Assembly (NCBI GenBank): GCA_002375995.1
Contig: DFNI01000011.1
Span: 13,333-77,332, forward strand
Direction: 5' to 3'
Origin: Acetothermia bacterium UBA3571
GTDB lineage: Bacteria > Bipolaricaulota > Bipolaricaulia > Bipolaricaulales > Bipolaricaulaceae
Length of the DNA stretch: 64,000 nucleotides
A model generated the notes under the pieces. The model was not told the DNA's origin. It did not search any database and was given only the letters and a program-made list of their open reading frames with translations. The position numbers and the translations under genes were made by a program. Below are positions 1 through 64,000 of this stretch, piece by piece; positions within the stretch are counted from its first letter, which is position 1; each line of letters opens with the position of its first letter.

Positions 1-21
1 ACCGACACTTACCGGCACCGG

Positions 22-354
22 TTGGCTGGGGCCGAAAAGGTCCTTCTTTACTCGAGCCGCCACGGGGCCGTCTTCTGGGACCACGGGGGAACCGAGGTTT
101 CCGAGTTCATAGGGAAGTTCCTCGGTGACCTGGATATCGTGCTCCTGGAGGGGTTCAAGGGGGCTTCCTACCCCAAGATCGAGATCTATTCTGGAGGTGA
201 ACCCCTGGCCGGGGCGATCCCCGTGCTCGCCGTGGTCACGAACCAAAAGGTGATCGTTCCCGATGGAGTGCGTATCCTCCCCCGGGATCCCGAGATCGTG
301 GCCGATTTCATCGAGGCCGAGGTCCCCGAAGCCCCTGGGGAAGGAATGGGTTGA
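22..354 (+). CDS. mobB: Molybdopterin-guanine dinucleotide biosynthesis adapter protein MobB, C-terminal part (the ORF is truncated by the window start)
   Basis: The track ORF contains DIVLLEGFKGASYPKIEI, the conserved core of MobB; the N-terminal P-loop would lie upstream of the window. Confidence 0.55.
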   Translation: MAGAEKVLLYSSRHGAVFWDHGGTEVSEFIGKFLGDLDIVLLEGFKGASYPKIEIYSGGEPLAGAIPVLAVVTNQKVIVPDGVRILPRDPEIVADFIEAEVPEAPGEGMG

Positions 355-359
355 GCGTC

Positions 360-701
360 TCAGGCTCCCCTGTGGAGCACGTGATCATATCCGCAGCGGA
401 AGAGCTCCACCACGTGCTCGTCGTCGAGGGAGTAATAGATGGATTTCCCCTCCCGGCGGGTCTTCACCAGGCCCTGCATCCGGAGGATCCTCAGGTGATG
501 GGACGTGGCGGGTTGCGATATCCCTAAAAGCTGGGCGAGGTCGTGCACGCACAGTTCGCCTTGGGAGAGGAGGTAGAGGATCTTCACCCGGGTGGGATCG
601 GCGAGCACGCGGAAGGTTTCCGCCAGCCGCATGGCGGCCTCGGGATCGGGCATCTTCTTCAAGAGCTTCTCGGCTTCCTTTTCGCTCAACGCGTGATACA
701 T
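360..701 (-). CDS. ArsR/SmtB family metal-sensing repressor, CzrA-like with an alpha5 Zn/Co site
   Basis: Winged-HTH region (ADPTRVKILYLL, CVHDLAQLLGISQPATSHHL); C-terminal DEH-x10-HVLH matches the DxHx10HxxH alpha5 metal site of CzrA/SmtB; the gene is divergent from a P1B ATPase. Confidence 0.85.
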   Translation of the reverse strand: MYHALSEKEAEKLLKKMPDPEAAMRLAETFRVLADPTRVKILYLLSQGELCVHDLAQLLGISQPATSHHLRILRMQGLVKTRREGKSIYYSLDDEHVVELFRCGYDHVLHRGA

Positions 702-773
702 AACCCTTTCACTTTAACCCCTAGGGGGCCTTGAACCAAGGAGCGGGAACAGCTATAAATTAGCAAACAATTA

Positions 774-783
774 AACAGCTGTT
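774..783. promoter_or_regulatory. Perfect 10-bp palindrome AACAGCTGTT in the divergent intergenic region; candidate ArsR/SmtB operator
   Basis: Palindrome read directly from the sequence, 5-15 bp upstream of the ATPase start codons and between the divergent arsR and the ATPase; the operator assignment is inference. Confidence 0.3.
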
Positions 784-788
784 CATAG

Positions 789-2939
789 ATGGTGAGCTTT
801 ATGAATCGCACCAAAAACGCGAATGCAAAGGAAACCCAGGAGTTCCGAGTGGGCACGATCCACTGCCCCTCCTGTGCCTTGCAGCTCCAGCGACGCCTCG
901 AGGCGGTACAAGGGGTGGAAGGTGCAGAAGTAAGCCTTCTCGATGGAGTGGTCCGGGTGGTCTATGACCCCAAACGCATCGGAACCCCGGAGCTCGAAAA
1001 GGCCGTGGTTACCCTCGGGGGACAGATCGTCCACCTGGAGGACCACAACCATGACCACACGGGAGATCGGCTCACCTTGATCTCGGGCGTCTTCCTCCTC
1101 GCCGGGGGCCTCGCCTACCTCGCCGGGAACGTGGTCCTGGGTAGGGTGTGGGATGTGGCCATACCCCTCTCCGGCCTCCTCTTCGGCATCGGGGCCGCCA
1201 CCGGGGGGCTGCCCGTGCTGCGGCGCGCGCTCTCGGAGCTCAAGCGGAGGCTCCTCGGCATCGACCTCCTCGTCTCCATCGCCATCATCGGCGCCCTGGC
1301 CTTGGGGGAATCCTTCGAAGCGGCAGCCCTCGCTTTTCTATTCGGGGTCGCGGAGTGGCTGGAGGAGAAGGCCGCGGCCCGGGCCCGCCGCTCCATCCGG
1401 GATCTACTGGATCGGGCCCCGAAACGTGTGACCGTGTTGCGGGAGGGCCGGGAGATCGAGCTCCCCGTGGAGGCGGTGTCTCCCGGTGAGGTGATCCTCG
1501 TCCGGCCCGGGGAAACTATCGGGCTCGACGGGGTGGTGGTCCGGGGCCGCTCCAGCGTCTCCGAGGCCCCCGTCACCGGGGAGTCCACTCCGGTGACGAA
1601 GGAGGGAGGGGACCCCGTTTACGCCGGTACCTTGAACGAAGACGGGTCGCTGGAGGTGCGGGTAATTCGCTCCGCCGGAGAGAGCACCTTGGCCCGGATC
1701 GCCGCCCTGGTGGAAGAGGCACAACACCGGAAGGCCCCGGTGGAGCGGACCGTGAACCGCTTCGCCCGCTACTATACCCCCGCCGTGGTGGGAGCGGCCG
1801 TCCTCGTGGCCGTCATTCCCACCGCCCTGGGTTTCCCTCTCCGGGACTGGATCCTTCGGGCACTGATGCTCCTCGTCATTGCCTGCCCCTGTGCCCTCGC
1901 CATCTCCACCCCGGTGTCCATGATCTCTGCTTTAGTGGCTTCGGCCAAGCGGGGGATATTGGTAAAAGGCGGCGCGGCGTTGGAGGCCATCGCGAAAGTG
2001 CGGTTCCTGGCCGTGGACAAGACCGGCACCCTCACCACCGGAGAGCTGCGAGCGGAAGTGGTGCCGCTTGACGGAACGGACACGCGGGAGATCCTAAGAG
2101 TTGCCGCGGCCCTGGAGAAAGGAAGCGAACATCCCATCGCCCGGGCTATACGGGCGCTCGCGGAAGGAGAGGATCACCTGCCGGAGGTCACAGACTTTAA
2201 GGCCCTTCCGGGCTTGGGAGTGAGGGGTAGGATCCAAGGGGAAGAGTATGTGGTGGGACGTCCCGAGCTCTTCGGGGACATGCCCCCCGCGGTGCAAAAA
2301 CTCATCTCCTCGGGGAGGAGCGTGGTGCTGGTGGGTAAGGAAAAGGGCCCCATCGGCGCGATCCTCCTCTCCGACGAGATCCGCCCCGAAGCCCGGGAGG
2401 CCATCGCGGCCACAAGGAGGTTGGGGGTGGAACCGGTTCTCCTCACCGGGGACCGGGCCCCGGTGGCCAGGGCGGTGGCCGAGGCGTTAGGAATCAAGGA
2501 GGTCCACGCCGAACTCCTTCCGGAGAAGAAGCTCTCCCTAGTGGAGGACCTCAGGAGGCGCGGTGGAGTAGCGTTCGCGGGAGATGGGATAAACGATGCC
2601 CCCGCCCTTGCAGCTGCGGACGTGGGGATCGCCATGGGCGCCATCGGGACCGACGCCGCCATCGAGGCCGGCGATGTAACGCTGATGCGCGACGACCTCC
2701 GGGATGTCCCCCGGTTGATCTCCCTGGGCCGCCGGACCCTGCGGGTAATCCGGTGGAACATTGGGATCGCCCTGGCGTTGAAGCTCGCCGTGGCCGGGTT
2801 CGCCTTCGCCGGCTTCGCTTCCCTGGCCCTGGCCGTCCTCATAGGCGATGTTGGGGGGACGTTGGTGGTCACCGGGAACGCCATGCGCCTCCAACGGCCC
2901 GTATTTGAACCGAAAAATGAGGAGGTGTCGGACGCATGA
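789..2939 (+). CDS. Heavy-metal translocating P1B-2 type ATPase (Zn2+/Cd2+/Pb2+ exporter, ZntA/CadA-like)
   Basis: N-terminal HMA-like domain with CPSC; TM6 CPC motif (IACPCALAISTP); DKTGTLT phosphorylation site; GDGINDAP; TM7 Lys (ALKLAV) and TM8 DxG (IGDVGGT) diagnostic of the Zn/Cd subgroup. A second ATG at 801 has the better SD (GGTGAG). Confidence 0.9.
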   Translation: MVSFMNRTKNANAKETQEFRVGTIHCPSCALQLQRRLEAVQGVEGAEVSLLDGVVRVVYDPKRIGTPELEKAVVTLGGQIVHLEDHNHDHTGDRLTLISGVFLLAGGLAYLAGNVVLGRVWDVAIPLSGLLFGIGAATGGLPVLRRALSELKRRLLGIDLLVSIAIIGALALGESFEAAALAFLFGVAEWLEEKAAARARRSIRDLLDRAPKRVTVLREGREIELPVEAVSPGEVILVRPGETIGLDGVVVRGRSSVSEAPVTGESTPVTKEGGDPVYAGTLNEDGSLEVRVIRSAGESTLARIAALVEEAQHRKAPVERTVNRFARYYTPAVVGAAVLVAVIPTALGFPLRDWILRALMLLVIACPCALAISTPVSMISALVASAKRGILVKGGAALEAIAKVRFLAVDKTGTLTTGELRAEVVPLDGTDTREILRVAAALEKGSEHPIARAIRALAEGEDHLPEVTDFKALPGLGVRGRIQGEEYVVGRPELFGDMPPAVQKLISSGRSVVLVGKEKGPIGAILLSDEIRPEAREAIAATRRLGVEPVLLTGDRAPVARAVAEALGIKEVHAELLPEKKLSLVEDLRRRGGVAFAGDGINDAPALAAADVGIAMGAIGTDAAIEAGDVTLMRDDLRDVPRLISLGRRTLRVIRWNIGIALALKLAVAGFAFAGFASLALAVLIGDVGGTLVVTGNAMRLQRPVFEPKNEEVSDA

Positions 2940-3994
2940 GAACGTGGTTTCTCGCCGGAAGCACCGTTCTTTTCCTGGCCTTTTTGGCTGCAGCGGGACC
3001 ATCCCTGCAGGTGGAACCCACGGTTTACCGGTTCGGCGAGGTGACGGAGGGGATCCTCGTCCGCGCGGTGTTCGTCCTAACCAATGTGGGCGATGCCCCC
3101 CTGGTTTTCCCCCGTCAACCACACACCTCCTGCGGCTGTACCAGCGCCCCGCTGCCGAAAGGGGAGCTCCTTCCCGGAGAATCGATGGAACTGGTGGTTC
3201 TCTTCGACTCCACCGGCTTCGGGGGGCGGAAGATAGCCAGGAGGGTGGAGCTTTTCTCGAACGACCCCGAGCAACCTAAACGGATTCTGTTACTGGAAGG
3301 ATACGTGCGCAAGCCCCTGCCACACGAAGCCTCGGCTTCCACCCTGTATTACGGTTTTTACCTTTTGGTGGACTTAAGATCTCCCGATGCTTACGCCCGA
3401 GGACATCTGTTGGGAGCCATCAATATCCCTCTGGAGGACCTTGAACTCTGGGCCGATCGTCTTCCCAAGGCCCTCCCCATCTATCTCTACGATGAGACCG
3501 GAGAAGGTGCCGCGGAGGCGGCACGGCTCCTGCGGGAGCGCGGGGTTGTGGTGGCCCGGGCCATTGCTGGCGGGCTCTTGGGATGGCGGGAGGAGCTTGG
3601 AGACGCTTTCTTCACTCACCCCCTTGGGGGCCCGAAAGCACCCCCTTCCGGCAAGGGGGAGGGCAAAAGCCGCGCGGTGAGCCCCCGGCGCGTGGCCAGG
3701 AACTACTACGTGATAGTGGACTTGCGCACGGTCCAAGAGTTCGCCGCCGGACACATCCCCGGCGCGTTGAACCTGACCCCTGAAGAACTCCCCACGTGGC
3801 TCGCCGCGCTTCCCCCCATCGGGGATGCAGGTGCCCTTCACATATGGCTCGTAGACGCTGACGGAACCACGGCTTGCGAGCTGGCCGCCGCGCTGCGGAA
3901 CGAGGGGTACGGGAACATCTATTGCCTCGTGGGCGGAATCGAACAGTGGAAGGCCCGCTACCCCGATCTCCTGTGGAGCGGGCCGGCCAATTGA
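2936..3994 (+). CDS. Secreted DUF1573-domain protein fused to two rhodanese (sulfurtransferase-like) domains
   Basis: Signal peptide; DUF1573-type beta-sandwich with TSCGCTS motif; two rhodanese-like modules (DLRSPDAYARGHLLGAINIP; DLRTVQEFAAGHIPGALNL; catalytic-loop-like CLVGG); the ATGA start overlaps the ATPase stop, which suggests translational coupling. Confidence 0.7.
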   Translation: MRTWFLAGSTVLFLAFLAAAGPSLQVEPTVYRFGEVTEGILVRAVFVLTNVGDAPLVFPRQPHTSCGCTSAPLPKGELLPGESMELVVLFDSTGFGGRKIARRVELFSNDPEQPKRILLLEGYVRKPLPHEASASTLYYGFYLLVDLRSPDAYARGHLLGAINIPLEDLELWADRLPKALPIYLYDETGEGAAEAARLLRERGVVVARAIAGGLLGWREELGDAFFTHPLGGPKAPPSGKGEGKSRAVSPRRVARNYYVIVDLRTVQEFAAGHIPGALNLTPEELPTWLAALPPIGDAGALHIWLVDADGTTACELAAALRNEGYGNIYCLVGGIEQWKARYPDLLWSGPAN

Positions 3995-4027
3995 GGTACC
4001 CGTGATTTTCTCTACATCCGACAACCA

Positions 4028-5158
4028 GTGATTAATAAAATAGTACATACCTGGACCGTTTTGGGCGCGCTTCTGGTTGGTTTTCTCCCAGCCCTAGGGG
4101 TGGAACTGGTTTTCTTCTATGATCCCGGATGTCCGCACTGTGCCCGCATCGATGCCTTCCTCGCAGAAATAGGGCCCGATTATCCGGAGCTCCAGGTAGT
4201 TCGCTTCAACATCCGGGAGCCCCAGGCCAGGGAGATATTGGAGAAGCTCCTCGTCGCCTACGGTGTGGAACTTGGCCCAGTGCCGCTGATATTTGTAGGG
4301 GATGTGGCCTTAGTCGGGGACACCTTCTACGGGCTGGAAGAGGAGCCGGTGACCCTCCACGGGCGGGCCGGGGAGATGGCCTTGGAGGAAGCGATTCAGC
4401 GGGCCATCGCGGAAGGGGCCCCCTCTCCCTTAGCGCGGGCGGAGGGGGTCCAGGGCCGCGACTTGGCCGAAAAGCTCACCTTGCCCGCTGTCCTCGTGGC
4501 CGCGGCGGTGGACTCGGTGAACCCTTGTTGTTTCGCGATCCTCATATTCCTTTTCGGCGCTTTGCTCGTCGCAGGGCGGCGGCGCCGGATCCTTCCCATC
4601 GGGCTTTCCTTCCTTTCCGCCATTTACATCTCGTACTTCCTCATGGGGCTTGGGGTCTATTCGGCTATCCAAGCCGCCGGGGTGCAGTACTACTTCATCC
4701 TTTCCGTCTCGATCCTCGCGGTACTCATGGGGGTGTGGTCCATCAAGGACTACTTCGCCCACGGGAAGTGGTTCAGCCTCGAGGTTCCCCAGCGCTGGCG
4801 CCCCCTCTTGAAGCGGCTCACCGCGTCGGTGGTTTCTGTCCCTGGGGCATTTGCTATCGGGATCCTGGACTCCCTCTTTCTCCTTCCCTGTTCGTCGGGT
4901 CCCTATATCGCCATATTGGCGCTTATTTCCCGGACGACCACCAGGGCCCAGGGGATTCTTTACCTCCTCCTCTACAACCTGGTCTTCGTCCTCCCCCTTC
5001 TCATCCTCACCCTGGGGGTACACTTCGGTTTTACCACCACCGCCCGGGCGGAGCGGTGGCGTGCCCAACGGGTGCAGAAGCTACATCTCGTTTCGGGAGC
5101 GGTGATGGTTCTCCTGGGAATTGGAATGATCGTGGCCCTCCAGCTCGGTTACGTTTGA
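4028..5158 (+). CDS. Thioredoxin-like domain (CPHC) fused to a CcdA/DsbD-type transmembrane thiol-disulfide transporter
   Basis: N-terminal periplasmic Trx-like domain with FYDPGCPHCARI; C-terminal multi-TM domain with NPCCFAIL and LLPCSSGPY, typical of CcdA/DsbD electron-transfer cysteines. Confidence 0.75.
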   Translation: MINKIVHTWTVLGALLVGFLPALGVELVFFYDPGCPHCARIDAFLAEIGPDYPELQVVRFNIREPQAREILEKLLVAYGVELGPVPLIFVGDVALVGDTFYGLEEEPVTLHGRAGEMALEEAIQRAIAEGAPSPLARAEGVQGRDLAEKLTLPAVLVAAAVDSVNPCCFAILIFLFGALLVAGRRRRILPIGLSFLSAIYISYFLMGLGVYSAIQAAGVQYYFILSVSILAVLMGVWSIKDYFAHGKWFSLEVPQRWRPLLKRLTASVVSVPGAFAIGILDSLFLLPCSSGPYIAILALISRTTTRAQGILYLLLYNLVFVLPLLILTLGVHFGFTTTARAERWRAQRVQKLHLVSGAVMVLLGIGMIVALQLGYV

Positions 5159-5232
5159 GCGGCCAATGACTCCCAAAGAAGCCGGCGTGGCCTTTCGGCC
5201 ACGCCGGCTTCGCTCGTAACTCTGGACCCACC

Positions 5233-5409
5233 TCAGCCGCAGCAGCCGTGGCTTTCCTCGGGAAGGTAGCGTTCGGGGTCCTTCTCAAAAGCTTCTTTAC
5301 AGCTCGGCCCGCAGAAGTGGTAGGTTTTCCCCTTGTACTCCACTGCCTCCGTGGCCGTGTTGGGATCCACCTCCATACCACACACGGGATCCCGGACCTT
5401 GTCCGCCAT
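5233..5409 (-). CDS. Small YHS/TRASH-domain metal-binding protein (58 aa), below the track's 60-aa cutoff
   Basis: Manual translation: MADKVRDPVCGMEVDPNTATEAVEYKGKTYHFCGPSCKEAFEKDPERYLPEESHGCCG; YHS consensus DPVCGM...YxFCxxxC; RBS GGAGGTGAGGAGAG upstream. Confidence 0.6.
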   Translation of the reverse strand: MADKVRDPVCGMEVDPNTATEAVEYKGKTYHFCGPSCKEAFEKDPERYLPEESHGCCG

Positions 5410-6114
5410 CTCTCCTCACCTCCTTTTCCTCGATGATGGCCGTTCCCCGTTCCCGGGGCCGCCTCGCCAACACGAACCCCATCCCCACAACGTAGGCGAA
5501 ATATACAACGAGGGAAGGGGCGGGGTTGTGGCCGAAGAGGGAGGATGGGAAGCGCCCCGGGGCGGAGGAGCTCGGGAGGATCGGGTTCAGATCCCACAGG
5601 CGTTCCACCGCCGTGGGGAGGACCGCCGCCTCCTGGAGCCCGTGTACCCCGCGGGCGAGAAATCCCGCGGCCACGAAGAGCAGAAGCCACGAGGTGCCGG
5701 TGAAGAACGCGGAGGGCTTTGCCCGGAGGCCGAGGGCGTAGATCCCCCAACCCAATAGCACGGCCACGCCGATACCCGAGCTCCTCGACCAACGCCCCCG
5801 TGCCCCCAGTTTGGAACGCGGCCGCGCTCAAGAAGAGGACCGTTTCCACGCCCTCCCTTGCCGCGACCACGAAGGAGAACCCGAACAGCCCCCCATCCTC
5901 CGAAGATCTCCTCAGCCCGGCCTTCCAGGGCGACCCCCGCGGCGCCCACCGCCGGGCCCACGGCGAGGCTCGTGGCGACGGCTCCCGGGAGCCCTCACCA
6001 GGCCCATTTGATCAGCTCGTGCTGTCCAAGCCTCCGCAGGGCGACGACCAGCACGCCCAAGATGAGAGCGGCCTCGAGCCCTTCCCTGAGGCCGATCGAG
6101 AAAGCTGCGGCCAC
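5410..6114 (-). pseudogene. Degraded EfeU/FTR1-family iron permease gene (in-frame stop, internal deletion and at least two frameshifts)
   Basis: GTG start at 6114 with RBS GAAAGGAG. The N-terminus VAAAFSIGLREGLEAALILGVLVVALRRLGQHELIKWAW then hits TGA. The second RExxE motif (AAREGVETVLFLSAAFQTGG) lies in a different frame (track ORF 5031..5870). The C-terminal TMs (AFFTGTSWLLLFVAAGFLARGVHGLQEA) lie in a third frame (ORF 5297..5767). About 45 aa are missing between the motifs relative to E. coli EfeU. Confidence 0.55.
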
Positions 6115-6361
6115 GGGTCTCCTTTCGCTCCGAACGGAGTGATATCAAAACACATTCGCATTTTATGCTCGGCGGGAGGGGTAACAACCCTTCCTAGGAA
6201 GTTCCGTGGCCTCTGAATGCAAACTACATCAATAATTTTGGAGCATGCACAGATAAAAATGTCTCCATACAATCTCCACGATCTCTTCATCCTCTCTCCA
6301 CAGCCGTCCAGGAGAATTCCCCTGACCCAATGCGCTACAGCGGAAATCTGGAGGTGATGGA

Positions 6362-7000
6362 ATGGCTCATAGAGGTCGGGCCGTCGGTGTTCTCTTTTTT
6401 ACTGCGTTTTCCGTGTTCGTGGCACTCTTCCCCGTCGCGGCACAGAGCCAGTTACTGGACGAGCTCCGTGCCGAGCTGATACCCGGGGAAGGCGCGAAAA
6501 CTTCCTACGGACTCCCACTGTCCCTCGATAACATCCAGACCTTTGCCGATTGGTACTACTCCATCCAACTGTCTCCGGAGGAGAAGGAGATCTTCCGGGA
6601 AGCCCTTTCGGCCATTCCCGCCCCTTGCTGCGACGACAACCCGGTACTCAAATGCTGTTGCCAGAAAACGAACCGCATCTGTAACCTCACCCGCTCGGCC
6701 ATGGGGCTCGGAGCGTGGCTCATCCACGAAAAGGGCTTTACTGCCGAGGAGACCAAAGCCGCGGTGGAGGAGTGGCTCCGTTTCCTGAGGCCCCAGTACT
6801 ACCTCGCCTTGGCCCTGGAGGAGAGGGGCCTCGATCCCCGGGAATACGGCCTCAAGGAACACGAGGCTTACGAGTCCTGCGATCAAAAGCTCTGCGAGGT
6901 CCCACTGGACGCGGGCGGGTGCGGTGGAATGGGCCTTAAAGTGCTTTTGAAGGAAAAAGAGGAGGTTCCCGCTTGCTGCCGCGCCGAAGGGGGCCAATAA
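6362..7000 (+). CDS. Secreted cysteine-rich protein of unknown family, paralog 1 (PCCDD / CCC / ICNL / CxxxLCE / GGCGGMG motifs)
   Basis: Signal peptide (VFVALFPVAAQSQ); nine Cys conserved with the downstream paralog; no recognisable domain. Confidence 0.6.
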   Translation: MAHRGRAVGVLFFTAFSVFVALFPVAAQSQLLDELRAELIPGEGAKTSYGLPLSLDNIQTFADWYYSIQLSPEEKEIFREALSAIPAPCCDDNPVLKCCCQKTNRICNLTRSAMGLGAWLIHEKGFTAEETKAAVEEWLRFLRPQYYLALALEERGLDPREYGLKEHEAYESCDQKLCEVPLDAGGCGGMGLKVLLKEKEEVPACCRAEGGQ

Positions 7001-7017
7001 TGGAGCGGTGATACCCT

Positions 7018-7653
7018 ATGCCCAAGGGCGTGGAAAAGAGGAAGTCAAGGAGAAAGGGAATGATCAAATTGATCGTGTTGGCGGGACTAGGAGTGTTGGC
7101 GGTGGGGCTCGTGTTCCTCCTCATGCCCCATGGGTCGAACTCCGCGGACGCCGAGGAGATTTCCCTAGCAGAGCTCGAAGCGGAGGTGATTCCCCCGGTG
7201 GGGAAGGAGACTGCATACGGGATCCCCCTTTCCTGGAACAACGCCCAGACCTTCGCCGACTGGTACTACGAGGTCCGGCTCTCCCCAGAAGAGTCGGCCC
7301 TACTTCAGCGAGCCCTGAAGGAAATTCCTACCCCCTGTTGCGACGATACCCGGATCACGCGGTGCTGCTGTGAGCGCTCAGGGTACATCTGCAACCTCGT
7401 GAGGAGCGCCCGGGGGCTCGCAGCGTGGCTCATCCGGGAGAAGGGCTTTGGGGAAGGAGAGGTACGGGAGGCGGTGCTCGAGTGGGTGCGGTTCGCCCAC
7501 CGCAAATACTTCCTCGCCCTCGCGCTAAAGGATCGGGGGGTGAACCCGACGAAATACGGTCTCACCACCAAAGGGGCTTGTTATCGGCAGCTGTGCGAGC
7601 GCCCCATGCGGGAGGGAGGCTGCGGCGGGATGGGTGAGCGAGTGGAGATTTAA
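7018..7653 (+). CDS. Secreted or membrane-anchored cysteine-rich protein of unknown family, paralog 2
   Basis: The same nine-Cys pattern (PCCDDTRITRCCCERSGYICNL, CYRQLCE, GGCGGMG) and a shared TFADWYY motif; likely start at MIKLIV (7060); a rho-independent terminator follows. Confidence 0.6.
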   Translation: MPKGVEKRKSRRKGMIKLIVLAGLGVLAVGLVFLLMPHGSNSADAEEISLAELEAEVIPPVGKETAYGIPLSWNNAQTFADWYYEVRLSPEESALLQRALKEIPTPCCDDTRITRCCCERSGYICNLVRSARGLAAWLIREKGFGEGEVREAVLEWVRFAHRKYFLALALKDRGVNPTKYGLTTKGACYRQLCERPMREGGCGGMGERVEI

Positions 7654-7684
7654 TCGGAACCCTCAGAACCCCCTTCCGATATAG

Positions 7685-7716
7685 GCGCCGGCCTTCACCG
7701 CCGGCGCTTTTTCTTC
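7685..7716 (+). terminator. Rho-independent terminator (GGCGCCGGC-loop-GCCGGCGC followed by TTTTTCTT)
   Basis: GC-rich hairpin and T-tract seen directly after the second Cys-rich gene. Confidence 0.6.
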
Positions 7717-7800
7717 ACGGAAACTCCACACGAGCTTCCTTGAACTTTCATCGAGATGGTTTAAAGTGAAAATACGTTTAAAAATCGAAAGGAGAGCACA

Positions 7801-8187
7801 GTGGCCAACTACAGTTACCGGAAGACCGTGAGCCTCCCCTTCGGGGAGGTGGTGGAAAAAGTCAAAGATTCCCTGGCCAAGGAGGGCTTCGGGATCCAAG
7901 CCGAGATCGACCTCGCCCGGGCCATGCGGGAGAAACTCGGGGTGAAGTTCGAGGACTACGTGATCCTCGCCGCCTGCAACCCTCAGCTCGCCCACAGGGC
8001 CCATGCCGCCGAGACGGACGTGGGACTGCTTCTTCCGTGCCACGTCATCGTTTACCGTGACGGAGACACGGTCCGCATCGCCGTGGCCCGGCCCACCGTG
8101 GTGCTGGGGGTCGCAGGGAACCCGGAGCTCATGCGGGTGGCCCAGGAGGCCGAGATCCAGCTCATCCAGGCCCTGGACGCAGCTTGA
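7801..8187 (+). CDS. DUF302 domain protein
   Basis: ILAACNPQLA and LLPCHVIVY motifs are characteristic of DUF302; GTG start with RBS GAAAGGAGAG; an AT-rich putative promoter (TTGAAC-16-TAAAGT) lies upstream. Confidence 0.8.
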   Translation: MANYSYRKTVSLPFGEVVEKVKDSLAKEGFGIQAEIDLARAMREKLGVKFEDYVILAACNPQLAHRAHAAETDVGLLLPCHVIVYRDGDTVRIAVARPTVVLGVAGNPELMRVAQEAEIQLIQALDAA

Positions 8188-8197
8188 GGAGGTAACG

Positions 8198-8365
8198 ATG
8201 CCGTGGGGAGAGGAAATGGGAATGGGTTGGATGGTACTCTTTGGGTTATTGGGACTTTTCGTCTTCGGGGCCGTGATTTATGTCGCGGTGCGCTTGGCCA
8301 CCGGCGGAAGCCGCCGGGGCGACCGCCACCACCACGACGGCGGCGCCGGGGGACACTGCTGCTAG
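8198..8365 (+). CDS. Small single-TM peptide with a His/Cys-rich C-terminus (55 aa)
   Basis: Internal ATG of track ORF 8003..8365 with a strong RBS (GAGGAGGTAACG-ATG) 11 bp after the DUF302 stop: MPWGEEMGMGWMVLFGLLGLFVFGAVIYVAVRLATGGSRRGDRHHHDGGAGGHCC. Confidence 0.4.
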   Translation: MPWGEEMGMGWMVLFGLLGLFVFGAVIYVAVRLATGGSRRGDRHHHDGGAGGHCC

Positions 8366-8374
8366 GAGTGGGTC

Positions 8375-9007
8375 ATGGCCGCCGAGACCGCCCGTAGACG
8401 CTATGACCCTATCGCCCCGGTTTACGATCTCTTGCAGTGCCCGATGGGACGGGCCTCCGCCTCTTGGCGGAAGCGGCTCTGGGCTGAGGCAAAAGGCCCT
8501 CGCCTCCTCGAGGCCGGGGTGGGAACGGGACGCAATTTTCCGTTTTACCCCAACTCGGCCAAGATCACCGCGGCGGACATAAGTCCCCGGATGCTCGCCC
8601 GGGCGAGGGCCCGCGCCTCCCGCATGGACCTTGAGGTTGAGCTCCGGGAGATGGACATTCAGTCCCTGGGTTACCCCGATAACAGCTTCGATTCCGCCGT
8701 CTCTAGCTTCGTGTTCTGTTCGGTGCCCGACCCCGTGCGGGGGCTTAAGGAGCTCGCCCGGGTGGTGAAGCCCGGAGGAAGGATAGTCCTTCTTGAGCAC
8801 GTACGTCCCCGGGGGCGGGTGCTCGGGCGGCTCTTCGACTTCCTTACCCCCTTGGTGGTGCGGCTTTTCGGATTCCGCCTGAACCGGCGGACCGTGGAGA
8901 ACGTCCGCCGCGCCGGGCTTAAGCTGGAGAGGGTTGATTACCTCGATCGGGTGGGGATCGTGAAGCTGATCGTGGCCCGCCCGCACAAGGAGGTGGACGA
9001 TGGCTGA
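8375..9007 (+). CDS. Class I SAM-dependent methyltransferase (UbiE/Methyltransf_11-like)
   Basis: Motif I LEAGVGTGRNF, acidic loop ITAADISPRM, and motif post-I/II region VKPGGRIVLLEH. Confidence 0.8.
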   Translation: MAAETARRRYDPIAPVYDLLQCPMGRASASWRKRLWAEAKGPRLLEAGVGTGRNFPFYPNSAKITAADISPRMLARARARASRMDLEVELREMDIQSLGYPDNSFDSAVSSFVFCSVPDPVRGLKELARVVKPGGRIVLLEHVRPRGRVLGRLFDFLTPLVVRLFGFRLNRRTVENVRRAGLKLERVDYLDRVGIVKLIVARPHKEVDDG

Positions 9008-9374
9008 GGTGAAGGAAAGGCCGGTGGGGGCGTTCGTACTGTCGCTCCTTGCCGGGATCTGGATGGTGGGCGCAGGACTCATGATATACCGTTGGAGCGG
9101 CACCACGTCTTGGATGTGGGGCCACGGGATGATGGGCGGATACCTCGGGTGGGGTCGGTTGCCCTGGTTGGGCTTGATTTTCGGGATCGTGGTCCTCGTC
9201 GGGGCAATCGCTATTTACCTTAGGCCCGACAAAACCTCAGGTTGGGGTATCGCCATCCTGGTGGCCTCCGCCGTGAACGTCCTCTTCGGCATGGGAGGGC
9301 TGCTCGCAGGACTTCTGGGGATCGCGGGTGGAGCGTGGGCCATCGCCTGGAGGCCGGGAGAAGGTGGTGATTGA
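9000..9374 (+). CDS. Hypothetical integral membrane protein (3-4 TM, Trp/Gly-rich)
   Basis: Hydrophobic segments; overlaps the start of the downstream Cu ATPase, which suggests co-transcription. Confidence 0.5.
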
Positions 9375-11611
9375 TCATGGCGGTGAAGGATCCGGTATGC
9401 GGGATGGAGCTCGAGGCGGCCTCGGCCGCCGAGACCCGGGAGTTCCGGGGAAAGACCTACTACTTCTGCTCCTCCTCCTGCGCAGATAAGTTCGATAAAG
9501 AGCCGGAAAAGTACGCCGGTGCCCCTGGTGGAGGCCATGAACACGGGGAGCACGCTGGGCACAGTGGACACGAACATCACGAGTACAAGGCCCATGAGGG
9601 CCACGCCGGCCATGCCAAACACGAAGGCATGGGCCACGGGGAACACGGGCACCACGACCATCACGCCCACCACGCCCAGATGGTGGCTGACTTCCGCCGC
9701 CGGTTCTGGGTCTCCCTAGGCCTCACTGTCCCCATCCTGCTTTTGTCTCCCCTGATCCAAAAATTCTTGGGCCTCCCCAAGGCTTTGGCCTTCCCGGGAG
9801 CTCCCTACCTCCAGCTCGTCCTCGCCTCCGCGGTCTACTTCTATGGCGGCTGGCCCTTCCTCAAGGGCATGTGGGATGAGCTCAGAAAAAAGCAGCCGGG
9901 GATGATGACCCTGATCGCCCTGGCCATCTCGGTGGCCTACGTGTACTCCGCCGCGGTGGTCCTAGGCCTTGCGGGCCAGGTCTTCTTCTGGGAGCTGGCC
10001 ACATTGATCGACGTGATGCTCCTTGGGCACTGGATCGAGATGCGGTCGGTGTTGGGCGCGTCCAAGGCGCTGGAGGAGCTCGCACGCCTCATGCCTTCTA
10101 CCGCCCACCTCCTTAAGGATGGAACGGTGGAGGACGTTCCCATCGAGGTCCTGAAACCCGGCGATCGGGTGCTGGTGAAACCGGGAGAAAAGATCCCCGT
10201 GGACGGCATCGTGATCGAGGGGCGCACCACGGTGAACGAGTCCATGCTCACCGGGGAGTCCCGGCCAGTGGAAAAAGGCGAGGGCGATGAGGTGATCGGC
10301 GGTGCGGTGAACGGGGAGTCGGCCATCACCGTGGAGGTCAAGCGCACCGGGGACGAGACGTATCTCGCGCAAGTGATCGATCTCGTGAGGAAGGCCCAGG
10401 AAGCCCGCTCCAAGACCCAGGACCTCGCCAACCGGGCGGCCCTGTGGCTCACTATCATCGCCCTCGGCGGAGGTGTGGCCACACTCCTCGGGTGGCTGGG
10501 GGCTGGGAAGGATTTCAACTTCGCCCTCACCCGGATGGTCACGGTAATGGTGATTGCCTGCCCGCACGCGCTGGGGCTTGCGATCCCGTTGGTGGTCTCG
10601 GTGTCCACTGCCATCGCCGCCCGGCGTGGGTTCCTCATCCGAGATCGCACCGCCTTCGAGCGGGCGCGCGGGCTTCAGGCAGTGGTGTTCGACAAAACCG
10701 GCACCCTCACCCTGGGCCAGTTCGGGGTCACCGACGTGGTGGCCTTCTCCGAGCTCCCCGAGGAAGAAGTGCTGCGGCTCGCAGCGGCGGTGGAGTCACG
10801 CTCCGAGCACCCCATAGCAGCGGGGATCGTGGCCGCCGCCAAAGAACGGAAGATCGAGATCCCCGAACCCCAGGACGTGAAGGCCATCCCCGGCCGGGGT
10901 GTCGAGGGAAAGCTGGACGGAGAGCCGATCATGGTGGTGAGCCCGAGCTACCTCGCCGAGCAGGGACACGATCCCGACGACCCCCGGGTGGCAGAACTCG
11001 CCTCCCAGGGGAAGACGGTGGTCTACCTCTTGGTGGACGGGAAACCCATAGGGGCCATCGCCCTCGCGGACATGATCCGGCCCGAGTCCCGGGAGGCGGT
11101 GGAGAAGCTAAAGGGGATGGGCATCAAGGTCATGATGCTCACCGGAGACGCCGAAGAGGTGGCCAAGTGGGTGGCCGGCGAGTTGGGCCTCGACCACTAC
11201 TTCGCCCAGGTCCTCCCCCACGAGAAGGCCGAGGTGATCAAGAAGGTGAAGGCTCAAGGGCTTACCGTGGCCATGGTGGGGGACGGGGTGAACGACGCGC
11301 CGGCCCTGGTGGAGGCCGATGTGGGCATTGCCATCGGAGCAGGGACCGATGTGGCCATCGAGTCGGCGGACATCGTGCTCGTGCGCAACGATCCCCGGGA
11401 CATCGCGGCGGTTATCAGCCTCGCCCGGGCCACCTACGGGAAGATGGTCCAGAACCTGGGTTGGGCCACGGGCTACAACTCCTTCGCCATCCCCATGGCC
11501 GCCGGAGCTCTGTACCCGGTGGGGGTGCTGCTTTCGCCGGCGTTGGGGGCGGCGCTGATGGCCCTTTCCACGGTGATCGTGGCCATCAACGCCCGCCTGC
11601 TCAAGGGGTGA
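9371..11611 (+). CDS. copB: Copper-translocating P1B-3 type ATPase (CopB-like) with an N-terminal YHS domain and His-rich stretch
   Basis: N-terminal DPVCGMELE...[12 protein letters not shown] (YHS); His-rich region ([46 protein letters not shown]); TM6 CPH motif ([12 protein letters not shown]); DKTGTLT; GDGVNDAP; TM8 MALST. Confidence 0.9.
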
Positions 11612-11751
11612 CCGATGCCCGCGAAAGGGACCCCGCCCGCTCAAGAACACACTGCTCGGGTTGCGTGGCTCCATAAAGCCGCGCCGCCGGCTCGAGGACC
11701 TGGAGCGGGTGCGGGCGGAGGTGCGCCGCCGCACGAGACTGAGGGTTCAGG

Positions 11752-11988
11752 GCTTTAAGACCTGACCCTGAGAAACCTGACTCGGGCGTTCCGAGGGGCT
11801 ATGCGGACACTGAGGTTGTCCTTGTTGCTTTTGGGCACGGTGATATCGCAGGAACCTTCGGCTTTTGGGTCACCGATAAGGAGAACGCTTCACTCCTGGA
11901 CTCCTTCTACTTCACCCTCGTCACGGTGGCCACCGTGGGCTACGGTGACATCACCCCGCGAACCACCGCCGGGACATCACCCGCTTAA
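11752..11988 (+). pseudogene. Remnant of a K+ channel gene (TM1, pore helix and TVGYGD selectivity filter, then a stop; no start codon and no TM2)
   Basis: Manual translation of the frame between TGA (11749) and TAA (11986): ...TEVVLVAFGHGDIAGTFGFWVTDKENASLLDSFYFTLVTVATVGYGDITPRTTAGTSPA*. A possible upstream N-terminal piece lies in another frame (11650-11765). Confidence 0.4.
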
Positions 11989-12017
11989 GCTGCTGTGCCG
12001 AGTGACCGGTGCTTGGG

Positions 12018-12049
12018 TTGACCTGGCACCGTGGTGCAGGGTTTATAGT
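12018..12049 (+). promoter_or_regulatory. Putative MerR-type promoter: TTGACC, 20-bp spacer containing the inverted repeat GCACC-gt-GGTGC, then TATAGT
   Basis: -35 and -10 hexamers are 20 bp apart, the MerR-regulated promoter hallmark; the ATG of the MerR gene lies 9 nt after the -10 with no SD, so the transcript is probably leaderless. Confidence 0.35.
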
Positions 12050-12058
12050 GGATAGCTG

Positions 12059-12472
12059 ATGGAGTATCTGACGGTGGGACAATTGGCGGAGCGGGCAGGG
12101 GTGAAGAGATCTGCCCTGCGTTACTACGAGCGGCGAGGCCTTCTCCTCCCAGCACGGCGAAGCCCATCCGGTTACCGCCTGTACCTGCCCGACGCTGTGT
12201 CCACCGTGGTGTTCATAAAGAGGGCCCAGGGTCTCGGCTTCTCCCTGGGCGAGATCGCAGAGCTCCTCGCATTGCGCCGTGCCCCAGCTCTCCCGCGGGA
12301 TCGGGTGCGCATGCTGGCTGCGGAAAAGCTCCAAGAAGTAAGGCGAAGGATCGCGGCCCTGCGGGAGCTTGAAGCGGCTTTGGAAGGACTCCTCGAGGCC
12401 TGTGAGAGGTCCGGGGATCCCCGCAGTTGTCCCATTCTCTCGGCATTGGAAGTAATAAGGAGATGCGATTGA
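12059..12472 (+). CDS. MerR family metal-responsive transcriptional regulator, CueR-like
   Basis: N-terminal HTH (LTVGQLAERAGVKRSALRYYERRGLL), a coiled-coil dimerisation helix, and a C-terminal CERSGDPRSCP (C-x8-C-P) metal-binding loop resembling CueR. Confidence 0.85.
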   Translation: MEYLTVGQLAERAGVKRSALRYYERRGLLLPARRSPSGYRLYLPDAVSTVVFIKRAQGLGFSLGEIAELLALRRAPALPRDRVRMLAAEKLQEVRRRIAALRELEAALEGLLEACERSGDPRSCPILSALEVIRRCD

Positions 12473-12720
12473 TCGAGATCTTCAGCGCGGGTTGCCCGGT
12501 CTGTGAGGAAATTGTCAAGCGGATCAGCGAGATCGGCTGCGACGCCCGTGAGATTCGTGTCCTTGACATGCGCGATCCCCAGGTGGCCCAGCGAGCGAAT
12601 GAGTTGGGGATCCGGGCGGTCCCGGCGGTAGTGATCGACGGGAAGCTCGCCGACTGTTGTGCCGACGCTGGACCGGATCTAGCCACCCTCAGAAGCCTGG
12701 TCCCGGGCCGCGAGAAATAG
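12463..12720 (+). CDS. Small thioredoxin-fold protein (Thioredoxin_3/glutaredoxin-like, CPVC active site)
   Basis: IEIFSAGCPVCEE active-site motif; about 85 aa; overlaps the MerR stop; the start is ATG 12463 or TTG 12469 (the RBS AAGGAG lies 6 nt before the TTG). Confidence 0.7.
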   Translation: MRLIEIFSAGCPVCEEIVKRISEIGCDAREIRVLDMRDPQVAQRANELGIRAVPAVVIDGKLADCCADAGPDLATLRSLVPGREK

Positions 12721-13097
12721 GTCAAGCTGCGGCGTTTCCACGGGGCCTCCGTCTCTCCTCTAAAACTTTTCCGCTCGGAAGTTATAAAATGAATTTCAAA
12801 AACGTTTTCGACTTTGCATTGGCCGAAATCGCTGGAACGGGGAGGTTTATATGAGAAAACCGTTTCCGGATAAGACGAGGTCCACGAGCCCACAAACGGA
12901 TAACTCCGTACCGTCCCGCTCCGTCGACGCGGACCCGGGGCACTTCCCACCCCACTCCACGCGGCTCCGCCTCCACTTATCCAGCATGTCCGTTCAGCAA
13001 GCCCCGGGGGCACGGTGATCATCGGTGCCCCGTGGCGACACAAGCTACGCCTGAAGCGCGCTTTTACGCGGTGCAGATCACAAAAAGGAGGTTTGAA

Positions 13098-13717
13098 ATG
13101 CGTTTACGAGGTTTTACAGCAGTAGGGATGGCGATGCTGTTCCTTCTTTCCGGCCTCCCCCTCACAGCACAATCGCCCTCCTCGAGCTCAGCACCACCGC
13201 CCGTCTCGATCTGGTTTTCCGTGCCCTCGGAGTTGGAGAGGCTGAGGGGAGAATTGGAGAGGGAGTTGAGCCAGCGGTTCCGAGAAGCAGGTGAGGGGCT
13301 GGGCGTGCCGTTGCCCAGGAACAATCCCGTTCCGGGGATGTCCATCGGGATCTTCCCCGACGGGACATTCGCTGCGGTGGTACCTGCCCGGGGCTTGGCG
13401 AGCCTTCCATCTGTCCTCCGTGGGAGAACGACCTTGGGGTTGCTTTACCTTTCGGCCCCCGGGGGTCAGCTCCCGAGCGGCTTTTATAGGATGGAGCTTA
13501 GCTATGGTCCTAGGAGTCAAGTCATTCTCACCGGGGTGGCTGTAGGGGGGACGGTCCCGCACCTTCGCCTTCCCGGCTTTCCTCGAGGACAACTCTGGGG
13601 GAGACGCCGCCCCATCAAGTACCCGGTTGCAGTGGAAGCCCGTACCGAGCGGAGGCGAAGTCTGTGTCTCCGTAACCGTGGGCAAGATCTCGGTGGTCGT
13701 CTGCATCCGCTGGTGAG
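13098..13717 (+). CDS. Hypothetical secreted protein; coding apparently continues in another frame after about 13560 (frameshift)
   Basis: RBS AAGGAGG before ATG 13098; signal peptide MRLRGFTAVGMAMLFLLSGLPLTAQS. After about 13560 the tail of the track ORF frame turns R-rich with low GC3, while the -1 frame has high GC3 (…LQWKPVPSGGEVCVSVTVGKISVVVCIRW*) and stops at 13717, just before a strong terminator. Confidence 0.4.
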
Positions 13718-13738
13718 CACCCCGGTGCAACGCCAAAA

Positions 13739-13767
13739 GGGGGAGGTACCTGCCTCCCCCTTTCTCT
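13739..13767 (+). terminator. Rho-independent terminator (GGGGGAGG-tacctg-CCTCCCCC then TTTCTCT), possibly bidirectional
   Basis: Perfect 8-bp GC stem plus T-tract; it lies inside the tail of track ORF 13032..13811, which argues that tail is not coding. Confidence 0.55.
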
Positions 13768-13963
13768 CGAAGGCTTGGCAGCGGGTGGCCGGACGGGGGC
13801 TCGAGGCGTGATGTCTCAGGGATGTGTACGGGAGAAGTCCGAAGTTGACCCCCTGGAGTGCGTCCACCGGGGGTTTGCGGGAAAAAGCGGGCAACGGCCA
13901 CGCCGGTGGCCATCCGCGGGAAGTCCCTCGATCGCTGTTTCCCCTCCGGCCCTGAACCCGCGG

Positions 13964-14470
13964 TCATCGTGGGCCCCTGGGGCCGGGAAGGCAATCCGGT
14001 GGGCCCTGATCGAGGCGTTCCCTGATCTTCTCGGCGATGCGGTCCAGTTCGGTCTTCCGGGCAGCCCTTCTTCCCGGAGTGGCTTCCCCGTAATAGGGGA
14101 TGACGTGGACATGCAGGTGGAAGACTTCCTGGCCCGCGGCGCGGTCGTTAAGCTGCACGATGCGTATCCCCGCGGCCCCCAAAGCCTCCCGCAGTGCCCC
14201 GGCGATCCTCCGTGCCGTGATGAACACCCGTGCTACTTCGGCCTCGGGAAGCTCCCAAATGTGGGCGTAATGGCGTTTAGGGATCACCAAGGTGTGCCCT
14301 TCGTTTATGGGCCTAATATCCAAGAAGGCGAGCACTCCCTCGTTCTCATACACTACGCTCGCCGGGGCTTCGCCACGCACGATCCGGCAAAAGACGCAGT
14401 CCTCCAGAGATTTTGCCCGTGACATGTCGTCCACGATTTTTAGCTGCCACGTGAGAAACTTGGGCGTCAA
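13964..14470 (-). CDS. HIT family (histidine triad) hydrolase
   Basis: CVFCRIVRGE and the HIT motif HLHVHVIP; the probable true start is MSRAK at 14425. Confidence 0.8.
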   Translation of the reverse strand: MTPKFLTWQLKIVDDMSRAKSLEDCVFCRIVRGEAPASVVYENEGVLAFLDIRPINEGHTLVIPKRHYAHIWELPEAEVARVFITARRIAGALREALGAAGIRIVQLNDRAAGQEVFHLHVHVIPYYGEATPGRRAARKTELDRIAEKIRERLDQGPPDCLPGPRGPR

Positions 14471-14473
14471 AGA

Positions 14474-14899
14474 CTATGGAGGGGGCAGATTGAGGTCCGG
14501 CAGTTCCTGGGCCAATTCCTCGAAGAGATCGTCCTCGATGAAAATAGGAGAGCTCATCCGCAAGGCCAAGGCCACCGAATCGGAGGGACGGGCGTCTACC
14601 TTGCGGATTTTCCCAGAAGGAAGGCGGAGCCATAGGTGGGCGTAGCATACCCCCTCCACCACATCCACCAATACCACTCTATCCAGGGAACATCCCAAAG
14701 AATCAAGGAGCGCTTTCATGAGATCGTGGGTGAACGGGCGTGGCGGAGGCGTCCCCTGGAGGTGGAGGAGGATGGCCATCGCCTCCGGTGCACCGATCCT
14801 GAGGGTGATGTAACGGGGAACTACCAGATCTTTCAATAGAAGTATAGGTGCATTAGCTTCGCGATCGAACGCGATCCCCCCGACCACAAGTTCTCTCAT
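14474..14899 (-). CDS. Bifunctional nuclease (BFN/DUF151) family protein
   Basis: LVVGGIAFD...PILLLKD...RPFTHDLM...CYAHLWL are BFN-domain features; start at MRELVV (14899) with RBS GGGGGA 7 nt upstream; the upstream extension of the ORF is probably spurious. Confidence 0.7.
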   Translation of the reverse strand: MRELVVGGIAFDREANAPILLLKDLVVPRYITLRIGAPEAMAILLHLQGTPPPRPFTHDLMKALLDSLGCSLDRVVLVDVVEGVCYAHLWLRLPSGKIRKVDARPSDSVALALRMSSPIFIEDDLFEELAQELPDLNLPPP

Positions 14900-15074
14900 G
14901 TGACATCCCCCGCCAATATAAGTCTCCCCACTTTCGAGGCTAGCGCAATATCCCCGAAACTCATTGTCCATTATAGCGGCCCTTCCCACCCCTTTCTGCT
15001 CTTTCGCCCTTGACAGCGATGAGAAAAGCGATGTACATTGATTTATTCAAAAATCTTCGGGAGGTGGAGAAAGG

Positions 15075-15587
15075 ATGCGAGGCTGGGTTTCAGTGTTATT
15101 GACAGGGCTGTTGGTGTCGCTGGTTGTGGTCCCCACGCTGGGTGCAAAGAGGTGCGAGTGGATCTACCAAGGAGACGACAACCTGGAGGCCACCGAACTC
15201 CTCGCCGAGTTCCTGGAGGATCACGAGGTGGACGTGTACTCGGTGCGGGATTACTTCGTGGTGGTACAGGACAGGTTCAAGGTACTATTAGAGCCGAAGA
15301 TGTCCACTGATGGGCTCGATCGCGTTGTCGCCCATGTGATCTTTTCGGTAAAGGATTTCTATAAGGGCTCCCGCACCCTCCTCAATTTCGTTAACGGTTT
15401 AAACCAAAAGTACAACATCGGTGCCTTTTACATAAATGAAGACGGCGACTTCGCGTTTCAGACGCAGCTAACCTTCCTCGATCATGTGTGCTGGGACGAG
15501 TTGGGCGCGTTTGTAGAGTGGGTGAACAAAAGCTTGTACGCCATTATAAAGGTCAATGAGGATGATTTCACGAAATATCTGAAATGA
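15075..15587 (+). CDS. YbjN-like (putative sensory-transduction regulator / T3SS-chaperone-like fold) protein with an N-terminal signal peptide
   Basis: Distant YbjN-family resemblance (weak); GC is notably lower than that of neighbouring genes. Confidence 0.5.
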   Translation: MRGWVSVLLTGLLVSLVVVPTLGAKRCEWIYQGDDNLEATELLAEFLEDHEVDVYSVRDYFVVVQDRFKVLLEPKMSTDGLDRVVAHVIFSVKDFYKGSRTLLNFVNGLNQKYNIGAFYINEDGDFAFQTQLTFLDHVCWDELGAFVEWVNKSLYAIIKVNEDDFTKYLK

Positions 15588-15592
15588 CGGCG

Positions 15593-17296
15593 CTATTTCA
15601 GTATTCCTAAGAGCTTCTCCCAGGGGAGGGTGTTGATCACGTCCTCCGCCTCGGCCCAGCCGCGGCGGGCCGTGAGGACCCCGTAGCGCATGAATCGCAG
15701 ATGATCGGGGTGATGGGCATCGGTGCCCAACGCCAGCTTCACCCCGGTGTCGATGGCCTCCCGGATGTGTTCGGCACACAGATCCAGGCGCTGGGGGTTG
15801 GCATTCACCTCGAGGATCGTCCCATATTTAGCCGCCCGGCGGAACACTTCTTCCCAATCCACATCATAGGCCGAGCGCTCGCCGATGAGGCGGCCGCTGG
15901 GGTGGGCGATGATGTCCACGTCTTCGTTCTCAATGGCCGAAAGGATTCTTTTCGTCATGTCCTTCTTCGGCATCCGCATATGGGTATGTACCGCCGCCAC
16001 CACCACATCCAGCTCCCGTAAAAGCTCCCGGGGAACGTCGATGGTGCCGTCGGGGAGGATATTGGCCTCGATTCCGCAAAGGAGTCTAAAGCCTTTTAAC
16101 TTCCGATTGAGCTCCTGGATCGCTTCCATTTGCCGCACGAGCTCTTCAGGGCCCAGCCCGGGGATCGCCTGGGCGAAGCGGAAGTGGTCCACGATGGCGA
16201 TGTAACGGTAACCTAGCTCCATGCCGGCCTGTGCCATCTCCTCCAGCGACCCTTTGCCGTCGGACCAGTTGGTGTGGACGTGGAGGTCCCCCAGGATCTG
16301 GTCGGGCTCGACAAGCTTGGGGAGCTTTCCCTCCTCGGCTGCCTGGATTTCCCCGCGGTCCTCCCGCAGTTCCGGCGGTATCCAGGGAAGTCCCAAGGCT
16401 TTGTAGACTTCCGCCTCATCGCGGCCGGCTACCCGCTCTTTCCCTTTGAACACCCCGTATTCGTTGAGCTTGAAGCCTAGGGAAACCGCTCGCTCCCGCA
16501 GGCGGATGTTGTGGGCCTGGGATCCGGTGAAGTACTGGAGCGCGGCCCCGAACGATTCGGCAGGCACGATCCGCAGGTCCACCTGGATACCGTCGGCCAA
16601 ACGCACCGATGTTTTCTTCGGTCCCTTCGCTAACACTTCCTCAACATCCGGAAGGGAGGCGAAGGTGTCGGACGCCTCTTCTGGGCGATCGGATATCCCG
16701 AGGATGTCGATATCGCCAATGGTCTCCTTCCCGCGGCGGAGGGACCCGGCGATCTCTACCGCCTTGAAGAGGCCGCTTTCCCGGAGCTTCTCCCGGATCC
16801 CCTCGGCCAGCGGAAGGGCATAGCCGAGGAGCACCCGCTTCTCCGTCCTCCTGGCCTCAGCCAGGCCCCGCAGGATCTTTTCCTCTACCTTGGGCCCAAG
16901 GCCTGGCACGGTGCGGATGCGGTGCTCCCGGGCGGCCCGCTCGAGGTCGTCCAAGTTCTTCACCCCCAGATGCTCATAGAGCAATTTGGCGATTTTCGGC
17001 CCCACCCCCTCCACTTGGGTAAGGGAGTAAAGGTCCACGGGGAGTTTCTTCTTGAGCTCCTCGTGGTAGCGGAGCCTCCCGGTTTTCACAATCTCTTCGA
17101 TTTTGTCGGCGATGGATTTCCCCACCCCCGGAAGCTCCGTCACCCTTCCCTCACGCACCAGGTCCTCGATGGGGACGGGACAGGATTCCACCGCCTGCGC
17201 GGCCCGGCGGTAGGCCCGGGGCTTGAACTCCACCCCCTCTAACTCCAGGAGGTCCGCGACTTCATAGAGGATTTGGGCGACCTTCCGGTTCTGCAT
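15593..17296 (-). CDS. polX: DNA polymerase/3'-5' exonuclease PolX (Pol beta-like nucleotidyltransferase plus C-terminal PHP domain)
   Basis: N-terminal HhH/Pol-beta fingers (GVGPKIA, GSLRRGKETIGDIDIL) and a C-terminal PHP domain (HVHTNWSDG, DHF). Confidence 0.9.
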   Translation of the reverse strand: MQNRKVAQILYEVADLLELEGVEFKPRAYRRAAQAVESCPVPIEDLVREGRVTELPGVGKSIADKIEEIVKTGRLRYHEELKKKLPVDLYSLTQVEGVGPKIAKLLYEHLGVKNLDDLERAAREHRIRTVPGLGPKVEEKILRGLAEARRTEKRVLLGYALPLAEGIREKLRESGLFKAVEIAGSLRRGKETIGDIDILGISDRPEEASDTFASLPDVEEVLAKGPKKTSVRLADGIQVDLRIVPAESFGAALQYFTGSQAHNIRLRERAVSLGFKLNEYGVFKGKERVAGRDEAEVYKALGLPWIPPELREDRGEIQAAEEGKLPKLVEPDQILGDLHVHTNWSDGKGSLEEMAQAGMELGYRYIAIVDHFRFAQAIPGLGPEELVRQMEAIQELNRKLKGFRLLCGIEANILPDGTIDVPRELLRELDVVVAAVHTHMRMPKKDMTKRILSAIENEDVDIIAHPSGRLIGERSAYDVDWEEVFRRAAKYGTILEVNANPQRLDLCAEHIREAIDTGVKLALGTDAHHPDHLRFMRYGVLTARRGWAEAEDVINTLPWEKLLGILK

Positions 17297-17299
17297 CCC

Positions 17300-17503
17300 T
17301 CAAGCTCCCCCGTAAAGTTGGGCGAAGCGGCGAAAAGAGCGGTCGTAGGTGCGTTCCACCTCTGGAGGGAAGCAACAGGCCGGAAGCTCCTGATGCGCGA
17401 GATGGTAATGAAGACACTCGCAACAGATACCCTTCCGCGGACAATTTGGCCAAGTGCAGGGACACCTCTCAAGGTTCCGAGCCTGGTTCACGCACTCCGC
17501 CAT
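17300..17503 (-). CDS. Small cysteine-rich protein (67 aa; CPCTWPNCPRKGICCECLHYH)
   Basis: Start at MAECVNQ with RBS GGAAAGGAGG; the stop overlaps the polX start (operon). Confidence 0.5.
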   Translation of the reverse strand: MAECVNQARNLERCPCTWPNCPRKGICCECLHYHLAHQELPACCFPPEVERTYDRSFRRFAQLYGGA

Positions 17504-17554
17504 GGGGCCTCCTTTCCGGGTCTTGAGTTTGTGCTTGGGTATAATGCGCAAGCT

Positions 17555-18769
17555 ATGGAAAAAACACAAGAAATCCTGGAGACGATCCGAAAGGACACCG
17601 GGGGACTACGCCCCCACTACGAACGCTACTCCCTCTTGGCAGTGGCCGATACCATCCTCGATATATTCGATGTGCCCCAGGGGGGTCGGTCGCTGCGGGA
17701 GGAATTGGGGATCGCGCGGGCCGAGAAGGCGGTGAGCTTCATCGTGGACGGGCTGGGGTACCTCAAGCTAGAGGACCTCGTTGAGAAAGGCCTCGTGGAC
17801 CTTTCACTTTTTGACGTCTATATTCCACTCACCTCGGTCTTTCCTCCCACCACTACCACCGCGCTCACGAGCCTCTCCACCGGGGTGAGCCCCGTCGTCC
17901 ACGGGATCCTGGGCTACAAGCTCTTCCTCCGCGAGGTCGGCGCGGTGGTGAACATGATCAAACTCTCTACCCCCGGCGCCCCCAGTGACTCCATCAAGAA
18001 CGTGGGCGTGGAGTTGGAAAAGTTCGTCGCCGTTCCCACCATTTACGAGCGCCTGAAGGAGAGAGGGGTGAAGTCATATCTCTTTTTGCCCAAGTACATC
18101 GTGAATTCCGGGCTTTCGGGAATACTGTATCGTGGTGTAGAAGAGATCGTTCCCTTCATCAGCCTTTCCGACCTCTTCGTGTTGTTGAAGGAAGCGTTAC
18201 AACGGCCGGAGAGGGCATTGCTGGGGGTGTACTGGCCGGTCACCGACACCCTAGGGCACCTTTACGGCCCTGAGTCGGAGCCGTTTTCCCGGGAAGTTTC
18301 CCTATTTTTCCGCACTATGGCTGAGGCCTTCCTGGGACGAGGAACGGGAGTTCCGGTATTGGTGACCGCGGACCACGGGTTCGTGGGGATAGACCCTGAG
18401 GCTGACCTCATCGACGTCAAAGCGAGTCCAGAGCTCATGAGCTCCATTATCTTTCAGCCCGTGGGCGATTTGCGCGCGGGGTACTTCTTCGTGCGGGAGG
18501 GAAAGAAGGAGGTGGTGCGGGAGTACCTCGAGCGGAAGTATCCCGGGGAATTCCTGGTGATGGACACCGAGGAGGCCTTGGAGGGGAAGCTCTGGGGGCT
18601 GGAGGAGCCCGATGAGGGGGTGCGGGCGCGCCTGGGGAATATTGTGGCGCTGGCCCGGGGACGGAAGCTCTTTTTCTGGCCGGAAGGCGAGGAGTTCGTA
18701 CTGCGCGGGATGCACGGCGGGCTCACCGATCGAGAACTCCTCGTCCCTTTCCTCATCTCCCATGCATGA
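17555..18769 (+). CDS. Alkaline phosphatase superfamily / type I nucleotide pyrophosphatase-phosphodiesterase-like protein
   Basis: PPTTTTALTSLSTGVSPVVHGILGY (metal-ligand Thr nucleophile region) and VTADHG are typical of the NPP/AlkP-core family; start taken at the internal ATG (MEKTQEI). Confidence 0.75.
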   Translation: MEKTQEILETIRKDTGGLRPHYERYSLLAVADTILDIFDVPQGGRSLREELGIARAEKAVSFIVDGLGYLKLEDLVEKGLVDLSLFDVYIPLTSVFPPTTTTALTSLSTGVSPVVHGILGYKLFLREVGAVVNMIKLSTPGAPSDSIKNVGVELEKFVAVPTIYERLKERGVKSYLFLPKYIVNSGLSGILYRGVEEIVPFISLSDLFVLLKEALQRPERALLGVYWPVTDTLGHLYGPESEPFSREVSLFFRTMAEAFLGRGTGVPVLVTADHGFVGIDPEADLIDVKASPELMSSIIFQPVGDLRAGYFFVREGKKEVVREYLERKYPGEFLVMDTEEALEGKLWGLEEPDEGVRARLGNIVALARGRKLFFWPEGEEFVLRGMHGGLTDRELLVPFLISHA

Positions 18770-19134
18770 AAGGAGGCTCCATGGCGGTGGTCAAGCGGAT
18801 CTCTGAGGTGGAGGCACGGGACATCTCCGATGGCACGGAGGTCGTCAACGTGGTGAAACAGCTGCTCATCGGGCCCAAAGACGGGGCCCCCACGTTTGCG
18901 GTGCGGCTCTTCACGTTGGGCGCGGGAGGACATACCCCGAAACACAGCCATCCCTTCGAGCACGGGGTGTTGGTGTTGGAGGGAAAAGGAGAGCTGTGGA
19001 CCGAGCAAGGAACCCACGGGCTCTTCCCTGGCACGGTGGTCTTCGTCGCCCCAAATGAGAATCACCAGTTTTTGAACACCGGGTCCAGTCCCCTCAAGTT
19101 CATTTGTATCGTGCCCAAGCACGTGGAGGAGTAA
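18766..19134 (+). CDS. Cupin domain protein
   Basis: Cupin_2 motifs (HSHPFEHGVLVLEG...GTVVFVAPNENHQF); 4-bp overlap with the upstream gene. Confidence 0.75.
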   Translation: MKGGSMAVVKRISEVEARDISDGTEVVNVVKQLLIGPKDGAPTFAVRLFTLGAGGHTPKHSHPFEHGVLVLEGKGELWTEQGTHGLFPGTVVFVAPNENHQFLNTGSSPLKFICIVPKHVEE

Positions 19135-19141
19135 GCGGCGT

Positions 19142-20191
19142 ATGGCCGAAAAGGTCCTCGTGGGGATGTCGGGGGGCGTAGACTCCACTGTCTGCGCCTA
19201 TCTCCTTTTGGAGCAGGACTACCGCGTGTACGGCCTCACCCTCTGGCTTTGGGATCCCAAGGGGCCATATGAGAACCAGTGCTGTTCTGTAGACGCGGCT
19301 TCCTTGGCTGCCAGGGAGCTCGGCATCCCCCACGAGACCGTTCAAGCCCACCGGGAGTTCCGCAAGCTCGTGATCGAGCCCGCCCTGCGGGCATACAGGG
19401 AAGGGAAAACGCCCAATCCGTGTACCTTCTGCAACCGCGAGGTGAGGTTCGCCCTCCTTTTACGGGAAGCCGAGAAACGCGGCATCCCCTACATCGCCAC
19501 CGGCCACCACGCGAGGATCCGCGAGCGAGGCGGAAAGCGTGTTCTCCTGAGGGGACGGGATCCGACAAAGGACCAATCCTACTTCCTTTATTCGCTTACC
19601 CAAGAAGAGCTTTCCCAGGCCATTTTTCCCATAGGGGAGCTGACCAAAGAGGAGGTCAAGCGGATCGCCCGGGAGAAGGGCTTCACCGCCGCTTACCTCC
19701 ACGAATCCCAGGACCTCTGCTTCGCGCCGCGGGGGATCGGGGAGCTCGTCCCGGATGCCCCATCGGGCCCCATTGTGGACCTTTCAGGAAGAGTTTTGGG
19801 CTCACACAGAGGGCTTCCCCACTATACCGTGGGCCAGCGGCGGGGCCTGGGGATTTCCACCGGCGAGCCCCTGTATGTGGTGGCCCTGGATCCGGTTCGG
19901 AACGCAGTGGTGGTGGGGCCGGAGAGCGCCCTTTACGCCGAGGGCCTTGTGGCGGGGGAGCTTACCTGGATCGTCGGGGAGCCCCCGGGGGAGCAGTTCT
20001 CCTGCGAGGTACAGATCAGGTACCGGGCTTCCCCGGTGCGTTGCGAAGTAGAACTCCGGGATAACAAAGCTTACGTCAAGTTCGAGAAGGCCCAGCGGGC
20101 GGTGACCCCCGGCCAGGCAGCGGTCTTCTACCGCGGGGAGGAGGTCCTGGGCGGCGGCGTCATCGAACGCCCCCTGAAAGGGGGGCCTTAG
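19142..20191 (+). CDS. mnmA: tRNA-specific 2-thiouridylase MnmA
   Basis: PP-loop (VGMSGGVDSTV), the catalytic Cys region, and overall MnmA architecture. Confidence 0.9.
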   Translation: MAEKVLVGMSGGVDSTVCAYLLLEQDYRVYGLTLWLWDPKGPYENQCCSVDAASLAARELGIPHETVQAHREFRKLVIEPALRAYREGKTPNPCTFCNREVRFALLLREAEKRGIPYIATGHHARIRERGGKRVLLRGRDPTKDQSYFLYSLTQEELSQAIFPIGELTKEEVKRIAREKGFTAAYLHESQDLCFAPRGIGELVPDAPSGPIVDLSGRVLGSHRGLPHYTVGQRRGLGISTGEPLYVVALDPVRNAVVVGPESALYAEGLVAGELTWIVGEPPGEQFSCEVQIRYRASPVRCEVELRDNKAYVKFEKAQRAVTPGQAAVFYRGEEVLGGGVIERPLKGGP

Positions 20192-20265
20192 CCTACGGGA
20201 AGCGGCCCCGAGGTCAGCTACACGATCAAAGGGGACGTCACTCCCAGTCCCGTTCGGGGTGAAAC

Positions 20266-20300
20266 CAAAAAGGAGGCCGGGGATCCCGGCCTCCGGGTTT
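20266..20300. terminator. Bidirectional rho-independent terminator (AAAAA-GGAGGCCGGG-gatc-CCGGCCTCC-GGGTTT) between the convergent mnmA and TIP49 genes
   Basis: Perfect 10-bp stem flanked by an A-run and a T-run. Confidence 0.6.
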
Positions 20301-20327
20301 GCTCGCAAATCGGTCCGAAAGCTCGCG

Positions 20328-21689
20328 TTACGCCAGGAGCCTTTCCTCGTATTCCCGCAGATATCGGGTGCTCTTCCTCACGTCGGCAAAAAGCCCCTTC
20401 ACGCGCTCCACGTCCTCGGGGGTTATCTTCCCGTGGCCGTTTTCTCTGGCCACTTCCGCCGCGGGCCGAATCATCTGAACCGCATACCGAAGCGAGCTTT
20501 CGGCCCCGATCCGAGTTAGGAGTTCCAGCGCCTCCTCCTCGGCTTCCACCCCTTCCTCACGCATCCTGATCGTTAAGATCTCTCGGACTTCCTCGGCCTT
20601 ATAGGGACGCGTGGTGATGATGAGGAGGCGATCCAGGAGGTCCAGAGGGATCCCGTGGGGGGAAGAAATATCGGTCCCCCGGACCTTGGTCACGCCGCGG
20701 TTGCTGGCGAGGATGATCACCGGGGCCAGTTCCGATTCCATGGCCCGATTGAGGAAGGCGAAGGCTTCGATATCCAGCATGGCCACTTCATCTATGAAAA
20801 GGACCCCGGGTATGATCTCGGCGGTCCCCTCTTCTACCCTCTCCTTCACCATCTCGTCTACCCGCTGCCGCACCTCGGGATCGATCTCGGCACGCTCGGG
20901 GGCCCCGAAGAAAAGGGAAAGCATTCCCCCGCCCCGACGGGCGTTTATCTCGTCCAGGTCGTTCAGGGTCATGGTGTAGACGAACTCCTTTTCTTTCTCC
21001 ACCGGCCCGGTGGGACGGGGGACCGGCTTCTCGGAGGCCGCGGCGATCTCGTACGTCTCGGAAGCCTTCTCGGAACGCCCCACGCGGATCACGCGGCCCG
21101 TTTCCGCATCGATCTGGATCACGTCGCCCATGGAGATCCCCTGGTTGATCATGGAGACAGTAATGGAGCTTCCCACGTTAAAGGTGCGCCGGTCGTCGGT
21201 GGTCTCCAGGGTCAGGCGGGCGGACTCGGGGATCTGTTGGTAGGGGTTATAGGGATGGCGAGCGAGCTTCACATCGAAGGCAGTCACCTCGCCCTCGTAG
21301 ACCTTGCGGAGCTCGTGGAGCCTGACGCCGATGGCCTTACGCATGGCCTGCATGAGGACCTCCGTTTTCTTCATCTCCGCGGAGTAGATCTCGGACCCGC
21401 TCAAGGAAACAAACGGGACATCGGCCCCGAGCTCCCGGGCGATGGCGATAGCGATGGCTGTCTTCCCCGTGCCCGGAGGACCGGCCAGGAGGATGGCCCG
21501 GCCGGCCATCCGGCCTTCTTTTATCATGCGGACCACGATCCCCGCGGCCTCCCGGGCCTCGGTCTGTCCCACCATACCGTCGGCCACGGGGCGGGCCTTG
21601 AGGCCATCCAACCCTAAGCCCTTGATGTGGCTGTGGGCGCCGATCCTCTCGAATTTCTCACCGGAAATGGGTTTTATCTCCGCCGCCAT
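20328..21689 (-). CDS. TIP49/RuvB-like (RuvBL1/2, Pontin/Reptin-type) AAA+ ATPase
   Basis: Near-colinear match to RuvBL N-terminus (IGAHSHIKGLGLD...GQTEAREAAGIVVRMIKEGRMAGRAILLAGPPGTGKTAIAIAIARELG...FVSLSGSEIYSAEMKKTEVLMQAMRKAIGVR); Walker B (FIDEVAMLD); about 450 aa with the domain II insertion. Confidence 0.85.
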   Translation of the reverse strand: MAAEIKPISGEKFERIGAHSHIKGLGLDGLKARPVADGMVGQTEAREAAGIVVRMIKEGRMAGRAILLAGPPGTGKTAIAIAIARELGADVPFVSLSGSEIYSAEMKKTEVLMQAMRKAIGVRLHELRKVYEGEVTAFDVKLARHPYNPYQQIPESARLTLETTDDRRTFNVGSSITVSMINQGISMGDVIQIDAETGRVIRVGRSEKASETYEIAAASEKPVPRPTGPVEKEKEFVYTMTLNDLDEINARRGGGMLSLFFGAPERAEIDPEVRQRVDEMVKERVEEGTAEIIPGVLFIDEVAMLDIEAFAFLNRAMESELAPVIILASNRGVTKVRGTDISSPHGIPLDLLDRLLIITTRPYKAEEVREILTIRMREEGVEAEEEALELLTRIGAESSLRYAVQMIRPAAEVARENGHGKITPEDVERVKGLFADVRKSTRYLREYEERLLA

Positions 21690-21968
21690 CCTGCACCTCC
21701 TTCCGGATAAGCACCGTCCGGAAACCCGAAGGATCGTTGGGATCGTCCAAGTAAAGGGCGCTTTTTATCGCTAGCCGGGCCCAGGATTTCGGGCCTCCCG
21801 AGCCCTGTCCCACTTTCCCACCAATTATAGAAAAACTTTGCAAAGGTAGCAGTGCAAGGTTTTTTTCGCTTTCCCTACGCCCACGGTCCAGGGAGGACCG
21901 AGCTATCCTGGGCCTCCACAAGCGAACGGTACCATTGACCCTTGCGGTTCCTGGCGTAAAAGTAGGTT

Positions 21969-22760
21969 GTGTTTCTGAGAAGGTTCAAGCGGAGGAGATT
22001 GCGATCTTCGGAATTTCCCGCTTCCTGGGTTTCCACCTTGGAGCGGAACTTCCTCCATTATCGACTGCTTCCGGAAGAAGACCTGCAGGAGCTCTTCGGC
22101 CACATCCTCGTCTTCCTCCACGAGAAGAAGTTCTTCGGGGGCGGCGGATTCGAGGTGACGGAAGAGGTGAAGGTGACGGTGGCGGCGTATGCCTGTTTAC
22201 TTCTTTTGCACCGGGAGACCAATTACTTCCCGCGCATGCGCACCGTGGTGGTTTACCCTACCGAGTACCTAGCCCCCTATCGGGAGGAAGATCCCATCGG
22301 CGTGGTGGTGGAGGGATACCAGGTCCGATCTGGGGAGGCGTGGCAGCGGGGGCCGGTGGTGTTGTCGTGGGAGGCGGTGTTGCGGGACTCCCAGCGGGCC
22401 CGGGGATGCCGGCACGTGGTGATCCACGAGTTCGCGCACCAGCTGGATTACGAGAGCGGGAGCGCCGAGGGGACACCGGCCATCGGGGGAAGGTTGCCGG
22501 CGGAGGAATGGCGCCGGGTGATGCGGGCGGAATACCGACGCCTGCGCCGGGAAGCTCTCTTGGGGAGGCCCACCCTCCTCGATCGCTATGGGACCACGAG
22601 CCCTGCGGAGTTCTTCGCCGTGGCGGTGGAGGCGTTCTTCATGTGCCCCCAAAGGCTTCACCAACGGCATCCCGACCTCTACAGGTCTTTGGCGACGTTC
22701 TTCCGCCAGAACCCTGCCACGGACTGGCATCATCCGCCCGAGGTGGAGAAGCTGGGCTGA
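21969..22760 (+). CDS. MtfA-like zinc-dependent peptidase (Peptidase_M90 family)
   Basis: HExxH motif (VIHEFAHQLD) in an MtfA-like context (GEAWQRGPVVLSWEAV). Confidence 0.7.
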   Translation: MFLRRFKRRRLRSSEFPASWVSTLERNFLHYRLLPEEDLQELFGHILVFLHEKKFFGGGGFEVTEEVKVTVAAYACLLLLHRETNYFPRMRTVVVYPTEYLAPYREEDPIGVVVEGYQVRSGEAWQRGPVVLSWEAVLRDSQRARGCRHVVIHEFAHQLDYESGSAEGTPAIGGRLPAEEWRRVMRAEYRRLRREALLGRPTLLDRYGTTSPAEFFAVAVEAFFMCPQRLHQRHPDLYRSLATFFRQNPATDWHHPPEVEKLG

Positions 22761-22774
22761 AAAAGGAGGAAAAA

Positions 22775-23638
22775 ATGCGGCTTCCTAGTATCTTCGCGGT
22801 CTTCCTGCTTTTAAATCTCTCCACGATGGGGGAAGAACTCGTGGAGAGCACGGGGCTTTGGGCCGTCGACGGCGACACCATCGTGGTGGAGATAGCCGGC
22901 AAACGGGATGAGCTTAGGATCATGGGGATTGACGCGGTGGAGCGGCAAGGATGCTTAGGGAAGGAAGCGGTGGAGTTTGCGCAGGGATTGATAACGCGCA
23001 CTCTCTGGCTCGAGCTCGATCCGGAAAAGGGCCTCGAGCGCCGGGACCGGAACGGGAGGCTCCTCGCCCACGTCTTCCTTGCCCCGGTACAGACCCCGGG
23101 GTCGTCGCTGGCCGTAACCTTGGTCAGGGAAGGCTTCGCCAAGCTGGACGTCCGGGACGTGAAGGACATCTGGGGCGAGGACTATTTCGATATCCGCTAT
23201 ACCCCTTGGATCATCCACGCGCAGATCCTGGCCGCCCTCGAGAGGCAAGGGTGGTGGGGAGAATGTGACCCCCTCCTCGATGCGGACCTCGTGATCGCGG
23301 CGATAAAACATTGGGGAAATGATGAAATCGTGTACATCGTGAACCGTGGAAACGAGGTTCTGGACCTTGCCGCCGGTTGGGCCCTCACCAGCCATCCTTC
23401 ACAGGCCCTGGATTTCGGCCGCTATACCCGCGAGCTCCTCCTCCCGCCCGGTTGGATCCTCCGGGTTCACACCGGCCCGATTAACTCCGGTCGCAAGGGG
23501 GAGTTCGTGGTGAACCGAGAGGCAGGGCTCATCGATTGGTACTGGACCGGGCGAAAGATCTGGCGTCGTGAGGGAGATGTGGCGCAGCTGATCTTTGGTG
23601 AAACTGTGGTGTATGAATATCGCTACCCCGAGCGTTAA
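22775..23638 (+). CDS. Secreted staphylococcal-nuclease (SNase/thermonuclease)-like protein with a C-terminal domain of unknown function
   Basis: Signal peptide; SNase-like segment (VDGDTIVVE...IRIMGIDAVERQG...RLLAHVF); start at MRLPSIF with RBS AAAAGGAGGA. Confidence 0.6.
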   Translation: MRLPSIFAVFLLLNLSTMGEELVESTGLWAVDGDTIVVEIAGKRDELRIMGIDAVERQGCLGKEAVEFAQGLITRTLWLELDPEKGLERRDRNGRLLAHVFLAPVQTPGSSLAVTLVREGFAKLDVRDVKDIWGEDYFDIRYTPWIIHAQILAALERQGWWGECDPLLDADLVIAAIKHWGNDEIVYIVNRGNEVLDLAAGWALTSHPSQALDFGRYTRELLLPPGWILRVHTGPINSGRKGEFVVNREAGLIDWYWTGRKIWRREGDVAQLIFGETVVYEYRYPER

Positions 23639-23641
23639 GAC

Positions 23642-24802
23642 TCAACGCTTTCGACGCTGAAGCGCAGCCTCGAGGGAGCGGATGAGCCGAGCCACGGAAT
23701 CGGTGCGGAGTTCGATGGCACCGTATCGGCAGGCTTCGTGACAGCACATACACCGAATGCAACTCCGCCGATCTATCCGCGCGCGCCCGCCGTCGATCGC
23801 GGCGGCCCCTGTGGGGCAGGCGCGCACACAGGCCCCGCAGCCCACGCACCTTTCCAACACCACCACGGGACGTGCCTGTAGGTGCCGGGTGGCCCAGCGG
23901 GTAAGGATCCGGGGGAGGCGCCCCAATGCCTCCCCCGCTGCCGGTGGCAACCGGAAATTCTCCACCCTAACCGAGGCCATCTCCTCTCCCACGACCTCGA
24001 TCTCCGCAGGATCCCCGGTCCCTAAGCCCCGGTCGTGGGCGTGGCGGGTGGTCCAGACCCGCAGGGGCTCGAGACCCACGATGGACTGGGCCACGGCATC
24101 CACCGCCACCGCGTCTTCCCCAGCGACGATGAGACCGATCTCCCGGGGGGCCCCGTTGGCGGGCCCAGCGCCCTCCATTCCCACCACTGCGTCCATAATC
24201 GTGAGGGCTGGCCGCGCTACTGAGAAGATGTCTACGAGGAGTTGGCAGAACTCCGCGGGTCGAGGATGGTCCCCGTGGAACCGGGTGCGGAGCCCCGCGG
24301 GGACGACGCCGTAAAAGTTCTTCACCGCACCGGTGAACAAGGTGAGGGAGTGGGTCTTGAGCTTGGGGAGGTTCACAATTACGTCAACCTCGAGAAGGGC
24401 TCTGGCAATATAGACCTTATCCAAAACCGCGCCGTCCACCTCAACCTCTGTAAACCCCTTTTCCCGCAGATTCAGAAGCTCCACTCCCAACCGGGCGCAG
24501 GTCTCGCGGTAGCCGGAGACCTCAAAGCTTCGGGGGTCGTGCACGTCGTCCCCCACAGTGATGTGAGGGGTGATCTCGCGCAGGAGGGAAAGGACGGCCT
24601 CCGTGAAGGCCGGGTGGGTAATAATGGCGCGTTCCGGGGGCGAGGGCGGTGGGAGGAGGTTCACCTTCACGAACACCTCGGCGCCCCGGGAGACAAACCG
24701 CTCCAAGCCCCCGATCATATCCAGGGCACGCCCCACCGCGTCGCGCAGCCCGGAGGACCTATAGCCTTCCGCCCGCACCACCGCCACCCGGGTGTTGGCC
24801 AT
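23642..24802 (-). CDS. DUF362 domain protein with a C-terminal 2x[4Fe-4S] ferredoxin domain
   Basis: DUF362 N-terminal region; CxxCxxCxxxCP motifs (CVGCGACVRACP; CIRCMCCHEACRYG). Confidence 0.7.
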   Translation of the reverse strand: MANTRVAVVRAEGYRSSGLRDAVGRALDMIGGLERFVSRGAEVFVKVNLLPPPSPPERAIITHPAFTEAVLSLLREITPHITVGDDVHDPRSFEVSGYRETCARLGVELLNLREKGFTEVEVDGAVLDKVYIARALLEVDVIVNLPKLKTHSLTLFTGAVKNFYGVVPAGLRTRFHGDHPRPAEFCQLLVDIFSVARPALTIMDAVVGMEGAGPANGAPREIGLIVAGEDAVAVDAVAQSIVGLEPLRVWTTRHAHDRGLGTGDPAEIEVVGEEMASVRVENFRLPPAAGEALGRLPRILTRWATRHLQARPVVVLERCVGCGACVRACPTGAAAIDGGRARIDRRSCIRCMCCHEACRYGAIELRTDSVARLIRSLEAALQRRKR

Positions 24803-24823
24803 CGCCTACGGAACTAGGGACCT

Positions 24824-26080
24824 TTACCCTATGAGCTTTCGGGGATCGGTGATCTTCCCGGTGACGGCGGCCGCGGCGGCCACCGCGGGGGAGGCCAGGT
24901 ACACCTCGGCCTCCGGGGACCCCATCCGGCCCTTGAAGTTCCGGTTGGAGGTGGAGACGCAGGCCTCGCCCGGGGCCAACACTCCCTCATGGGCCCCGAG
25001 ACACGGCCCGCACCCGGGGTTCAGGACCAACGCCCCCGCGGCGGCGAATCTCTCGAGCAGACCCTCCTTGGCCGCCTCGACCCACACCTCCCGCGATGCC
25101 GGGAGCACCAGCATCCGGACCCCCTCAGCCACCGGACGCTCCCCCATCACCTCCGCCGCCAGCCTCAGATCCTCTAGTCGGCCGTTGGTGCAGGTTCCCA
25201 GGACCACCTGGTCCACTTTTATCCCCTCCACCTCGGAGACCGGCACCACGTTGTCCACGGTGTGGGGACAAGCCACCTGGGGCGGAAGGTCCGAAAGATC
25301 GAACCGATACACCTCCTCATAATCCGCGTCGGGGTCGGGATAGATGGGCTCGTAATCGGTGACCCCCCGCTCTCGGAGGTACGAGAAGGTGGTCTCGTCG
25401 GGGGCGACGTAGCCGTTCTTGGCCCCCATCTCCGCGGCCATGTTGCAGAGGACGAGCCGCTCGGAGATGGACATCCCCTCCACCAGCGGGCCGGCGAACT
25501 CCACCGAACGGTAGAGGGCCCCGTCGGCCCCGAGCTTTCCGATGAGGTGGAGGATCACGTCCTTGGCCACAACAAGCTCCGGGAGCGTCCCGGAAAGCTC
25601 GATCCTGATGGTGGTGGGGACCTTGAGCCAGAGCTTCGAGGTGGCCCACAAGGCCGCCATCTCGGAGCGGCCGATCCCGGCGGAGAACGCCCCCAACGCC
25701 CCGTAGGTGGTGGTGTGGGAGTCCGCCCCCAGGATCAGCCACCCGGGGCGCGCCAATCCCTCCTCCACCACCACCTGGTGGCACACACCCCGGCCAACGT
25801 CGTAGAACCGGATCCCCTGCGCCCGCACGAACTCCCGGATCTCCTTGTGGTTCTCAGCGTACTGCACCTGGGCGGCGGGGACGACATGGTCCAGGATCAC
25901 CACGAACCGCTCCGGCTCCCGCACCCGCGCTAGGCCCAGTTTCCCGAAGATCTTCTTGATGGCGGCGGTGTTGTCGTGGGACATCCCCAGGTCCGGAGTG
26001 GCCTCCACGATCTGTCCCGGGACGGCCTCCCGAAGCTCCGCCTTCCGCGCCAGGATCTTCTCCGCGAACGTCTTCCCCAT
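24824..26080 (-). CDS. Aconitase-family dehydratase large subunit (3-isopropylmalate dehydratase/homoaconitase LeuC-type)
   Basis: MGKTFAEKIL start and the Fe-S Cys ligand regions (GTCTNGR, NPGCGPCLG) typical of the short archaeal-type LeuC/HACN large subunit; no small subunit is adjacent. Confidence 0.8.
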   Translation of the reverse strand: MGKTFAEKILARKAELREAVPGQIVEATPDLGMSHDNTAAIKKIFGKLGLARVREPERFVVILDHVVPAAQVQYAENHKEIREFVRAQGIRFYDVGRGVCHQVVVEEGLARPGWLILGADSHTTTYGALGAFSAGIGRSEMAALWATSKLWLKVPTTIRIELSGTLPELVVAKDVILHLIGKLGADGALYRSVEFAGPLVEGMSISERLVLCNMAAEMGAKNGYVAPDETTFSYLRERGVTDYEPIYPDPDADYEEVYRFDLSDLPPQVACPHTVDNVVPVSEVEGIKVDQVVLGTCTNGRLEDLRLAAEVMGERPVAEGVRMLVLPASREVWVEAAKEGLLERFAAAGALVLNPGCGPCLGAHEGVLAPGEACVSTSNRNFKGRMGSPEAEVYLASPAVAAAAAVTGKITDPRKLIG

Positions 26081-26083
26081 GGC

Positions 26084-26614
26084 TCACCCCCCCACGGTCT
26101 CGAAGCAGGTAAAGTCGGCGTGGTGGATCACCACGCCCTCGGGGGTGCGGGGATGGGGGTCGCCCTCCTTGGAATGGGTCCCGATGATGTGGAGGACCTC
26201 CGGGGGAAGCCCCTCGGCATACGCCAGCGCCACCCCGGAGAAGGGGTGCCGCAGGACCTTTCCGCCGGCGGACTTCTGGAACTTCCCGTCCCGCTCCTCT
26301 ATCTCCAGGAGCTTTCCCACGTCGTGGAGCAGCGCCCCCGCGAGCAAAACGTCCCGGCGGAGCCGCACCCGGTCCCCGAAGACCTCGGCGAAAGTCTCAT
26401 AGACCCCGTGGGCAATACGAGTCACGGCCCGGACGTGGTCGGCGTAAGAGAGCCCCGTCTCTTTCAGGAGCGTGAACGGGATCCGCTCCATGTCCGCCGG
26501 GGTCCACCCGCCCTCCCGCAGGGCCCGCTCGTAGGTGTGGATCACCCCCTCCCGCAAGCCTTCATCCTCGATCCACCCGATCTCGGGGAGTACCCGCAGG
26601 ATCTCGTCCCTCAT
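26084..26614 (-). CDS. HD-domain metal-dependent phosphohydrolase
   Basis: HD motif (LLHDVGK...H...D); start at MRDEIL overlaps the citF stop (ATGA). Confidence 0.65.
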   Translation of the reverse strand: MRDEILRVLPEIGWIEDEGLREGVIHTYERALREGGWTPADMERIPFTLLKETGLSYADHVRAVTRIAHGVYETFAEVFGDRVRLRRDVLLAGALLHDVGKLLEIEERDGKFQKSAGGKVLRHPFSGVALAYAEGLPPEVLHIIGTHSKEGDPHPRTPEGVVIHHADFTCFETVGG

Positions 26615-28158
26615 TCCCAGCCCACCACCTTTCGCACCACATCGATCACCGTCCCGTCCCGCCACTGGATCAGGGCCACGATCTCGTCGCCGAAGACGGG
26701 ACGCTTCCCCTTTCCCACGAGCCGCTCCGCCTCGGCCCGCATCTCCTCCAACGTCCGCACCGGAAGCCCGGCTCGCTTCAGGTCCTCCCGGAGGTCCGGG
26801 CGGCGGGGGTTCACCGCGATCCCCCGCTCGGTGACGACCAGGTCCACCACCTCGCCCGGGGTGGTCACCGTGGTCACGGAGTCCCGGATGGTGGGGATGC
26901 GGCCCCGGATGGTGGGAATAGTGATGATGGTCACCTTGGCCCCGGAGGCTACGTCCTGGTGTCCCCCGATCCCGTGCAGAAGCTGCCCGTCGGAGTGGGT
27001 GTTCACGTTCACGTTGAACTCAAGGTCCACCTCTGTCCCTCCCAGGAACGCGAAGTCCAGCATGTAGGTGGCGCAACCCCGGGAGTTGTAGTCGGCGTAG
27101 AACCCGGGGGTGATGATCTGATGCCGGGGATGCTCCCGGAGGAACTCCACCGACTGGGCGTCGAAGGCCTGGCCGTCCAGGATCGCCCCTACCAACCCTT
27201 CCTGGAGCATGTCGGTGAGGAACCGGGTGACCCCCCCAATGGCGAAGGCCGCCCTTACCTTGCGGCGCCGCATCTCTTGCGCGATGAAGTCGGTGGCGGC
27301 CAGCGATATCCCCCCGGCCCCGGCCTGGAACCCCATGCCCTCCCGCACCAGCCCCGCGGCGATCACCGCGTCCGCGGCGAGCTTGGCGATGCGGAGCTGT
27401 GTGGGGGAACGGGTGATCCGCAGGGTCCCCGTGGCGATCCCCCCAGGGTCCCCCACCCGGTCCACGGTGACCACGTAGTCCACGTACCCCTGTTCAATCT
27501 CGGCGGGAATGGCGGGGTAGGGGACGAGGTTGTCGGTGACCACCACCACTTTGTCGGCGTACCAGGAATCCGCCACGGAAAACGAGATGGGACCGCAGGC
27601 GTTGGGCCCCCACATGCCGTTGGCGTTCCCGTAGGGATCGGCGGTGGGAGCGGCGATGAAGGCCACGTCGATGTGGACCTCCCCACACTCGATCGCCCGC
27701 CACCTCCCCCCGTGGGAACGCAACACCGCCGGCTCGCGGAGCTTCCCCCCCTGCGACACGAACGCCCCCACCGGGCCGTTCATGGAGCCCTCGATCCGCG
27801 TCACCACCCCCTCCTCGATGTAGGGGATGAGGGGTTCGTGGCAGGGGAAGAGGGCAGTGGGAAATAGCCGGAGGTCCTTTATCCCGATCCTGGCACAGGC
27901 CTCCACCACCTTGAGGACCAGGAGATCGCCGTTCCTGAAGGAATGGTGAAAGGAGATGGTCATCCCGTCGGAGAGCCCCACCCGCCGGATCGCCTCCTCC
28001 AGCGAGGGGAGAACCTTGTCCTCGCCGGGCCGGATTGTTTTCAGGGGCGGGGAGGCCTTCCTCCCCTCGGGCACGGTGGCGAACGCCCCCTGGAAGGGGC
28101 GCAGCGGTTTCCCTTGGATCTCCTCCGGGATCTCCCGTCCCACGGCGTTACGCGGCAT
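26611..28158 (-). CDS. citF: Citrate lyase alpha subunit (citrate CoA-transferase, CitF)
   Basis: About 515 aa with CitF-family similarity throughout; overlaps the upstream citD-citE fusion gene. Confidence 0.85.
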   Translation of the reverse strand: MPRNAVGREIPEEIQGKPLRPFQGAFATVPEGRKASPPLKTIRPGEDKVLPSLEEAIRRVGLSDGMTISFHHSFRNGDLLVLKVVEACARIGIKDLRLFPTALFPCHEPLIPYIEEGVVTRIEGSMNGPVGAFVSQGGKLREPAVLRSHGGRWRAIECGEVHIDVAFIAAPTADPYGNANGMWGPNACGPISFSVADSWYADKVVVVTDNLVPYPAIPAEIEQGYVDYVVTVDRVGDPGGIATGTLRITRSPTQLRIAKLAADAVIAAGLVREGMGFQAGAGGISLAATDFIAQEMRRRKVRAAFAIGGVTRFLTDMLQEGLVGAILDGQAFDAQSVEFLREHPRHQIITPGFYADYNSRGCATYMLDFAFLGGTEVDLEFNVNVNTHSDGQLLHGIGGHQDVASGAKVTIITIPTIRGRIPTIRDSVTTVTTPGEVVDLVVTERGIAVNPRRPDLREDLKRAGLPVRTLEEMRAEAERLVGKGKRPVFGDEIVALIQWRDGTVIDVVRKVVGWE

Positions 28159-29341
28159 CTCCCACCTCCATTCGCATCGCCCGGGCCATTTCCAAGATCC
28201 TCTTGGCGCGCAGGACCACCGGCCGGTCCACCATCCTTCCCTCGTAACTTACGACGCCCAGCCCCTTGCGCTCCGCCTCCTCGGCCGCGGCCACCACCCC
28301 CTTGGCCCAGGAGAGCTCATCTGGGGTAGGGGCGAAGGCGCGGTGGATAGGTTCGATCTGGAGGGGGTGGATGGCCCCCTTCCCGTCGAACCCCAGGGCC
28401 TTGGCCCTTTTGGCTTCCTCATAAAGCCCCTCCTCGTCCTCGGCGTCGGGGAACACCGTGTCCGAGGCTTGGACCCCCGCGGCGGCCGCGGCGGCGGCGA
28501 TCCCGGACCGGGCCCAGAGCAACGCCTCCCACGAGCGCTCACAACCCACCTCGGCGGTGTAGTCCTCGGCCCCGAAGGCCAGACACGCCACCCGCTCCGA
28601 GGCCTTGGCGATCTCCGGCGCGGCGAGGACCCCCTTGGGGGATTCGATGATGGGCATGATCCACACAAGCCACGGGATCCCATAGCGTCCCTCGAGCTCA
28701 TATAGGATCCCGGCGAGCTCTGCCACCTCCACGGGGGATTCAGCCTTGGGGAGGCAGATCCCGTGGGGCCGGCCAAGGAGCACCACCTCCAGGTCCTCCC
28801 GCCCTCCCCGGGTCAAGGGGTTGATCCTTACCCAAACCTCCGTATCCCCAAAATCCATGGCCGAGAGGACCTCCCGCACCAGGAACTGGGCGGCGTCCTT
28901 CTCCGCCGGGGGGACCGAATCCTCGAGGTCGAGGATCACGCAGTCGGGTCCGAATACGTCGACGAAGGCCAGGACCCGGGCGTTGTTTCCGGGAACGTAC
29001 AGGCGCGAGCGCCTAAGCCTCCCTTTGGGAGTCCCTTCGCGGGCCACCCTAATGGGCGCGGGCCGGCGGAAGGCCTCCCCGTTTTCGCTGGCCCGCTTGA
29101 GGGCGCAGAGCAACCGTGCCCGGATAACGTGGTCGTAGGCCCCCTGCTCCCGCACCTCTACCTCCGCCCCGGTCACCCCCAAGGTCCGGAGCGTCCCCTC
29201 CACCACCTCCCGGATGCGGTCCTCGTACATGGGTCCAGTTTTAGAAGCGATGTGGACGGAGATGGCGTCCGCGGGGCGCACGCTCACCCACGCATCGGAG
29301 CGCTCGTCGGAACCACAGCTCGCTTCCCGCTTGAGTTCCAT
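28148..29341 (-). CDS. Citrate lyase gamma (acyl carrier, CitD) fused to the beta (citryl-CoA lyase, CitE) subunit
   Basis: The N-terminal roughly 95 aa match CitD (prosthetic-group Ser region SDERSDAWVSV; AYDHVIRARLLCALKRA versus CitD ALDCILRARLEALLARA); the remainder is HpcH/HpaI-aldolase-like CitE. Confidence 0.8.
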   Translation of the reverse strand: MELKREASCGSDERSDAWVSVRPADAISVHIASKTGPMYEDRIREVVEGTLRTLGVTGAEVEVREQGAYDHVIRARLLCALKRASENGEAFRRPAPIRVAREGTPKGRLRRSRLYVPGNNARVLAFVDVFGPDCVILDLEDSVPPAEKDAAQFLVREVLSAMDFGDTEVWVRINPLTRGGREDLEVVLLGRPHGICLPKAESPVEVAELAGILYELEGRYGIPWLVWIMPIIESPKGVLAAPEIAKASERVACLAFGAEDYTAEVGCERSWEALLWARSGIAAAAAAAGVQASDTVFPDAEDEEGLYEEAKRAKALGFDGKGAIHPLQIEPIHRAFAPTPDELSWAKGVVAAAEEAERKGLGVVSYEGRMVDRPVVLRAKRILEMARAMRMEVGDAA

Positions 29342-29398
29342 GGACTCCCTCCTCGTCGCATTGTAGCCGGGGGCAAGCCTTTTCGAAAAACCGCTCCT

Positions 29399-30660
29399 TT
29401 AAGGGTAGACGTAGGCCGGGGTAGAGAGATAGAGCCTGTGTCTTTCAAGCTCGAATACGAACTCCGCGAAGAACGCACACCAACCCGTGGGGGGCCGCGG
29501 GACGACGGCGGAGAACGCACTGCCCGTTCCCTCCAGGGGCCGCTCCTCCCAGGTCACTTCGCGGAAGTCGCGTACGTGGTTTTGAGCGTACCAGAGCCGC
29601 GCCTCTACGGGCTCGGGGCTCACCTCCACCGTGAGCTTCGTCTCATCGGGCCCGACCCCGAGCGTGGGCTCGATCCCGGGGAGCCCCTTCCCCTCCATCG
29701 CCGCCCGGGAAAACGCCACCAGGCTCCCGATCACCCGCTCTTCGTCCCCCAGGGAGTGGCCCGCGTTGGGGACGTAAAGCACGTGCTTGGGCGCGGGGAG
29801 GCCGTCCCAGTAGAGGGAGAGGGCGTCTATAGGCCAGTAATGATCGTTGGCCCCGAGGACAAGCAGCTTGGGCATGGTGAGCCGGTACCGGTAGGTATAG
29901 GGGTCCACCAGCCAAAGGAGCTTGACCCACCGGGGATCGCCCTGGCCCGCCAGGAGCCCCTCCGCCACATACGGGGAGATGCGGGGCGAGACATCCCCCC
30001 AGAAGGAGATCTGGTGCCCCACCTGTGCCTCGATGTTCAGGATGTCGAACACAAGCGGCGCGATCCCCAACACTTTCTCCGGGGCCGCCGCGGCCGAAAG
30101 GTAGGTGGTCCAGCCGCGCTTGGAGGCCCCGGAAAGCACGAAGCCCCGGAGGGAAACGCCCCGCTCCCCCATGTACTCCTCCAGGGCCTCCATGGCCGAA
30201 AGGACGCTGCGCACCATGGGAAAAAGGAGCGGCCAATCGGGATCCCCCTCCTCGATGTAACGGCGGAAGGTGTAGGCGATGAGGTCGTCCTCCCACCGGT
30301 CGAACAGGGGTTGATTCGGGACCCCAAAGAGCAGGGCCACCGGGGCCCGGATCTTGTGGGCCACCTCCAGTCCCTGGAACTCATCCCCGGCTCGGTAATT
30401 GCCCCCGATGTAGAGGAAGACCGCGTCGCTGAGCTCAGGGACTTGTGGCATGCAGAGGAAGAGGCGGTGCTCCCAGGGAATGCCCCGCCAAACCTGGGAG
30501 CGGAGCCGGATCTCTTGGATGAGGCCCGTTTTGCGCACAAGCTCCCAGGAGGCCTGACCACGGGTATCCGCGAGATACCGGAAGAAGTCTGATGGGAAAG
30601 GTCCGCCCGCCATGGCACCTCCTGCCAACAAACCCAACAAGATCAATGCCCAGGCGATCC

Positions 30661-30664
<4 letters not shown>
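29399..30664 (-). CDS. Secreted alpha/beta-hydrolase, PhoPQ-activated pathogenicity-related (PqaA) family-like
   Basis: Signal peptide MRIAWALILLGLLAGGAMA; nucleophile-elbow-like GASKRGW; family assignment from overall resemblance (moderate). Confidence 0.5.
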
Positions 30665-31416
<752 letters not shown>

Positions 31417-31619
31417 ATCTCCTCCTTTCCATTGCCATTTCCCACTTGCAGGGCTTATGATAACGGGAACTTCATGGCGGGAAGGGAGAGCCGGTGCCAC
31501 GGGAAAAGGGTGCGCCCAAGGGAAGAGGCGGGTTGTGGTTCCAGCTCCTCCTGTGGGCTCTTTTGTCTTTTGCTCTCTCCTTCGGCCGGGATCTCCCTTC
31601 CCTCCTAAAGGGGGTGTCC

Positions 31620-32381
31620 ATGAGCCTGATAGGAATAGCGGCGATAGTCGCCATCGTGGTCCTTTTTCTGACCAATGCCATCAAGATCGTGCGAGAGTAC
31701 GAGCGGGGCGTGATCTTCCGGCTGGGGAGGCTGGTGGGGGCCAAAGGCCCAGGACTTTTCTTCATCATCCCCATCGTGGACAAGATGGTGAAGGTGGACC
31801 TCCGTACCATCACCCTGGACGTCCCGCCCCAGGAGGTGATCACCCGCGACAACGTCCCGGTACACGTGAACGCGGTGGTCTACTTCCGGGTGATGAACCC
31901 CACCGACGCTGTCGTCCAAGTGATGGACTTCATCGAGGCCACCCGCCAGATCTCCATGACCACGTTGCGGTCGGTCCTGGGCAAGGTGGAGCTCGATGAG
32001 ATCCTCTCCGAGCGGGAGAAGCTCAACCAAGAACTCCAGCGGATCATCGACGAGCACACCGATCCGTGGGGGATCAAGGTGATCACGGTGGAGATAAAGG
32101 ACGTCAAGATCCCCCAGGAGATGCAGCGGGCCATCGCCCGCCAGGCCGAGGCCGAACGGGAGCGGCGCTCCAAGATCATCAACGCCGAAGGGGAGCTTCA
32201 GGCCGCGGAGAAGCTCCGCCAGGCCGCGGAGATCATGCAACGCTCCCCCGGCGCCCTACAGCTCCGGTACCTCCAGACCCTTTCCGAGATCGCCACCGAG
32301 AACGCCACCACGGTGGTCTTCCCCGTGCCCATCGACCTCCTCTCGGCCCTGCGGGGCCTGGGCACGGAGGGGCGGGAGTGA
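31620..32381 (+). CDS. SPFH/Band 7 (stomatin/slipin-like) membrane protein
   Basis: N-terminal TM, then an SPFH domain ([16 protein letters not shown]...[20 protein letters not shown]) and a C-terminal coiled coil; start at MSLIGIA. Confidence 0.8.
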
Positions 32382-32391
32382 AGGGGGGCTG

Positions 32392-33141
32392 TTGAGGATC
32401 TGTGTGCTGGGGAGCGGCTCCTCCGGGAACGCGATCCTAGTAGAAGGCCCCCGGGGGTACGTGCTCGTGGACGCGGGTTTCTCCTGGCGGGAGATCAAGG
32501 CCCGGGCTAAGCGGGCCGGGTTCGAACTGGGAGGGATCGATGCCCTCGTCCTCACTCACGAGCACGCGGATCACATCCGGGGCTTGCGGACCCTTTATCG
32601 GCGGGGAACGACGATCGTCGCCAGCCCCGGGACCCTCGCGGCCTTGGGGCATCGGTTCCGCCGGGCCATCCCCCTGGATGGGGAAGTGGAGCTTTCGGGG
32701 CTTAGGATCGCCCCGTTCCCCGTGCCCCACGATGCCGCCGCCCCCCGGGGGTTGGTGCTGGGGAACGGGGAGACGCGGTTGGGGATCGCCACGGACCTGG
32801 GCGAGGTCACGGATCTCGTCCTGGAGAAGCTTGCCGGTTGTGAGGCTTTGGTATTCGAGGCCAACCACGACCTGGAGATGCTGCTTTCGGGGCCGTATCC
32901 GTGGGCGCTTAAACTCCGGATCCTCGGGCCGTTCGGGCACCTGTCCAACGATGCTGCGGGGGAAGCCCTGGCGGGGCTTTCCGAGGGAGCTGGGGCGATC
33001 TTCCTGGCCCACCTCTCCCAGGAAAATAACCGCCCGGATCTGGCCTTGGAGACGGTGGCCCGGTATCTCGACCGCTGGGACGGTGCCCTTTACCTCACGT
33101 ATCCCGACCGCCCCAGCGCCGTCCTCGATTTGGGACGTTGA
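32392..33141 (+). CDS. MBL-fold metallo-hydrolase
   Basis: HxHxDH motif (LTHEHADHIRG) plus downstream His/Asp ligands. Confidence 0.8.
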   Translation: MRICVLGSGSSGNAILVEGPRGYVLVDAGFSWREIKARAKRAGFELGGIDALVLTHEHADHIRGLRTLYRRGTTIVASPGTLAALGHRFRRAIPLDGEVELSGLRIAPFPVPHDAAAPRGLVLGNGETRLGIATDLGEVTDLVLEKLAGCEALVFEANHDLEMLLSGPYPWALKLRILGPFGHLSNDAAGEALAGLSEGAGAIFLAHLSQENNRPDLALETVARYLDRWDGALYLTYPDRPSAVLDLGR

Positions 33142-33198
33142 TGATCCTTTATAATTCGCGGGTCGCTGGCTCATCCCATCTCGACGGAGGTACAGGCG

Positions 33199-34362
33199 AT
33201 GATCGATCCGGTTGAGTTAGCGGCGGAATTGGTGCGCATAAAGAGCCTCTCCGGTAATGAAGGTGATTTGGCCGAATTCCTCACGAGGACGCTGAGGCGT
33301 TACATGCCGGTGGAACGGGGCCCCCTGGGGGCGGTGATCGCCGAGATCAGAAGCGGCGAGGGGCCCACCATCGTCTTCGAGGGCCACATGGACACTGTGC
33401 CCGCAGGGGACGAGGCGGCCTGGTCGGTGCCCCCGTTTTCGGGGGAGGAGAAACAGGGCTACGTTTGGGGGCGAGGGGCGGTGGACATGAAAGGGGGGAT
33501 CGCGGCCCAGATCGCGGCGGCCGTGGCCTCCCGGGAGCAGGTCCGGGGGACCCTGTACCTAGTATATGTCCCCCATGAAGAGACCGCCGAGGGCGCGGTG
33601 CTGGATCGGGTGCTCGACCTGATCGATGTCCCGGACCTGGTGGTATTGGGGGAGCCCTCGGACCTGAGGCTCGCCATTGGGCACCGGGGCCGAGCGGTGG
33701 TGAAGCTCCTGGCCCGGGGAAAGACCGCCCACGCCTCCATGCCGCAGCTTGGGCGTAACGCCATAAACCTCATGGTCAAGCAACTGCCCAAGGCGCTTTC
33801 CCGGGAGCTTCCCTCCGATCCCCTGTTGGGCAGCGGCACTCATACTCCCACCTCTATCTACACCCCCACCTGGGGTCCCATCGTTCCCGACCGCTGTGTG
33901 GTGGAGATAGACCGCCGGATCGTAGTGGGCGAGACCAGGGACTCGGTCCTAGCTAGCTACCGGGACCTGGATCTCGAGGCCGCCATCGCCCGGGAGGAGT
34001 TGAGGAGCTACACTGGGGAAACCTTCACCGTGGAGCACTTCTACCCCGCGTGGTACTTCGACCCCGGGGAGGGGTTCGTCCAGTGGGCGTGGCACGCCCT
34101 GGGCCATCCTCCGTTCCGGGTGTGGAAGTTCTCCACCGATGGAGTCGTTTCGGCGGGCACATACGAGCTTCCCACCATCGGCTACGGCCCCGGCGACGAG
34201 GCCCTGGCCCACCAGCCGGACGAACGCGTATCAGTTGGGGACATCGCCCGGGCGGCCGAGGGGTACAAGCGCCTGATAAAGCGAATGGAGGACTTACCTA
34301 AAGTCCTCGTGAGGCGGGAGCCCCTCCATCTCGTCCAGCGGCCCGAGAGGGAAGGCATTTGA
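33199..34362 (+). CDS. M20 family metallopeptidase (ArgE/DapE-like deacylase)
   Basis: HMDTVP, GAVDMKGG and GEPS motifs of the M20 family. Confidence 0.8.
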   Translation: MIDPVELAAELVRIKSLSGNEGDLAEFLTRTLRRYMPVERGPLGAVIAEIRSGEGPTIVFEGHMDTVPAGDEAAWSVPPFSGEEKQGYVWGRGAVDMKGGIAAQIAAAVASREQVRGTLYLVYVPHEETAEGAVLDRVLDLIDVPDLVVLGEPSDLRLAIGHRGRAVVKLLARGKTAHASMPQLGRNAINLMVKQLPKALSRELPSDPLLGSGTHTPTSIYTPTWGPIVPDRCVVEIDRRIVVGETRDSVLASYRDLDLEAAIAREELRSYTGETFTVEHFYPAWYFDPGEGFVQWAWHALGHPPFRVWKFSTDGVVSAGTYELPTIGYGPGDEALAHQPDERVSVGDIARAAEGYKRLIKRMEDLPKVLVRREPLHLVQRPEREGI

Positions 34363-35264
34363 TGGATACGGCCCTCGAATTCAGGGAGGTCCACAAATCC
34401 TTGGGGGGAAAGCTGATCCTCCGGGGGATTTCTTTTTCCGTGTACGTGGGGGATGTTTTCGGGTACCTGGGGCCGAACGGCGCCGGGAAGACCACCACCA
34501 TTCGGGTGCTCTTAGACCTCCTCCCTCCCGACGGAGGCGAGGTGCGGTTGTTCGGACGCCCATCCGATCCGGAGGCCCGGCGGCGGATCGGGTTCGTGTT
34601 GGAAAACGACGGCCTCTTCGACGGCCTCACGGCAGCGGAAAACCTGGCGTTGTTTGCCCGGCTCTACGGGGTTTCCCGGCCCAAGGTGGGGGAGTTATTA
34701 GAGCTTGTGGGACTTGGGGGGAAAGAGGGGGATCGTGTGGGAACCTTCTCCAAGGGGATGCGGCAGCGGCTGGCCCTGGCGAGGGCCCTCCTCCATGACC
34801 CCGAGCTTTTGGTCTTGGACGAGCCCACCGCGGGCCTCGATCCCACGGGCCAAATGGAGGTGCGGGAGCTCATCCGGGAGCTTGCGGGCGGAGGAAAGAC
34901 GGTGTTTCTGAGCTCTCACAACCTGGACGAGGTGGAGCGGTTATGTAACCGGATCGCCCTCATCCATCACGGAGAGATCCGGTTGCAGGGGGATATGCGC
35001 GAGCTCATGCGAGGAGACAAGACTGGTTACGTCGTGGAGCCGGCGGAGCCCTTGTCCCCCGAGCTCGTCGAAAGGCTACACTCCCGAATGGAATTGGGCT
35101 TCGTGGGAGAAGAAAGCGGGACGCTTCTCTTCGAGCCCCGGGAGGTGGGATTAGGGGAGCTCGTTTCCTCCCTAGAGGGTATGGGGATCGAGATCGAGGC
35201 AGTACGCCGGGCGCGGACTTCACTGGAGGAGCTCTACCGGGAGATAATGGCGGAGGAGGCATGA
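34359..35264 (+). CDS. ABC transporter ATP-binding protein (ABC-2 type exporter)
   Basis: Walker A GPNGAGKTT, signature LSKGMRQRL, Walker B LLVLDEPT. Confidence 0.85.
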   Translation: MMDTALEFREVHKSLGGKLILRGISFSVYVGDVFGYLGPNGAGKTTTIRVLLDLLPPDGGEVRLFGRPSDPEARRRIGFVLENDGLFDGLTAAENLALFARLYGVSRPKVGELLELVGLGGKEGDRVGTFSKGMRQRLALARALLHDPELLVLDEPTAGLDPTGQMEVRELIRELAGGGKTVFLSSHNLDEVERLCNRIALIHHGEIRLQGDMRELMRGDKTGYVVEPAEPLSPELVERLHSRMELGFVGEESGTLLFEPREVGLGELVSSLEGMGIEIEAVRRARTSLEELYREIMAEEA

Positions 35265-36007
35265 GCGGCTTCCTTGTGATCGCGGTCCATTCCCTCCGCG
35301 CGAACCTCCGCCACCGCCAAGGCCTCATCGGCGTCGCCGTCGTCGCAATAGGCATTGTGCCCGTCTTCTTTGCTATGAGGGGGACGCTCCAAGAGCTTTT
35401 GGCCCGGGCGGATTGGGACGTGGTGAGGCCGTGGGTGGGGAACGCCCTGGGACTTTCGGGCTACCTCGTTTCCCTTTTGTGCGTGGTCTTCCTCGGGGTG
35501 ATGCTTGGGGTGGGCACCCTTACGCAGGAGAAGGCGAAGGGGGCGATGGAGACGCTGCTCGCGGCGCCGATCCGCGAAACAGCCCTTTGGTGGGCCAAAG
35601 TGGTGGCCTGTTTCCTGCCCGCGTTGGTGGTGGGGGTTCCGGTGACCCTGGGGATCCTCTGGGCTCTCAACGTTACCGCCATCGTCCCCGCGGTGGGGGA
35701 GATTTTCCTCCCGGCCCCCATATTGGCCACGGTGCTCCTCGGGGTCCCCGTGCTCGGGCTTGGGCTCGCGGCGTTGGTAAACCTAATAGGGCTTTTGGTG
35801 GCAAATCCCAATCTGGCCTCGCTTGCTGTGGTAGTGGTGGTGATCGCCATTTCCAATATCCTTCCCCGGTTGGGGCTTGAGTTCGCGAGCTGGGCATTCG
35901 CCTACGCCAACATGGCCGCAGGTGGCTTGGTTTTCGCGGGTTCAGTTGTTGCGGCCCGCTTTTTCCTCACGAAACAGCGGATCATCCTGAGCGCGCGGCG
36001 CCTCTAG
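35261..36007 (+). CDS. ABC-2 family transporter permease
   Basis: Six predicted TM segments; translationally coupled to the ABC ATPase. Confidence 0.7.
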   Translation: MSGFLVIAVHSLRANLRHRQGLIGVAVVAIGIVPVFFAMRGTLQELLARADWDVVRPWVGNALGLSGYLVSLLCVVFLGVMLGVGTLTQEKAKGAMETLLAAPIRETALWWAKVVACFLPALVVGVPVTLGILWALNVTAIVPAVGEIFLPAPILATVLLGVPVLGLGLAALVNLIGLLVANPNLASLAVVVVVIAISNILPRLGLEFASWAFAYANMAAGGLVFAGSVVAARFFLTKQRIILSARRL

Positions 36008-37184
36008 GCCCTCGGCAGAAGAGGACCGAAGCGAACCCCAGCGCGCTCACCCCCGCCATGGCCAGGAACGCCCCCTTGAGGCCGAAGGGCGTGGCCAGGG
36101 CGCCGGAGAGGAGGGGGCCGAACATCCCCCCGAGGGCGCGGCTGGAGTCGAAGAGCCCCAGGATCTCCCCTTGGCGCTCTATAGGGACCCGATCCCCAAG
36201 GTGCGCGGTGGAACCGATGTACAGGGAGCTGAACGCGATCCCAAGCAGCGCAAATCCGAGCCCGATCCCCAATGGATCCCGAGAGATCGCGAATACCAAC
36301 GGAACCAACACCGAGAGGCCGAACCCAGTGAGGAAAACGGCCCTCCTTCCGATGGCGTCGCTGATGCGGCCGAAAAGGAGCATCCCCACTACTTGGACGG
36401 CGTGGTTTAGGGCCGCCAGGGCCCCCATCGTCCCCGGAGATATCCCGAGCTCGGCCATGTAGACGTAGATAAACGCGAAGAACCCCGTGGTGCCCATCTG
36501 GCGCAGAAGGGCCCCGACAAAGAGGGGCAAAAAACCGCTCTCAAGGAGCAAGCGGAACCCGGCCCGCCTGGTGTGGTCGCGCTCGATCTGGGCATGGGGA
36601 AGCGGGAGGAGGACGGCGAGGCCAAATAAGGGCAGCAAGGCAAGCGAGGAAAAGCTTCCGCGGAAGCCCAGCCACCCAAGAAGCGCCCCGGCGGCCAGCT
36701 TCCCGAACATGAGTCCCGCCGAGCGGGAGGCGGTGATGTAGGAGAGGTTCCGCCCGCGGTTCCGGGCGGAGCTCAAGCTCGAGATGAGGGCCATGGCCAC
36801 CGCCGCGAGCCCTGCCCCGGCGAAGGCCCGCAGGAACCCGGCCCCGATGGCCAGGGACGCCGGGGGAAGGAGGGCCAGGCCCACTATTCCCACCACCCCC
36901 AACCCCATGGCGGAAAGGAGCAGGAATTTGTGGGGGAACCGATCGGACAACCTCCCCATGACAACGCCTCCCAACACGCTTCCCAAGGAGCGGGCACTGG
37001 TTCCCATGCCGATGAGGATATGCGAGGCCCCGAGGTACTTGAGGTAAAGCTGGAGGAGCATCCCCATGGCCGAGCCGGCGGTGTAGGAGGAGGCCAGTGC
37101 CATGGCCAGGGGAACGATCTGCTTCGCGATGCCGTTTTTTGTTTTTTCCACCGCGGTCCTCATGGGAGAAGGAGTGTAACCCAC
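35982..37184 (-). CDS. MFS transporter
   Basis: 12-TM organisation and MFS signature-like GRLSDRFP / GRISDAIGRR loops. Confidence 0.8.
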   Translation of the reverse strand: MGYTPSPMRTAVEKTKNGIAKQIVPLAMALASSYTAGSAMGMLLQLYLKYLGASHILIGMGTSARSLGSVLGGVVMGRLSDRFPHKFLLLSAMGLGVVGIVGLALLPPASLAIGAGFLRAFAGAGLAAVAMALISSLSSARNRGRNLSYITASRSAGLMFGKLAAGALLGWLGFRGSFSSLALLPLFGLAVLLPLPHAQIERDHTRRAGFRLLLESGFLPLFVGALLRQMGTTGFFAFIYVYMAELGISPGTMGALAALNHAVQVVGMLLFGRISDAIGRRAVFLTGFGLSVLVPLVFAISRDPLGIGLGFALLGIAFSSLYIGSTAHLGDRVPIERQGEILGLFDSSRALGGMFGPLLSGALATPFGLKGAFLAMAGVSALGFASVLFCRGPRGAARSG

Positions 37185-37218
37185 CGTTCCCCGGTACCCC
37201 AGTCGGGGAAGGAGGTAT

Positions 37219-37488
37219 TCAGAGGTACACGAAGTAACACACCTCCCACGCCGTCTTCAGGGACCACCCGAGGATGAGGGATAGATTAAGGACCGGAGCG
37301 ATCCGTTTTCCTTTAACCATGATATAAAGCGGGCCTGCCAAGGCCAGAAGCCGCAAGGCGATCAAGGAGGGGAGCTTTCCCGCTTCGACCTGGGGCAGGT
37401 AAAAGAGGGCCCTGATGGATATCTGCAGGAGGAACAGGGCCAAAAATAGTTTGGGATTGAGCCCGTGGCTTCTGAACATGCCCACCAT
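37219..37488 (-). CDS. Hypothetical small membrane protein (lower GC)
   Basis: C-terminal 89 aa of track ORF 37219..37752; the N-terminal part of that ORF is the antisense reading of the tRNA-Leu gene and is not coding. Confidence 0.3.
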   Translation of the reverse strand: MVGMFRSHGLNPKLFLALFLLQISIRALFYLPQVEAGKLPSLIALRLLALAGPLYIMVKGKRIAPVLNLSLILGWSLKTAWEVCYFVYL

Positions 37489-37640
37489 CCGCCCAACCAA
37501 ATATCTGGCCGCCAAAGTAGTCCCATTATATCCGCGAACCTTTCCCGCACTAGCCGCGATTGTCCCCTCGCGCCTCGGGTATGGCTTGCGGCGAGGTCCA
37601 AGCTGCCTCGGGACCCTTTTCGGGATAAAATATGAGTGCT

Positions 37641-37727
37641 GCGAAGGTGGCGGAATTGGCAGACGCGCTGGCCTTAGGAGCCAGTGCCCGTAAGGGCGTG
37701 CGGGTTCGACTCCCGCCCTTCGCACCA
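37641..37727 (+). tRNA. tRNA-Leu (anticodon TAG), CCA encoded
   Basis: Manual cloverleaf: acceptor GCGAAGG/CCTTCGC, anticodon loop CTTAGGA, long variable arm, T-loop TTCGACT. Confidence 0.85.
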
Positions 37728-37746
37728 AATTCTGTGACAGGTGACA

Positions 37747-37776
37747 CGTCATGGGTTAAAAAAGGGCGCCAAAGGC
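37747..37776. terminator. Bidirectional rho-independent terminator (AAAAAA-GGGCGCC-aaa-GGCGCCC-TTTTTT)
   Basis: Perfect 7-bp GC stem flanked by A- and T-runs between tRNA-Leu (+) and ctpA (-). Confidence 0.6.
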
Positions 37777-37812
37777 GCCCTTTTTTCCGATAATAAGGCC
37801 CTTTGGGCCCAG

Positions 37813-38955
37813 CTAGGGGGTACTCACGGGCTCCTTTTCCTTCACTTGGGAGAGGATCCACTCCACCGCGGCATCGATATCCGGGTCCCCCTCGGCATCG
37901 GGATCGTATTCCACCGGGATGTCGGGCTCTATTCCCACATCGTGGACCCGGTGTTTCGCCGGGGTCAGGTACTCCCCGGTGGTGAGCTTGAGGGCGCTCC
38001 CATCAGGGAATTCCCGCACGATCTGCTGGATCGCGCCCTTTCCGAAGGTCTTCCTCCCCACCAGGACCCCCACCCCGTGGTCTTTGATGGCCCCGGCCAC
38101 GATTTCCGCCCCCGAGGCGGTCCCCTCGTTGACCAATACCGCCAAAGGCAAGTTGGGGAATGCGTTTCCCCGGGAATAGTAGGGGCGGAAGCCGTACACC
38201 GGCCCCTGAGCGTAGAGGATTACCCCCTCGTCCACGAAGAAGCTGGCCACGTCCACCGCCGAGGAGAGGAGCCCACCGGGGTTGTTGCGCAGATCCAAGA
38301 TGATCCCATTGAGTTCATCCAGAGGCAGGGTATAAAGGGCCTTTCCCACCTCCGCCGGGGTCCGCTCGGCGAAAAGGATGATGCGGATATACGCGATCTT
38401 CTTGTCTTCCCAGTACTCGGAAAGGACGGGCTGGATCACGATGCGGGCCCGGACCAGCGTCACTTCCCGCTCCTCCCCCTCCGGACTCACCACGGTGAGG
38501 GTCACTTCCGTCCCCTCGGGGCCCCGGATCATGGAGGAGACCTCCTCCAAGGTCAAGCCCTCGGTGGGGACTCCGTCCACGGCCTTAATCCAGTCCCCGG
38601 AGCGGATGCCCGCGTTATAGGCCGGGGTGTCGGGGAACGGCGTTACCACGGTCACCTTCCCTTTCTTGATGGCGATCTCCATCCCCACCCCGGTGTATTC
38701 GCCTTCCACTGCCTCCTGCCATTTCTGGTACTCCTCGGGGGTGAAGAAGACCGAGTAGGGATCGCCCAGCGCCTCCACCATCCCCTTCATCGCCCCATAC
38801 AGGAGGTCTTTCTCGGTCACGTCCTCGACCCGGTAGTAGTAATAGCGGATGAGCTCGTAGATCTCTTCCAACGGTGCGAACAAGCCCGTCTTCTTCGGTG
38901 CCGCGATGACGATGAAAGAGACGAGGAGGACCGCCAATAACGCCCTACGCATCAC
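37813..38955 (-). CDS. ctpA: S41 family C-terminal processing peptidase
   Basis: PDZ domain plus the S41 catalytic region (GTASGAEIV...GRKTFGKG). Confidence 0.85.
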   Translation of the reverse strand: MMRRALLAVLLVSFIVIAAPKKTGLFAPLEEIYELIRYYYYRVEDVTEKDLLYGAMKGMVEALGDPYSVFFTPEEYQKWQEAVEGEYTGVGMEIAIKKGKVTVVTPFPDTPAYNAGIRSGDWIKAVDGVPTEGLTLEEVSSMIRGPEGTEVTLTVVSPEGEEREVTLVRARIVIQPVLSEYWEDKKIAYIRIILFAERTPAEVGKALYTLPLDELNGIILDLRNNPGGLLSSAVDVASFFVDEGVILYAQGPVYGFRPYYSRGNAFPNLPLAVLVNEGTASGAEIVAGAIKDHGVGVLVGRKTFGKGAIQQIVREFPDGSALKLTTGEYLTPAKHRVHDVGIEPDIPVEYDPDAEGDPDIDAAVEWILSQVKEKEPVSTP

Positions 38956-38968
38956 ACATCACCCGCCC

Positions 38969-40039
38969 TCAATAGAATATCTCCGCGAGCTCGATGAGCT
39001 CGTCGGGCACAAGCCTAGGGGAGTTGGCCGCCACCTCCTCCAACGGGACGGGCACTACCCGCTCCCCCTGGAGTCCCACCATCACCCCGGATTTGCCCTC
39101 GAGGGCGAACTCCACCGCCTTCACCCCGAGGCGAATGGCCAAGAGCCTGTCGAACGCGGTGGCGATGCCCCCGCGCTGGAGGTACGCCAGCACCGTCACC
39201 CGGGGGGTAAGGGCGAGCTCGTCTTTGTGCTCCCTCAGGCGCGCGGCGAGCCAGTATCCAATCCCCCCCAGCTGCACGTGGCCGAAGGCATCCACCTCCC
39301 CTTGGGTGACCTGTTTTCCCCCCAGCTCCACCGGCCGTGCGCCCTCCGCTACCACGATGATGGAGAATCTCTTTCCCAGCTCAAGCCGTTTTTTTAGGCG
39401 CGCCACCACGTCCGCCACTGAGAAGGGGCGCTCGGGGATCAGGATCACGTCGGCCCCACCGGCCATGCCGCCCAGCACCGCGATCCAGCCTGCATCCCTC
39501 CCCATCACCTCCACGATCATCGCCCGGTGGTGGGCATGGGAGGTGGTGTGGAGGCGGTCCAAGGCCTCGGTGACGATGGAGAGGGCGGTGGGGAAACCAA
39601 TGGAATAATCGGTGCCCCAAAGGTCATTATCGATGGTCTGGGGGATGCCAACGGCCCTGATCCCCTCCGGGATGAGATGGGCCGCTACCCCCAGGGTATC
39701 GTCGCCCCCGATGGCGATCAGACAGTCGAGCTCGTGGCGCTCGAAGGTGGCGAGGACCTTGTCTACTTTATCGGTACGCTCCCACACCGTTTCCCCGTCC
39801 TTCTTGACCTTTTTGAACGGGTTGGTGCGGGAGGTACCCAGTATGGTCCCCCCCTGGGGGAGGATCCCCGAGACCTCCTTCAAGCCCAGGGGCATGGGAA
39901 GGTCATCGAGCAGTCCCCTCCAGCCGTCCTGGAAGCCGATTACCTCAACTCCTTCCTCATGGGCCTTGCGCACGATGGCCCGAAGGCACGCGTTTATCCC
40001 CGGGGAGTCGCCGCCTCCGGTAAGTACCCCGATCCGCAT
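38969..40039 (-). CDS. pfkA: 6-phosphofructokinase (ATP- or PPi-dependent)
   Basis: GGGDSPGINA, IGGDDTLG and MGRDAGWIA motifs. Confidence 0.9.
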   Translation of the reverse strand: MRIGVLTGGGDSPGINACLRAIVRKAHEEGVEVIGFQDGWRGLLDDLPMPLGLKEVSGILPQGGTILGTSRTNPFKKVKKDGETVWERTDKVDKVLATFERHELDCLIAIGGDDTLGVAAHLIPEGIRAVGIPQTIDNDLWGTDYSIGFPTALSIVTEALDRLHTTSHAHHRAMIVEVMGRDAGWIAVLGGMAGGADVILIPERPFSVADVVARLKKRLELGKRFSIIVVAEGARPVELGGKQVTQGEVDAFGHVQLGGIGYWLAARLREHKDELALTPRVTVLAYLQRGGIATAFDRLLAIRLGVKAVEFALEGKSGVMVGLQGERVVPVPLEEVAANSPRLVPDELIELAEIFY

Positions 40040-40051
40040 CCCTTACCTCCT

Positions 40052-41140
40052 TCAGCTTCCGAAGCCGGGATAATCCTTGTACCAGTTAGGGCCAGCTCCC
40101 CTGAGCTCTACATTCGGGAAGCCCTTGAAGGCCTCAGTATCCCAGAACGGGGTTGCCGCTTCCGATGCGGCATAGAGTTTCCTGAAGTTCTCGGTACCCC
40201 CTGTCTCGAGCCACTGCTCCACCGCATCGAGATCCGGGTAGTAATCCACACAGTACTTCCACAGGGCCCGACCACACAAAAACCCCGAGGCCCCGCACCG
40301 GGAGGCGATCTCCACCTCCTCTAGAAATTCCTCGATTCCCACCCCTGCCGAGAGGATCACCCAGGGGACCTTGGAGAGCTTCGTCACCTCCCGGCAGAAA
40401 TCCTCCACCTCGGAGAGGTTGTATACCGGTTCCCGTTTCACTCCGTCGAAGGCCCCGTCCGCGTACTCCTTGCAGTACTTGAGGTCGGCGGGGAACTCCA
40501 CCTTGAGGACATCCACCTTGTACTCGGGCTTGGCGAACTCGGCCACGTAGTCGAAGACGAGTTTCGGCTTCCTTTTGGCGTAGACGGGGGAGTCCTTGTC
40601 CTCGTCTTCCTTGAAGGGGTAGGAGACGATCTCCAGCACATAGGGGATATCGTACTTGGCGCACTCTTCGCCCACCGCCTTGGCGATCTTTTGCTGGTGC
40701 TCCACTACCTCCGGGGAGCCGTCGTGGCGGTAATACAAGAGGAGTTTCACTCCATCCGCGCCGGCCCGCTTGACCTTCTCCACTCCCCAACCTTCCAGGA
40801 GCCGGGTCTTCCGCTCCTTTTCCCCGGCTCCGGAGGCCAAATACCCCGTCTCCTCCACCGCCAAAAGCAGCCCCACCTCAGGGGGCAGGTACTTGGCGGC
40901 GATGGGATACCCGTACCCGGGGTCGATCAGGGTAGCGCTGGAGTAGGGGGAGAGGACCTTGACGATGAGCTTCTTGATCTGGGCCAGGTCCTCGTAGGTA
41001 GCCTCTTCCCCGGTGGCTTTCTTTATCATGCGCTTGAGGGATCCCCGCTGGTCGATGGCCATCATGCGGAAGCGTCCCTCGTCGTCAGCCAGCCTGAGGA
41101 GCCCCCTCAGCTTTCCCGCGGATATCTCCACCCTTTCCAC
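40052..41140 (-). CDS. Class I aldolase of the tagatose-1,6-bisphosphate aldolase (LacD) family; likely acts as fructose-bisphosphate aldolase here
   Basis: AIDQRGSLKRM, KLLLYY, VDVLKVEFP and the ILSAGV...GFLCGRALW motifs, colinear with LacD. Confidence 0.8.
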   Translation of the reverse strand: MERVEISAGKLRGLLRLADDEGRFRMMAIDQRGSLKRMIKKATGEEATYEDLAQIKKLIVKVLSPYSSATLIDPGYGYPIAAKYLPPEVGLLLAVEETGYLASGAGEKERKTRLLEGWGVEKVKRAGADGVKLLLYYRHDGSPEVVEHQQKIAKAVGEECAKYDIPYVLEIVSYPFKEDEDKDSPVYAKRKPKLVFDYVAEFAKPEYKVDVLKVEFPADLKYCKEYADGAFDGVKREPVYNLSEVEDFCREVTKLSKVPWVILSAGVGIEEFLEEVEIASRCGASGFLCGRALWKYCVDYYPDLDAVEQWLETGGTENFRKLYAASEAATPFWDTEAFKGFPNVELRGAGPNWYKDYPGFGS

Positions 41141-41209
41141 GTCACACCTCCTGAATCTCCTCGTTTTTTGGATCCCGCAAGGATAGCGCCCTCGGCCAAC
41201 GTTTGCACC

Positions 41210-42238
41210 TTAGGCGCCGACCGGTTCCGCCTCCCGCAAGTACCGTGCCGCCTCTTCGGGGGGCATGGGGTTGATGTAGAAACCGGTGCCCCACTCGAAG
41301 CCCGCTACCTGGGTCAGCCGCGGGATGATCTCGATGTGCCAGTGGTAGTCGTATTGCAGCGTGGCCCAGTAATCCGGCCGGCCGGGGCGGGGAACGGGGT
41401 TGGGGGCGTTCTGGAGCACGAAGTTGAACGGCGGATCTCCCAAAAGGGCTTTGAGCTTCCCCAAGGTGCGCTTCAGGGCCCGCGCCAGGCCCCGGATGTG
41501 CTCGGGGGTTATCTGGGTGAAGTCGTGGGAGTGGTAGCGCGGGTAGATGTGGACCTCGAAGGGGAAGCGCGAATCGAAGGGAGCCCAGATGATGTAGCCG
41601 TCCAATTCCTCCACGATCCTCTCCCCCAACCGAAGCTCCGCTAACAGCATGTCACAGAAGATGCAGCGCTCTTTCTTGGCGTAGTAATCCCGGGCCGCTT
41701 CCAGCCTGTCCCTCACGTCTTTGGGGGTGACCGGGGTGGCGATGATCTGGGAGTGAGCGTGGGAAAGGGACGCCCCTGCCTGTGGACCGTGGTTTTTGAA
41801 AAGGAGGACGTAGCGGTGCCAGGGGTTCGCCATCAATTCTCGGAGCCTCGCCACATACGTCTCTATCACCCTCACCACGTGTTCCAAAGGGAGGTCGGCG
41901 AGGTCCGCTTCGTGGTCTGGGGTCTCGATCACTACTTCGTGTGCTCCTACTCCGTTCATCTTGTCGAAGAAACCCACCACCGCTTCCCGGCCGAGCTCAG
42001 GATATGAGGTGAGGGCGGGAAACTTGTTCGGCACCACCCGCACCGCCCAGCCCCCTTCCCTCCCAGGTACTCGGTAGATCTCAGGCGGGGTCATGTGTTC
42101 GTTCCCCGGGCAGAAGGGGCATTTCGCCGGATCGTCCTTTTTGGGAGGGTCGGTGCGATAGTCGGTGGGGCGCTTGGCCCGTTCAGGGGCGATGATCACC
42201 CAACGATCGGTTATGGGACCGCGTCGCAATTCCGGCAT
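41210..42238 (-). CDS. galT: Galactose-1-phosphate uridylyltransferase family (GalT-type HIT nucleotidyltransferase)
   Basis: Zinc site CPFCPGNEH and active site SHAHSQ (HxHxQ). Confidence 0.8.
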   Translation of the reverse strand: MPELRRGPITDRWVIIAPERAKRPTDYRTDPPKKDDPAKCPFCPGNEHMTPPEIYRVPGREGGWAVRVVPNKFPALTSYPELGREAVVGFFDKMNGVGAHEVVIETPDHEADLADLPLEHVVRVIETYVARLRELMANPWHRYVLLFKNHGPQAGASLSHAHSQIIATPVTPKDVRDRLEAARDYYAKKERCIFCDMLLAELRLGERIVEELDGYIIWAPFDSRFPFEVHIYPRYHSHDFTQITPEHIRGLARALKRTLGKLKALLGDPPFNFVLQNAPNPVPRPGRPDYWATLQYDYHWHIEIIPRLTQVAGFEWGTGFYINPMPPEEAARYLREAEPVGA

Positions 42239-42251
42239 CCCTTACCTCCTT

Positions 42252-43502
42252 TCACAGTATCTCTTCCTTCGGTATCACCACGATCCCCCTTTCGGTTACG
42301 TGAAACCTCGCCCGGTCCTTTTCCAGATCCTCCCCGAGTGTGAAACCTGCCGGAACCTTTACGTTCTTGTCGATAATGGCCCGCCGGATCACCGCTCCCC
42401 GCCCCACCTCAACCCCCGAAAAGAGAACCGACTCCTCCACCCGGGCGTGACTGTGGACCTTGACTCCTGGGGAGAGCACGGACCGGACCACGGTGCCCCC
42501 CGAGACGATGGACCCGGGGGAGAGGAGGGAGTTGAGGGCTATCCCCTTCCTTCGGGGTTCGTCGTGCACCGTCTTGGCCGGGGGCCAGGGCTCCCGGTAG
42601 GTGTGGATGGGCCAGGATCGGTCGTAGAGGTCGAACCGGGGGACCACCGCCACGAGGTCCATGTGGGCTTCCCAGAAGGAGTCCAGCGTCCCCACATCCC
42701 GCCAGTAGGGGGTCGGATTGCGGTTGGCCCGCTCAAACGGGAAGACAAACACTTCCCTCCCCTCGGCCAACATTCCGGGGATGACGTCTCGCCCGAAATC
42801 GTGGGAGGAATCCGCGTCGGCGGCGTCGGCCCGCAGGGCTCCTTCCAGGGCCTTGGGGGAGAAGGCGTAGATCCCCATGGAGGCCAAGCACATCCCCGGA
42901 TCGTCCGGGTCCGGGGTCGGGTCCTCCGGCTTCTCCTGGAAGGAAAGGGCCCGGCCATCCCCGCCCACCGCGAACACCCCGAACCGGCTGCGGGCCTCGT
43001 CCCGGGGTACCCGAATTGCTGCCACGGTGAGGTCGGCCCCGGCCTCCCGGTGGAAGCGGAGCATCTCGCGGTAGTCCATTTTGTAGACGTGATCGCCCGC
43101 GAGGACGAGGATGGTCTCCGGCTCCCCCCACTCGTAGGTATACCGCTCCACCGAATACCAGTTCTGCCAGATGGCGTCCGCGGTCCCACGGTACCAGTCG
43201 GCTCCATCGGTGCGCTGCTGCGGGGGCACCGGGGCGATGAACTCCCCCATAGCGGGGTTGAAGATGCTCCAGCCCAACCGGATGTGGCGCTCGAGGGAGA
43301 GGGATTTGTACTGGGTGAGGACGTAGATCCGGCGGAGCCCGGAGTGGAGACAGTTGGAGAGGGTGAAGTCAATGATCCGATACACACCCCCGAAGGGCAC
43401 GGCAGGCTTGGTGCGGTCCCGGGTCAGGGGATGTAACCTTTCCCCCCTGCCGCCGGCCAAGATGAAGGTCAACACTCCACCCATCTCTACATCCTCTCCC
43501 AA
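42252..43502 (-). CDS. glgC: Glucose-1-phosphate adenylyltransferase
   Basis: ILAGGRGERL, the nucleotidyltransferase core and a C-terminal left-handed beta-helix; likely start at MGGVLTF (43484). Confidence 0.9.
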   Translation of the reverse strand: MGEDVEMGGVLTFILAGGRGERLHPLTRDRTKPAVPFGGVYRIIDFTLSNCLHSGLRRIYVLTQYKSLSLERHIRLGWSIFNPAMGEFIAPVPPQQRTDGADWYRGTADAIWQNWYSVERYTYEWGEPETILVLAGDHVYKMDYREMLRFHREAGADLTVAAIRVPRDEARSRFGVFAVGGDGRALSFQEKPEDPTPDPDDPGMCLASMGIYAFSPKALEGALRADAADADSSHDFGRDVIPGMLAEGREVFVFPFERANRNPTPYWRDVGTLDSFWEAHMDLVAVVPRFDLYDRSWPIHTYREPWPPAKTVHDEPRRKGIALNSLLSPGSIVSGGTVVRSVLSPGVKVHSHARVEESVLFSGVEVGRGAVIRRAIIDKNVKVPAGFTLGEDLEKDRARFHVTERGIVVIPKEEIL

Positions 43503-43556
43503 AGCACGGACGCCCTCACTCTCAAGGGAGTGAGGCCGATATGAAAACGAACCCGT

Positions 43557-44372
43557 TCAAGCCCCTACCACGTCTAAGGTGATGATCTCTAATCCCCGCT
43601 CCCGCAAGGCCGAGAGGAAGGGGTTGATCCCCAGGGAATCGGCGGCGATGTGGCCTACTACGATTAGGTTCTTGTTCGGGAATTCCTCGGCGAGCCTGCG
43701 GACGGCGGAGTCGGCACAGTGGATGTAAATTACGGTGTCGATTCCGTGCTTGAAAGCACACGCAGCCACGGGATACCCACCGTTGGTCCCGGCGCCGTGG
43801 AACACCCCCGCTTTTCCAATCCGGTTCTTTGGGGATCCGAGTCGGATCTCTATTTCGGTGGCTGCGGAAGCGAACTCCTCGTACTTCTTTAGCCTCGCAA
43901 CCAGCTCCTCCACGGTCGCTTCCGGGGAGACCTTCCCCACGGCCTCCACCAGGCGTTTCCGTCCTATCTCGTCCAACGGCGTGTGGATTCCCACAAGCGG
44001 GATCCCCAAGGCCTCCGCCGCCGCGGGGACGTGGGGGTAGTTGGCGGCGTGGTCCCGGGCGGCGAACTCCCTCACCAGCTCTTCCACCGCTTTCCTCGCT
44101 TGTTCCTCCGGGATTCCGTACGAAACCAGGAGGTCCACGTGGCGCCAGAGGACCTCGTGCCAGCGGAGCCGGGGCTGTCCTCCGGGGGGATGGTGGACGA
44201 TCACCCCCGTGGCCCCGAGTTCTCGCGCCAAAAGGAGATCCCCCACTCCCACGTCGATGGCGAAGAGCGCCGTCTTTCCCAACTCACCGGGAACTAAAAC
44301 CCCGGAATCTGCCGGGACCTCCGTGAGGCCGGAAAGCTCCAACGCCAATCGCAACGCTTCATCGGTTCGCAA
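43557..44372 (-). CDS. Nif3-like dinuclear metal centre protein (DUF34/YbgI family)
   Basis: GATGVIVHHP and IVVGHIAAD regions align with YbgI GADAVIVHHG / AAGHHATE. Confidence 0.6.
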   Translation of the reverse strand: MRTDEALRLALELSGLTEVPADSGVLVPGELGKTALFAIDVGVGDLLLARELGATGVIVHHPPGGQPRLRWHEVLWRHVDLLVSYGIPEEQARKAVEELVREFAARDHAANYPHVPAAAEALGIPLVGIHTPLDEIGRKRLVEAVGKVSPEATVEELVARLKKYEEFASAATEIEIRLGSPKNRIGKAGVFHGAGTNGGYPVAACAFKHGIDTVIYIHCADSAVRRLAEEFPNKNLIVVGHIAADSLGINPFLSALRERGLEIITLDVVGA

Positions 44373-44967
44373 CGCGCGCCTCCTCGTAGATCTCTCGCTT
44401 CAGTACCCCGATGAAGGGGAGGTTTCGGTAGAGCTCGGCGTAATCGAGGCCATAGCCCACCACGAACACGTTCTCGGGAATGGTGAAGCCCACGTAGTGG
44501 ACCGGGACCTCCACCTCGCGGCGGACGGGCTTGTCGATGAGGGTGCAGACCCGGACGCTGGCGGGCGCACGGGCGCGGAAAAGGCGCAGGATGTGATCCA
44601 GGGTATTGCCGGTGTCCACGATATCTTCCACGATAAGCACATCTCGCTGGGAGATGGAGCGATCCAGATCCTTTATGATCCGCACTTCCCCGGGGCTTGT
44701 CCCGTTGCGATAGCTTGAGACGGACATGAAATCGTACTCCAAAGGAAGATCCACGGCACGGATCAAATCGGCGAGGAAGGGTATGGCACCTTTCAGGATC
44801 CCCACTACAAGGAGGGGCCTCCCGTACGGATCCTTTGCCGCGCCGTTTCTGTAGTCCCGGGCGATCTCTTGCCCCAGGACCCGGACCCGGGCGGCTATCT
44901 CCTCGGGGGTAATGAGCACACGTTCGATTTCCTCTTTCAGGCCCTTCACAGCCATGATAATACTCAA
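44359..44967 (-). CDS. hpt: Hypoxanthine-guanine phosphoribosyltransferase
   Basis: PRPP-binding motif VLIVEDIVDTGNTL. Confidence 0.85.
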   Translation of the reverse strand: MSIIMAVKGLKEEIERVLITPEEIAARVRVLGQEIARDYRNGAAKDPYGRPLLVVGILKGAIPFLADLIRAVDLPLEYDFMSVSSYRNGTSPGEVRIIKDLDRSISQRDVLIVEDIVDTGNTLDHILRLFRARAPASVRVCTLIDKPVRREVEVPVHYVGFTIPENVFVVGYGLDYAELYRNLPFIGVLKREIYEEARVANR

Positions 44968-45032
44968 AAATCCTTTGCGCTCAGCATCCCGAGGATTTCG
45001 GATAGAATTGCTATTCGCGAGAAGGGGGGAAA

Positions 45033-46409
45033 TTGCGCGAACGTATCCTCGAGGGGCCGGTCTTAAAAACTATGCTGGTGCTGGCCTGGCCGGTGATGGT
45101 CTCCAACGCCCTGCAAGCCCTTTACAATCTGATCGATGCCTTCTGGCTGGGGAAGCTCTCCACCGAAGCCCTCTCCGCCCCCACGGTGGCGTGGCCGGTG
45201 ATCTTCACCTTCATGTCGTTGGGGATCGGGTTTCAGATCGCGGGATCGGCCATCGTGGCCCAATACACCGGGGCTGGAGACCGGGAGGGGGCGGATCGGG
45301 CCGGCACCCAGGTTTTTTCTTTTCTGTTCCTTCTTTCTGCCTTAGCCGGCGCCGTAGGTTGGGGCGCAGCCCCGGCGATCCTCCGCCTCATGGGGACGCC
45401 ATCGGAGATATACCCCCTGGCCGTGTCCTACCTGCGGATCGTCTCCGCGGGCTTTCCCCTCATGTTCGGCACTTTCGCCTTCACGGGGCTTTTGATGGGG
45501 GTGGGTGATACCCGCACCCCCATGTACCTCATGGGCACCTCCGTGGTTGCCAACGCGGTCATGGATCCGTTCCTCATCTTCGGGTGGGGTCCGTTCCCGG
45601 AACTGGGGGTGGCGGGGGCGGCCCTGGCCACCGTGATCTCCCGGGGGGTAGCCGCTTGTGTTGGGGTGTGGCTCCTTTCCACCGGGAAGGTGGGGGTGCG
45701 GCTGCGGGCACGCTGGCTCCTTCCCCGCTGGCACGAAATCGCGAGGATCCTCCGGGTAGGGACCCCCAATGCGGTGGACCATATGGCCACATCGCTCGGT
45801 TTCGTGGTCTTGATGGGGCTCGTGGCCGGGTTCGGCACCGTGGTGGTAGCGGCCTACGGGATCGGCCAACGCATCATCCACTTCCTCAACGTGGCCATCT
45901 GGGGCGCTACTACCGCCCTCCTCACCATGGTGGGACAGAACCTGGGGGCAGGTCAGTTCGACCGGGCCGAGGAGATCGCCCACCGGGGGATCCGGAGCAC
46001 GGTGGCCTTTCTGTGCGTGGTCTCGGTGGCGGCCTTCCTTTTGCGGGAACCCCTCTACCGCGTCTTCATCGGCGACTCCGCGGTGATCGCCGAAGGCAAA
46101 AGGTTCCTGGGGATCTTCGGGTTCTCGGTGCCGTTCTTCGGCCTGTTCGCGGCCACGAGCTCGGTCTTCCGGGGTGCGGGGAACACCGTCCCTCCCATGG
46201 TCTTTTCTGTAGCGCGCCTTTGGGGCCTGAGGATCTTCTCTTCTTGGGCGCTGGGTTACGCCCTGGGGTTGGGTCCCTTGGGGCTTTGGATCGGCATGTC
46301 CCTCAGCAACTATCTGGGAGGCCTGGGGCTTTATCTTTGGCTCCTCCGGGGCACGTGGAAGCGGCGGCTGGTGGGCGAGCCGGAGAGGGCGCTAGTGGCC
46401 TGCGACTGA
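45033..46409 (+). CDS. MATE family efflux transporter
   Basis: 12 TM segments and MatE repeat features (N-terminal LAWPVMVSNALQALYNLIDAFWLGKL). Confidence 0.85.
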   Translation: MRERILEGPVLKTMLVLAWPVMVSNALQALYNLIDAFWLGKLSTEALSAPTVAWPVIFTFMSLGIGFQIAGSAIVAQYTGAGDREGADRAGTQVFSFLFLLSALAGAVGWGAAPAILRLMGTPSEIYPLAVSYLRIVSAGFPLMFGTFAFTGLLMGVGDTRTPMYLMGTSVVANAVMDPFLIFGWGPFPELGVAGAALATVISRGVAACVGVWLLSTGKVGVRLRARWLLPRWHEIARILRVGTPNAVDHMATSLGFVVLMGLVAGFGTVVVAAYGIGQRIIHFLNVAIWGATTALLTMVGQNLGAGQFDRAEEIAHRGIRSTVAFLCVVSVAAFLLREPLYRVFIGDSAVIAEGKRFLGIFGFSVPFFGLFAATSSVFRGAGNTVPPMVFSVARLWGLRIFSSWALGYALGLGPLGLWIGMSLSNYLGGLGLYLWLLRGTWKRRLVGEPERALVACD

Positions 46410-46603
46410 CGTTCGTATACCCCAAATCGTTTCCCGCTCCAGGCGTATTCTGAAACCTTTGGGAGCTTCGCCCACTCTTCGGGAGTGTACACCAAGGGAT
46501 TGGCGGGCACGGGGAGCTCTTCGTAAGGGAAGGACGCGGCGCGGCGGATGAAAGGGCTATCGGAGCGCACCACCACCATCACGATATCCACGTCACTACC
46601 CAC
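46331..46603 (-). CDS. Nucleotidyltransferase (MNT-like) domain fragment lacking the N-terminal GS-x-ARG half
   Basis: SDVDIVMVVV matches the SDIDLLV motif; it is preceded in frame by TAA and uses a GTG start; the 3' end overlaps the MATE gene. Confidence 0.3.
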   Translation of the reverse strand: MGSDVDIVMVVVRSDSPFIRRAASFPYEELPVPANPLVYTPEEWAKLPKVSEYAWSGKRFGVYERQSQATSALSGSPTSRRFHVPRRSQR

Positions 46604-46635
46604 GCACCGAGTCCCGCCAGCTTACCGGACCGGGC

Positions 46636-46923
46636 CTAGTTCCCAACCTCGAGCTTCTCCGGCGGCCTAATGGAACGTCCTCCGATCCGGGGGATATCCA
46701 AACCCCTCTGAAGGCGAATCACGATCCAACCTTCCAGAACTTCCCGTAGGTTGTTCCGACACTCCTCCAAGGTCCTCCCGGTGGCCCACACGCCCTTCAA
46801 TTCGGGGATCTCCCCGTAATAAGGCTCCTCTTCGTCCCGCAGAAGCTCGTATTTGGCCCGGGCCAGCACGGCCTCGATGTATTCACGATCACACAAATCA
46901 CCTCTCCAAAAGTACATCCGCAA
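46636..46923 (-). CDS. HicB-like / UPF0150 antitoxin-domain protein
   Basis: YYGEIPELKGVWATGRTLEECRNNLREVLEGWI resembles the HicB N-terminal domain. Confidence 0.5.
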   Translation of the reverse strand: MRMYFWRGDLCDREYIEAVLARAKYELLRDEEEPYYGEIPELKGVWATGRTLEECRNNLREVLEGWIVIRLQRGLDIPRIGGRSIRPPEKLEVGN

Positions 46924-46931
46924 AGGATCCC

Positions 46932-47405
46932 TCAGGCGCGGAAATCTTCGGGCGATTCGAGGCCGAAGTATTCCAGGAACTCCTCTGTCACCTCCAGGAC
47001 CTTGGTGGGACCCTTCCGCTCCGCCCGCACGAACCCCCGGTCGATCAGCTCCCGGATGTGGGCGTAGGCCCGCTGCCCCCGGATCTTCACCACCTCCGCC
47101 TGGGTGATGGGGCCCCGGTAGGCGATCAGGGCCAGGGTCCTGAGCACTGGCTCGGGGATGTCCCCTCCCGGAGCCAGGGGGCGCACGAGGTCCGCGTACT
47201 CCTCCAAGAGCTCGAGGAGGTACCCCCCCGATTTCCTGGCCAACCGGTAGGGCTTGCCCTCGCGCTCGAGCTCCGCGGCGATCTCCTCCAGAGCGGCATA
47301 GATCTCTTCGGCAGGGAAGCGGAGAACCCGCGAGAGTTCCTCCAGGGACAGGGGCTTCGTGGCCACAAAAAGCGCCGCCTCAACGGCGGCCTTTACGTTT
47401 CCCAT
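46932..47405 (-). CDS. scpB: Segregation and condensation protein B
   Basis: ALFVATKPLSLEEL and the winged-helix pair typical of ScpB. Confidence 0.85.
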   Translation of the reverse strand: MGNVKAAVEAALFVATKPLSLEELSRVLRFPAEEIYAALEEIAAELEREGKPYRLARKSGGYLLELLEEYADLVRPLAPGGDIPEPVLRTLALIAYRGPITQAEVVKIRGQRAYAHIRELIDRGFVRAERKGPTKVLEVTEEFLEYFGLESPEDFRA

Positions 47406-48099
47406 CTTCCGTGACCCGCACGATCAGCTCCCCCAGGAACCGCCGTTGGGTGAGCACCACCTTGCCCTCTGCGTCCAGGTGCAGAAGCTCCATGAACCTG
47501 GCTACCACTTCCCCGGGGTCCTCCTGGGAAAGGAGCATCCGGAAGGGGACCTCGCGTTTGCCGTTGAGCATGGCAAGGAGGCGCTTGAAGAGGCGCTTGG
47601 CTCGCACGGAGAAGGGCTCCCCCTGGGGGACCGGCACCTCTGGCTTTGTGCGTTTCCTCCCCCTGCGTTTTTTTTGTTTTTCCTGGGCCAACGCGGCCCT
47701 GAGGGCCCGCTCCAACTCCGCCAGGGTTACCTTCCGGCGGGGACGCCGCACCACCGGGAGCCGGAGCTCTGGGGCGATGTACACCCCCTCCTCGGGGAGG
47801 AAGTCCGCTTCCTCCGCGGCCAGGGCGAGGTCCTCTGTGTGGTGTCCGTTTCCGTTGCCGTTCCGCCCGTTGAGCTCCCGCAAAACCTCTGACTTGAGCC
47901 GCAAAAGCACCGCCCCCACCAGCAACATCCGCCCCGGGACCTCCAGCTCCAGGGCCCGGACTTCCTGTAGGTACTCCCGGAACCGCCGCACCAGCTCCAC
48001 GATGTCGATGTCCCAGGGATCCATGTCGGCGGTCAGGGCCCTGAGCACCGTCTCCCAGTCCGCCCGTGCTAGCCGCTCCGGGGATATCTCAACGCGCAT
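47380..48099 (-). CDS. scpA: Segregation and condensation protein A
   Basis: ScpA-family N-terminal DMDPWDIDIVELV region; overlaps smc and scpB. Confidence 0.85.
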   Translation of the reverse strand: MRVEISPERLARADWETVLRALTADMDPWDIDIVELVRRFREYLQEVRALELEVPGRMLLVGAVLLRLKSEVLRELNGRNGNGNGHHTEDLALAAEEADFLPEEGVYIAPELRLPVVRRPRRKVTLAELERALRAALAQEKQKKRRGRKRTKPEVPVPQGEPFSVRAKRLFKRLLAMLNGKREVPFRMLLSQEDPGEVVARFMELLHLDAEGKVVLTQRRFLGELIVRVTEDGKRKGRR

Positions 48100-50581
48100 T
48101 TCCCACCAACTCCACCGCCACCACGTGGGAGGAGCCGCCCCGCATGGTCACTCCGTACACCCGGTCGGCGTGCCGGATGAGCTCCTCGTTGTGGGAGATC
48201 ACGATCACCTGGGCTTCCCGGGCGATCTCCTTGAGTAACCCCGCCAGCCTTTCCGAGTTGGGTTTATCTAGCGCCGCGTCCACCTCGTCGAAGAGGTAGA
48301 AGGGGGCCGGCTTCCCCGCCGAAAGCGCGAGGATAAACGCGATCGCCACCAGGGTCTTCTCCCCGCCCGAGAGGGCGTCCAGGAGCTTGGGTTCTTTCCC
48401 GGGAGGACGGGCCCGCACCAAGAGCCCCGAGGAGAGGTCCTCCGGGTCCTCTAGGGAAAGCCCCGCTTCCCCCCCGCCGAAAAGCTGCACGAACCGGCGG
48501 TTGAGCTCCGCCGACACCGCCTCCATGGTGGAGAGGAAACGCTCCTTTTTCTTTCGCTCGATGTCGGCGATCAGGGTCTCGATCTCCCGCTTCTCCCGCT
48601 CTAAGGTCTGAACCCTCTCCTTGAACGCCTGGAACTCCGAAAGGTACGCTTCGTACTCCTCGATGGCCCGCATGTTCACCGGCCCGAACGAGGAGAGCTG
48701 GGATTCCAGCTCCCGGAGGCGGGACTGGAGGGCGTTGACCGATCCCTCGACCGGTTCACTCGGCTCCGGGGCCTCGCCGATCAGGGCCAGCTTCCCCTGG
48801 ATCTCCCCCAGTTCCCGCTCGTAGCGGGCGTGCATGCTGCGGGCCCGCTCCAGCGCCCGGTAGACCTCCTTCCGCCGCTCCCTGAGGGCCGAAAGCTCCT
48901 CCTCCCGCTTGGAACGGGTTTTCTTGCGCTGGGCTTGGCGGAGGCTCGCGCGGTGGAGCTCCTCCTCCGCTTCCCGGGCCTCCCGCTGGAGCCGGGCGAT
49001 CTCCCCTCGCAGCCGGGTGAGTTCCTCCCGCAGGCGCTGGATCTGGGCCTCCCGGCCGGAGAGGTCCGGCCCCCGGGGGACACGCTTCCGGCGGAACCCC
49101 CCGGATATGGCACCGCCCCGCTCGAGCAGATCCCCGTCCAGGCTCACCGCCCGCACCCCCAACACGTCCCGCAGTACCTCCAGGGACTCCACCACCACCG
49201 TGTCCGCGAGCACGTACTGAAACGCGGGCACCACCTCGGGATCGCAGCGCAAAAGCTCCACCAGAAGCCCAAGGACCCCCTCCCGCCCCAAAAGCCCCTT
49301 CGCCTTGGGGGAGATGGGGGGTGGGGAAAGTTTGTCCAGGGGGAGGAACCGGGCGCGGCCGATCTCGTTCTCCTTCAGGTACCTCAGACACTCCAGGGCC
49401 ACATCCCGGGTGGACACCACGATATCGTGGGCATGTCCCCCCAGAGCCGCCTCCAGGGCCACTTGGAGCTCCGTGTCCACTTCCCCCAGGTCCCCCAGCA
49501 TCCCGACGACCCCGTCCCAACCCAGGGAGAGGATCTCCTGAACCGCCTCGGGGATGCGGCGGGGAGGGGGGGAAAGGCGCTTTATCTCCTCCAGGGCCTC
49601 GACGAGCGAGCGGATCTCCCGCTCCTTGGCTTTGGCCTCCGCTTCCTTGGCGGCTAGCTCCCCTCGCAGCCGCTCCACCCGCTGGACAAGCTGTAACACC
49701 TCGCGGTCACTTCCGGGCTCCCCGGCCTCCGTTTCCTTTTCCCTGAGCTCCCACTCGATCTCTTCCACCTTGCGGTCGAGGGACGCCACTTCCTCGGCCA
49801 GGGCCTCGGCTTCCTTCTTGTAGCGACGGAGCTCCTCCTTGACCTTGGCCTCGGCTTCCTTCAGCTCCCGGAAGCGGAGGTACTTCAGGGTGGCGAGGAC
49901 CCGCTCCCTTTCCGCCTCGAGCTCCCGGTACTTGAGGGCTGCCTCCCGTTCGCGGTGAAGCTCCACCAGGTGACGGCGCCGCTCGGCGAGCAAGATCCGG
50001 GAGGCGTTGAGCCTCTCCTTCACCTGGGCCAGCTCCGCGATGGCCTTGGCCTTGCGCTCCTCGTAAGCGGCAATCCCTGCCACCTCTTCGATGAGCTCCC
50101 GTCGACGTCTGGGAGAGCGCTCGAGGACTTCCGTGACCATGCCCTGTTCCACGATGTAGTGCCCTCCGGGCTCAATCCCCCCCAAGGAAAGCAGCCGCTC
50201 CACATCTCCCGCGGGGACCACCTTGCCCATGATCCGGTAGGTGGAGGAGGTAGCAGTGATGCGGCGGGAGAGGATCACCTCATCGGTGTGCTCGGGGAGG
50301 AGCTCGTCGAAGGCGCCGGAGGAGTTGTCGAGGACCAAGGAGACCTCGGCCTCGGGGACCGTGCCTTTCTTGGGGTTAGTGTAGAGGAGATGTTCGATCC
50401 TCCCGGCCCTGAGGGCCCGGGAGCGATACCCCATCACGAAGGTAATGGCGTCCAGGATGTTGGATTTCCCGGTCCCGTTTTCCCCCACGATGGCGGTAAA
50501 CCCGGGGTAAAAAGGGATGGAGGTTTTCTTCCCGAAGGACTTGAACCCCTGGATGGTGAGGTTCTTGATGTAGGTCCTCAT
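48089..50581 (-). CDS. smc: Chromosome partition protein SMC (unusually short, 830 aa)
   Basis: N-terminal Walker A GENGTGKSNILDA, central hinge (GWDGVVGMLGDLGEVD...), C-terminal signature LSGGEKTLVAIAF and Walker B LFDEVDAALD. Confidence 0.85.
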   Translation of the reverse strand: MRTYIKNLTIQGFKSFGKKTSIPFYPGFTAIVGENGTGKSNILDAITFVMGYRSRALRAGRIEHLLYTNPKKGTVPEAEVSLVLDNSSGAFDELLPEHTDEVILSRRITATSSTYRIMGKVVPAGDVERLLSLGGIEPGGHYIVEQGMVTEVLERSPRRRRELIEEVAGIAAYEERKAKAIAELAQVKERLNASRILLAERRRHLVELHREREAALKYRELEAERERVLATLKYLRFRELKEAEAKVKEELRRYKKEAEALAEEVASLDRKVEEIEWELREKETEAGEPGSDREVLQLVQRVERLRGELAAKEAEAKAKEREIRSLVEALEEIKRLSPPPRRIPEAVQEILSLGWDGVVGMLGDLGEVDTELQVALEAALGGHAHDIVVSTRDVALECLRYLKENEIGRARFLPLDKLSPPPISPKAKGLLGREGVLGLLVELLRCDPEVVPAFQYVLADTVVVESLEVLRDVLGVRAVSLDGDLLERGGAISGGFRRKRVPRGPDLSGREAQIQRLREELTRLRGEIARLQREAREAEEELHRASLRQAQRKKTRSKREEELSALRERRKEVYRALERARSMHARYERELGEIQGKLALIGEAPEPSEPVEGSVNALQSRLRELESQLSSFGPVNMRAIEEYEAYLSEFQAFKERVQTLEREKREIETLIADIERKKKERFLSTMEAVSAELNRRFVQLFGGGEAGLSLEDPEDLSSGLLVRARPPGKEPKLLDALSGGEKTLVAIAFILALSAGKPAPFYLFDEVDAALDKPNSERLAGLLKEIAREAQVIVISHNEELIRHADRVYGVTMRGGSSHVVAVELVGNAR

Positions 50582-50774
50582 GTCTCCTCGAAGAGGGGGA
50601 GTTGAAACACCCGCACGGGCTTCTCCGAACGCGGCTCCATATTTTCGGGGCGGGCCTCAAAAAGAGGGAGGGGGTAGCTAACCCCCTTGTCATCATGCAC
50701 TTCCATACGGCCGAAGTCCTCAGGCCTTTTCATAACCTGAACCTCCGCATCTTTGTGATGAATATAACATTTAT

Positions 50775-50816
50775 GTGGGGGGACAGCAAAACGGGGAGGG
50801 AACAGTTCCCTCCCCG
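50775..50816 (-). terminator. Putative rho-independent terminator (GGGGAGGGAAC / GTTCCCTCCCC hairpin) downstream of the coiled-coil protein gene
   Basis: Long GC hairpin followed on the minus strand by a U-rich stretch. Confidence 0.45.
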
Positions 50817-50828
50817 CCCGCCTTTCCG

Positions 50829-51650
50829 TCAGCCTCCCGCACCGCCGAGGAACATGTAAGCCAAGGACCCCACGGCCACCAGAAGGGCCAGGATCGCGAT
50901 CCCCTGAGCTCCGCTCAGGGCGCCTTGGAGTTCGTCCAACTTGGCCTGGGTGTCGGCCTGGAAGGACTCGAATTCGGCCTTGGAGACCACCCCGTCGCCC
51001 AGGGCCGCCATCTGGGCCTCCAGGGAACCGATCCGGGCCGAGAGGTCGGCCAACGAGGCCTCGAAGCTCTCTATCTTGGTGCGGTTGTTCTCGATCTTGG
51101 CCTGGAGGGCCTGCACCGCTTGCTCCAACGCCAGGACGCGCCGCTGCAGGTGTCCGAGGTCTTGGTCCTCGAGGCGCTTTATGCGCTTCTCGTGATCGGC
51201 GACCTGGGCCGAGAGCTGCTCCAGGACCGCCTTGACCTCTTTCTCAAGCTGTGCGGTGAGATCGGCGATCTTCTCGGAATGGGACGACAGGGCGTCGGCG
51301 AGGCTCTTCATGGTCTCCTCCACCGAGGCCACCCGGTCCGAGAGGCCAGGGACTTGGTCGCAGACCATCTTGAGCTGGATGATCTTGGCCTCGGCGTCCT
51401 TGAGCTGCACCGCCAGGGCTTGGTACTTGGCGTTGAGCTCCTCGTCCTCGGCGTTCAGGGAAGCGATGGCTCCCTTGAGTTCAGCGATGAAAGCGGAGAA
51501 GAACTCCACCACCTCGCCGAAGGCGGATTCCATAACGGTGATCTCTTCCTCGGCCGCCGGGAGGTTCGCTCCCTGGGGCTCCTCTTCCTGGGCGAGGACG
51601 AGGAACCCGAGGAACGCCCCCACCAGGGCCAACATGAGGATTCTCTTCAT
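50829..51650 (-). CDS. Hypothetical secreted coiled-coil protein with a C-terminal TM anchor
   Basis: Signal peptide MKRILMLALVGAFLGFLVLA; long heptad-repeat region (LEKEVKAVLEQLSAQVADHEKRIKRLEDQ...); C-terminal hydrophobic AILALLVAVGSLAYMFLGG. Confidence 0.5.
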   Translation of the reverse strand: MKRILMLALVGAFLGFLVLAQEEEPQGANLPAAEEEITVMESAFGEVVEFFSAFIAELKGAIASLNAEDEELNAKYQALAVQLKDAEAKIIQLKMVCDQVPGLSDRVASVEETMKSLADALSSHSEKIADLTAQLEKEVKAVLEQLSAQVADHEKRIKRLEDQDLGHLQRRVLALEQAVQALQAKIENNRTKIESFEASLADLSARIGSLEAQMAALGDGVVSKAEFESFQADTQAKLDELQGALSGAQGIAILALLVAVGSLAYMFLGGAGG

Positions 51651-51852
51651 ATCCACAACCCCCTCCTTTCGCACGGGCATCGGGGAGAGCCTACGGGGAA
51701 GCCCCGTTGGGAACACGGGAAGATGGGTTATAGGTGAGGTGGGTTTGTCGCCCCCTTCACGGACAGATGTCCAAGCGGTGGGGATCAAACGTGGCCCCCA
51801 CACGGATATCCCCACGTCCAGCGTCCTCTTGCGAACTCAGGGGATATTGTCC

Positions 51853-52566
51853 TCAACGCTTTGAACCCGCCGCGTCCTTGGCAGCCAACAGCGTGGTCAG
51901 CACCCGTTCCAGATCGTCCTGGCCGTAAAACTTCGGCGACAGGCCACAGGGCGGGGTGATGAGGTCCCCGGGGCGGAAGTCCTTAACCTGGGAGGGTTCG
52001 GTGATACCCCAGGCAACCCTCTTCCCGTGCCGAGGGTAATACCGGGTGATGTCGTAGCGAGAGGCGTCGAAGCTTATGATCTCAATTACATCGCTTTTGA
52101 AGAGGAGATCCCATTGCATATTCCCGCACACGTGTACGCCCGGGATTACGGGGAAGTCGGAAAAGATCGGGCGCCAGAGTTCCTCGAAATCGAACCCCGC
52201 CTGGCCCAAGGCGGGCTCGTCCAAAAACAGGATCACCTCCTCGGCCCGCAGTCCATCCAGGATTGCCTCCACGTGGCGGTAGATCCTGAGAAGGGCTTCA
52301 TCAGGATCGTAACCGGAGAGGATCAAGGTGGCGGGACCGATGGCCTGGACTTTGACCACATCGAACCTGTGGTTTTTGAATTCTGAGAGTGTGGATAGGT
52401 GTCCCGGGTCCTTGATGTAAGAGAGCATAGCGTCGCCGAGGAGGGGAAGTTCAGGGAGGAAGGGGATATCGTGGCGGAGGCTGTACTCCACCGCCGCCCT
52501 CGGGTCTTTAAGCGGAAGGGAGCCGATTTGGGTTATTACCATCCCTCGCTCTTCGTAAAGCACCAT
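51853..52566 (-). CDS. Short cobalamin-independent methionine synthase (MetE C-terminal domain)-like zinc methyltransferase
   Basis: ILFLDEPAL resembles the MetE (I/V)Q(I/V)DEPAL motif; HVCGN and PPCGLSP are plausible His/Cys zinc ligands; only 237 aa. Confidence 0.45.
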   Translation of the reverse strand: MVLYEERGMVITQIGSLPLKDPRAAVEYSLRHDIPFLPELPLLGDAMLSYIKDPGHLSTLSEFKNHRFDVVKVQAIGPATLILSGYDPDEALLRIYRHVEAILDGLRAEEVILFLDEPALGQAGFDFEELWRPIFSDFPVIPGVHVCGNMQWDLLFKSDVIEIISFDASRYDITRYYPRHGKRVAWGITEPSQVKDFRPGDLITPPCGLSPKFYGQDDLERVLTTLLAAKDAAGSKR

Positions 52567-52577
52567 CTGTTTTCTCC

Positions 52578-54026
52578 TTAAAGTTCTCTCAGCTTCGCGA
52601 GGTAGGCCCTATTATCCTTGAGCCAGGCCCTGAGCACACGTCTCCCTATGAAGGCAAAAAATGCGTTCCTAAACTTGAGTCGCGCGGTCCAGGCGATCCC
52701 CCGTGCAACGGAATAAAACCTCTCATACGCCCAGATGGCCAAGGCTTGGAGCCTCCAGGGGGACATGTTCTTCGGGAAGAACACCACATGATGGCCGTCG
52801 TAATGAGCCCAGTTCCGATCGAAAATTCGACCTTCCCCTGCCAATCTTCGGAAAAGGCGTGTGCCCGGAGGAGGAACCAGGACGAAGAACTGAGCTGTGT
52901 CCAACTTCAGGCGGATGGCCCCGCACACCGTGTCAGTTATGGATTCAGGGGTGTCGGCGTCCGCGCCCAAGACAAACATCCCGTGGATCGCGAGCCCTTC
53001 CCGGTGGATCTGGTGAATCCCCTCTGTGATCTCCTCGGGGGACTGCCCCTTCCTCCACTCCAAAAGCGCCGCGGGGTTCAGCGACTCAAGTCCGATGTAA
53101 AGCCGGCGACAGCCCGTCTCTCGCATCAGTCGCAATATCTCGGGCCGTTTGGCCACGGAGATCCTCTCCTGTACCGACCATTTGATCCGCAGCCCCGCCC
53201 TCTTCATCGCCTCCAACAGCGAGAGGGCCCGGGAAGGGTTTGCGGAGAAGTTGTCGTCGACGAAGAAGACGTGCCGGCGGGGAAAGTCCCTCTCTATTCC
53301 CTTGAGTTCTTCCACTACGCCTTCGGGGCTACGATAGCGGATTGTGTGCCCGAACATCCGCACCACGGAGCAAAACTCGCAGTCATGGGGACACCCCCTG
53401 GAAGTTTGCACGGGGATAACGTTCATCCGCTCCGCTCCTTCGATCAAGGAGAAATTGGGGGTAGGGAGGCTATCCAGGTCCTTTACCAGGGGACGGCCGG
53501 GGTTGTGTACCACTTCCTCACCTTCGCGATACGATAACCCAGGAATTTCTCCCAAGGCTCGGCTTTCGGCGCCTTCCCGCAGACATTCCACCAGCATGGG
53601 GAATACCGTTTCCCCCTCGTGTCGCACCACGAAGTCTGCGCCGTGTTCTAACGCTTCCTCGGGCATGAAGGTGACGTGGGGGCCTCCCATCACCACCCAG
53701 ATCCTCCGTCTCGCCTCCCGGGCGATCTCTTTGACCTTGGCCGCGATCTGGTATGCCCGCGGTGCTAAGTTCGTGAGGACAGAGATCCCCACGAGGTCGG
53801 CTTTCGCTACCTCTGACCAATTGACCGGGGTCAATTTCTCACAGAATATCCGCACGAAAAGCCCCGTCCGCCGCAGGATTTCCCCCAGGATCGGAAGCCC
53901 CAAAAGGGGCGTGCGGGCATACGAGAAGAAGTGAAGCCCCGTGTGCGGTTCGATCAAAACGACCCGCTTCAACTCCGGCATGCTTTCCCCTTTTGACACT
54001 TTTACCTCCTCCGCGTGGGCGGGCAA
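52578..54026 (-). CDS. B12-binding domain radical SAM protein (class B radical SAM)
   Basis: N-terminal cobalamin-binding Rossmann-like domain, then the CxxxCxxC radical SAM motif (CPHDCEFCSV); likely start at MPELKRVV. Confidence 0.85.
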   Translation of the reverse strand: MPAHAEEVKVSKGESMPELKRVVLIEPHTGLHFFSYARTPLLGLPILGEILRRTGLFVRIFCEKLTPVNWSEVAKADLVGISVLTNLAPRAYQIAAKVKEIAREARRRIWVVMGGPHVTFMPEEALEHGADFVVRHEGETVFPMLVECLREGAESRALGEIPGLSYREGEEVVHNPGRPLVKDLDSLPTPNFSLIEGAERMNVIPVQTSRGCPHDCEFCSVVRMFGHTIRYRSPEGVVEELKGIERDFPRRHVFFVDDNFSANPSRALSLLEAMKRAGLRIKWSVQERISVAKRPEILRLMRETGCRRLYIGLESLNPAALLEWRKGQSPEEITEGIHQIHREGLAIHGMFVLGADADTPESITDTVCGAIRLKLDTAQFFVLVPPPGTRLFRRLAGEGRIFDRNWAHYDGHHVVFFPKNMSPWRLQALAIWAYERFYSVARGIAWTARLKFRNAFFAFIGRRVLRAWLKDNRAYLAKLREL

Positions 54027-54110
54027 GGGCTAGTTTGGCCCACCTTATAGGTCGGGTCAGTGGTGACGTGGCTGGCCCTGTGCTCCTGCGGGATGGGTTA
54101 AACTGAGGCG

Positions 54111-54716
54111 ATGTCAGGGGGTATGAAGGTGACCGGGCTGAGCGGGGCGATCCTTGCTGGAGGGGAGGGGAAGCGCCTACGGGGGGACAAGGCCCGGTTG
54201 GTAGTAGGCCGAACCCCGGTGCTGGTCCGGCTGGTCAAACTTTTGGAGGACGTCTGTCAGGAAGTGCTGATCGCCATCGGCAAACGGCGTCCGTTGCCCT
54301 TTCCGGTGGGAGTTCGTTTGGTGGAAGACCATTTTCCCGGCAAGGGGCCCCTGGCTGGAATTCACGCGGCCCTCTCCGCTGCTTCGGAAGAGGCCTGTTT
54401 GGTTTTGGCGTGCGACATGCCCTTTGTGCATCGAGAGCTGATCGCCGTTTTGCTCGAGCGGAAAAAGTCCCACCACGCGGTGGTCTTCGGCATAAACGGC
54501 TACCTCGAGCCCTTCCCCGGAATATATCCCCGCTCCCTCCTGCCCCAGCTCGAAGAGGCGTTGAGAAGGGGCGAACTTGGGGTCCAAGGATTCTTGCGCC
54601 GGGCCCCGTGCGTCTTCCTTCCGGAGAGGCTGGCACGCCGAGTAGACCCGAGGCTCATCTCCTTCACCAACGTGAACAGCCCCGAAGACCTTCCCCGGGA
54701 GGAGAGGTGCGTCTGA
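54111..54716 (+). CDS. mobA: Molybdenum cofactor guanylyltransferase
   Basis: LAGGEGKRLRGDKARL and the MobA fold. Confidence 0.85.
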   Translation: MSGGMKVTGLSGAILAGGEGKRLRGDKARLVVGRTPVLVRLVKLLEDVCQEVLIAIGKRRPLPFPVGVRLVEDHFPGKGPLAGIHAALSAASEEACLVLACDMPFVHRELIAVLLERKKSHHAVVFGINGYLEPFPGIYPRSLLPQLEEALRRGELGVQGFLRRAPCVFLPERLARRVDPRLISFTNVNSPEDLPREERCV

Positions 54717-55486
54717 TCAGACTGAGGCGGTACAAACAGGGCGTGTATGAAGAAGTGGAGGATTGGGTAGCCGAAGAGGGACTTTTGGTCCTCCGCATCG
54801 AGGGCGCAGGGGCGAGGAGGTTTGTGATCACCCCGGAAATGATCCGCGAGTTCGTGTACGGACACCTCCTCGGAGCAGGGTTCATCCAGAAGGCAAGCGA
54901 GGTTGCTTCGTACCGCGAGCGTCTGCGTCCGGAGACCGGGATGCCCGGCGAGGTGGTGGAGGTGGAAGTTTCCCTCCGTTCTCCCCTTGGGCCCGTGAGC
55001 ACTGAGGAGGTGATCTGGGCCGCCTGTGGCGCCGAAGTTCCCGAAGGATACAGCCGGTTGAAGCGGCTTTCCCCCCATCCCCTGATCTCCGAGCAGCAGC
55101 TTATCCGCATCCCCAAGCTCGCGGCGGAGAGGTCCGAGGATTTCAAGCTGACCGGGGCGTATCACTACGCGCTCCTCTTCGATCCCGAGCTAAGGCTTCT
55201 GGCTTTGGCCAAGGACATCGGCCGCCACAACGCCGTGGACAAGGTCATCGGACAGGCGCTCCTTGCGGGAGCGGACCTCGAGACAGCGATCCTTTACACC
55301 ACGGGCAGGGTCACGGCCGGGATCGCCCTCAAGGCCCTACAGGCTGGGATCCCTCTGGTGGCTTCCCGCGGGGCAGCGCTTTTGGGAGCGGTGCACTTGG
55401 CCCGGAGGTTCCGCCTGGGCCTTGTGGGGTTCCTGCGGGGGGAGCGGTTCAACCTCTACTGGGGCGCGGGGTGGCTCGGCCGCTGA
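54707..55486 (+). CDS. fdhD: Formate dehydrogenase accessory sulfurtransferase FdhD
   Basis: GRHNAVDKVIGQALLAG motif; GTG start overlaps the mobA stop (RBS GGGAGGAGAGG). Confidence 0.85.
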   Translation: MRLIRLRRYKQGVYEEVEDWVAEEGLLVLRIEGAGARRFVITPEMIREFVYGHLLGAGFIQKASEVASYRERLRPETGMPGEVVEVEVSLRSPLGPVSTEEVIWAACGAEVPEGYSRLKRLSPHPLISEQQLIRIPKLAAERSEDFKLTGAYHYALLFDPELRLLALAKDIGRHNAVDKVIGQALLAGADLETAILYTTGRVTAGIALKALQAGIPLVASRGAALLGAVHLARRFRLGLVGFLRGERFNLYWGAGWLGR

Positions 55487-55515
55487 AGCACCGCATTTTG
55501 CTGTCCCTTTGGCGC

Positions 55516-56031
55516 TCAGCACTCAAGGATTTTTTCGCCGTAAAAGATAAGGCCATCGGGGGCACGGCGGAAAACGAACCCCCGTTTCTCCAGCAAGCGC
55601 ACGATACGCACGTTCTCGGGGACCACTTCCACCAACAAGCGCCGCACCCCGAGGCGGCGGGCTGCATCGACGGCGGCATCCGTCAACAAGCTCCCCAATC
55701 CGAGCCCCTGCCAGGGGTCGGCCACCAAGACGCAGAACTCCGCGATCCCCTCCGCAAGGCATAGGCATAGCCGCGCTTCCCCCAAGATCTTCCCTTGCCT
55801 TTCGGCGATCAGGATGAAATCGTTTCCCGGATCACAACGGCAAAAGTCCTCGGGACGGGCAAGGATGGTGTCGCGGCGACGGAGCTCGAACCGCCTCCAA
55901 AGCGTCTCCGGGCTACAGTTCCGGATCATCTCACACCAGGCCGAAAGGTCCCTATCGGGGCGGAAGGGGCGCAGCACCACCTCGCTTCCGTCCCGCAGCG
56001 TCACCCGCTGCGACACAAACACACGCGACAT
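55516..56031 (-). CDS. GNAT family N-acetyltransferase
   Basis: Acetyl-CoA binding motif (QGLGLGSLL...). Confidence 0.8.
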   Translation of the reverse strand: MSRVFVSQRVTLRDGSEVVLRPFRPDRDLSAWCEMIRNCSPETLWRRFELRRRDTILARPEDFCRCDPGNDFILIAERQGKILGEARLCLCLAEGIAEFCVLVADPWQGLGLGSLLTDAAVDAARRLGVRRLLVEVVPENVRIVRLLEKRGFVFRRAPDGLIFYGEKILEC

Positions 56032-56050
56032 ACAAGCTCCCGAAGAAGCT

Positions 56051-58747
56051 TTACGGGCTTACAGGCTCGAGCTTCACCGCACAGACCTTGTACTCCGGGA
56101 TCTTGGAAATCGGGTCCAGGGCGGGATTGGTGAGGCGGTTGGCGGCAGCTTCCCCGAAGTGGAAGGGGATGAACACGGTACCTTGGGGAACCCGTGCGGT
56201 CACCCGGGCCACCACCTCGATGGAGCCCCGCCGGGACGAGACCCTGACCCTGGCTCCGTCCTCGATCCCGTACCGCTCGGCATCGACGGGGTTCACCTCC
56301 ACATACGCCTCGGGGGAAAGCTCCTGGAGCCCCTTCACCCTTCCGGTCATAGTGCGGGAATGGAAATGGTAGAGCACCCTCCCCGTGGTCAGGATCAGTG
56401 GGTATTCCTCGTCGGGGTACTCGTCGGGATCCCGATACTCCACCGGGTGGAACCTGCCCTTCCCCCTGGGAAAGCGGTCTTTATGCAAAAAAGGAGTGCC
56501 CGGATGATCCGGCGAGGGACAGGGCCACTGGAGCCCCTCCCCTTCCAGGCGCTCATAGGAAATCCCCCCGTAAATGGGCACCAGCGAGGCGATCTCGTCC
56601 ATGATCTCGCGCGGGTGTTTGTACCCCATGGGATAGCCGAGCCGGGCCGAAAGTTCGCACAGGATTTCCCAGTCGGGCTTTGCCTCGCCGGGGGGATCGA
56701 AAGCCGTCCGTATCCTCTGCACCCTGCGCTCGGTGCTGGTGAAGGTGCCGTCCTTCTCGGCGAAGCTCGCAGCAGGCAAGATCACATCGGCGTAGCGGGT
56801 CGTCTCGTTGGGGAAGATGTCGATCACTACGAGAAACTCCAGTTTCTCTAAGGCTTCGGCCACATGTTGGATATCGGGGTCGGAGACCATGGGGTTCTCC
56901 CCCATGATCACCATGGCCTTGACCTTCCCCTCCTCCGCTGCCCGGAACATCTCTACCACCGTGAGCCCGGGCTTTCTCGGGATCCCCCTGCCCCAAGCCC
57001 GCTCGAACTTCTCCCTGACCCCGGGGTCGGAAAGCTTCTGGTATCCCGGGAGGACGTTGGGAAGGGCCGCCATGTCGCAGGCACCTTGGACGTTGTTCTG
57101 GCCCCGCAGGGGGTTCACCCCGGTGGAGCGTCTCCCTACGTTTCCGGTGAGCATGGCCAAGTTCGCGATGGCGAGGACGTTGTCGGTGCCGGATGTGTGT
57201 TGGGTGAGGCCCATGGCGTAGAAGATCATTCCCCGCTCGGCCTTGCCGAACGCCCGGGCCGCCTCCACCAGGAGTCTCGCCGGGATCCCGGTGATTTCCT
57301 CCACGTACTCGGGGGTATACCGCTCCACTGTCCGGGCGAACTCCTCGAAGTTCTCACAGCGCTCCTCGACGAATTCCCGGTCCCACAGCCCTTCCCGGAG
57401 GATTACGTGACAGAAGCCATTTATCCAGGCCACATCGGTTCCCGGTCGCTGTCGTAAGTGGAAGCGGGCGATCTCGGCGAGCTCGATCCGGCGGGGATCC
57501 ACCACGATCAGGGTGGCGCCCCGGCGCACCGCCCTTCGGATCTCCTGGGCCACGATGGGATGGGCTTCGGAGGTATTGGAGCCCGTGACCAAGATGCAGT
57601 CTGCATCAAGGATCTCGTCGATGGAGTTGGTCATGGCCCCGGAGCCGAAGGCCTGGACCAATCCGGCCACGGTGGGGGCGTGACAGAGCCTGGCGCAGTG
57701 GTCCACGTTGTTGGTGCCGATTACGACCCGCATGAACTTCTGGAACAGGTAGTTTTCCTCGTTGGTACACTTGGCCGAAGCTAGCCCTGCGATAGCATCC
57801 GGCCCGTATTTCTCCTTGATCTCCCGGATTTTTTTCGCCACGAATTCTAAAGCCTCATCCCAGCTCGCCTCCCGGAAGCGATCCCCTTCACGGATGAGGG
57901 GCGCCCGGAGCCGATCTTCCCGGTGGACGAAGGAGAGGCCGAAGCGGCCCTTCACACAAAGCCTGAAGCCCCGATACCCCCCCGAGACCTTGACGATCCG
58001 GTTCCCTTTTAGGTGCAGGGTGATGCGGCAGCCGCAGCCGCAGAAGGGGCAGACCGTTTCCACTTCCCTGAGCTCCCATTCTCGGCCGCGGAAGCGCCGT
58101 TCCTTTTCGGTGAGGGCACCGGTAGGGCACACGGCCACGCACTGGCCGCACAGCTCGCAATCCGTTTCGGTAAGGGCCTTATCGAAAGCGGTGGTTACCC
58201 GGGTGGAGAATCCCCGGAACGCGAAATCCAGGATCCCCCGCCCCTGGACCTCGTCGCATGCCCGCACACACCGGCCACATAGGATGCATTTTTCGGGCTC
58301 GTAGCGGATGAAGGGGTTGTCTTCCCGAGGGGGGGCTTCTTTCCGCGCGTGGTGCGGGCCGATGAACCTGTTCTCCTCCAAGCCAAATTCATACGCATAG
58401 CGCTGGAGCTCACACGAGCCGTTTTTCTCGCAGGTGAGGCAATCCATAGGATGGTCGGAGAGGATGAGCTCTAGAGTCAGCCGCCTGAGCCTTCGGAGGC
58501 GTTCGGTATCGGTGTGTACCTCCATTCCTTCCTCGGCCCGGTGGTAGCAAGCGGTGAGCAATCTCCCGTCGACCTCCACCAAGCACAGCCTACACGCCCC
58601 GGCGGGGGAGAGTTCGGGGTGGTAGCAGAGGTGGGGGATCTCGATCCCCGCCGCCTCCGCCGCCCGGAGGATGGTGGTCCCCTCGGGGACCTCTACCTCC
58701 CTCCCGTCTATCCGCAACTTGACAAGCTTTTCCATCTCTTCCTTCAC
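56051..58747 (-). CDS. fdsA: NAD-dependent formate dehydrogenase catalytic (alpha) subunit, molybdopterin-containing, Cys-type
   Basis: N-terminal 2Fe-2S and 4Fe-4S domains (NuoG-like), then the molybdopterin oxidoreductase domain; the active-site Cys in HCARLCHAP sits where FDH-H has selenocysteine (no in-frame TGA). Confidence 0.9.
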   Translation of the reverse strand: MKEEMEKLVKLRIDGREVEVPEGTTILRAAEAAGIEIPHLCYHPELSPAGACRLCLVEVDGRLLTACYHRAEEGMEVHTDTERLRRLRRLTLELILSDHPMDCLTCEKNGSCELQRYAYEFGLEENRFIGPHHARKEAPPREDNPFIRYEPEKCILCGRCVRACDEVQGRGILDFAFRGFSTRVTTAFDKALTETDCELCGQCVAVCPTGALTEKERRFRGREWELREVETVCPFCGCGCRITLHLKGNRIVKVSGGYRGFRLCVKGRFGLSFVHREDRLRAPLIREGDRFREASWDEALEFVAKKIREIKEKYGPDAIAGLASAKCTNEENYLFQKFMRVVIGTNNVDHCARLCHAPTVAGLVQAFGSGAMTNSIDEILDADCILVTGSNTSEAHPIVAQEIRRAVRRGATLIVVDPRRIELAEIARFHLRQRPGTDVAWINGFCHVILREGLWDREFVEERCENFEEFARTVERYTPEYVEEITGIPARLLVEAARAFGKAERGMIFYAMGLTQHTSGTDNVLAIANLAMLTGNVGRRSTGVNPLRGQNNVQGACDMAALPNVLPGYQKLSDPGVREKFERAWGRGIPRKPGLTVVEMFRAAEEGKVKAMVIMGENPMVSDPDIQHVAEALEKLEFLVVIDIFPNETTRYADVILPAASFAEKDGTFTSTERRVQRIRTAFDPPGEAKPDWEILCELSARLGYPMGYKHPREIMDEIASLVPIYGGISYERLEGEGLQWPCPSPDHPGTPFLHKDRFPRGKGRFHPVEYRDPDEYPDEEYPLILTTGRVLYHFHSRTMTGRVKGLQELSPEAYVEVNPVDAERYGIEDGARVRVSSRRGSIEVVARVTARVPQGTVFIPFHFGEAAANRLTNPALDPISKIPEYKVCAVKLEPVSP

Positions 58748-58764
58748 CCGTCACGCGTTACGCG

Positions 58765-60627
58765 TCACGCAGTTCCTATTGCTCCCTTCGGACACGCGGC
58801 CACACACGCCCCACAGCGGATGCAGATCTCCACCAAGATCCGATGGGGCTTTCCTTTCTCGCCCACGATGGCCCCTTGGGGACAGGCTTTGGCGCAGAGG
58901 CCACAGCCTACACAGGTCTCGGGATCGATGTGGTAAGCGATCAAGGCCCGGCAAGCCCCGGCAGGACATTTCCCGGCGAGATGGGCCTCGTACTCGTCGC
59001 GGAAATAGCGGAGGGTGGTGAGGACCGGGTTGGGCGCGGTGCGGCCCAGGCCACAGAGCGACGCCTCCTTGACCCCGGAAGCGAGCTCGGAAAGGAGCTC
59101 GGGGTCCCCGGGCTTCCCCTGGCCCTCCGTGATCCTGGAGAGGATCTCGAGCATACGCTTCGTGCCGATCCGGCAAGGGGGGCATTTGCCGCAGGACTCG
59201 GCCTGGGTGAACTCGAGGAAGAACCGCGCGAGCTCCACCATGCAGGTGTCCTCGTCCACCACCACCATCCCCCCCGACCCCATCATCGCCCCGGCCTCGG
59301 TGAGGGACTCGTAATCGATGGGGAGATCCAGGAGCTCCTCCGGGAGGCACCCTCCGGACGGCCCCCCGATCTGGACCGCCTTGAAGCGCTTTCCCTCGGG
59401 AGGGCCCCCACCGATATCGAAGATGAGCTCCCGGAGTGTAGTCCCCATGGGGACCTCCACCAACCCCGTGTTCCGGACCCTCCCCGTGAGGGAGAAGATC
59501 TTTGTGCCCGGAGAGCCCTCGGTCCCCAGGGAGCGGAACCACTCGGCCCCGTTGCGGATGATGTGGGGGACGTTGGCCCAGGTCTCCACGTTGTTGATAT
59601 TGGTGGGGCGTCCCCAGAGGCCTTCTTGGGCAGGGAACGGGGGCCTGGGGCGGGGCTGTCCCCTTCTTCCCTCAATGGAGGCGATGAGCGCCGTCTCCTC
59701 ACCGCACACGAACGCCCCCGCCCCCTCGAAGACGTGGAGCACGAAGGAAAAGCCGGTCCCGAGGATGTTTTCGCCGAGAAGCCCCAGTTCCTCGGCCTGT
59801 TGAATAGCGATCCTCAGGTGCTTCACCGCCAGAGGGTACTCGGCCCGCACGTAAACGTAGCCTTCATCGGCGCCGATGGCGTAGGCGCCGATGAGCATCC
59901 CCTCGATCACCGCGTGGGGGTTTCCCTCGAGGACCGAGCGGTCCATGTAGGCCCCGGGATCCCCCTCATCGGCGTTGCAGATCACGTACTTCTTGCTGCC
60001 TTTGGCTTTTCTGCAGAACTCCCATTTCCTCCCTGTGGGAAAGCCCGCTCCCCCCCGGCCCCGCAGGCCCGAGTGCTTTATCTCCTCGATCACCTCTTCG
60101 GGTGCTAGCTCCAGGGCTTTCACCAAAGCCGAATATCCTCCGGTGGCGATGTACTCAAAGATATCCAGCGGATCGATGAAACCGCAGTTGCCCAGTACCA
60201 CCCGCCGCTGCGTGCGGTAAAAGGGATGAGCACTTATGTGGGGCAACTCAGCGAGAGCAGGTGGAGGAGAAACTGGTCCTTTTCCATCCATCCAAAAGAG
60301 TGCACCTTCCCTTGGTAGTTCGCCGTTTTCCACCGCGTGGGCCAGGAAACGCGCTCCTTCTCCGTCCAAGCCGCCATAGACCACTCGAAGTCCTGTGGGG
60401 AACCGGACCTCCACCAGTGGCTCCTGAGCGCAAAGACCTAGGCACCCGGTTTTCCCCACGATCCACCCGGAGCCCGTTTCTTCGCTCAACGCTTGGTAAA
60501 CCTCTTCCGCACCGGCCGCGAGGCCACAAGAAGCCATGCCCACCACCAACTTCCCCGGCGTGGGCCACAACCTCCGCAGCCCCTCTTCTCGCAGCCGGTG
60601 TAGATCCTCAGCGGTTATCCGCGGCAT
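58765..60627 (-). CDS. fdsB: NAD(H)-binding formate dehydrogenase beta subunit (NuoF/FdsB-like) with an N-terminal NuoE-like 2Fe-2S domain and C-terminal 2x[4Fe-4S]
   Basis: FMN/NADH site (GRGGAGFPTGRKW), SLBB domain, 4Fe-4S (ESCGKCPPCR), C-terminal ferredoxin motifs. Confidence 0.9.
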   Translation of the reverse strand: MPRITAEDLHRLREEGLRRLWPTPGKLVVGMASCGLAAGAEEVYQALSEETGSGWIVGKTGCLGLCAQEPLVEVRFPTGLRVVYGGLDGEGARFLAHAVENGELPREGALFWMDGKGPVSPPPALAELPHISAHPFYRTQRRVVLGNCGFIDPLDIFEYIATGGYSALVKALELAPEEVIEEIKHSGLRGRGGAGFPTGRKWEFCRKAKGSKKYVICNADEGDPGAYMDRSVLEGNPHAVIEGMLIGAYAIGADEGYVYVRAEYPLAVKHLRIAIQQAEELGLLGENILGTGFSFVLHVFEGAGAFVCGEETALIASIEGRRGQPRPRPPFPAQEGLWGRPTNINNVETWANVPHIIRNGAEWFRSLGTEGSPGTKIFSLTGRVRNTGLVEVPMGTTLRELIFDIGGGPPEGKRFKAVQIGGPSGGCLPEELLDLPIDYESLTEAGAMMGSGGMVVVDEDTCMVELARFFLEFTQAESCGKCPPCRIGTKRMLEILSRITEGQGKPGDPELLSELASGVKEASLCGLGRTAPNPVLTTLRYFRDEYEAHLAGKCPAGACRALIAYHIDPETCVGCGLCAKACPQGAIVGEKGKPHRILVEICIRCGACVAACPKGAIGTA

Positions 60628-61081
60628 AAAGCTCCTTTACGATCTCCACTGCCCGTTCCGGAGTCAGTCGCCCATGGGCAACCCCATCCACCACCATCAC
60701 GGGCGCCAAACTACAACAACCCACACAACGGACCACTTCTACTGAGATTCCACTTTTAGGGGGCTCCTCGGGCCGGAGGTCGAGCTCCCTTACCAGGGCC
60801 TCAAGGATCGCTCGACCTCCCTGCACATGACACGCCGTACCTTGGCATACCTGAACCAAATGTTTCCCTTTCGGAGAGAGGCTGAACTGGGCGTAGAAGG
60901 TGGCCACGCCGTAAACGCGGCTCACAGGGAGTTTCAGGTGCTTCGCCACTTCTTCCAGTCCCTCGGGAGGAAGATACCCGAAGTGGTCTTGTATCCGTTG
61001 GAGAAGAAGGATCAGCGACCGAGAGGCTTGTTCAGCCAAAAGCTCTCGCACCTTTTCCCGAAGGTCCTTTTTTCCCTCCAC
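60608..61081 (-). CDS. fdsG: NuoE-like [2Fe-2S] subunit (formate dehydrogenase gamma, FdsG)
   Basis: CQGTACHV....CVGCCSLAPV thioredoxin-like 2Fe-2S motif. Confidence 0.85.
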   Translation of the reverse strand: MEGKKDLREKVRELLAEQASRSLILLLQRIQDHFGYLPPEGLEEVAKHLKLPVSRVYGVATFYAQFSLSPKGKHLVQVCQGTACHVQGGRAILEALVRELDLRPEEPPKSGISVEVVRCVGCCSLAPVMVVDGVAHGRLTPERAVEIVKELYAADNR

Positions 61082-61517
61082 AATGATTTAGGTACATCAG
61101 CCGTGGCCTGGCTGTCAAATTTGTGCCCGGGCTAGGCTGCCATATTTGAGCCCCATTTTGTAAGTGCACGAGTTTTAAGCAACGAACTGTTTGGATTATT
61201 GAGGCGCTGTTATTTTTTCGTGCGGGGCCTTAATACAAGGGGAGACCTTCTTCCGCCCTTGGGACGTCGGGGCGGGGCCTCGATCCTTTAACTCGAGGCT
61301 CGGATGGAGGGTCTGTGGTGTAGCCAGCGAGATGCGCGAGTTGGCCTAGGATCATCCGTTTCCGTTGACGAAAATGCGCTTGTGCTGCGGATACCGGATT
61401 TTGGTAGCTCAGCGGAGCTCTCATATATCAATCGAGCTTCCCCTCTCAGCATCGTTTTCCAACGAGGAGATCGTGGCCTTGCCGTTCTGAGGCGGAGTTA
61501 TTATGATTTTTGTGGGT

Positions 61518-61594
61518 GCGCCCGTAGCTCAGCAGGACAGAGCAGCGGCTTCCTAAGCCGCAGGTCGGAGGTTCGAGTCCTCCCGGGCGTACCA
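61518..61594 (+). tRNA. tRNA-Arg (anticodon CCT), CCA encoded
   Basis: Manual cloverleaf: acceptor GCGCCCG/CGGGCGT, D-arm GCTC..GAGC, anticodon loop TTCCTAA, T-loop TTCGAGT. Confidence 0.85.
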
Positions 61595-61598
61595 GGTC

Positions 61599-61688
61599 GG
61601 AGGGGTGCTGGAGCGGTCTAACAGGCACGCCTGGAGAGCGTGTGCGCCCCAGAAGGGCGCCGTGGGTTCGAATCCCACCCCCTCCGCC
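61599..61688 (+). tRNA. tRNA-Ser (anticodon GGA), CCA encoded
   Basis: Manual cloverleaf: acceptor GGAGGGG/CCCCTCC, anticodon loop CTGGAGA, long variable arm GCGCCC-CAGAA-GGGCGC, T-loop TTCGAAT. Confidence 0.85.
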
Positions 61689-61962
61689 AGGCCCGTGCAC
61701 GGTGGGGGGTTAGCGGTCCCCTGTACCCAAAACCCGCTACATGTGGGGCCGATGGGCCTCCCGAGAGGTCCGGAGGCGGAAGCGGGCCGGGTACGGAGGC
61801 GTCGACGGCCGAGCCCCCTACGACGCACACCGGTGAACCCCGCCAGGCCCGGAAGGGAGCAACGGTAAGCCGGTCCCTGCGGGTGATAGGGGATCCCTTG
61901 GCCTGAGCCGAAGGCCCGGAGGCGCCCGCCGAAGGACACCGACGGAGGTCCGCACGGGCTCT
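61689..61962 (+). ncRNA. ffs: Signal recognition particle RNA (long, Alu-domain-containing form)
   Basis: Domain IV/helix 8 consensus CAGGCCCGGAAGGGAGCAACGG with a GGAA tetraloop; terminal stem pairing GGCCCGTGCACGG with CCGCACGGGC; followed by a T-run; about 274 nt and non-coding. Confidence 0.6.
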
Positions 61963-61974
61963 TTTCTTATGCCC

Positions 61975-62685
61975 TCAGGAGTTGATACCACCGCTCTCCC
62001 ATTTCTCCTGAGGCAACGTAGTCGCATGTGTGCTCCTTTTCAGCGCCATTTTCCTGCTCCGCGTTTCCCTTGTCTTCAATGCGGAAGCTTGGTGGGCCGG
62101 TAGTATTGGCCAAGATCGCCCCGCCAGCCCTCTTGCTCGTATTCCGGCAACCTGACCCAGGTCCGGCGGGGCTTGGCGATGGTCTCCAGTACTTCGAACT
62201 TCGCGAAAAAGAGCCCGCTCCACGTGGCTTATCTCCAGGATCCTGAACCCCTCCAAAAGCTTCTCCACCTCGCCCCGATCAGAGTAATGGTGGGGAATCC
62301 CCGCATCCTCCCCAGTGTCGGGGATAAAGGTGCCCGGTTCGATCTCCTTCCCCTTTCCGTAGCGGTAGCTCCGTTTGGACTTAAACTCGAGGAGGGCCAG
62401 GCCCCCGGGCCGGAGGACCCGATGTAGCTCGGCGATCGCCCGCCGCATATCCTCCAGGGTACCGTGGTAGATCGAGGCAATGGCGATCGCGGCGTCGAAG
62501 GCGCCGTCGGGATAGGGGATCCTCCGCATATCGGCATGGACGAGGGTGGCGCGGAGGCCCGCCGCCCGGAGCCTCTCCCGGCAGATCCGGAGCGCCTCGG
62601 CGGAGGAATCGAGACCGTGGACCTCGGACCCCTCCCGGGCGAAGAAGATGACGTGCCTCCCGGCGCCGCACCCGAGGTCCAGCAC
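61975..62685 (-). CDS. Class I SAM-dependent methyltransferase; the conserved N-terminal helix lies in frame upstream but has no start codon
   Basis: GxGxG motif VLDLGCGAGRH, acidic loop VHGLDSS, motif II RPGGLALLE; the annotated start is a GTG right at motif I. Confidence 0.65.
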   Translation of the reverse strand: MLDLGCGAGRHVIFFAREGSEVHGLDSSAEALRICRERLRAAGLRATLVHADMRRIPYPDGAFDAAIAIASIYHGTLEDMRRAIAELHRVLRPGGLALLEFKSKRSYRYGKGKEIEPGTFIPDTGEDAGIPHHYSDRGEVEKLLEGFRILEISHVERALFREVRSTGDHRQAPPDLGQVAGIRARGLAGRSWPILPAHQASALKTRETRSRKMALKRSTHATTLPQEKWESGGINS

Positions 62686-62776
62686 GCGCCGGAGGCCCCT
62701 CCCCTTGAGGAGCGCGGCGAACCTCCGAACCGACCAGGCGGGCTCCCGGGGCGCGAACTTCCCCTCCCGGAAGAGC

Positions 62777-63298
62777 TCATCCTACGTGACCATCGGTCCC
62801 CTGCCCCGTGAGCCGCCCCCGGATCGTCCGGATCACCTCCGCGGGGTCGCGGGTGGAGAACACGAGCTCCCGCAATTTTCCCCCGCGGAGCTCGAGCACC
62901 ACCCGGGGGCTCCCGAAATCCACGAACGCCATGGTCCAGCCGCTCCGCAGCCGGCGCACCCTCCACCCCGCGCCGCCATACAGGCCGGAGGAACGCCCCG
63001 CCCGCCGGACACCCGCCACCCGCTCCCAGGGGACGGCTCGCCTCATGGTCCCGAACGCCACGGTGATCTCCCTCTCCCCGATCTCGACCGTGAGCCGTCG
63101 GAAGTTCCCGAACAACGCGGTCAGTGCCAGGCACAGCCCCGCCATCAAGCCCCAGAACCAACCGGGGAGGGAGTCGTTCCAGATCGGTCCCACGAAGAGC
63201 CAGTAGAGAAGGACACAGACGAATCCGGCGGTGAGGAGGCCGAAGGTCCAGGCGAGCCATATGGCGTACGGGAGCCGGATTTCCTCCCTATACAGCAT
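62777..63298 (-). CDS. Membrane protein with two N-terminal TMs and a PH-like (bPH/DUF304-like) domain
   Basis: Hydrophobic N-terminus (AIWLAWTFGLLTAGFVCVLLYWLFVG...) followed by a beta-rich soluble domain; family call is weak. Confidence 0.45.
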   Translation of the reverse strand: MLYREEIRLPYAIWLAWTFGLLTAGFVCVLLYWLFVGPIWNDSLPGWFWGLMAGLCLALTALFGNFRRLTVEIGEREITVAFGTMRRAVPWERVAGVRRAGRSSGLYGGAGWRVRRLRSGWTMAFVDFGSPRVVLELRGGKLRELVFSTRDPAEVIRTIRGRLTGQGTDGHVG

Positions 63299-63947
63299 CG
63301 CAGCCCCCCGTGCCCGGCCCGGGCTTCCTCCCGGAGGCCACGAAGATGCTCACCCGGGCGTGTGCGTCGCCCGCACTCGCCCGCGCGCAGCAATCCTCCC
63401 CGGCGCACTCCACCCGCACGTCCACCAGCCCGGCCCCCCGGAACCATCGCGCGACCTCCTCCCGCCGGAACCCCAGCCAGCGGTCGTGGTGCTCGGTCCG
63501 GAGGAACTCGAAGCGGTGCTCGTCCAGGTCCGTGACGACGAGCACCCCTCCCGGCCGGAGGATCCGGGCCATCTCCCGGATCGCGCGGAGTGGATCCTCC
63601 ACGTGGTGGAGGCACATGTTGGCAAAGGCGTAGTCCACGCTGGCATCGGGGAGGGGCAGGGACTCCGCCGTGCCCTCCCGGAGCTCGAGCCCCTCGGCTC
63701 CGGCGAACTTCCGTGCCATCTGGGCCCGCATCGCCGTGGAGGGCTCGACCGCGATCACCCGGAGGCCCCGGCGCAGGAGCCCCTCGGCCATGAAGCCGGT
63801 CCCGGCCCCGATGTCCGCCGCGACCCTCCCCGGCCGCACCCCGGCGACGGCGAGCGCCCGCTCCCTCACTGCCTCGGAGAAGAACTGTGCCCGCATCCTG
63901 TCCCACTGCTCCGCCACGCGGTCGAAGTACCCTTCCTCCGGAACCAT
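63288..63947 (-). CDS. Class I SAM-dependent methyltransferase (Methyltransf_11-like) with a Cys-rich C-terminus
   Basis: Motif I DIGAGTGFMAE, acidic loop VIAVEPS, motif II LRPGGVLVVTDL; C-terminal CAGEDCC. Confidence 0.75.
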   Translation of the reverse strand: MVPEEGYFDRVAEQWDRMRAQFFSEAVRERALAVAGVRPGRVAADIGAGTGFMAEGLLRRGLRVIAVEPSTAMRAQMARKFAGAEGLELREGTAESLPLPDASVDYAFANMCLHHVEDPLRAIREMARILRPGGVLVVTDLDEHRFEFLRTEHHDRWLGFRREEVARWFRGAGLVDVRVECAGEDCCARASAGDAHARVSIFVASGRKPGPGTGGCDAV

Positions 63948-64000
63948 CTTATCCTCCTCTCCGCCCCTTCCGGGGGCTCAGATCCTCAGAGATTGCCTTC

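Follow-up and report, generated by a model that had tools for sequence, protein, structure and literature searches.

A probably inherited, partly decayed zinc and copper export cluster encoding a putative new Cys-rich protein family in a thermophilic Bipolaricaulota lineage

Does a dense run of heavy-metal genes on a bacterial chromosome mark an imported island or an inherited cluster in the course of decay? This question is raised by a 12-kb stretch within the window, which here denotes the entire 64,000 nucleotides of DNA analyzed, from the chromosome of a heat-loving member of the Bipolaricaulota. As read from its open reading frames and from the Pfam and NCBIfam models, the stretch is a cluster of genes for zinc and copper export. 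All of the genes and gene remnants listed in an initial annotation were located by these means at the coordinates given there, and its description of a composite Zn/Cd and Cu homeostasis block is borne out by the presence of two P1B pumps of differing subtype and two metal-type regulators. Overlooked were a 124-residue Met/His membrane protein (9000-9374), the constant neighbor preceding the CopB-type pump, and the loss of a CopA gene from this locus. The block reads as five predicted transcription units, with functions throughout assigned from family membership and gene neighborhood.

The first unit contains an SmtB/CzrA-type ArsR gene divergent from that of a ZntA-type P1B-2 pump, followed by a DUF1573-rhodanese gene and a thioredoxin-CcdA fusion:

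360-701, minus strand: ArsR/SmtB-family repressor (HTH_5, E = 7e-22; NF033788, 115 bits, cut-off 55)
772-785: imperfect palindrome TAAACAGCTGTTCA in the divergent ArsR/ATPase intergenic region, seen in the sequence itself, a candidate ArsR operator
789-2939, plus strand: heavy-metal ATPase of the P1B-2 (ZntA/CadA) type, carrying an HMA (CPSC) domain at its N-terminus (TIGR01512, 496 bits, cut-off 313)
2936-3994, plus strand: secreted protein with DUF1573 (SCGC motif; E = 8e-16) and two rhodanese domains (E = 9e-32, two stretches)
4028-5158, plus strand: fusion of a thioredoxin-like (CPHC) domain with a membrane thiol-electron conduit of the CcdA/DsbD type (DsbD_TM, 33.7 bits against 27.1)

The best solved relative of the repressor is SmtB (1r1t, 2.5e-25), and the alignment with it reveals a conserved α5-type zinc site, DEH-x10-H-x2-H (ligands D-x-H-x10-H-x2-H). 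The repressor shares 96.5% amino acid identity with its counterpart on contig L013 of the closest relative (dN/dS 0.03). The palindrome TAAACAGCTGTTCA was not flagged by the repeat finder. The pump, for which the ATG at 801 is the probable true start, matches ZntA (4umv) at 2.5e-115, with its CPC motif, TM5 lysine, and DVGGTLVVTGN segment (D-x-G-x7-N) aligning to Cys 392/Pro 393/Cys 394, Lys 693, and Asp 714, respectively. Its stop codon is overlapped by 4 nucleotides by the start of the DUF1573-rhodanese gene. The fusion protein, in which the match to the glutaredoxin fold is weak (18.9 bits), is 89% identical in amino acid sequence to those in L013, L011, and L007 (dN/dS 0.08). In both rhodanese domains the catalytic cysteine is replaced by aspartate (YDETGEG versus YCRTGGRS of 3tp9, and VDADGTTA versus VDDDGVRA of 1yt8). 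The proposed extracytoplasmic thiol chemistry is thus retained for the thioredoxin-CcdA fusion, the SCGC protein, and the Cys-rich pair described below, but its "sulfur chemistry" component is weakened because both rhodanese domains are catalytically dead.

The fourth unit ends in the second pump:

7801-8187, plus strand: DUF302 protein, encoded at the head of the CopB operon (E = 1.8e-20)
8216-8365, plus strand: single-pass membrane peptide of 49 residues with a His-rich tail and a C-terminal GGHCC invariant in four aligned orthologs
8375-9007, plus strand: class I SAM-dependent methyltransferase (Methyltransf_11, E = 2e-24)
9000-9374, plus strand: Met/His membrane protein of 124 residues with an invariant HGMMGGY motif and a weak DUF6114 match
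9371-11611, plus strand: CopB-type (CPH) P1B ATPase whose N-terminus holds a YHS domain (4.9e-16) and a His-rich stretch of ~50 residues (TIGR01511, 626 bits)

The DUF302 gene has orthologs in L013 and L011 and is absent in the cultured strain J31, and the methyltransferase, which scores under the cut-offs of all NCBIfam models, occurs in L011 and L013 and is missing from J31 and L017. No Pfam match was obtained for the longer ORF of the GGHCC peptide. The Met/His protein, 75-85% identical in J31, L017, and L071, is always encoded directly upstream of CopB, the start of which it overlaps. The CopB-type ATPase itself is 87-95% identical to those of relatives; it matches LpCopA (3rfu) at 6e-136 and the ATP-binding domain of Archaeoglobus fulgidus CopB (AfCopB, 3skx) with 352 bits, and a MALST motif was read in its translation.

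Beyond the pump lie a channel remnant, the fifth unit (a MerR regulator and a thioredoxin-like protein), and the right edge of the block:

11812-11985, plus strand: K+ channel remnant, pore helix and TVGYGD filter only (Ion_trans_2, E = 4.8e-13)
12059-12472, plus strand: MerR-family metal-type regulator with a C-x8-C loop (Pfam MerR, MerR_1, MerR-DNA-bind)
~12463-12720, plus strand: small thioredoxin-like (CPVC) protein, its translation coupled to that of MerR (Thioredoxin_3, 29.4 bits against 24.8)
12660-14011: window-specific segment of 1.35 kb (275 bp in L071), before HIT
13098-13811, plus strand: ORF of 237 residues with a signal peptide inside this segment, without a Pfam match

The label "CueR-like" given earlier to the regulator was not sustained, as its score lies below the cut-off of every metal-specific NCBIfam model (109 bits versus 151 for MerR and 99 versus 147 for CueR, with ZntR likewise under its cut-off). 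A homolog with 79% identity occupies the same position in L071, and the MerR-thioredoxin pair recurs there and twice in L072.

Of the second unit, on the minus strand, a YHS gene and an FTR1 pseudogene are all that remains; relatives have it as copA-p108-FTR1-YHS.

5233-5409, minus strand: YHS/TRASH mini-protein (58 residues, C-terminal HGCCG), encoded at the end of the operon (E = 6.5e-20)
~5462-6113, minus strand: FTR1-family permease pseudogene in three frames (Pfam FTR1 on one fragment)
6114-6361: divergent promoter region left by the loss of p108 and CopA (sigma70-like matches, conserved leader motif)

Contig L013 carries an intact FTR1 of 279 residues, a 108-residue gene (p108), and an HMA-containing CopA of 807 residues. 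The 1.0 kb of the window at 5430-6463 corresponds to 3.9 kb there (5575-9442), a net shortening of 2.8 kb. The pseudogene matches the intact FTR1 in three pieces at 50-59% identity; both the REGLE and REGVE motifs are kept, together with one in-frame TGA and at least two frameshifts. The dN/dS of the YHS mini-protein against L013 is 0.10. The K+ channel remnant matches residues 7-64 of the intact 240-residue Ion_trans_2+TrkA_N gene of L011; an intact channel is also found in L071, relative to which 2.0 kb has been lost with a deletion junction near 11970.

The source being a metagenome-assembled genome, in which frameshifts are a common artifact, the two remnants might be assembly or sequencing errors in genes that are really intact. 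That explanation is exceedingly improbable. Sixteen kilobases of sequence are 100% identical in six assemblies, with contigs from JGI, ENA, NCBI, and Logan, and the broken frames are therefore not assembly noise. Furthermore, the FTR1 remnant shows a raised dN (0.44 versus 0.02-0.22 in intact genes) and a stop codon besides its frameshifts, and ~75% of the channel length is missing at a clean junction. The FTR1 and K+ channel remnants represent lineage-specific decay of genes that are intact in relatives.

The initial annotation had taken such remnants as a sign of a mosaic accessory region, probably acquired horizontally. On this view, transferred metal-resistance modules would have been inserted recently between MobB and HIT. 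The remnants reflect instead differential loss. The left flank begins with the following conserved gene, which directly adjoins that of ArsR in L001, L007, L011, and L013:

22-354, plus strand: C-terminal part of MobB, cut by the window start (Pfam MobB, E = 3.6e-9)

In blastn comparisons, colinearity with the closest relative (contigs L013 and L071; 75-89% nucleotide identity) extends through the block and both of its flanks, MobB to the left and HIT-BFN-PolX to the right. Positions 1-5429 and 6464-8532 are 81% and 80% identical to L013, and positions 8690-11611 and 11969-12659 are 85% and 75% identical to L071. The divergence is slightly greater in the block (80-85% identity) than in the housekeeping flank (14012-22000, 88.6% identity to L071), which counts against vertical inheritance. 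Two deeper relatives, JdFR-48 and J31, share the core in syntenic order, including the left flank SmpB-AFOR-MobB; apart from J31, all relatives are metagenome-assembled. On the right, YHS74 and NB-ARC/TPR stand in place of MerR-Trx-HIT in both, so at least one rearrangement has taken place.

The tetranucleotide z-scores of the block (-2.0 to +1.7) and its GC content (0.61-0.65) are those of the rest of the window. No tRNA, flanking or direct repeat, or integrase was found at the block, the nearest tRNA being 25 kb away. For intact genes dN/dS ranges from 0.03 to 0.21. Most genes display dS values of 0.39-0.94, similar enough to fit co-divergence; higher values of 1.1-1.6 belong to three short or fast-evolving genes, namely the short YHS gene, the thioredoxin-like gene, and parA. 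Recent transfer would be favored by the absence of paralog A, DUF302, the methyltransferase, and MerR-Trx in J31, by the pseudogenes, by the 1.35-kb segment specific to the window, by the fall in MerR homolog identity from 70-79% to ~55% in other phyla, and by an IS-type transposase (HTH) fragment upstream of SmpB, ~3.4 kb upstream of the block and beyond the window. Given the colinearity, the ordinary composition, and lineage differences that are accounted for by deletions with mapped junctions, however, a recent island is very unlikely and that reading is largely refuted. The initial annotation named full synteny and uniform conservation in all relatives, without compositional deviation, as the pattern that would speak against transfer; since gene content varies between lineages, that pattern was only half observed. 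The block reads as an inherited, partly decayed metal-export cluster, and recent import is not supported. Within the window, composition deviates most in a citrate-lyase cluster outside of the block.

The real lead offered by the block is its third unit, a pair of 9-Cys orphan envelope proteins that are repeatedly encoded beside copper pumps:

6362-7000, plus strand: Cys-rich paralog A (parA), 212 residues, with a signal/anchor sequence, a 9-Cys domain, and an extra C-terminal PACC tail
7018-7653, plus strand: Cys-rich paralog B (parB), 211 residues, with an N-terminal membrane anchor and an all-α domain
7683-7709, plus strand: intrinsic-terminator-like hairpin closing parA-parB (10-bp stem, 8 GC pairs, then a T-run)

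Upstream are two promoter-like sites (6246-6273, plus strand; 6187-6160, minus strand), with no other sigma70-like match in 14 kb, and a conserved leader motif, CATCCTCTCTCCACA, at 6288-6302. The paralogs are 50% identical (E = 1e-67). Paralog A is ~74% identical to its L013 ortholog by tblastn and 77.7% identical over aligned codons (dN/dS 0.10), and paralog B displays the motifs PCCDD-x5-CCC-x6-CN, C-x4-C, and GGCGGM. No sequence match to the family was found in Pfam, NCBIfam, or the PDB. A scan gave 52 genome loci; CopA lies divergently upstream of the 9-Cys gene in 11 of them (at least 11 species), and an ArsR gene or a P1B-2 pump adjoins it in L017, L019, and L022. Some family members are fusions with a rhodanese of the active type, a weak HMA match, or a His-rich linker, and a distant member (contig GC 0.70) has a multicopper oxidase with an OEP gene on one side and a CPH (CopB-type) ATPase on the other. 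From these sequence features, the pair probably represents a new extracytoplasmic copper/thiol protein family.

Alternatively, the 9-Cys proteins might be extracytoplasmic thiol-disulfide oxidoreductases, as helical redox modules resembling CcmH, or simply disulfide-stabilized envelope proteins, with pump proximity reflecting loose, clade-specific synteny. In the Bipolaricaulis-type clade, the one 9-Cys gene has lipoate-synthesis genes as neighbors and metal genes are missing from its vicinity, and the family is thus not obligatorily metal-linked; adjacent thioredoxin-CcdA genes in several loci point the same way. This alternative is nevertheless unlikely. An hhalign comparison with CcmH gave a probability of 1.7%, and Foldseek returned no match at E ≤ 0.001. 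Six cysteines in 19 residues plus GGCGGM amount to a metallothionein-like density, unlike a CxxC redox motif, and the links to CopA, CopB, P1B-2, multicopper oxidase, weak HMA, and His-rich linker recur over two deep branches of the family.

A second alternative places at the center of the locus an ancestral copper-dependent, FTR1-type iron uptake system, now defunct here, with copA-p108-FTR1-YHS divergent from parA-parB and CopA loading copper onto the 9-Cys proteins for a role other than detoxification. These periplasmic proteins would then take the role of P19 or of the cupredoxin in FtrABCD-like systems. FTR1 systems, such as cj1658-65 of Campylobacter and FtrABCD of Brucella and Bordetella, need periplasmic copper proteins and thioredoxins. 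The operon is intact in L013 and divergent from the Cys-rich pair, and in L045, L048, and L049 a thioredoxin-CcdA gene lies directly upstream of the Cys-rich gene with FTR1 nearby, a redoxin and an FtrD-like gene (PF10080) following it in L048. Yet the pair is under purifying selection despite the loss of FTR1 and CopA (window and J31), FTR1 was not found within 8 kb in most CopA-linked loci (L014, L018, L020, L021, L023, L024, L030, L039-41), and the distant member, whose neighbors encode a multicopper oxidase, an OEP, and a CopB-type pump, occupies a detoxification context. Iron uptake is accordingly a rather doubtful role.

With a role in metal export preferred, the block may operate as follows. 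Upon exposure to zinc, cadmium, or lead, ArsR would release the first operon, and the P1B-2 pump would then expel the metal. Outside the cytoplasmic membrane, the 9-Cys proteins and the secreted SCGC protein may act as ligands for thiophilic metal, mainly Cu(I), their thiols kept reduced by the thioredoxin-CcdA fusion, which would carry cytoplasmic reducing power outward. The CopB pump would export copper with the help of the YHS/His-rich region at its N-terminus; the HGMMGG membrane protein and the small peptide, through its cytoplasmic HCC tail, would perhaps assist as well. Taken together, we consider it likely that the cluster, with the units and mechanism set out here, serves chromosomal metal homeostasis and descended vertically in a thermophilic Bipolaricaulota (Acetothermia) lineage, where it is in the midst of reductive decay. 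A surface copper-binding partner of CopB-type pumps has precedent in CopL (PMC5947656; PMC11672702).

The initial annotation described the block at 360-12720 as a composite Zn/Cd and Cu island, a mosaic that had probably been acquired horizontally. All of the genes and remnants that it listed were located, by ORF listing and family scans, where it had placed them. Beyond that list lie a 124-residue membrane protein with an HGMMGGY motif (9000-9374) and the loss of a CopA gene from the locus. Over 16 kb, the window matches contigs JGI 3300032190 and 3300032171, ENA ERZ529317, NCBI GCA_002376485.1, and Logan SRR1628696 and SRR1628698 at 100% identity, and homologs of its genes are labelled Candidatus Bipolaricaulota or Acetothermia. 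The closest relative is represented by two contigs from the same sample (ERZ27262676), L013 and L071, whose ends meet inside the methyltransferase gene. Between MobB and a point past PolX, the two together are colinear with the window.

Segments of the window aligned with the closest relative
Window 1-5429: L013 152-5574, 81% identity
Window 6464-8532: L013 9443-11514, 80% identity
Window 8690-11611: L071 1-2882, 85% identity
Window 11798-11972: L071 2955-3130, 75% identity
Window 11969-12659: L071 5095-5802, 75% identity
Window 14012-22000: L071 6078-14046, 88.6% identity

The order ArsR, P1B-2 pump, DUF1573/rhodanese protein, Trx-CcdA, Cys-rich gene(s), membrane protein, and CopB is also kept in JdFR-48 (L011, L016) and in the cultured strain J31 (L007). 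MobB is the immediate left neighbor in both, and the full SmpB-AFOR-MobB flank is found in J31. The right flank in J31 and JdFR-48 is formed by YHS74 and NB-ARC/TPR genes, unlike that of the window, and at least one older rearrangement must therefore have occurred. The composition of the block is typical of the window, with tetranucleotide z scores of -2.0 to +1.7 and a GC content of 0.61-0.65. There is no integrase or transposase gene within it, no flanking repeat of 30 nt or longer beyond matches between paralogs, and no tRNA gene within 25 kb, the nearest being at 37.6 kb. The intact genes display dN/dS values of 0.03-0.21 and dS values mostly of 0.39-0.94, with higher dS (1.1-1.6) for the short YHS gene, the thioredoxin-like gene, and parA, one of the two Cys-rich genes. 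An island would be absent from the same locus in relatives; this block is present and colinear in L013/L071, L011/L016, and L007. Recent horizontal acquisition is not supported, and the comparison of synteny, tRNA genes, and repeats suggested in the initial annotation speaks against that part of its proposal.

The most deviant stretch of the window lies at 24000-30000 (tetranucleotide z up to 2.9, GC 0.67-0.68); it encodes CitF, a CitE/ACP fusion (citrate lyase), an aconitase-family protein, and a PhoPQ-related protein, none of them metal genes. On contig L001, an 87-residue IS-type transposase HTH fragment (228-491; HTH_Tnp_1, LZ_Tnp_IS481) is positioned ∼3.4 kb upstream of window position 1, just beyond SmpB, where J31 has an SbcC-like gene.

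Three segments of the window differ in content from the closest relative.

Window 5430-6463 (1.0 kb): 3.9 kb in L013, with an intact 279-residue FTR1, a 108-residue gene (p108), and an 807-residue HMA-CopA; net 2.8 kb shorter in the window
Window ∼11970: K+ channel C-terminus, YHS64, EamA fragment, and two small ORFs in L071; a 2.0-kb deletion in the window
Window 12660-14011: 275 bp in L071; 1.35 kb in the window, with a 237-residue signal-peptide ORF (13098-13811)

Both p108 and CopA are absent from the window locus. FTR1 is no longer a functional gene: its two REXXE motifs are present in a reading frame interrupted by one in-frame TGA and at least two frameshifts, and its dN is 0.44. Only residues 7-64 of the K+ channel are left (Ion_trans_2, 4.8e-13). 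The third segment, which contains an AT-rich stretch at 12760-12860, is the sole gain specific to this lineage at the locus; its ORF has a good ribosome-binding site and no Pfam match. Given these deletions and the decay of FTR1 relative to the relatives, the variable content is explained by differential loss within an inherited locus. The block is a clean, dated case of a conserved metal locus undergoing reductive decay in a barely cultured phylum, and the intact ancestral states of the decayed genes are available in relatives.

The following features belong to the two pump units of the block.

360-701, minus strand: ArsR, closest to SmtB (2.5e-25), with the zinc ligands of helix α5 kept
8216-8365: GGHCC peptide of 49 residues, single-pass membrane protein; C-terminal GGHCC invariant in four relatives
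9000-9374: membrane protein of 124 residues, weak DUF6114 match, invariant WGHGMMGGY loop
9371-11611: CopB-type pump with an N-terminal YHS domain, a His-rich stretch of ∼50 residues, and a CPH motif

ArsR, whose gene is divergent from that of the P1B-2 pump, matches HTH_5 at 7e-22, and in the alignment its D-E-H and H-V-L-H segments fall on Asp 104/His 106 and His 117/Glu 120 of SmtB (1r1t). It combines the winged-helix HTH_5 fold with the C-terminal DxHx10Hx2(H/E) ligand set of α5 zinc sensors such as SmtB and CzrA. When the pump is aligned with ZntA (4umv), the segments IACPCAL, ALKLAV, and DVGGTLVVTGN correspond to C392-P-C394, K693, and D714, respectively, such that the CPC of the metal-binding helix, the Lys of the next helix, and the DxG(x)7N of the last helix are all present. 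Its score with TIGR01512 is 496 bits (cut-off 313.5), and it lies below the models specific for E. coli ZntA (NF033775, 465 versus 1240 bits; NF008262, 529 versus 1005 bits). On the basis of these motifs it is a P1B-2 (ZntA/CadA) type pump, predicted to transport Zn(II)/Cd(II)/Pb(II).

The pump gene overlaps by 4 nt that of a DUF1573-rhodanese protein, which has a signal peptide and an SCGC motif. The two rhodanese domains noted in the initial annotation are indeed there with respect to fold (Pfam, 110 bits), but in both the catalytic Cys is absent and the position in the active-site loop is occupied by Asp. The Trx(CPHC)-CcdA fusion gene comes next; as in CcdA/DsbD, its product matches DsbD_TM (33.7 versus 27.1 bits) and has a Cys in each of two transmembrane helices (VNPCCFAIL, LLPCSSGPY). 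Reductant conduits of the DsbD/CcdA-ScsB type are tied to copper tolerance, for example in Salmonella scsABCD, and by analogy Trx-CcdA may keep envelope thiols reduced under copper stress.

The second unit is built around the CopB-type pump. The helix signatures of P1B-3 pumps, reportedly set out by Arguello in 2003, are said to be YN(x)4P and MSxST. The window pump has GYNSFAIP and, in the last helix (TM8), MALST, in which the first Ser of that reported signature is replaced by Ala. It scores 626 bits with TIGR01511 (cut-off 397) and 352 bits over 276 residues with the ATP-binding domain of A. fulgidus CopB (3skx). Its IACPHAL motif and His-rich N-terminal region, together with the lack of an HMA match, are those of the P1B-3 subtype, which is defined by having a His-rich N-terminus instead of HMA domains (PMC5947656). 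The tail of the GGHCC peptide is probably cytoplasmic because it comes after Arg residues, and it could serve the CopB pump as a membrane-tethered metal-binding tail. The CopB gene is always directly preceded by that for the HGMMGGY membrane protein, and the two overlap at the CopB start (J31, L017, L071). On L073, a contig of 70% GC, a methyltransferase is likewise encoded beside a CopB-type pump; it does not match the window methyltransferase at E 1e-3, and the recurrence may therefore be coincidence. In JdFR-48 (L011 11363-12357), the methyltransferase and the 124-residue membrane protein are called as a 262-residue fusion plus a 68-residue ORF, which suggests a frameshift there and a further sign of ongoing decay in the locus.

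The functional label of the initial annotation, Zn/Cd and Cu homeostasis with thiol chemistry, was broadly right in view of the P1B-2 unit and the CopB-type pump. Metal-homeostasis clusters of this kind are well known, and the block is a lineage-specific variant of them; its pumps and regulators are additional members of known families. One regulator was labelled too narrowly. The MerR protein, whose gene is translationally coupled to that of a CPVC thioredoxin-like protein, cannot be assigned to CueR because it falls below the cut-offs of all metal-specific NCBIfam models (98.8 versus 147.4 bits for CueR, TIGR02044) and its loop, C-ERSGDPRS-C, is C-x8-C rather than C-x7-C. With the model for Hg(II)-sensing MerR (TIGR02051) the score is 109.5 versus 150.85 bits; there is no Cys in LLALRRAPALPRDRV, and the three-Cys set of Hg(II) sensors, with one Cys starting the dimerization helix, is lacking. 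No convincing operator dyad, MerR-type or other, is found in the intergenic regions. The MerR-thioredoxin-like pair is found again in L071 and twice around a MerA-like reductase in L072, a hint that in some thermophiles the pair may be part of a mercury-type module. The L072 locus (714-3612 of a hydrothermal-vent metagenome contig) encodes MerR, a thioredoxin-like protein, a 466-residue MerA-like pyridine-nucleotide disulfide reductase, a second MerR, which flanks the MerA-like gene and is 70% identical to that of the window, and an 88-residue protein.

The accessory proteins, above all the Cys-rich family, are uncharacterized. The paralogs encoded by parA (6362-7000) and parB (7018-7653) are 50% identical to one another and match no Pfam (DUF411 included) or NCBIfam model; a profile of the family has no match among PDB sequences even at E 10. 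One search returned 213 close homologs, none of them named, and a profile search across 1.84 billion cluster representatives yielded 196 members, such that the family comprises ∼200 representatives at 50% identity. There are two deep branches, one from Bipolaricaulota and one of Acidobacteriota/Latescibacterota type. The near-invariant motif of nine Cys residues, six of which lie within ∼20 residues, is P-CC-[DK][DK]-x5-CCC-x(1 or 6)-CN ... C-x4-C ... GGCGGM, reading CCCxCN in the distant branch. In the alignment, P-CC-DD-x5-CCC-x6-C-N-x2-R-x3-G-L, one Trp, one Phe, C-Y-x3-C, and GGCGGM are invariant or nearly so. The predicted fold is all-α. At the N-terminus, one hydrophobic helix comes after a segment rich in Lys and Arg, which should place the 9-Cys domain outside the cytoplasmic membrane; since J31 is a diderm (bioRxiv 10.1101/2025.11.21.689855), periplasmic is an apt term. 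A Tat signal was considered on account of the Arg/Lys-rich N-termini, and no consistent twin-arginine motif runs through the alignment, making an exported Fe-S protein unlikely. Identity with CcmH/NrfF was also rejected (no LRCxxC motif, hhalign probability 1.7%, no Foldseek match). The 9-Cys domain is more than twice the size of the CcmH/NrfF three-helix domain, and cytochrome c maturation genes are lacking from every 9-Cys locus examined.

The only two σ70-like matches in 14 kb face outward from the intergenic region at 6114-6361, and a terminator-like hairpin with a 10-bp stem follows parB. A C-rich motif, CATCCTC(C/T)CTCCACA, at 6288-6302, lies ∼75 nt before the parA start and is kept in L013, L011, L018, and L020, where the rest of the region is only ∼50% identical. 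A pairing between the CCUCC of this motif and the GGAGG ribosome-binding site is possible. A structured leader was not borne out, as RNAalifold gave only this 5-bp pairing without covariation. A search of 1-15000 for known RNA elements in Rfam, at E values up to 1, returned only sub-threshold eukaryotic noise.

A scan of 185,579 species genomes provided 52 9-Cys loci, nearly all from Bipolaricaulota or Acetothermia MAGs and some nominally labelled as other phyla. A CopA-type pump is divergently upstream in 11 of these (L016, L018, L020, L021, L023, L024, L030, L039, L040, L041, L044), often with a YHS gene behind it, and in three loci from other collections (L008, L013, L014). In L017, L019, and L022 the pair adjoins ArsR or a P1B-2 pump. 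Trx-CcdA is directly upstream of the Cys-rich gene, with FTR1 nearby, in L045, L048, and L049, and L048 also carries a redoxin and an FtrD-like gene. In a subset, CopA and the pair are separated by a PALP (cysteine-synthase-like) gene, which is directly upstream of the pair and in the same orientation in L014, L021, L023, and L024. Some members (metagenome proteins P0122 and P0131) have a C-terminal rhodanese domain that keeps the CRxGxR active-site motif. These fusions and the upstream PALP gene suggest a connection with sulfur transfer. Another fusion has a weak HMA match below the Pfam cut-off. The member encoded on the GC-70% contig has a long His-rich linker; its gene is immediately downstream of OEP and multicopper-oxidase genes and ∼2.5 kb upstream of that for a CPH ATPase 54% identical to the window CopB. 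Its branch contains ∼125 proteins, all hypothetical and without Pfam domains, of which the few named ones are from Thermoanaerobaculia, Acidobacteria, and Latescibacterota MAGs. In a Bipolaricaulis-type clade (L068 6001-9174, and likewise L069 and L070), a single Cys-rich gene is directly upstream of a lipoate cluster (GcvH-like, LplA, radical-SAM, LplA) and divergent from the gene for a conserved 222-residue protein without a Pfam match. The absence of metal genes near it counts against an obligate metal role for the family.

It is possible, if rather doubtful, that the pair represents an undescribed family of membrane-anchored extracytoplasmic proteins that assemble a Cu(I)-thiolate cluster and serve P1B copper pumps in the periplasm as acceptor, buffer, or redox partner, with Trx-CcdA as the reductant. 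In the mechanism proposed for the block as a whole, ArsR would sense Zn/Cd and the P1B-2 operon would be derepressed. The thiol-rich DUF1573 SCGC protein and the 9-Cys pair would receive or buffer the metals expelled by the P1B pumps outside the membrane, and Trx-CcdA would supply cytoplasmic electrons to hold the cysteines of these proteins in the reduced state. Copper would be exported by CopB with its YHS/His-rich N-terminus; the cytoplasmic HHH...GGHCC tail of the 49-residue peptide may feed this pump, and the HGMMGG membrane protein may help. CopL is a precedent for an extracytoplasmic copper-binding partner of a CopB-type pump (PMC5947656; PMC11672702), and CopG is one for a Cys-cluster periplasmic copper protein (PMC8872213, citing Hausrath 2020). 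Alternatively, the ancestral unit of copA-p108-FTR1-YHS and parA-parB may have been a copper-dependent iron-uptake system. Counting against this alternative, purifying selection still maintains the pair in cases in which FTR1 and CopA have been lost. If the copper-cluster reading is correct, the 9-Cys domain would be a new fold among the few periplasmic proteins known to handle copper. Part of the interest of the block lies in the unannotated proteins that travel with P1B pumps, mainly the 9-Cys family but also the GGHCC-tailed peptide and the HGMMGG membrane protein. J31, the first cultured member of the Bipolaricaulota, carries the syntenic cluster, and these proteins are therefore now open to experiment there.

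Comparison with known systems places each unit as follows. The first resembles the SmtB/CzrA-regulated ZntA/CadA modules in its divergent repressor with α5 DxHx10Hx2H and in its pump with HMA-CxxC, CPC, TM5 Lys, and DxGx7N, but differs in that a secreted DUF1573(SCGC) and dead-rhodanese protein and the Trx-CcdA fusion are co-transcribed with the pump. We know of no characterized znt, cad, or czr operon with this arrangement. Trx-CcdA is similar to the scsABCD-type conduits in that a CcdA-type membrane domain is fused to an external CPxC thioredoxin-like domain and encoded among copper genes; it differs from them in being part of a Zn/Cd-type pump operon, and from the α-β-γ architecture of DsbD in consisting of one N-terminal Trx-like domain and a 6-TM CcdA core. 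The CopB-type pump shares the CPH motif, the His-rich cytoplasmic N-terminus, and the similarity to the AfCopB ATP-binding domain with the P1B-3 pumps of A. fulgidus, E. hirae (CopB), and S. aureus (CopB/CopX), and like S. aureus copX with copL it is encoded beside extracytoplasmic or membrane accessory proteins. Unlike these pumps, it has an extra N-terminal YHS domain, and its partners are DUF302, the GGHCC peptide, the methyltransferase, and the HGMMGG membrane protein rather than a DUF1541 CopL. With FtrABCD, P19-cFtr1, and EfeUOB, the relatives' FTR1 shares two REXXE motifs and, in L048, the proximity of FtrD-like, redoxin, and Trx-CcdA genes; in contrast to those systems, no P19, cupredoxin, or EfeO/EfeB partner was found, and the window permease is a pseudogene. 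CopG (DUF411; PMC8872213, citing Hausrath 2020) is a Cys-rich protein of copper resistance that resides in the periplasm and carries a Cys-bridged Cu4 cluster. The 9-Cys family has no sequence relationship with it, being predicted as all-α rather than thioredoxin-like and having CC-x7-CCC-x(1 or 6)-C rather than CxCC. The two are alike in being small and extracytoplasmic, with clustered Cys and Met residues, and in occurring in copper-resistance clusters with multicopper oxidase, RND, or ATPase genes, a likeness that is a functional analogy and applies above all to L073. If the copper-cluster reading holds, the 9-Cys family would correspond in function to CopG, CopL, or CusF, on a fold unrelated to theirs.

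What the first reader, a model, noticed from the sequence alone, without database searches (positions are those of the whole stretch)
6362..7653. Tandem paralogous secreted nine-cysteine proteins of an unrecognised family inside a metal-resistance island
Two adjacent genes (212 and 211 aa) encode signal-peptide proteins. They share about 40% identity and a strictly conserved cysteine pattern: PCCDD, six residues, CCC, then ICNL, CxxxLCE and GGCGGMG. They also share a TFADWYY motif. I cannot place them in any described domain family. They lie between a YHS protein plus FTR1 permease remnant and a DUF302 gene, inside a block of Zn/Cd and Cu ATPases. A Trx-CcdA reductant exporter and periplasmic rhodanese domains are encoded a few kb upstream. 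Those proteins could keep such cysteine clusters reduced or load sulfur onto them. I consider this pair the best candidate for a novel periplasmic metal-binding or metallochaperone system.
Basis: partly seen in the sequence, partly recalled or inferred. Interest (0 to 1): 0.8.

Follow-up and report, generated by a model that had tools for sequence, protein, structure and literature searches.

The report
Undescribed exported nine-cysteine protein family
Two neighbouring genes encode exported proteins of a previously undescribed family with nine invariant cysteines that, across several uncultured bacterial phyla, sits next to heavy-metal export pumps and thiol-reductant exporters, making it a good candidate for a new envelope metal-handling protein, although no biochemistry exists yet.

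The parts
6246..6273 (+). Promoter-like site (TGCACA-16 nt-TACAAT) for the A-B operon
   Evidence: Consensus scan found 2 sites against 0.3 expected. The -10 region CCTCCATACAATCTCCAC is conserved upstream of A-type genes in L011 and L039. This is a prediction only.
6362..7000 (+). Gene A: A-type family member, 212 aa, with a signal peptide, the nine family cysteines and a C-terminal PACC pair
   Evidence: ORF. GGAGGTG Shine-Dalgarno 5 nt upstream. 63-65% identical to A-type orthologs that also precede a B-type gene in L003 and L005. Clade 3 in the clustering, always paired. 11 Cys.
7060..7653 (+). Gene B: B-type family member, 197 aa from ATG 7060 (211 aa if from ATG 7018), with an N-terminal membrane anchor and nine cysteines
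   Evidence: ORF. AAGGAG 6 nt before 7060. Homolog P0001 is 99% identical and starts at the equivalent Met. AlphaFold2 pLDDT 91.9, pTM 0.82, TM helix 2-20 followed by an all-alpha domain. Clade 4.
7683..7719 (+). Intrinsic terminator closing the A-B operon
   Evidence: Stem of 10 pairs (8 G-C), 7-nt loop and a T-run. Perfect 8-nt inverted repeat GCGCCGGC/GCCGGCGC.
4028..5158 (+). Trx-CcdA fusion (CPHC thioredoxin-like N-domain plus DsbD_TM), the probable source of reducing equivalents for A and B
   Evidence: Pfam DsbD_TM; the CPHC motif is read from the translation. Homologous CcdA/DsbD genes lie directly downstream of family genes in at least 13 other loci, including A-B-CcdA operons in L019, L036 and L042. 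The functional link is inferred.
2936..3994 (+). Exported DUF1573 protein with two rhodanese domains, both lacking the catalytic cysteine
   Evidence: Pfam DUF1573 and two rhodanese stretches. Asp replaces the active-site Cys in both domains when aligned with the fused catalytic rhodaneses. It belongs to the island; its role relative to A and B is uncertain.
789..2939 (+). P1B-2 (Zn/Cd/Pb-type) heavy-metal ATPase of the island
   Evidence: Pfam E1-E2_ATPase and HMA. NCBIfam TIGR01512, cadmium-family, 496 bits, above its cutoff.
9371..11611 (+). Copper-type P1B ATPase with an N-terminal YHS domain and a His-rich stretch (CPH motif)
   Evidence: Pfam YHS and E1-E2_ATPase. NCBIfam TIGR01511, copper-translocating, 626 bits. 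The CPH motif and His-rich stretch are read from the translation.
5236..5409 (-). Small intact YHS-domain gene (about 58 aa, ending HGCCG), divergent from A
   Evidence: tblastn with YHS proteins from L005 and L001: 61% identity over 61 aa, E 5e-22.
5297..6114 (-). FTR1-type iron permease gene broken by frameshifts (a pseudogene, or assembly indels)
   Evidence: The N-terminal fragment carrying the REGLE motif ends in a stop. The C-terminal part in another frame matches Pfam FTR1 positions 167-214.
360..701 (-). ArsR/SmtB-family regulator at the edge of the island
   Evidence: Pfam HTH_5, E 7e-22. It has a syntenic counterpart in L001.

Best explanation
A and B are a secreted (A-type) and a membrane-anchored (B-type) paralog of an undescribed superfamily. 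Members are Sec- or lipoprotein-exported all-alpha domains of about 150 residues, with nine invariant cysteines (CC, CCC, C-N, C, C, GGCGGM), an invariant Asn and an invariant Trp.

Working model: they are extracytoplasmic polythiol metal-handling proteins.
1. The protein is exported unfolded and folds outside the cytoplasmic membrane.
2. Its cysteines are kept as free thiols by electrons passed from the cytoplasm through a dedicated CcdA/DsbD protein. In this window that is the Trx-CcdA fusion at 4028-5158.
3. The clustered thiolates, together with the invariant Met, capture thiophilic metal ions released at the outer face of the membrane by P1B ATPases. The metal is most likely Cu(I), possibly also Ag, Cd or Zn.
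4. The protein buffers or sequesters the metal, or in diderm lineages passes it to a CusA/CzcA-type pump.

The A-B pair is a lineage-specific duplication and may act as a soluble plus anchored pair.

Shown here: the genes, the family and its conservation, the export signals, the operon structure, the enrichment of neighbours and the fusions. Inferred: metal binding, the identity of the metal, electron flow from CcdA, and any A-B interaction.
For: **Family and conservation**
- 213 close and 580 more distant homologs, all named hypothetical, none with a Pfam domain.
- An exhaustive profile search finds 199 representatives at 50% identity.
- The two tiers are one superfamily: hhalign probability 99.96%, E 6.5e-39.
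- Nine Cys, N112, G119, W142 and GGCGGM are at least 97% conserved in 120 sequences, and 88% of 308 members have exactly nine domain cysteines.

**Export**
- 95% have an N-terminal hydrophobic segment, 37 have a lipobox-like motif, and only 1.3% have a Tat-like motif.

**Metal link, recurring in independent lineages**
- Copper-type P1B ATPases with CopZ-like HMA domains lie divergently 150-240 nt upstream in at least 9 loci.
- A P1B ATPase lies on the same strand 80 nt or less away in L079, L084, L088, L129 and L172, overlaps the gene end to end in L158, and lies 248 nt away in L148.
- A CusA/CzcA RND pump lies directly upstream in L083, L108, L116, L124 and L059.
- A pump is within 3 kb of 46%, 16% and 25% of non-redundant genes in the three subgroups.
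- A pump or YHS gene is within 3 kb in 17/84 family loci against 0/36 chance-match loci from the same scan, Fisher p=0.0013.

**Reductant link**
- A CcdA/DsbD gene lies on the same strand, 250 nt or less downstream, in at least 13 loci.
- In an unbiased census of 149 neighbouring ORFs, thioredoxin-like and DsbD_TM are the most frequent Pfam families.

**Precedent**
- DsbD-like ScsB feeds the Cu+-binding ScsC in copper and redox stress (PMC10907172).
Against: - There is no biochemical evidence of metal binding.
- The pump association is partial. Clades 2 and 6 of Bipolaricaulota, about half of the single-copy members, sit next to TAtT/ABC or lipoylation genes with no metal genes within 8 kb.
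- Bipolaricaulota loci share ancestry, so their synteny counts are not fully independent.
- In compact tier 2 the CcdA/DsbD link is nearly absent, 1 of 51.
- The one fusion to an HMA-like domain (P0186) scores just below Pfam's threshold and lacks the CxxC metal site.
- The rhodanese fusions and neighbouring sulfur-metabolism genes point as much to sulfur chemistry as to metals.
Confidence: 0.5

Rival explanations
1. The proteins are thiol-disulfide oxidoreductases, the terminal reductase or isomerase of a CcdA/DsbD pathway, in the manner of Scs or CcmH. They repair envelope cysteines oxidised under copper stress, or reduce a specific exported substrate, and do not hold metal themselves.
For: - CcdA/DsbD and TlpA-like genes are the most consistent immediate neighbours in tier 1 and the intermediate group.
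- Tier-2 members contain C-C-P-C, which reads as a CxxC.
- Scs and DsbDEG systems link copper stress to such reductases (PMC10907172; bioRxiv 10.1101/2020.08.17.255257, title and abstract).
Against: - Profile-profile comparison with CcmH is non-significant, probability 2% or less.
- The CxxC spacing is destroyed in the Bipolaricaulota tier, which has CCCx6CN.
- Nine invariant cysteines are far more than a redox pair needs.
- The direct operon position behind CusA/CzcA pumps is more typical of metal-binding accessory proteins.
Confidence: 0.2
2. The proteins are extracytoplasmic sulfane-sulfur (persulfide or polysulfide) carriers. A rhodanese loads sulfur onto a flexible Gly-flanked cysteine (GGCGGM), and the CcdA/DsbD pathway releases or recycles it. 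One possible outcome is precipitation of exported metals as sulfides.
For: - Three independent fusions have the order signal, family domain, rhodanese with an intact CRxGxR-type active site: P0123, P0131 and L096.
- An exported rhodanese-domain protein is encoded in the window's island and in syntenic islands.
- The invariant GGCGG(M) resembles the C-terminal GGCGG of SoxY, whose cysteine carries the sulfur substrate (PMC6067878).
- Genes resembling cysteine desulfurase or cysteine synthase (PALP) are adjacent in some lineages.
Against: - Both rhodanese domains beside this pair have Asp instead of the catalytic Cys.
- A rhodanese is within 3 kb of only 7 of 54 tier-1 genes and 1 of 19 intermediate genes, and none was detected near compact tier-2 genes.
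- SoxY is a beta-sandwich with the motif at its very C-terminus (my own knowledge). Here the fold is all-alpha and the motif lies 6-25 residues from the end.
- The cysteine desulfurase and PALP neighbours are cytoplasmic enzymes and may simply reflect conserved synteny.
Confidence: 0.15
3. The protein is a disulfide-rich structural or envelope protein with a housekeeping role unrelated to metals. Its proximity to metal and redox genes reflects inherited synteny or island hitch-hiking.
For: - Single-copy members in complete or long Bipolaricaulota contigs lie beside lipoylation, TAtT, SecDF and other housekeeping genes.
- Where a whole chromosome was examined (L001, L002), only one copy was found by the searches that brought those loci in, as expected of a core gene.
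- The number of cysteines is odd but mostly pairable.
Against: - The metal-pump association recurs in lineages whose family proteins are under 45% identical, with different pump types and different gene orders.
- It is absent from 36 control loci.
- Dedicated reductant exporters next to the gene argue for reduced thiols, not oxidised ones.
- Vicinal CC and CCC runs are poor disulfide formers (general knowledge).
Confidence: 0.08
4. The protein is an iron-sulfur or other cofactor-bearing redox protein exported in folded form.
For: There are many clustered invariant cysteines and a confident compact fold.
Against: - Only 4 of 308 members carry a Tat-like twin-arginine motif, and many are lipoproteins or Sec substrates, so the domain crosses the membrane unfolded.
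- No match to any Fe-S family in Pfam.
Confidence: 0.03

Closest known systems
ScsB-ScsC (and DsbD-dependent CueP) copper-stress thiol systems of Enterobacteria
   Same: A dedicated DsbD/CcdA-type membrane electron transporter is encoded next to an exported cysteine-bearing partner, and the system is genetically tied to copper stress. ScsC and ScsB are described as Cu+-binding thiol oxidoreductases (PMC10907172). Here CcdA/DsbD lies directly downstream of the family gene in at least 13 loci, and copper-type ATPases lie beside it.
   Different: ScsC and CueP are not homologous to this family. ScsC has a thioredoxin fold with one CxxC (my own knowledge). This family is all-alpha with nine invariant cysteines and no Pfam match.
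Periplasmic metallochaperones encoded inside efflux operons (CusF in cusCFBA; CopC, CopK, CzcE)
   Same: A small exported protein is encoded within or directly behind a heavy-metal efflux operon. The family gene follows a CusA/CzcA pump gene in L083, L108, L116, L124 and L059, and P1B ATPases in L079, L084, L129 and L158.
   Different: CusF and CopC are beta-barrel or cupredoxin-like proteins that use Met, His and Trp ligands (my own knowledge; reviewed in PMC7558416, which I listed but did not read in detail). This family is helical and cysteine-based, which needs a reducing supply outside the cell.
CcmH (PF03918), periplasmic thiol reductase of cytochrome c maturation
Cysteine-cluster copper proteins: CopG (CxCC, tetranuclear Cu cluster) and Csp1 copper storage protein
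   Same: These are exported proteins in which several cysteine thiolates bind multiple Cu(I) ions and which are associated with copper resistance or storage. This comparison rests on my own knowledge; CopG and its tetranuclear cluster are mentioned in papers listed.
   Different: No homology was detected: no Pfam match to DUF411/CopG or DUF326/Csp. CopG has a thioredoxin-like fold, and Csp1 is a Tat-exported four-helix bundle with cysteines spaced along the helices (my own knowledge). Here the cysteines sit mostly in loops as vicinal CC and CCC runs, and export is Sec-type.
SoxY sulfur-carrier protein (C-terminal GGCGG)
   Same: A cysteine flanked by glycines on both sides. In SoxY this cysteine covalently carries the sulfur substrate (PMC6067878). 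Both are extracytoplasmic, and CcdA-type reductant pathways and rhodanese-like proteins occur around both systems (the Sox side from my own knowledge).
   Different: SoxY is a beta-sandwich and its motif is the extreme C-terminus (my own knowledge). Here the fold is all-alpha, the motif is followed by 6-25 more residues, and eight further invariant cysteines exist.

Membership tests
The new nine-cysteine superfamily, as defined here | N-terminal Sec signal, lipobox or TM anchor, followed by P-C-C, x5-7, C-C-C, x1-6, C-N, ...G-L...W...C-x4-C...G-G-C-G-G-M | tested here: met
   Both window proteins carry every invariant position. A and B fall in clades 3 and 4 of the family. hhalign between the two tiers gives E 6.5e-39.
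CcmH / NrfF / CycL (PF03918) | Match to the family HMM or profile | tested here: not met
   No Pfam hit at E<=1 for A, B or 78 homologs. hhalign against a CcmH alignment gives probability 0.5-2%. The CcmH profile was shallow (Neff 1.8), so very remote homology is not excluded.
CcmH / NrfF / CycL (PF03918) | LRCxxC active-site motif between helix 1 and helix 2 | tested here: not met
   The window proteins have PCCDD and CCCx6CN, with no CxxC. Only tier-2 relatives have C-C-P-C.
CcmH / NrfF / CycL (PF03918) | Three-helix-bundle periplasmic fold | tested here: inconclusive
HMA / CopZ-type metallochaperones (PF00403) | Ferredoxin-like beta-alpha-beta-beta-alpha-beta fold with a GMxCxxC loop | tested here: not met
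   No Pfam HMA hit in A or B. The model is all-alpha.
Thioredoxin-fold envelope proteins (ScsC, DsbC/G, TlpA, CopG) | Thioredoxin fold with a CxxC or CxCC motif | tested here: not met
   No thioredoxin-type Pfam hit. DSSP on the models shows helices only, apart from two single-residue bridges.
Copper storage proteins Csp1/Csp3 (DUF326) | Four-helix bundle lined with Cys; Pfam DUF326 match; Tat signal for Csp1 | tested here: not met
Metallothioneins | Under about 100 aa, 15-30% Cys, no stable secondary structure without metal | tested here: not met
   About 5% Cys (9 of 197 residues in B, 11 of 212 in A), and a confidently predicted helical domain with pLDDT 95-99 over the core.
SoxY | Ig-like beta-sandwich with GGCGG as the C-terminal residues | tested here: not met
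   The fold is all-alpha. GGCGGM is followed by 6-25 residues. Only the local motif resembles SoxY (PMC6067878).
PCYCGC-motif proteins (Pfam PF13798; considered from memory as a possible relative) | Match to the PF13798 HMM | tested here: not met
   No hit at E<=1 for A, B, 78 homologs, or the remote CGCxH-type variants P0218 and P0253.
Functional class: extracytoplasmic metal-binding protein | Binds metal ions with defined stoichiometry and affinity | not testable with these tools
   This needs purified protein with ICP-MS, competition assays and spectroscopy. Only genomic association is available.

The most novel reading that the evidence does not exclude
The family is the core of a previously unknown extracytoplasmic metal-sulfur chemistry. 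It would be a polythiol scaffold that combines sulfane sulfur, delivered by a fused or partner rhodanese, with Cu(I) or other soft metals expelled by P1B or RND pumps, using electrons from a dedicated CcdA/DsbD. The product would be a protein-bound metal-sulfide cluster or an insoluble metal sulfide outside the cell. That would be a detoxification or cofactor-assembly route with no characterised counterpart, built on a new fold.
Probability: 0.12. Interest if true: 0.85.

Novelty: new variant of a known kind. Interest (0 to 1): 0.6.

Why it matters
Envelope handling of copper and other soft metals is understood mainly from Proteobacteria, through CusF, CopC, CueP, Scs and CopG. This would add a non-homologous, cysteine-based solution on a new fold. 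It is widespread in uncultured phyla: Bipolaricaulota, plus MAGs labelled Thermoanaerobaculia and Elusimicrobia.

The family comes with its own reductant supply and is sometimes fused to a sulfurtransferase. That makes the coupling of thiol redox, sulfur transfer and metal efflux outside the cytoplasm directly testable with a small soluble domain of about 150 residues.

It also gives a sequence signature with which several hundred 'hypothetical' proteins in metal-resistance islands could be grouped and annotated.

Tried and rejected
- **The search for related loci with the family alignment** failed because no stretch was conserved enough. I replaced it with degenerate DNA motif scans.
- **HMA fusion P0186 as Rosetta-stone evidence.** I downgraded it: the HMA score is just under Pfam's threshold and the CxxC site is missing.
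- **Link to Pfam PCYCGC or any other DUF:** none, including for the remote variants.
- **Tat export or Fe-S cofactor:** rejected, 1.3% Tat-like motifs.
- **Operator search upstream of A:** only a short palindrome, CAGGAGAATTC/GAATTCCCCTG, and a conserved -10 region. No convincing regulator site was found.
- **Literature searches** for any description of the family in Bipolaricaulota/Acetothermia or in copper, DsbD or rhodanese contexts found nothing relevant.
- **Cys-Cys distances** could not be measured because model coordinates are not exposed to scripts.
Full report
**1. Observation**

The window contains two same-strand ORFs at 6362-7000 (212 aa, gene A) and 7018-7653 (211 aa, gene B).

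Gene A has a GGAGGTG Shine-Dalgarno 5 nt upstream. For gene B, the ATG at 7060 has a better ribosome-binding site (AAGGAG, 6 nt upstream) than the ATG at 7018. It is also where the 99%-identical database homolog P0001 starts. B is therefore probably 197 aa.

All the reported motifs are present. The DNA motif for CC-DD-x5-CCC occurs exactly twice in 64 kb and never in 100 shuffles. There are three small corrections:
- Five residues, not six, separate PCCDD from CCC.
- A has eleven cysteines: the shared nine plus a C-terminal PACC pair.
- A looks like a cleaved signal-peptide protein, whereas B has an N-terminal anchor helix.

The pair forms its own transcription unit. A promoter-like site lies at 6246-6273, and its -10 region is conserved in two relatives. 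A strong intrinsic terminator lies at 7683-7709.

**2. Surroundings in the window**

Pfam and NCBIfam confirm the island:
- ArsR (360-701, minus strand).
- A Zn/Cd-type P1B ATPase (789-2939).
- An exported DUF1573 protein with two rhodanese domains (2936-3994).
- A Trx-CcdA fusion (4028-5158).
- Genes A and B.
- DUF302 (7801-8187).
- A SAM methyltransferase (8375-9007).
- A membrane protein with no Pfam match (9000-9374).
- A copper-type P1B ATPase with a YHS domain and a His-rich N-terminus (9371-11611).
- MerR (12059-12472).

Immediately upstream of A, on the other strand, are an intact 58-aa YHS gene (5236-5409) and an FTR1 permease gene broken by frameshifts.

Both rhodanese domains of the DUF1573 protein have Asp where catalytic rhodaneses have Cys.

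**3. The family**

Neither protein, nor any of 78 aligned homologs, matches a Pfam or NCBIfam model. A family profile finds no PDB sequence even at E<=10.

The large protein database holds 213 close homologs, all 'hypothetical'. Those that are named come from Candidatus Bipolaricaulota (Acetothermia) MAGs. A motif scan of GTDB species representatives finds 43 loci, almost all in Bipolaricaulota/Acetothermia MAGs, and eight of them carry tandem pairs.

An exhaustive profile search of 1.84 billion representatives finds 199 proteins, only 17 of them below E 1e-30. The rest form a more distant tier of 580 clusters at 90% identity, in MAGs labelled Thermoanaerobaculia, Elusimicrobia or unclassified. 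The two tiers are one superfamily (hhalign probability 99.96%, E 6.5e-39). The Bipolaricaulota tier has a 5-residue insert between CCC and CN, and an 18-residue helix insert. An intermediate group bridges the two.

Across 120 diverse sequences, the nine cysteines, N112, G119, W142 and G-G-C-G-G-M are at least 97% conserved. Of 308 full-length members:
- 95% have an N-terminal hydrophobic signal or anchor.
- 37 have lipobox-like motifs.
- 88% have exactly nine domain cysteines.
- Only 1.3% have a Tat-like motif.

The domain is therefore exported unfolded, by the Sec or lipoprotein pathway.

**4. Structure**

AlphaFold2 with the family alignment gives a very confident model of B: pLDDT 91.9, pTM 0.82, a TM helix followed by an all-alpha domain. 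An independent tier-2 model (P0142) reaches pLDDT 82.9.

I treat this as a marginal resemblance of a three-helix core, not as membership. The AFDB library was unavailable, and model coordinates could not be inspected.

**5. Comparative context**

Clustering the Bipolaricaulota proteins gives six clades.

| Clade | Type | Context |
|---|---|---|
| 3 | A-type: signal peptide, PxCC tail | Found next to a B-type gene wherever the locus is long enough; 63-65% identical to window A in L003 and L005. The A-B pair is an old, conserved duplication |
| 4 | B-type | Paired with A-type, or single near an ATPase |
| 3, 4 and 5 | | Divergent from a copper-type ATPase with CopZ-like HMA domains, 150-240 nt away |
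| 1, 4 and 5, plus the intermediate group | | Followed on the same strand, within 250 nt, by CcdA/DsbD. Includes compact copA, divergent A-B-ccdA modules in L019 and L042 (in L036 the ATPase hit was not placed within 1.5 kb) |
| 2 and 6 | | No metal genes nearby. Clade 6 lies directly upstream of a lipoyl-domain/LplA/radical-SAM cluster. Clade 2 lies near TAtT or FtrD-like/ABC genes |

In the distant tier, the gene sits at the end of OEP-CusB/CzcB-CusA/CzcA operons (L059, L083, L108, L116, L124). It also lies directly beside P1B ATPases (L079, L084, L088, L129, L158, L172).

**6. Statistics**

A metagenome motif scan returned 120 loci. Of these, 84 encode true family members and 36 are chance matches that serve as controls.

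| Marker within 3 kb | Family loci | Control loci | Fisher p |
|---|---|---|---|
| Metal pump or YHS gene | 17/84 | 0/36 | 0.0013 |
| Pump, YHS or DsbD/CcdA | 21/84 | 0/36 | 0.0002 |

Only about 2.9 kb of flank was available per locus, so these are lower bounds.

For genes made non-redundant at 85% identity, within 3 kb:

| Subgroup | Metal pump | Thiol-redox gene |
|---|---|---|
| Tier 1 | 46% | 31% |
| Intermediate | 16% | 26% |
| Compact tier 2 | 25% | 2% |

An unbiased Pfam census of 149 neighbouring ORFs ranks AhpC-TSA/Redoxin/Thioredoxin and DsbD_TM first, ahead of ABC transporters, RND pumps and P-type ATPases.

Caveat: loci within one phylum share ancestry, so the counts are not fully independent. 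The strength of the argument lies in recurrence with different pump types and gene orders in lineages whose family proteins are under 45% identical.

**7. Fusions**

Three representatives (P0123, P0131 and the L096 protein) have the order signal/TM, family domain, rhodanese, with an intact CR(A/S/K)GxR(S)-type loop. In L096 the fusion gene lies between a full-length DsbD and a TlpA-like thioredoxin.

One protein (P0186) has an N-terminal HMA-like domain. It scores just under Pfam's threshold and lacks CxxC, so I give it little weight.

**8. Interpretation**

What is shown:
- A conserved, exported, cysteine-rich domain with a new fold.
- A dedicated reductant exporter frequently encoded beside it.
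- A statistically supported, lineage-independent association with pumps for thiophilic metals, mostly copper-type.
- Occasional fusion to a sulfurtransferase.

The most economical mechanism is an extracytoplasmic polythiol protein. CcdA/DsbD keeps its thiols reduced, and it binds metal, probably Cu(I), emerging from the pumps. It then buffers, sequesters or hands on the metal. This works like the ScsB-ScsC or CueP logic (PMC10907172) and like CusF-type operon accessories, but on an unrelated scaffold. I put this at about 0.5.

Rivals:
- A pure thiol reductase or repair enzyme, 0.2. This fits the DsbD/TlpA neighbours and the CcmH-like core.
- A sulfane-sulfur carrier, 0.15. This fits the rhodanese fusions and the SoxY-like Gly-flanked cysteine (PMC6067878). 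It is weakened here because the island's own rhodanese domains lack the catalytic Cys.
- A structural disulfide protein unrelated to metals, 0.08.
- An exported Fe-S protein, 0.03.

**9. Novelty and verdict**

No paper in the searchable library describes the family, and no curated model covers it. The general role I infer, an envelope accessory protein of metal resistance, is a known kind. The protein family, the fold, the nine-cysteine signature, the dedicated CcdA/DsbD and the rhodanese fusions are new. I therefore class it as a new variant of a known kind.

The novelty, the metal-island association and the reductant link hold up and generalise. Metal binding remains an inference. The local rhodanese 'sulfur-loading' idea fails for this island, and part of the family lives outside metal contexts.

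Interest is 0.6. It is a concrete, experimentally tractable lead in uncultured phyla, but it rests so far on genomic inference alone.

Noticed in passing
window 5297-6114 (minus strand): An FTR1-type iron permease gene is split over several reading frames. The N-terminal fragment 'VAAAFSIGLREGLEAALILGVL...' ends in a stop, and the C-terminal part matches Pfam FTR1 in another frame. It is either a pseudogene or an assembly indel artefact.
   Followed up: partly
window 5236-5409 (minus strand): An intact small YHS-domain gene (about 58 aa) ends in HGCCG, so it has its own vicinal cysteine pair. It lies divergent from gene A, and similar 59-74-aa YHS genes recur in related islands (L001, L005, L011).
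   Followed up: partly
window 2936-3994: Both rhodanese domains of the exported DUF1573 protein carry Asp in place of the catalytic Cys (YLYDETGEG, WLVDADGTT). The DUF1573 part contains an SCGCT motif. The function of this Asp-type exported rhodanese pair, co-transcribed with a Zn/Cd ATPase and Trx-CcdA, is unknown.
   Followed up: partly
window 12059-12720: The MerR-family regulator gene (12059-12472) overlaps the start of a 97-aa thioredoxin/glutaredoxin-like gene (12427-12720) with a CPVC motif and a C-terminal ADCC.
   Followed up: partly
window 9000-9374: A 124-aa Gly/Trp/Met-rich membrane protein with no Pfam match lies between the methyltransferase and the Cu-type ATPase. tblastn finds counterparts at the same position in L001, L011-L013 and L024.
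   Followed up: no
L008:8695-11175, also L009, L010, L015, L026, L028, L041, L046, L049: Clade-6 family members lie 65-75 nt upstream, on the same strand, of a 77-aa lipoyl/biotinyl-domain protein, two LplA-like ligase genes and a radical-SAM gene. The layout recalls the lipoate-assembly clusters described for sulfur oxidisers (PMC6067878). A conserved divergent 222-aa protein with no Pfam match lies on the other side.
   Followed up: partly
L138:4157-5314(-), L085:5639-6631(-): In the intermediate subgroup, a cysteine-desulfurase-like gene (Aminotran_5) or a ThiI/PP-loop plus NFACT-R_2 protein lies directly upstream of the family gene. A cysteine-desulfurase-like gene lies within 3 kb of 4 of 19 non-redundant genes.
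   Followed up: partly
L003-L007, L038, L051 (e.g. L005:6310-7362): A PALP (cysteine-synthase-like) gene lies between the divergent copper ATPase and the A-B pair in one Bipolaricaulota lineage. It is found near 9 of 54 non-redundant tier-1 genes.
   Followed up: no
P0218, P0253 and similar proteins: These are still more remote relatives with a reduced cysteine set (CxxCC or PCC, then CGC-x-H, and a C-terminal GGC). They retain the 'IPxxGxxTxYG' N-terminal segment and the helical core. None matches a Pfam family.
   Followed up: partly
L059:6871-9039: Between the CusA/CzcA pump gene and the family gene lie a P-II protein and two small unannotated genes (68 and 167 aa), with a 154-aa unannotated gene downstream of the family gene. 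The same set recurs in L060.
   Followed up: no
L011:4283-4678(-): A 131-aa protein encoded just downstream of the two-HMA CopA-type ATPase gives a weak DUF2703 match (E 3e-4, below the Pfam cutoff).
   Followed up: no

Follow-up and report, generated by a model that had tools for sequence, protein, structure and literature searches.

The window analysed here, a stretch of 64,000 nt from a member of Candidatus Bipolaricaulota (Acetothermia), raises the question of how a gene of the TIP49/RuvBL family came to reside in a bacterium and why it is kept there. In eukaryotes, TIP49/RuvBL proteins are essential hubs of chromatin remodellers and of snoRNP, PIKK and RNA polymerase assembly, while the archaeal homologs have, to our knowledge, hardly been studied. 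The gene is located at positions 20328..21689 on the minus strand, starts with ATG and encodes an AAA+ ATPase of 453 amino acids, which the Pfam, PDB, AF2 and Foldseek comparisons assign to TIP49 in its archaeal type. In the literature library searched, none of the papers treats a TIP49 from Bipolaricaulota or from other bacteria. In public databases the protein is already labelled 'RuvB-like helicase' or 'TBP-interacting protein', in some cases mistakenly 'TATA box-binding protein'; thus, the occurrence as such is already on record.

The protein belongs to the TIP49 family over its full length, and its ATPase site is intact. Pfam matched the TIP49 P-loop domain (PF06068) at residues 15-365 with an E-value of 1.1e-147 and 492 bits, exceeding the gathering cutoff of 23.8 and covering profile positions 1-346 of 347, and the TIP49_C lid (PF17856, domain III) over all of its 66 positions (1-66; 5.4e-22, 78 bits). 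Among PDB sequences searched with phmmer, the top match was RuvBL2 (9eq2_D, 3.9e-134; human 5oaf_B, 7.9e-132), followed by RuvBL1 at about 1e-122, and the alignment to RuvBL was collinear from residue 9 to 452, as the initial annotation had proposed for Pontin and Reptin. The N-terminal segment quoted there, IGAHSHIKGLGLD, is present at residues 16-28, and so are both Walker boxes. In an alignment of 54 sequences the conserved segment spans residues 15-27 (RIGAHSHIKGLGL, 21609..21647, minus strand) and follows the pattern GAHSHI(K/R)GLGL, with H19, S20, H21, G24, L25 and G26 invariant; in published work on RuvBL1/2 this histidine-containing segment serves as a nucleotide gate, a role that it may have here as well. 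Equally invariant in this alignment, and all on the minus strand, are Walker A (GPPGTGKT, residues 70-77, 21459..21482), the sensor 1 residue Asn330 (20700..20702), the arginine finger Arg354 within LLDR (20628..20630) and the sensor 2 residue Arg401 within SLRYA (20487..20489). Walker B reads IDEVA (residues 299-303, 20781..20795, minus strand), that is, DEVA instead of the usual DEVH, with D300 and E301 present.

Structure prediction, which had been proposed as a check for the domain II insertion, confirmed its presence. In the AlphaFold (AF2) monomer model (pLDDT 84.8), DSSP assigned mostly beta strand to an OB-fold-like insertion between Walker A and Walker B, comprising residues 121-241 (20967..21329, minus strand), which is collinear with domain II of RuvBL1/2 by both sequence and fold alignment, the domain II of this family being an insertion of about 120-170 residues; a helical bundle is formed by residues 365-452. 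Foldseek aligned the model to RuvBL1/2 chains over 435-445 columns with TM scores of 0.65-0.81. The conserved Arg354, predicted to act in trans, is compatible with, rather than proof of, ring assembly.

The host is bacterial. The neighbouring genes that were checked agree with the initial description, namely those for MnmA (19142-20191) and PolX (15593-17296) and a molybdopterin oxidoreductase together with a NuoF-like gene (56051-60627), which resemble formate dehydrogenase. The window further contains a large SRP RNA of the bacterial type (61693-61957) and matches a contig of a Ca. Bipolaricaulota MAG at about 90% nucleotide identity over 5.4 kb and an independent JGI contig (L084) at 99.07% over 10.7 kb. 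An archaeal contig, the outcome that had been set against the first reading, is therefore not what these RNA, neighbour and contig data describe. Bathyarchaeia as well as Bipolaricaulota are members of the source communities, and mislabelled bins do exist (L070 as 'Caldisericota' and one fragment as 'Micrarchaeota'), so that an archaeal fragment mis-assembled or mis-binned into bacterial MAGs had to be considered. This reading is, however, effectively refuted: at least five assemblies, made independently in different projects, have the gene in the interior of a bacterial contig (the loci include L001, L002, L004, J31 and L084), and the sequences concerned include the closed 1.887-Mb chromosome of J31 (CM133397.1) and contigs of 596 kb and 153 kb. 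The identical protein occurs on four contigs, the longest of 153 kb, and 21 contigs carry a close variant, with a single TIP49 locus per assembly in our scans. The base composition is likewise that of the host, since the GC3 of the gene (0.80) falls within the range of its neighbours (0.72-0.89), and the bacterial copies (0.80-0.89) match their flanks in each genome, as opposed to 0.62 in the archaeal copy.

Bacterial expression signals argue against an artefact as well. As read from the sequence, a strong Shine-Dalgarno element, GGAAGGAGGTG (21694..21704, minus strand), precedes the gene, its AGGAGG ending 6 nt before the ATG. On the same strand, a hairpin resembling an intrinsic terminator (GGAGGCCGGG-ATC-CCCGGCCTCC followed by TTTTTGGTTT, 20262..20294) starts 34 nt past the stop codon and has a stem of ten pairs, nine of them GC. 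A candidate -10-like TATAAT lacking a canonical -35 (21824..21829, minus strand) lies some 135 nt ahead of the start codon and is retained in the closest relative, L001; as the consensus scan did not recover a full sigma-70 site, a promoter is not established. Neither a structured leader nor an RNA thermometer is indicated, as the predicted folding of the 141-nt 5' leader is not better than that of shuffled sequence (z = +0.95), and Rfam has no match in it. We also rejected a shared upstream regulatory element or operator, because upstream conservation is restricted to the window and L001.

From which lineage was the gene obtained? The bacterial copies are 86-99% identical among themselves and 85-90% identical to a copy from a genuine Bathyarchaeon, MAG S4B2_HD70 (L003/P0008), whose flanks are archaeal (an archaeal KaiC and a FlaI-type ATPase) and whose context, including a CDP-archaeol synthase, is repeated in an independent assembly. 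In neighbour-joining trees, which were bootstrapped and complemented by outgroup subsampling and strict site patterns, the bacterial copies and L003/P0008 formed a clade with 100% bootstrap, nested with 88% support in the TIP49s of Bathyarchaeia and Nitrososphaeria (about 70% identity). With the tree rooted on eukaryotic RuvBL2, the protein branches within the single-copy TIP49s of archaea. All named homologs at 62-73% identity are archaeal, and the lone eukaryotic entry is RuvBL2 of Quercus suber at 50%. As far as the loci are labelled, the bacterial copies have the DEVA variant of Walker B in common only with the Bathyarchaeia L003, L009 and L017. Hence, of the designation 'eukaryote/archaea-type' in the initial annotation the archaeal half stands: the data support a single-copy, pre-duplication TIP49 of Bathyarchaeial origin that is neither Pontin nor Reptin. 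Transfer from archaea to bacteria is well supported, and Bathyarchaeia and Bipolaricaulota have been found together in a 70 °C culture from the Guaymas Basin (PMC10811742).

TIP49 had been described as rare in bacteria, and this proved to be the case. In a tblastn scan of GTDB species representatives (E<=1e-30), 72 loci matched the query, only four of which were labelled bacterial, all in one tight group of the Bipolaricaulota type. The bacterial loci overlap in synteny: upstream of TIP49, L001 carries the genes found in the window, and downstream of it those found in J31, JdFR-48 and L070 (nucleoside kinase, DUF4004, bactofilin, DUF4097 and MFS), while in the window the synteny with L001/L085 stops at position 20261, directly after the terminator-like hairpin. 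This overlap suggests that the gene was inserted once, in an ancestor, and was inherited vertically from then on. A common, vertically inherited bacterial clade, which by the initial annotation would have removed the novelty, is therefore found as to the vertical descent but not as to being common, since in the scan the gene is confined to a small subclade. In other Bipolaricaulota, including the closed genome of B. sibiricus, TIP49 was not found within flanks of 1.4-7 kb on each side of the nucleoside kinase, the orthologs of which are 63-75% identical and reside in other gene contexts. From these local contexts and the names attached to the hits we infer that TIP49 is absent from the other Bipolaricaulota. 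A clean 'empty site' could not be assigned in the more distant members, as the context of the nucleoside kinase is rearranged and the site, with TIP49 absent nearby, is imprecise.

A different course of the transfer has to be weighed against a single acquisition, namely two independent transfers from archaea into the bacterial groups A and B, or a secondary back-transfer from a Bipolaricaulota bacterium, whose copy would have taken the place of the native one in S4B2_HD70. The identity of L003 to group B (89-90%) is about the same as that between groups A and B, and in the neighbour-joining tree of all taxa L003/P0008 grouped with group B at 86%, a topology that distant outgroups favour as well; the co-occurrence of both lineages would have provided the opportunity. 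With the nearest outgroup, in contrast, 230 of 300 bootstraps recovered bacterial monophyly, and the strictly informative sites, only two in number, both point the same way (2:0:0). Two transfers would also not predict the insertion neighbourhood that groups A and B share via L001. With respect to a back-transfer, L003 is nearer to other Bathyarchaeia than the bacterial copies are (75% versus 71-73% identity to L050). A KaiC-type cluster is, in addition, located a few kb away from L003; this cluster is also near TIP49 in L023, L024 and L116, and L006 carries a homolog of one gene of this cluster upstream of TIP49, which suggests that the position of the gene in L003 is native. We therefore give these alternative histories a minor, though appreciable, chance and favour a single acquisition.

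Once acquired, the gene has been maintained. Known partner systems are not expected in bacteria and the gene has no conserved operon, both of which might suit a neutral passenger or a gene on its way to being lost, without function in its bacterial hosts. The selection analysis contradicts this and renders it very improbable: dN/dS ranges from 0.02 to 0.12 in every domain with dS of up to 1.18, and domain II (0.06-0.12 within bacteria) is included, all four domains being equally constrained. No frameshifts or stops were encountered in the full-length copies translated, and every catalytic residue is conserved. Eleven residues, mostly in domains II and III, are fixed in all bacterial copies and differ from the archaeal pair. 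The gene is thus under strong purifying selection in the bacterial subclade. Given the host-like GC3, this low dN/dS and the saturation of synonymous sites relative to L003, the transfer is old and the gene functional.

The surroundings of the gene might be expected to hint at its function. PolX is encoded about 3 kb from the 3' end of the gene and an SNase-like nuclease (22754-23638) about 1 kb upstream; as TIP49 proteins were originally described as RuvB-like helicases and domain II has an OB-like fold, a role as a DNA helicase in branch migration and repair, together with these two, might be envisaged. We regard such a role as improbable, because the neighbours are not conserved: on the mnmA/PolX side the window is unlike even its closest relative, L001, and the upstream genes of J31 and JdFR-48 are entirely different. 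Moreover, the neighbours lie on different strands, the TIP49 gene has its own Shine-Dalgarno element and terminator-like hairpin, the score against the NCBIfam RuvB equivalog is 36 bits at a cutoff of 282, and structural work on RuvBL1/2 favours a scaffold over a translocating helicase. More generally, the bacterial TIP49 loci, the flanks of which differ between subgroups, showed no conservation of neighbours, operon partners or regulatory elements, and across 63 archaeal TIP49 loci no neighbouring family occurred in more than 11, the recurring families being lineage-specific. A mobile element or virus as the vehicle of transfer was also considered and rejected, as tblastn returned no match in 50,697 phage and 72,556 plasmid records. 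Membership in a defence system or phage family was likewise dismissed: matches to PADLOC and PHROGs were essentially to the generic P-loop, mostly short and around Walker A, the best being mad8 in PADLOC (8.9e-08, 30 bits, residues 62-305) and a clamp loader in PHROGs (6.8e-11, residues 39-121).

Taken together, we consider it probable that a thermophilic ancestor within Bipolaricaulota acquired a single-copy TIP49 from Bathyarchaeia, which has since been kept vertically under purifying selection and would serve as a scaffold or chaperone. The recipient would have been the lineage from which a small subclade of thermophilic Bipolaricaulota (Acetothermia) descends, the donor a Bathyarchaeon related to MAG S4B2_HD70, and the event most likely occurred once; vertical descent would have followed, with the composition fully adjusted to the host, stand-alone expression and strong purifying selection. 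By analogy to RuvBL1/2, the protein may form a homo-hexameric ring in which ATP would be bound and hydrolyzed at the subunit interfaces, with Arg354 contributing in trans, while the N-terminal histidine segment and the protruding domain II may couple the ATP cycle to binding and release of a client macromolecule. On these grounds an ATP-driven scaffold or assembly chaperone, not a processive helicase, appears the most likely function. The RuvBL partner complexes INO80, SWR1/SRCAP, TIP60 and R2TP/PAQosome are specific to eukaryotes. INO80, SWR1 and R2TP cannot be the clients in the bacterium, and partners of the archaeal type, such as TBP/TFB or box C/D proteins, would not be expected there either, which makes a universal complex more plausible as the target. 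It might tentatively be speculated that these bacteria keep TIP49 for a core activity that requires no partners and is directed at a universally conserved client; the assembly or remodelling, at high temperature, of multisubunit RNA polymerase or another large nucleoprotein or protein complex would be one candidate. If so, these Bipolaricaulota would represent a natural minimal TIP49 system without INO80, SWR1, R2TP, TBP and box C/D partners, which would expose the function that Pontin/Reptin proteins had before their eukaryotic partner complexes arose. An intact archaeal TIP49 kept under selection in bacteria in any case shows that the protein can be useful outside the archaeo-eukaryotic cell context; its retention narrows the possible core clients to something that bacteria also possess and offers a simpler setting for experiments. 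Transfer between domains is common among thermophiles, and the present case is well documented, with an identifiable donor lineage and shared hot anoxic habitats. It adds a new member of the TIP49 family in bacteria rather than a new mechanism.

In comparison with known systems, the protein is most similar to TIP49 of Bathyarchaeia, with S4B2_HD70 being the closest: length (453 amino acids), DEVA motif, domain layout and 85-90% identity agree, and in both cases the gene stands alone without a conserved partner. The bacterial copy differs in its host and flanks, its GC3 (0.80 versus 0.62), its strong Shine-Dalgarno element and its terminator-like hairpin. Archaeal TIP49 itself has been characterised by pull-downs only (PMC6101591; PMC5682000). 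With bacterial RuvB the protein has in common the AAA+ P-loop core of a hexameric ATPase and a weak similarity in the area of Walker A (Pfam RuvB_N, 2.5e-09, residues 37-94). An identity as RuvB was rejected, as the scores against NF000868 and TIGR00635 (36.4 and 32 bits) compare with cutoffs of 282 and 299 and concern residues 36-94 only; RuvB, moreover, lacks the domain II insertion and is, unlike the gene described here, usually encoded beside ruvA and ruvC. To eukaryotic RuvBL1 and RuvBL2 (Pontin/Reptin, Rvb1/Rvb2) the protein is 45-50% identical and collinear over its full length including domain II, and it shares the Walker A, Walker B, sensor and arginine-finger residues as well as the N-terminal histidine motif, being slightly nearer to RuvBL2 (451 versus 421 bits). 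It deviates in carrying DEVA instead of DEVH and in branching with the archaeal single-copy forms. Finally, RuvBL1 and RuvBL2 are a pair of paralogs that form a 1:1 hetero-hexamer, whereas the bacterial assemblies scanned have one TIP49 locus each, which belongs to neither clade and whose product would thus presumably form a homo-oligomer.

The 453-residue open reading frame, with an ATG start, fills window positions 20328-21689 (minus strand) exactly, and its product passed every applicable sequence and structure test of TIP49-family membership. Pfam assigned the TIP49 P-loop domain (PF06068; E 1.1e-147) to residues 15-365, covering profile positions 1-346 of 347, and also matched the TIP49 lid with PF17856 (E 5.4e-22). 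Among all PDB sequences, RuvBL2 chains were the top matches (9eq2_D, 3.9e-134; human 5oaf_B, 7.9e-132), with RuvBL1 next at about 1e-122, and the alignments to RuvBL1/2 run collinearly from residue 9 to 452 and thereby take in the domain II insertion. In an alignment of 54 sequences, Walker A (GPPGTGKT, residues 70-77), Walker B (D300/E301), sensor 1 (N330), the Arg finger (R354) and sensor 2 (R401) are invariant, as are H19 and H21 of the N-terminal segment GAHSHIKGLGL. The initial annotation, which had claimed colinearity with Pontin/Reptin including this segment and both Walker boxes, is borne out on this point. It had also proposed structure prediction as a check for domain II, and an AlphaFold2 model built from the same alignment (mean pLDDT 84.8, pTM 0.72) places a beta-rich insertion at residues 121-241; in Foldseek, RuvBL1/2 chains of SRCAP, SWR1, TIP60 and INO80 structures aligned over 435-445 columns (TM 0.65-0.81), indicating that domain II is present and that the fold is that of RuvBL1/2. 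In NCBIfam, which is without a TIP49 model, equivalogs of bacterial RuvB scored 32-36 bits, far below their cutoffs of 282-299, and the protein is therefore not a RuvB. Placement within the eukaryotic RuvBL1 or RuvBL2 subclades, or among defence or phage ATPases, was likewise rejected.

The host of the gene is a bacterium, as had been proposed from its neighbours. The window encodes a bacterial large SRP RNA (61693-61957, 116 bits), and the genes annotated around TIP49 serve ordinary metabolic and maintenance functions of bacteria; window genes include those for PolX, a type I phosphodiesterase, a cupin, MnmA, an M90 (MtfA-like) peptidase, an SNase-like protein, a DUF362/ferredoxin protein, an aconitase-family protein, CitF, P-type ATPases, SMC and a formate-dehydrogenase-like molybdopterin enzyme with a NuoF-like partner. 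Over 10.7 kb (14330-25040) the window shares 99.07% nucleotide identity with L084, an independent contig from a JGI metagenome, and over 5.4 kb about 90% with L001, a MAG contig of Candidatus Bipolaricaulota. The identical TIP49 protein occurs on four public contigs, the longest of 153 kb, and a close variant with the label 'RuvB-like helicase [Candidatus Bipolaricaulota bacterium]' on 21. A mechanically listed 567-aa open reading frame in 21935-23638 is an artefact; two real genes occupy this region, encoding the M90/MtfA-like peptidase (21969-22760; PF06167, 7.7e-81) and the SNase-like protein (22754-23638), which has a signal peptide and weakly matches the PADLOC candidate family 'SNc+LTD' (5.5e-09).

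Several other features of the window deserve mention. Two of its three tRNAs, tRNA-Arg(CCT) (61518-61594) and tRNA-Ser(GGA) (61599-61689), lie directly before the SRP RNA, and the gaps of 4 and 3 nt within this compact stretch (61518-61957) suggest a single co-transcribed precursor. The SMC homolog at 48089-50581 (SMC_N and hinge) comprises only 830 aa, bacterial SMC proteins typically having about 1,150-1,200, which implies either much shorter coiled-coil arms or a start truncated by the simple ORF call. Two paralogous P-type heavy-metal ATPases (789-2939 and 9371-11611), 37% identical and at most 9 kb apart, differ in their N-terminal domains, HMA in one and YHS in the other.

TIP49 had been described as rare in bacteria, and the homolog scan, covering one genome per GTDB species, agrees. 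The closest loci belong to Bipolaricaulota AUK134 (L001, 99% identity to the window protein), another Bipolaricaulota genome (L002, 91%), a fragment labelled 'Caldisericota' (L070, 91%), Acetothermia JdFR-48 (L004, 88%) and 'Bathyarchaeota' S4B2_HD70 (L003, 87%); about 65 further loci from Thermoproteota-type archaea, Archaeoglobi and Njordarchaeota share 53-73%. Similarly, the protein database yielded eight clusters at 87-98% identity before a fall to 73% or less, where all named matches are archaeal except a eukaryotic RuvBL2 from Quercus suber (50%). In the GTDB scan, bacterial copies are confined to a close Bipolaricaulota-type group; one close cluster derives from Ca. Bipolaricaulota sp. 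J31, in which the gene resides on a 1.887 Mb chromosome. Downstream of TIP49, L070 (JAADIW010000088.1) is syntenic with JdFR-48 and J31, its proteins being 68-91% identical to theirs, which assigns it to the same bacterial lineage despite its label; probably either the bin is mislabelled or the contig was placed in the wrong bin. L003 is genuinely archaeal: it is flanked by genes for an archaeal KaiC (TIGR03881, 370 bits), a FlaI-type ATPase, a FlaJ/UpsF-type membrane protein and an isoprenyl-diphosphate synthase, this context recurs, with a CDP-archaeol synthase in addition, in the independent Logan assembly L081, and the archaeal sequence cluster comprises seven members on contigs of up to 387 kb. 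Copies of the nucleoside kinase that flanks TIP49 share 83-96% identity among TIP49-bearing genomes, and many other Bipolaricaulota have the kinase at 60-75%. In the four contexts covered, with orthologs at 63-75% identity and including the closed genome of Ca. Bipolaricaulis sibiricus, the kinase sits elsewhere, in three of them within a conserved order of CN_hydrolase, Zincin/HEPN, Macro, kinase and flavin reductase genes. No TIP49 was found within the 1.4-7 kb of sequence available on either side of these orthologs. Judged from these local kinase contexts, the pattern fits acquisition in one Bipolaricaulota subclade only.

A neighbour-joining tree (75 sequences, 438 columns, Kimura distances, 200 bootstraps, eukaryotic RuvBL2 as outgroup) united bacterial group A (the window, L001, L002 and database entry P0002), group B (JdFR-48, J31, P0003 and P0004) and the archaeal pair L003/P0008 in one clade with 100% support, nested with 88% support in a Bathyarchaeia/Nitrososphaeria assemblage. 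Within Walker B, this clade carries DEVA, shared only with the Bathyarchaeia L009 and L017, in place of the majority DEVH; other Bathyarchaeia have DDVS. The variant is an independent character in favour of a Bathyarchaeial origin. We read these data as a single transfer, with a Bathyarchaeon of the S4B2_HD70 lineage as donor and an ancestor of this Bipolaricaulota subclade as recipient. It might alternatively be argued that a back-transfer or a double transfer took place, since the archaeal pair joins group B in the full-set tree (86%) and distant outgroups oppose bacterial monophyly; however, with the nearest outgroup the bacteria were monophyletic in 230 of 300 bootstraps, and the only two strictly informative sites both favour bacterial monophyly. 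The gene order speaks against a double transfer as well. Upstream, L001 resembles the window (M90 peptidase, SNase-like protein, DUF362, aconitase), and downstream it has the same genes as J31, JdFR-48 and L070 (nucleoside kinase, DUF4004, bactofilin, DUF4097, MFS); by bridging both flanks it indicates that TIP49 occupies a homologous site in groups A and B, a pattern in favour of a single insertion that was then inherited vertically and rearranged locally. We consider the back-transfer or double-transfer scenario less likely than a single transfer. Between the window and its closest other species (L001/L085, about 90% nucleotide identity), homology ends at 20261, directly after the TIP49 terminator hairpin; the mnmA/PolX side here replaces the nucleoside kinase/DUF4004/bactofilin block of L001, J31 and JdFR-48, and L084 confirms the arrangement of the window. 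Other Bathyarchaeia are slightly nearer to L003 (75%) than to the bacterial copies (71-73%). A KaiC-type cluster lies 2-6 kb from TIP49 in L003 (4402-6940) and, in inverted orientation, in L023, L024 and L116 (Nezhaarchaeales and other TACK loci), and in L006 a homolog of a single cluster gene is located about 9 kb upstream. This loose linkage may hint that TIP49 of L003 occupies its native archaeal position. Inter-domain acquisition of this kind is common among thermophiles. The contig that is nearly identical to the window and that of JdFR-48 originate from the same JGI metagenome, and Bathyarchaeia and Bipolaricaulota occur together in hot anoxic habitats such as a 70 C Guaymas culture (PMC10811742).

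With respect to GC3, TIP49 (0.80) lies within the range of its neighbours in the window (0.72-0.89) and fits the host in each bacterial genome; in the archaeal copy, whose genome has 51% GC, it is 0.62. Among bacterial copies dN/dS is 0.02-0.12 with dS up to 1.18, synonymous sites are saturated relative to L003, and both halves of the ATPase core, domain II and the lid are equally constrained (ω mostly 0.05-0.12). Low dN/dS over high dS and equal constraint clearly point to a gene that is old in the bacterial lineage and functional, as judged from substitution patterns.

TIP49 has signals of its own on either side, read on the minus strand. A strong Shine-Dalgarno sequence (GGAAGGAGGTG, 21704-21694) ends 6 nt from the ATG, and a terminator-like hairpin of 10 GC-rich base pairs followed by TTTTTGGTTT (20294-20262) begins 34 nt past the stop codon; TIP49 and mnmA are convergent. 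A TATAAT box (21829-21824), kept in L001, is a putative -10 element; no canonical -35 was found near it, and a consensus scan returned no full promoter. Just upstream, two TTGCA(C/A) hexamers 14 nt apart (21838-21857), partly kept in L001 and not at canonical -35 spacing, could represent an operator or an unusual promoter. Upstream sequences of other bacterial lineages are unrelated to those of the window and L001, and no leader structure was found upstream of TIP49.

No neighbour is conserved across the bacterial TIP49 loci or 63 archaeal loci, and no phage, plasmid or defence-system association was found for the gene. In RuvBL1/2, nucleotide state is generically coupled to client binding and release. 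We infer this mechanism for the bacterial protein because a complete ATPase site, the N-terminal His segment and domain II are conserved together and equally constrained. By analogy, it would form a homo-hexameric ring, with a trans-acting Arg finger predicted as part of the conserved ATPase site, and its nucleotide state would act through the N-terminal segment and domain II on binding and release of a client macromolecule. Bacterial TIP49 may thus be an ATP-driven scaffold or assembly chaperone. Partners specific to eukaryotes are by definition lacking in bacteria, and TBP/TFB and box C/D proteins, being archaeal, would not be expected there, so that the client is more likely to be something universal. 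For archaeal TIP49, the literature searched contained only pull-down data on function: in Sulfolobus acidocaldarius, TFB3, TFB1 and subunits of RNA polymerase co-purify with it (PMC6101591), and it was recovered with Cdc48, thermosome, prefoldin and Hsp20 in an S. islandicus kinase pull-down (PMC5682000). Based on the former, it might be speculated that RNA polymerase is one candidate for the client.

Public records already name the bacterial proteins 'RuvB-like helicase' or 'TBP-interacting protein'. Several, from Ca. Acetothermia and one 'Ca. Micrarchaeota' fragment, call them 'TATA box-binding protein', a mix-up of 'TBP-interacting protein 49' with TBP itself that could send automated surveys astray when they look for archaeal transcription factors in bacteria. 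No discussion of TIP49 in Bipolaricaulota or any other bacterium was found in the literature searched. The case is solid, and nothing mechanistically new is shown; bacterial TIP49, which belongs to a known family but occurs in a new host domain, offers a useful way to approach what Pontin/Reptin-type ATPases did ancestrally.
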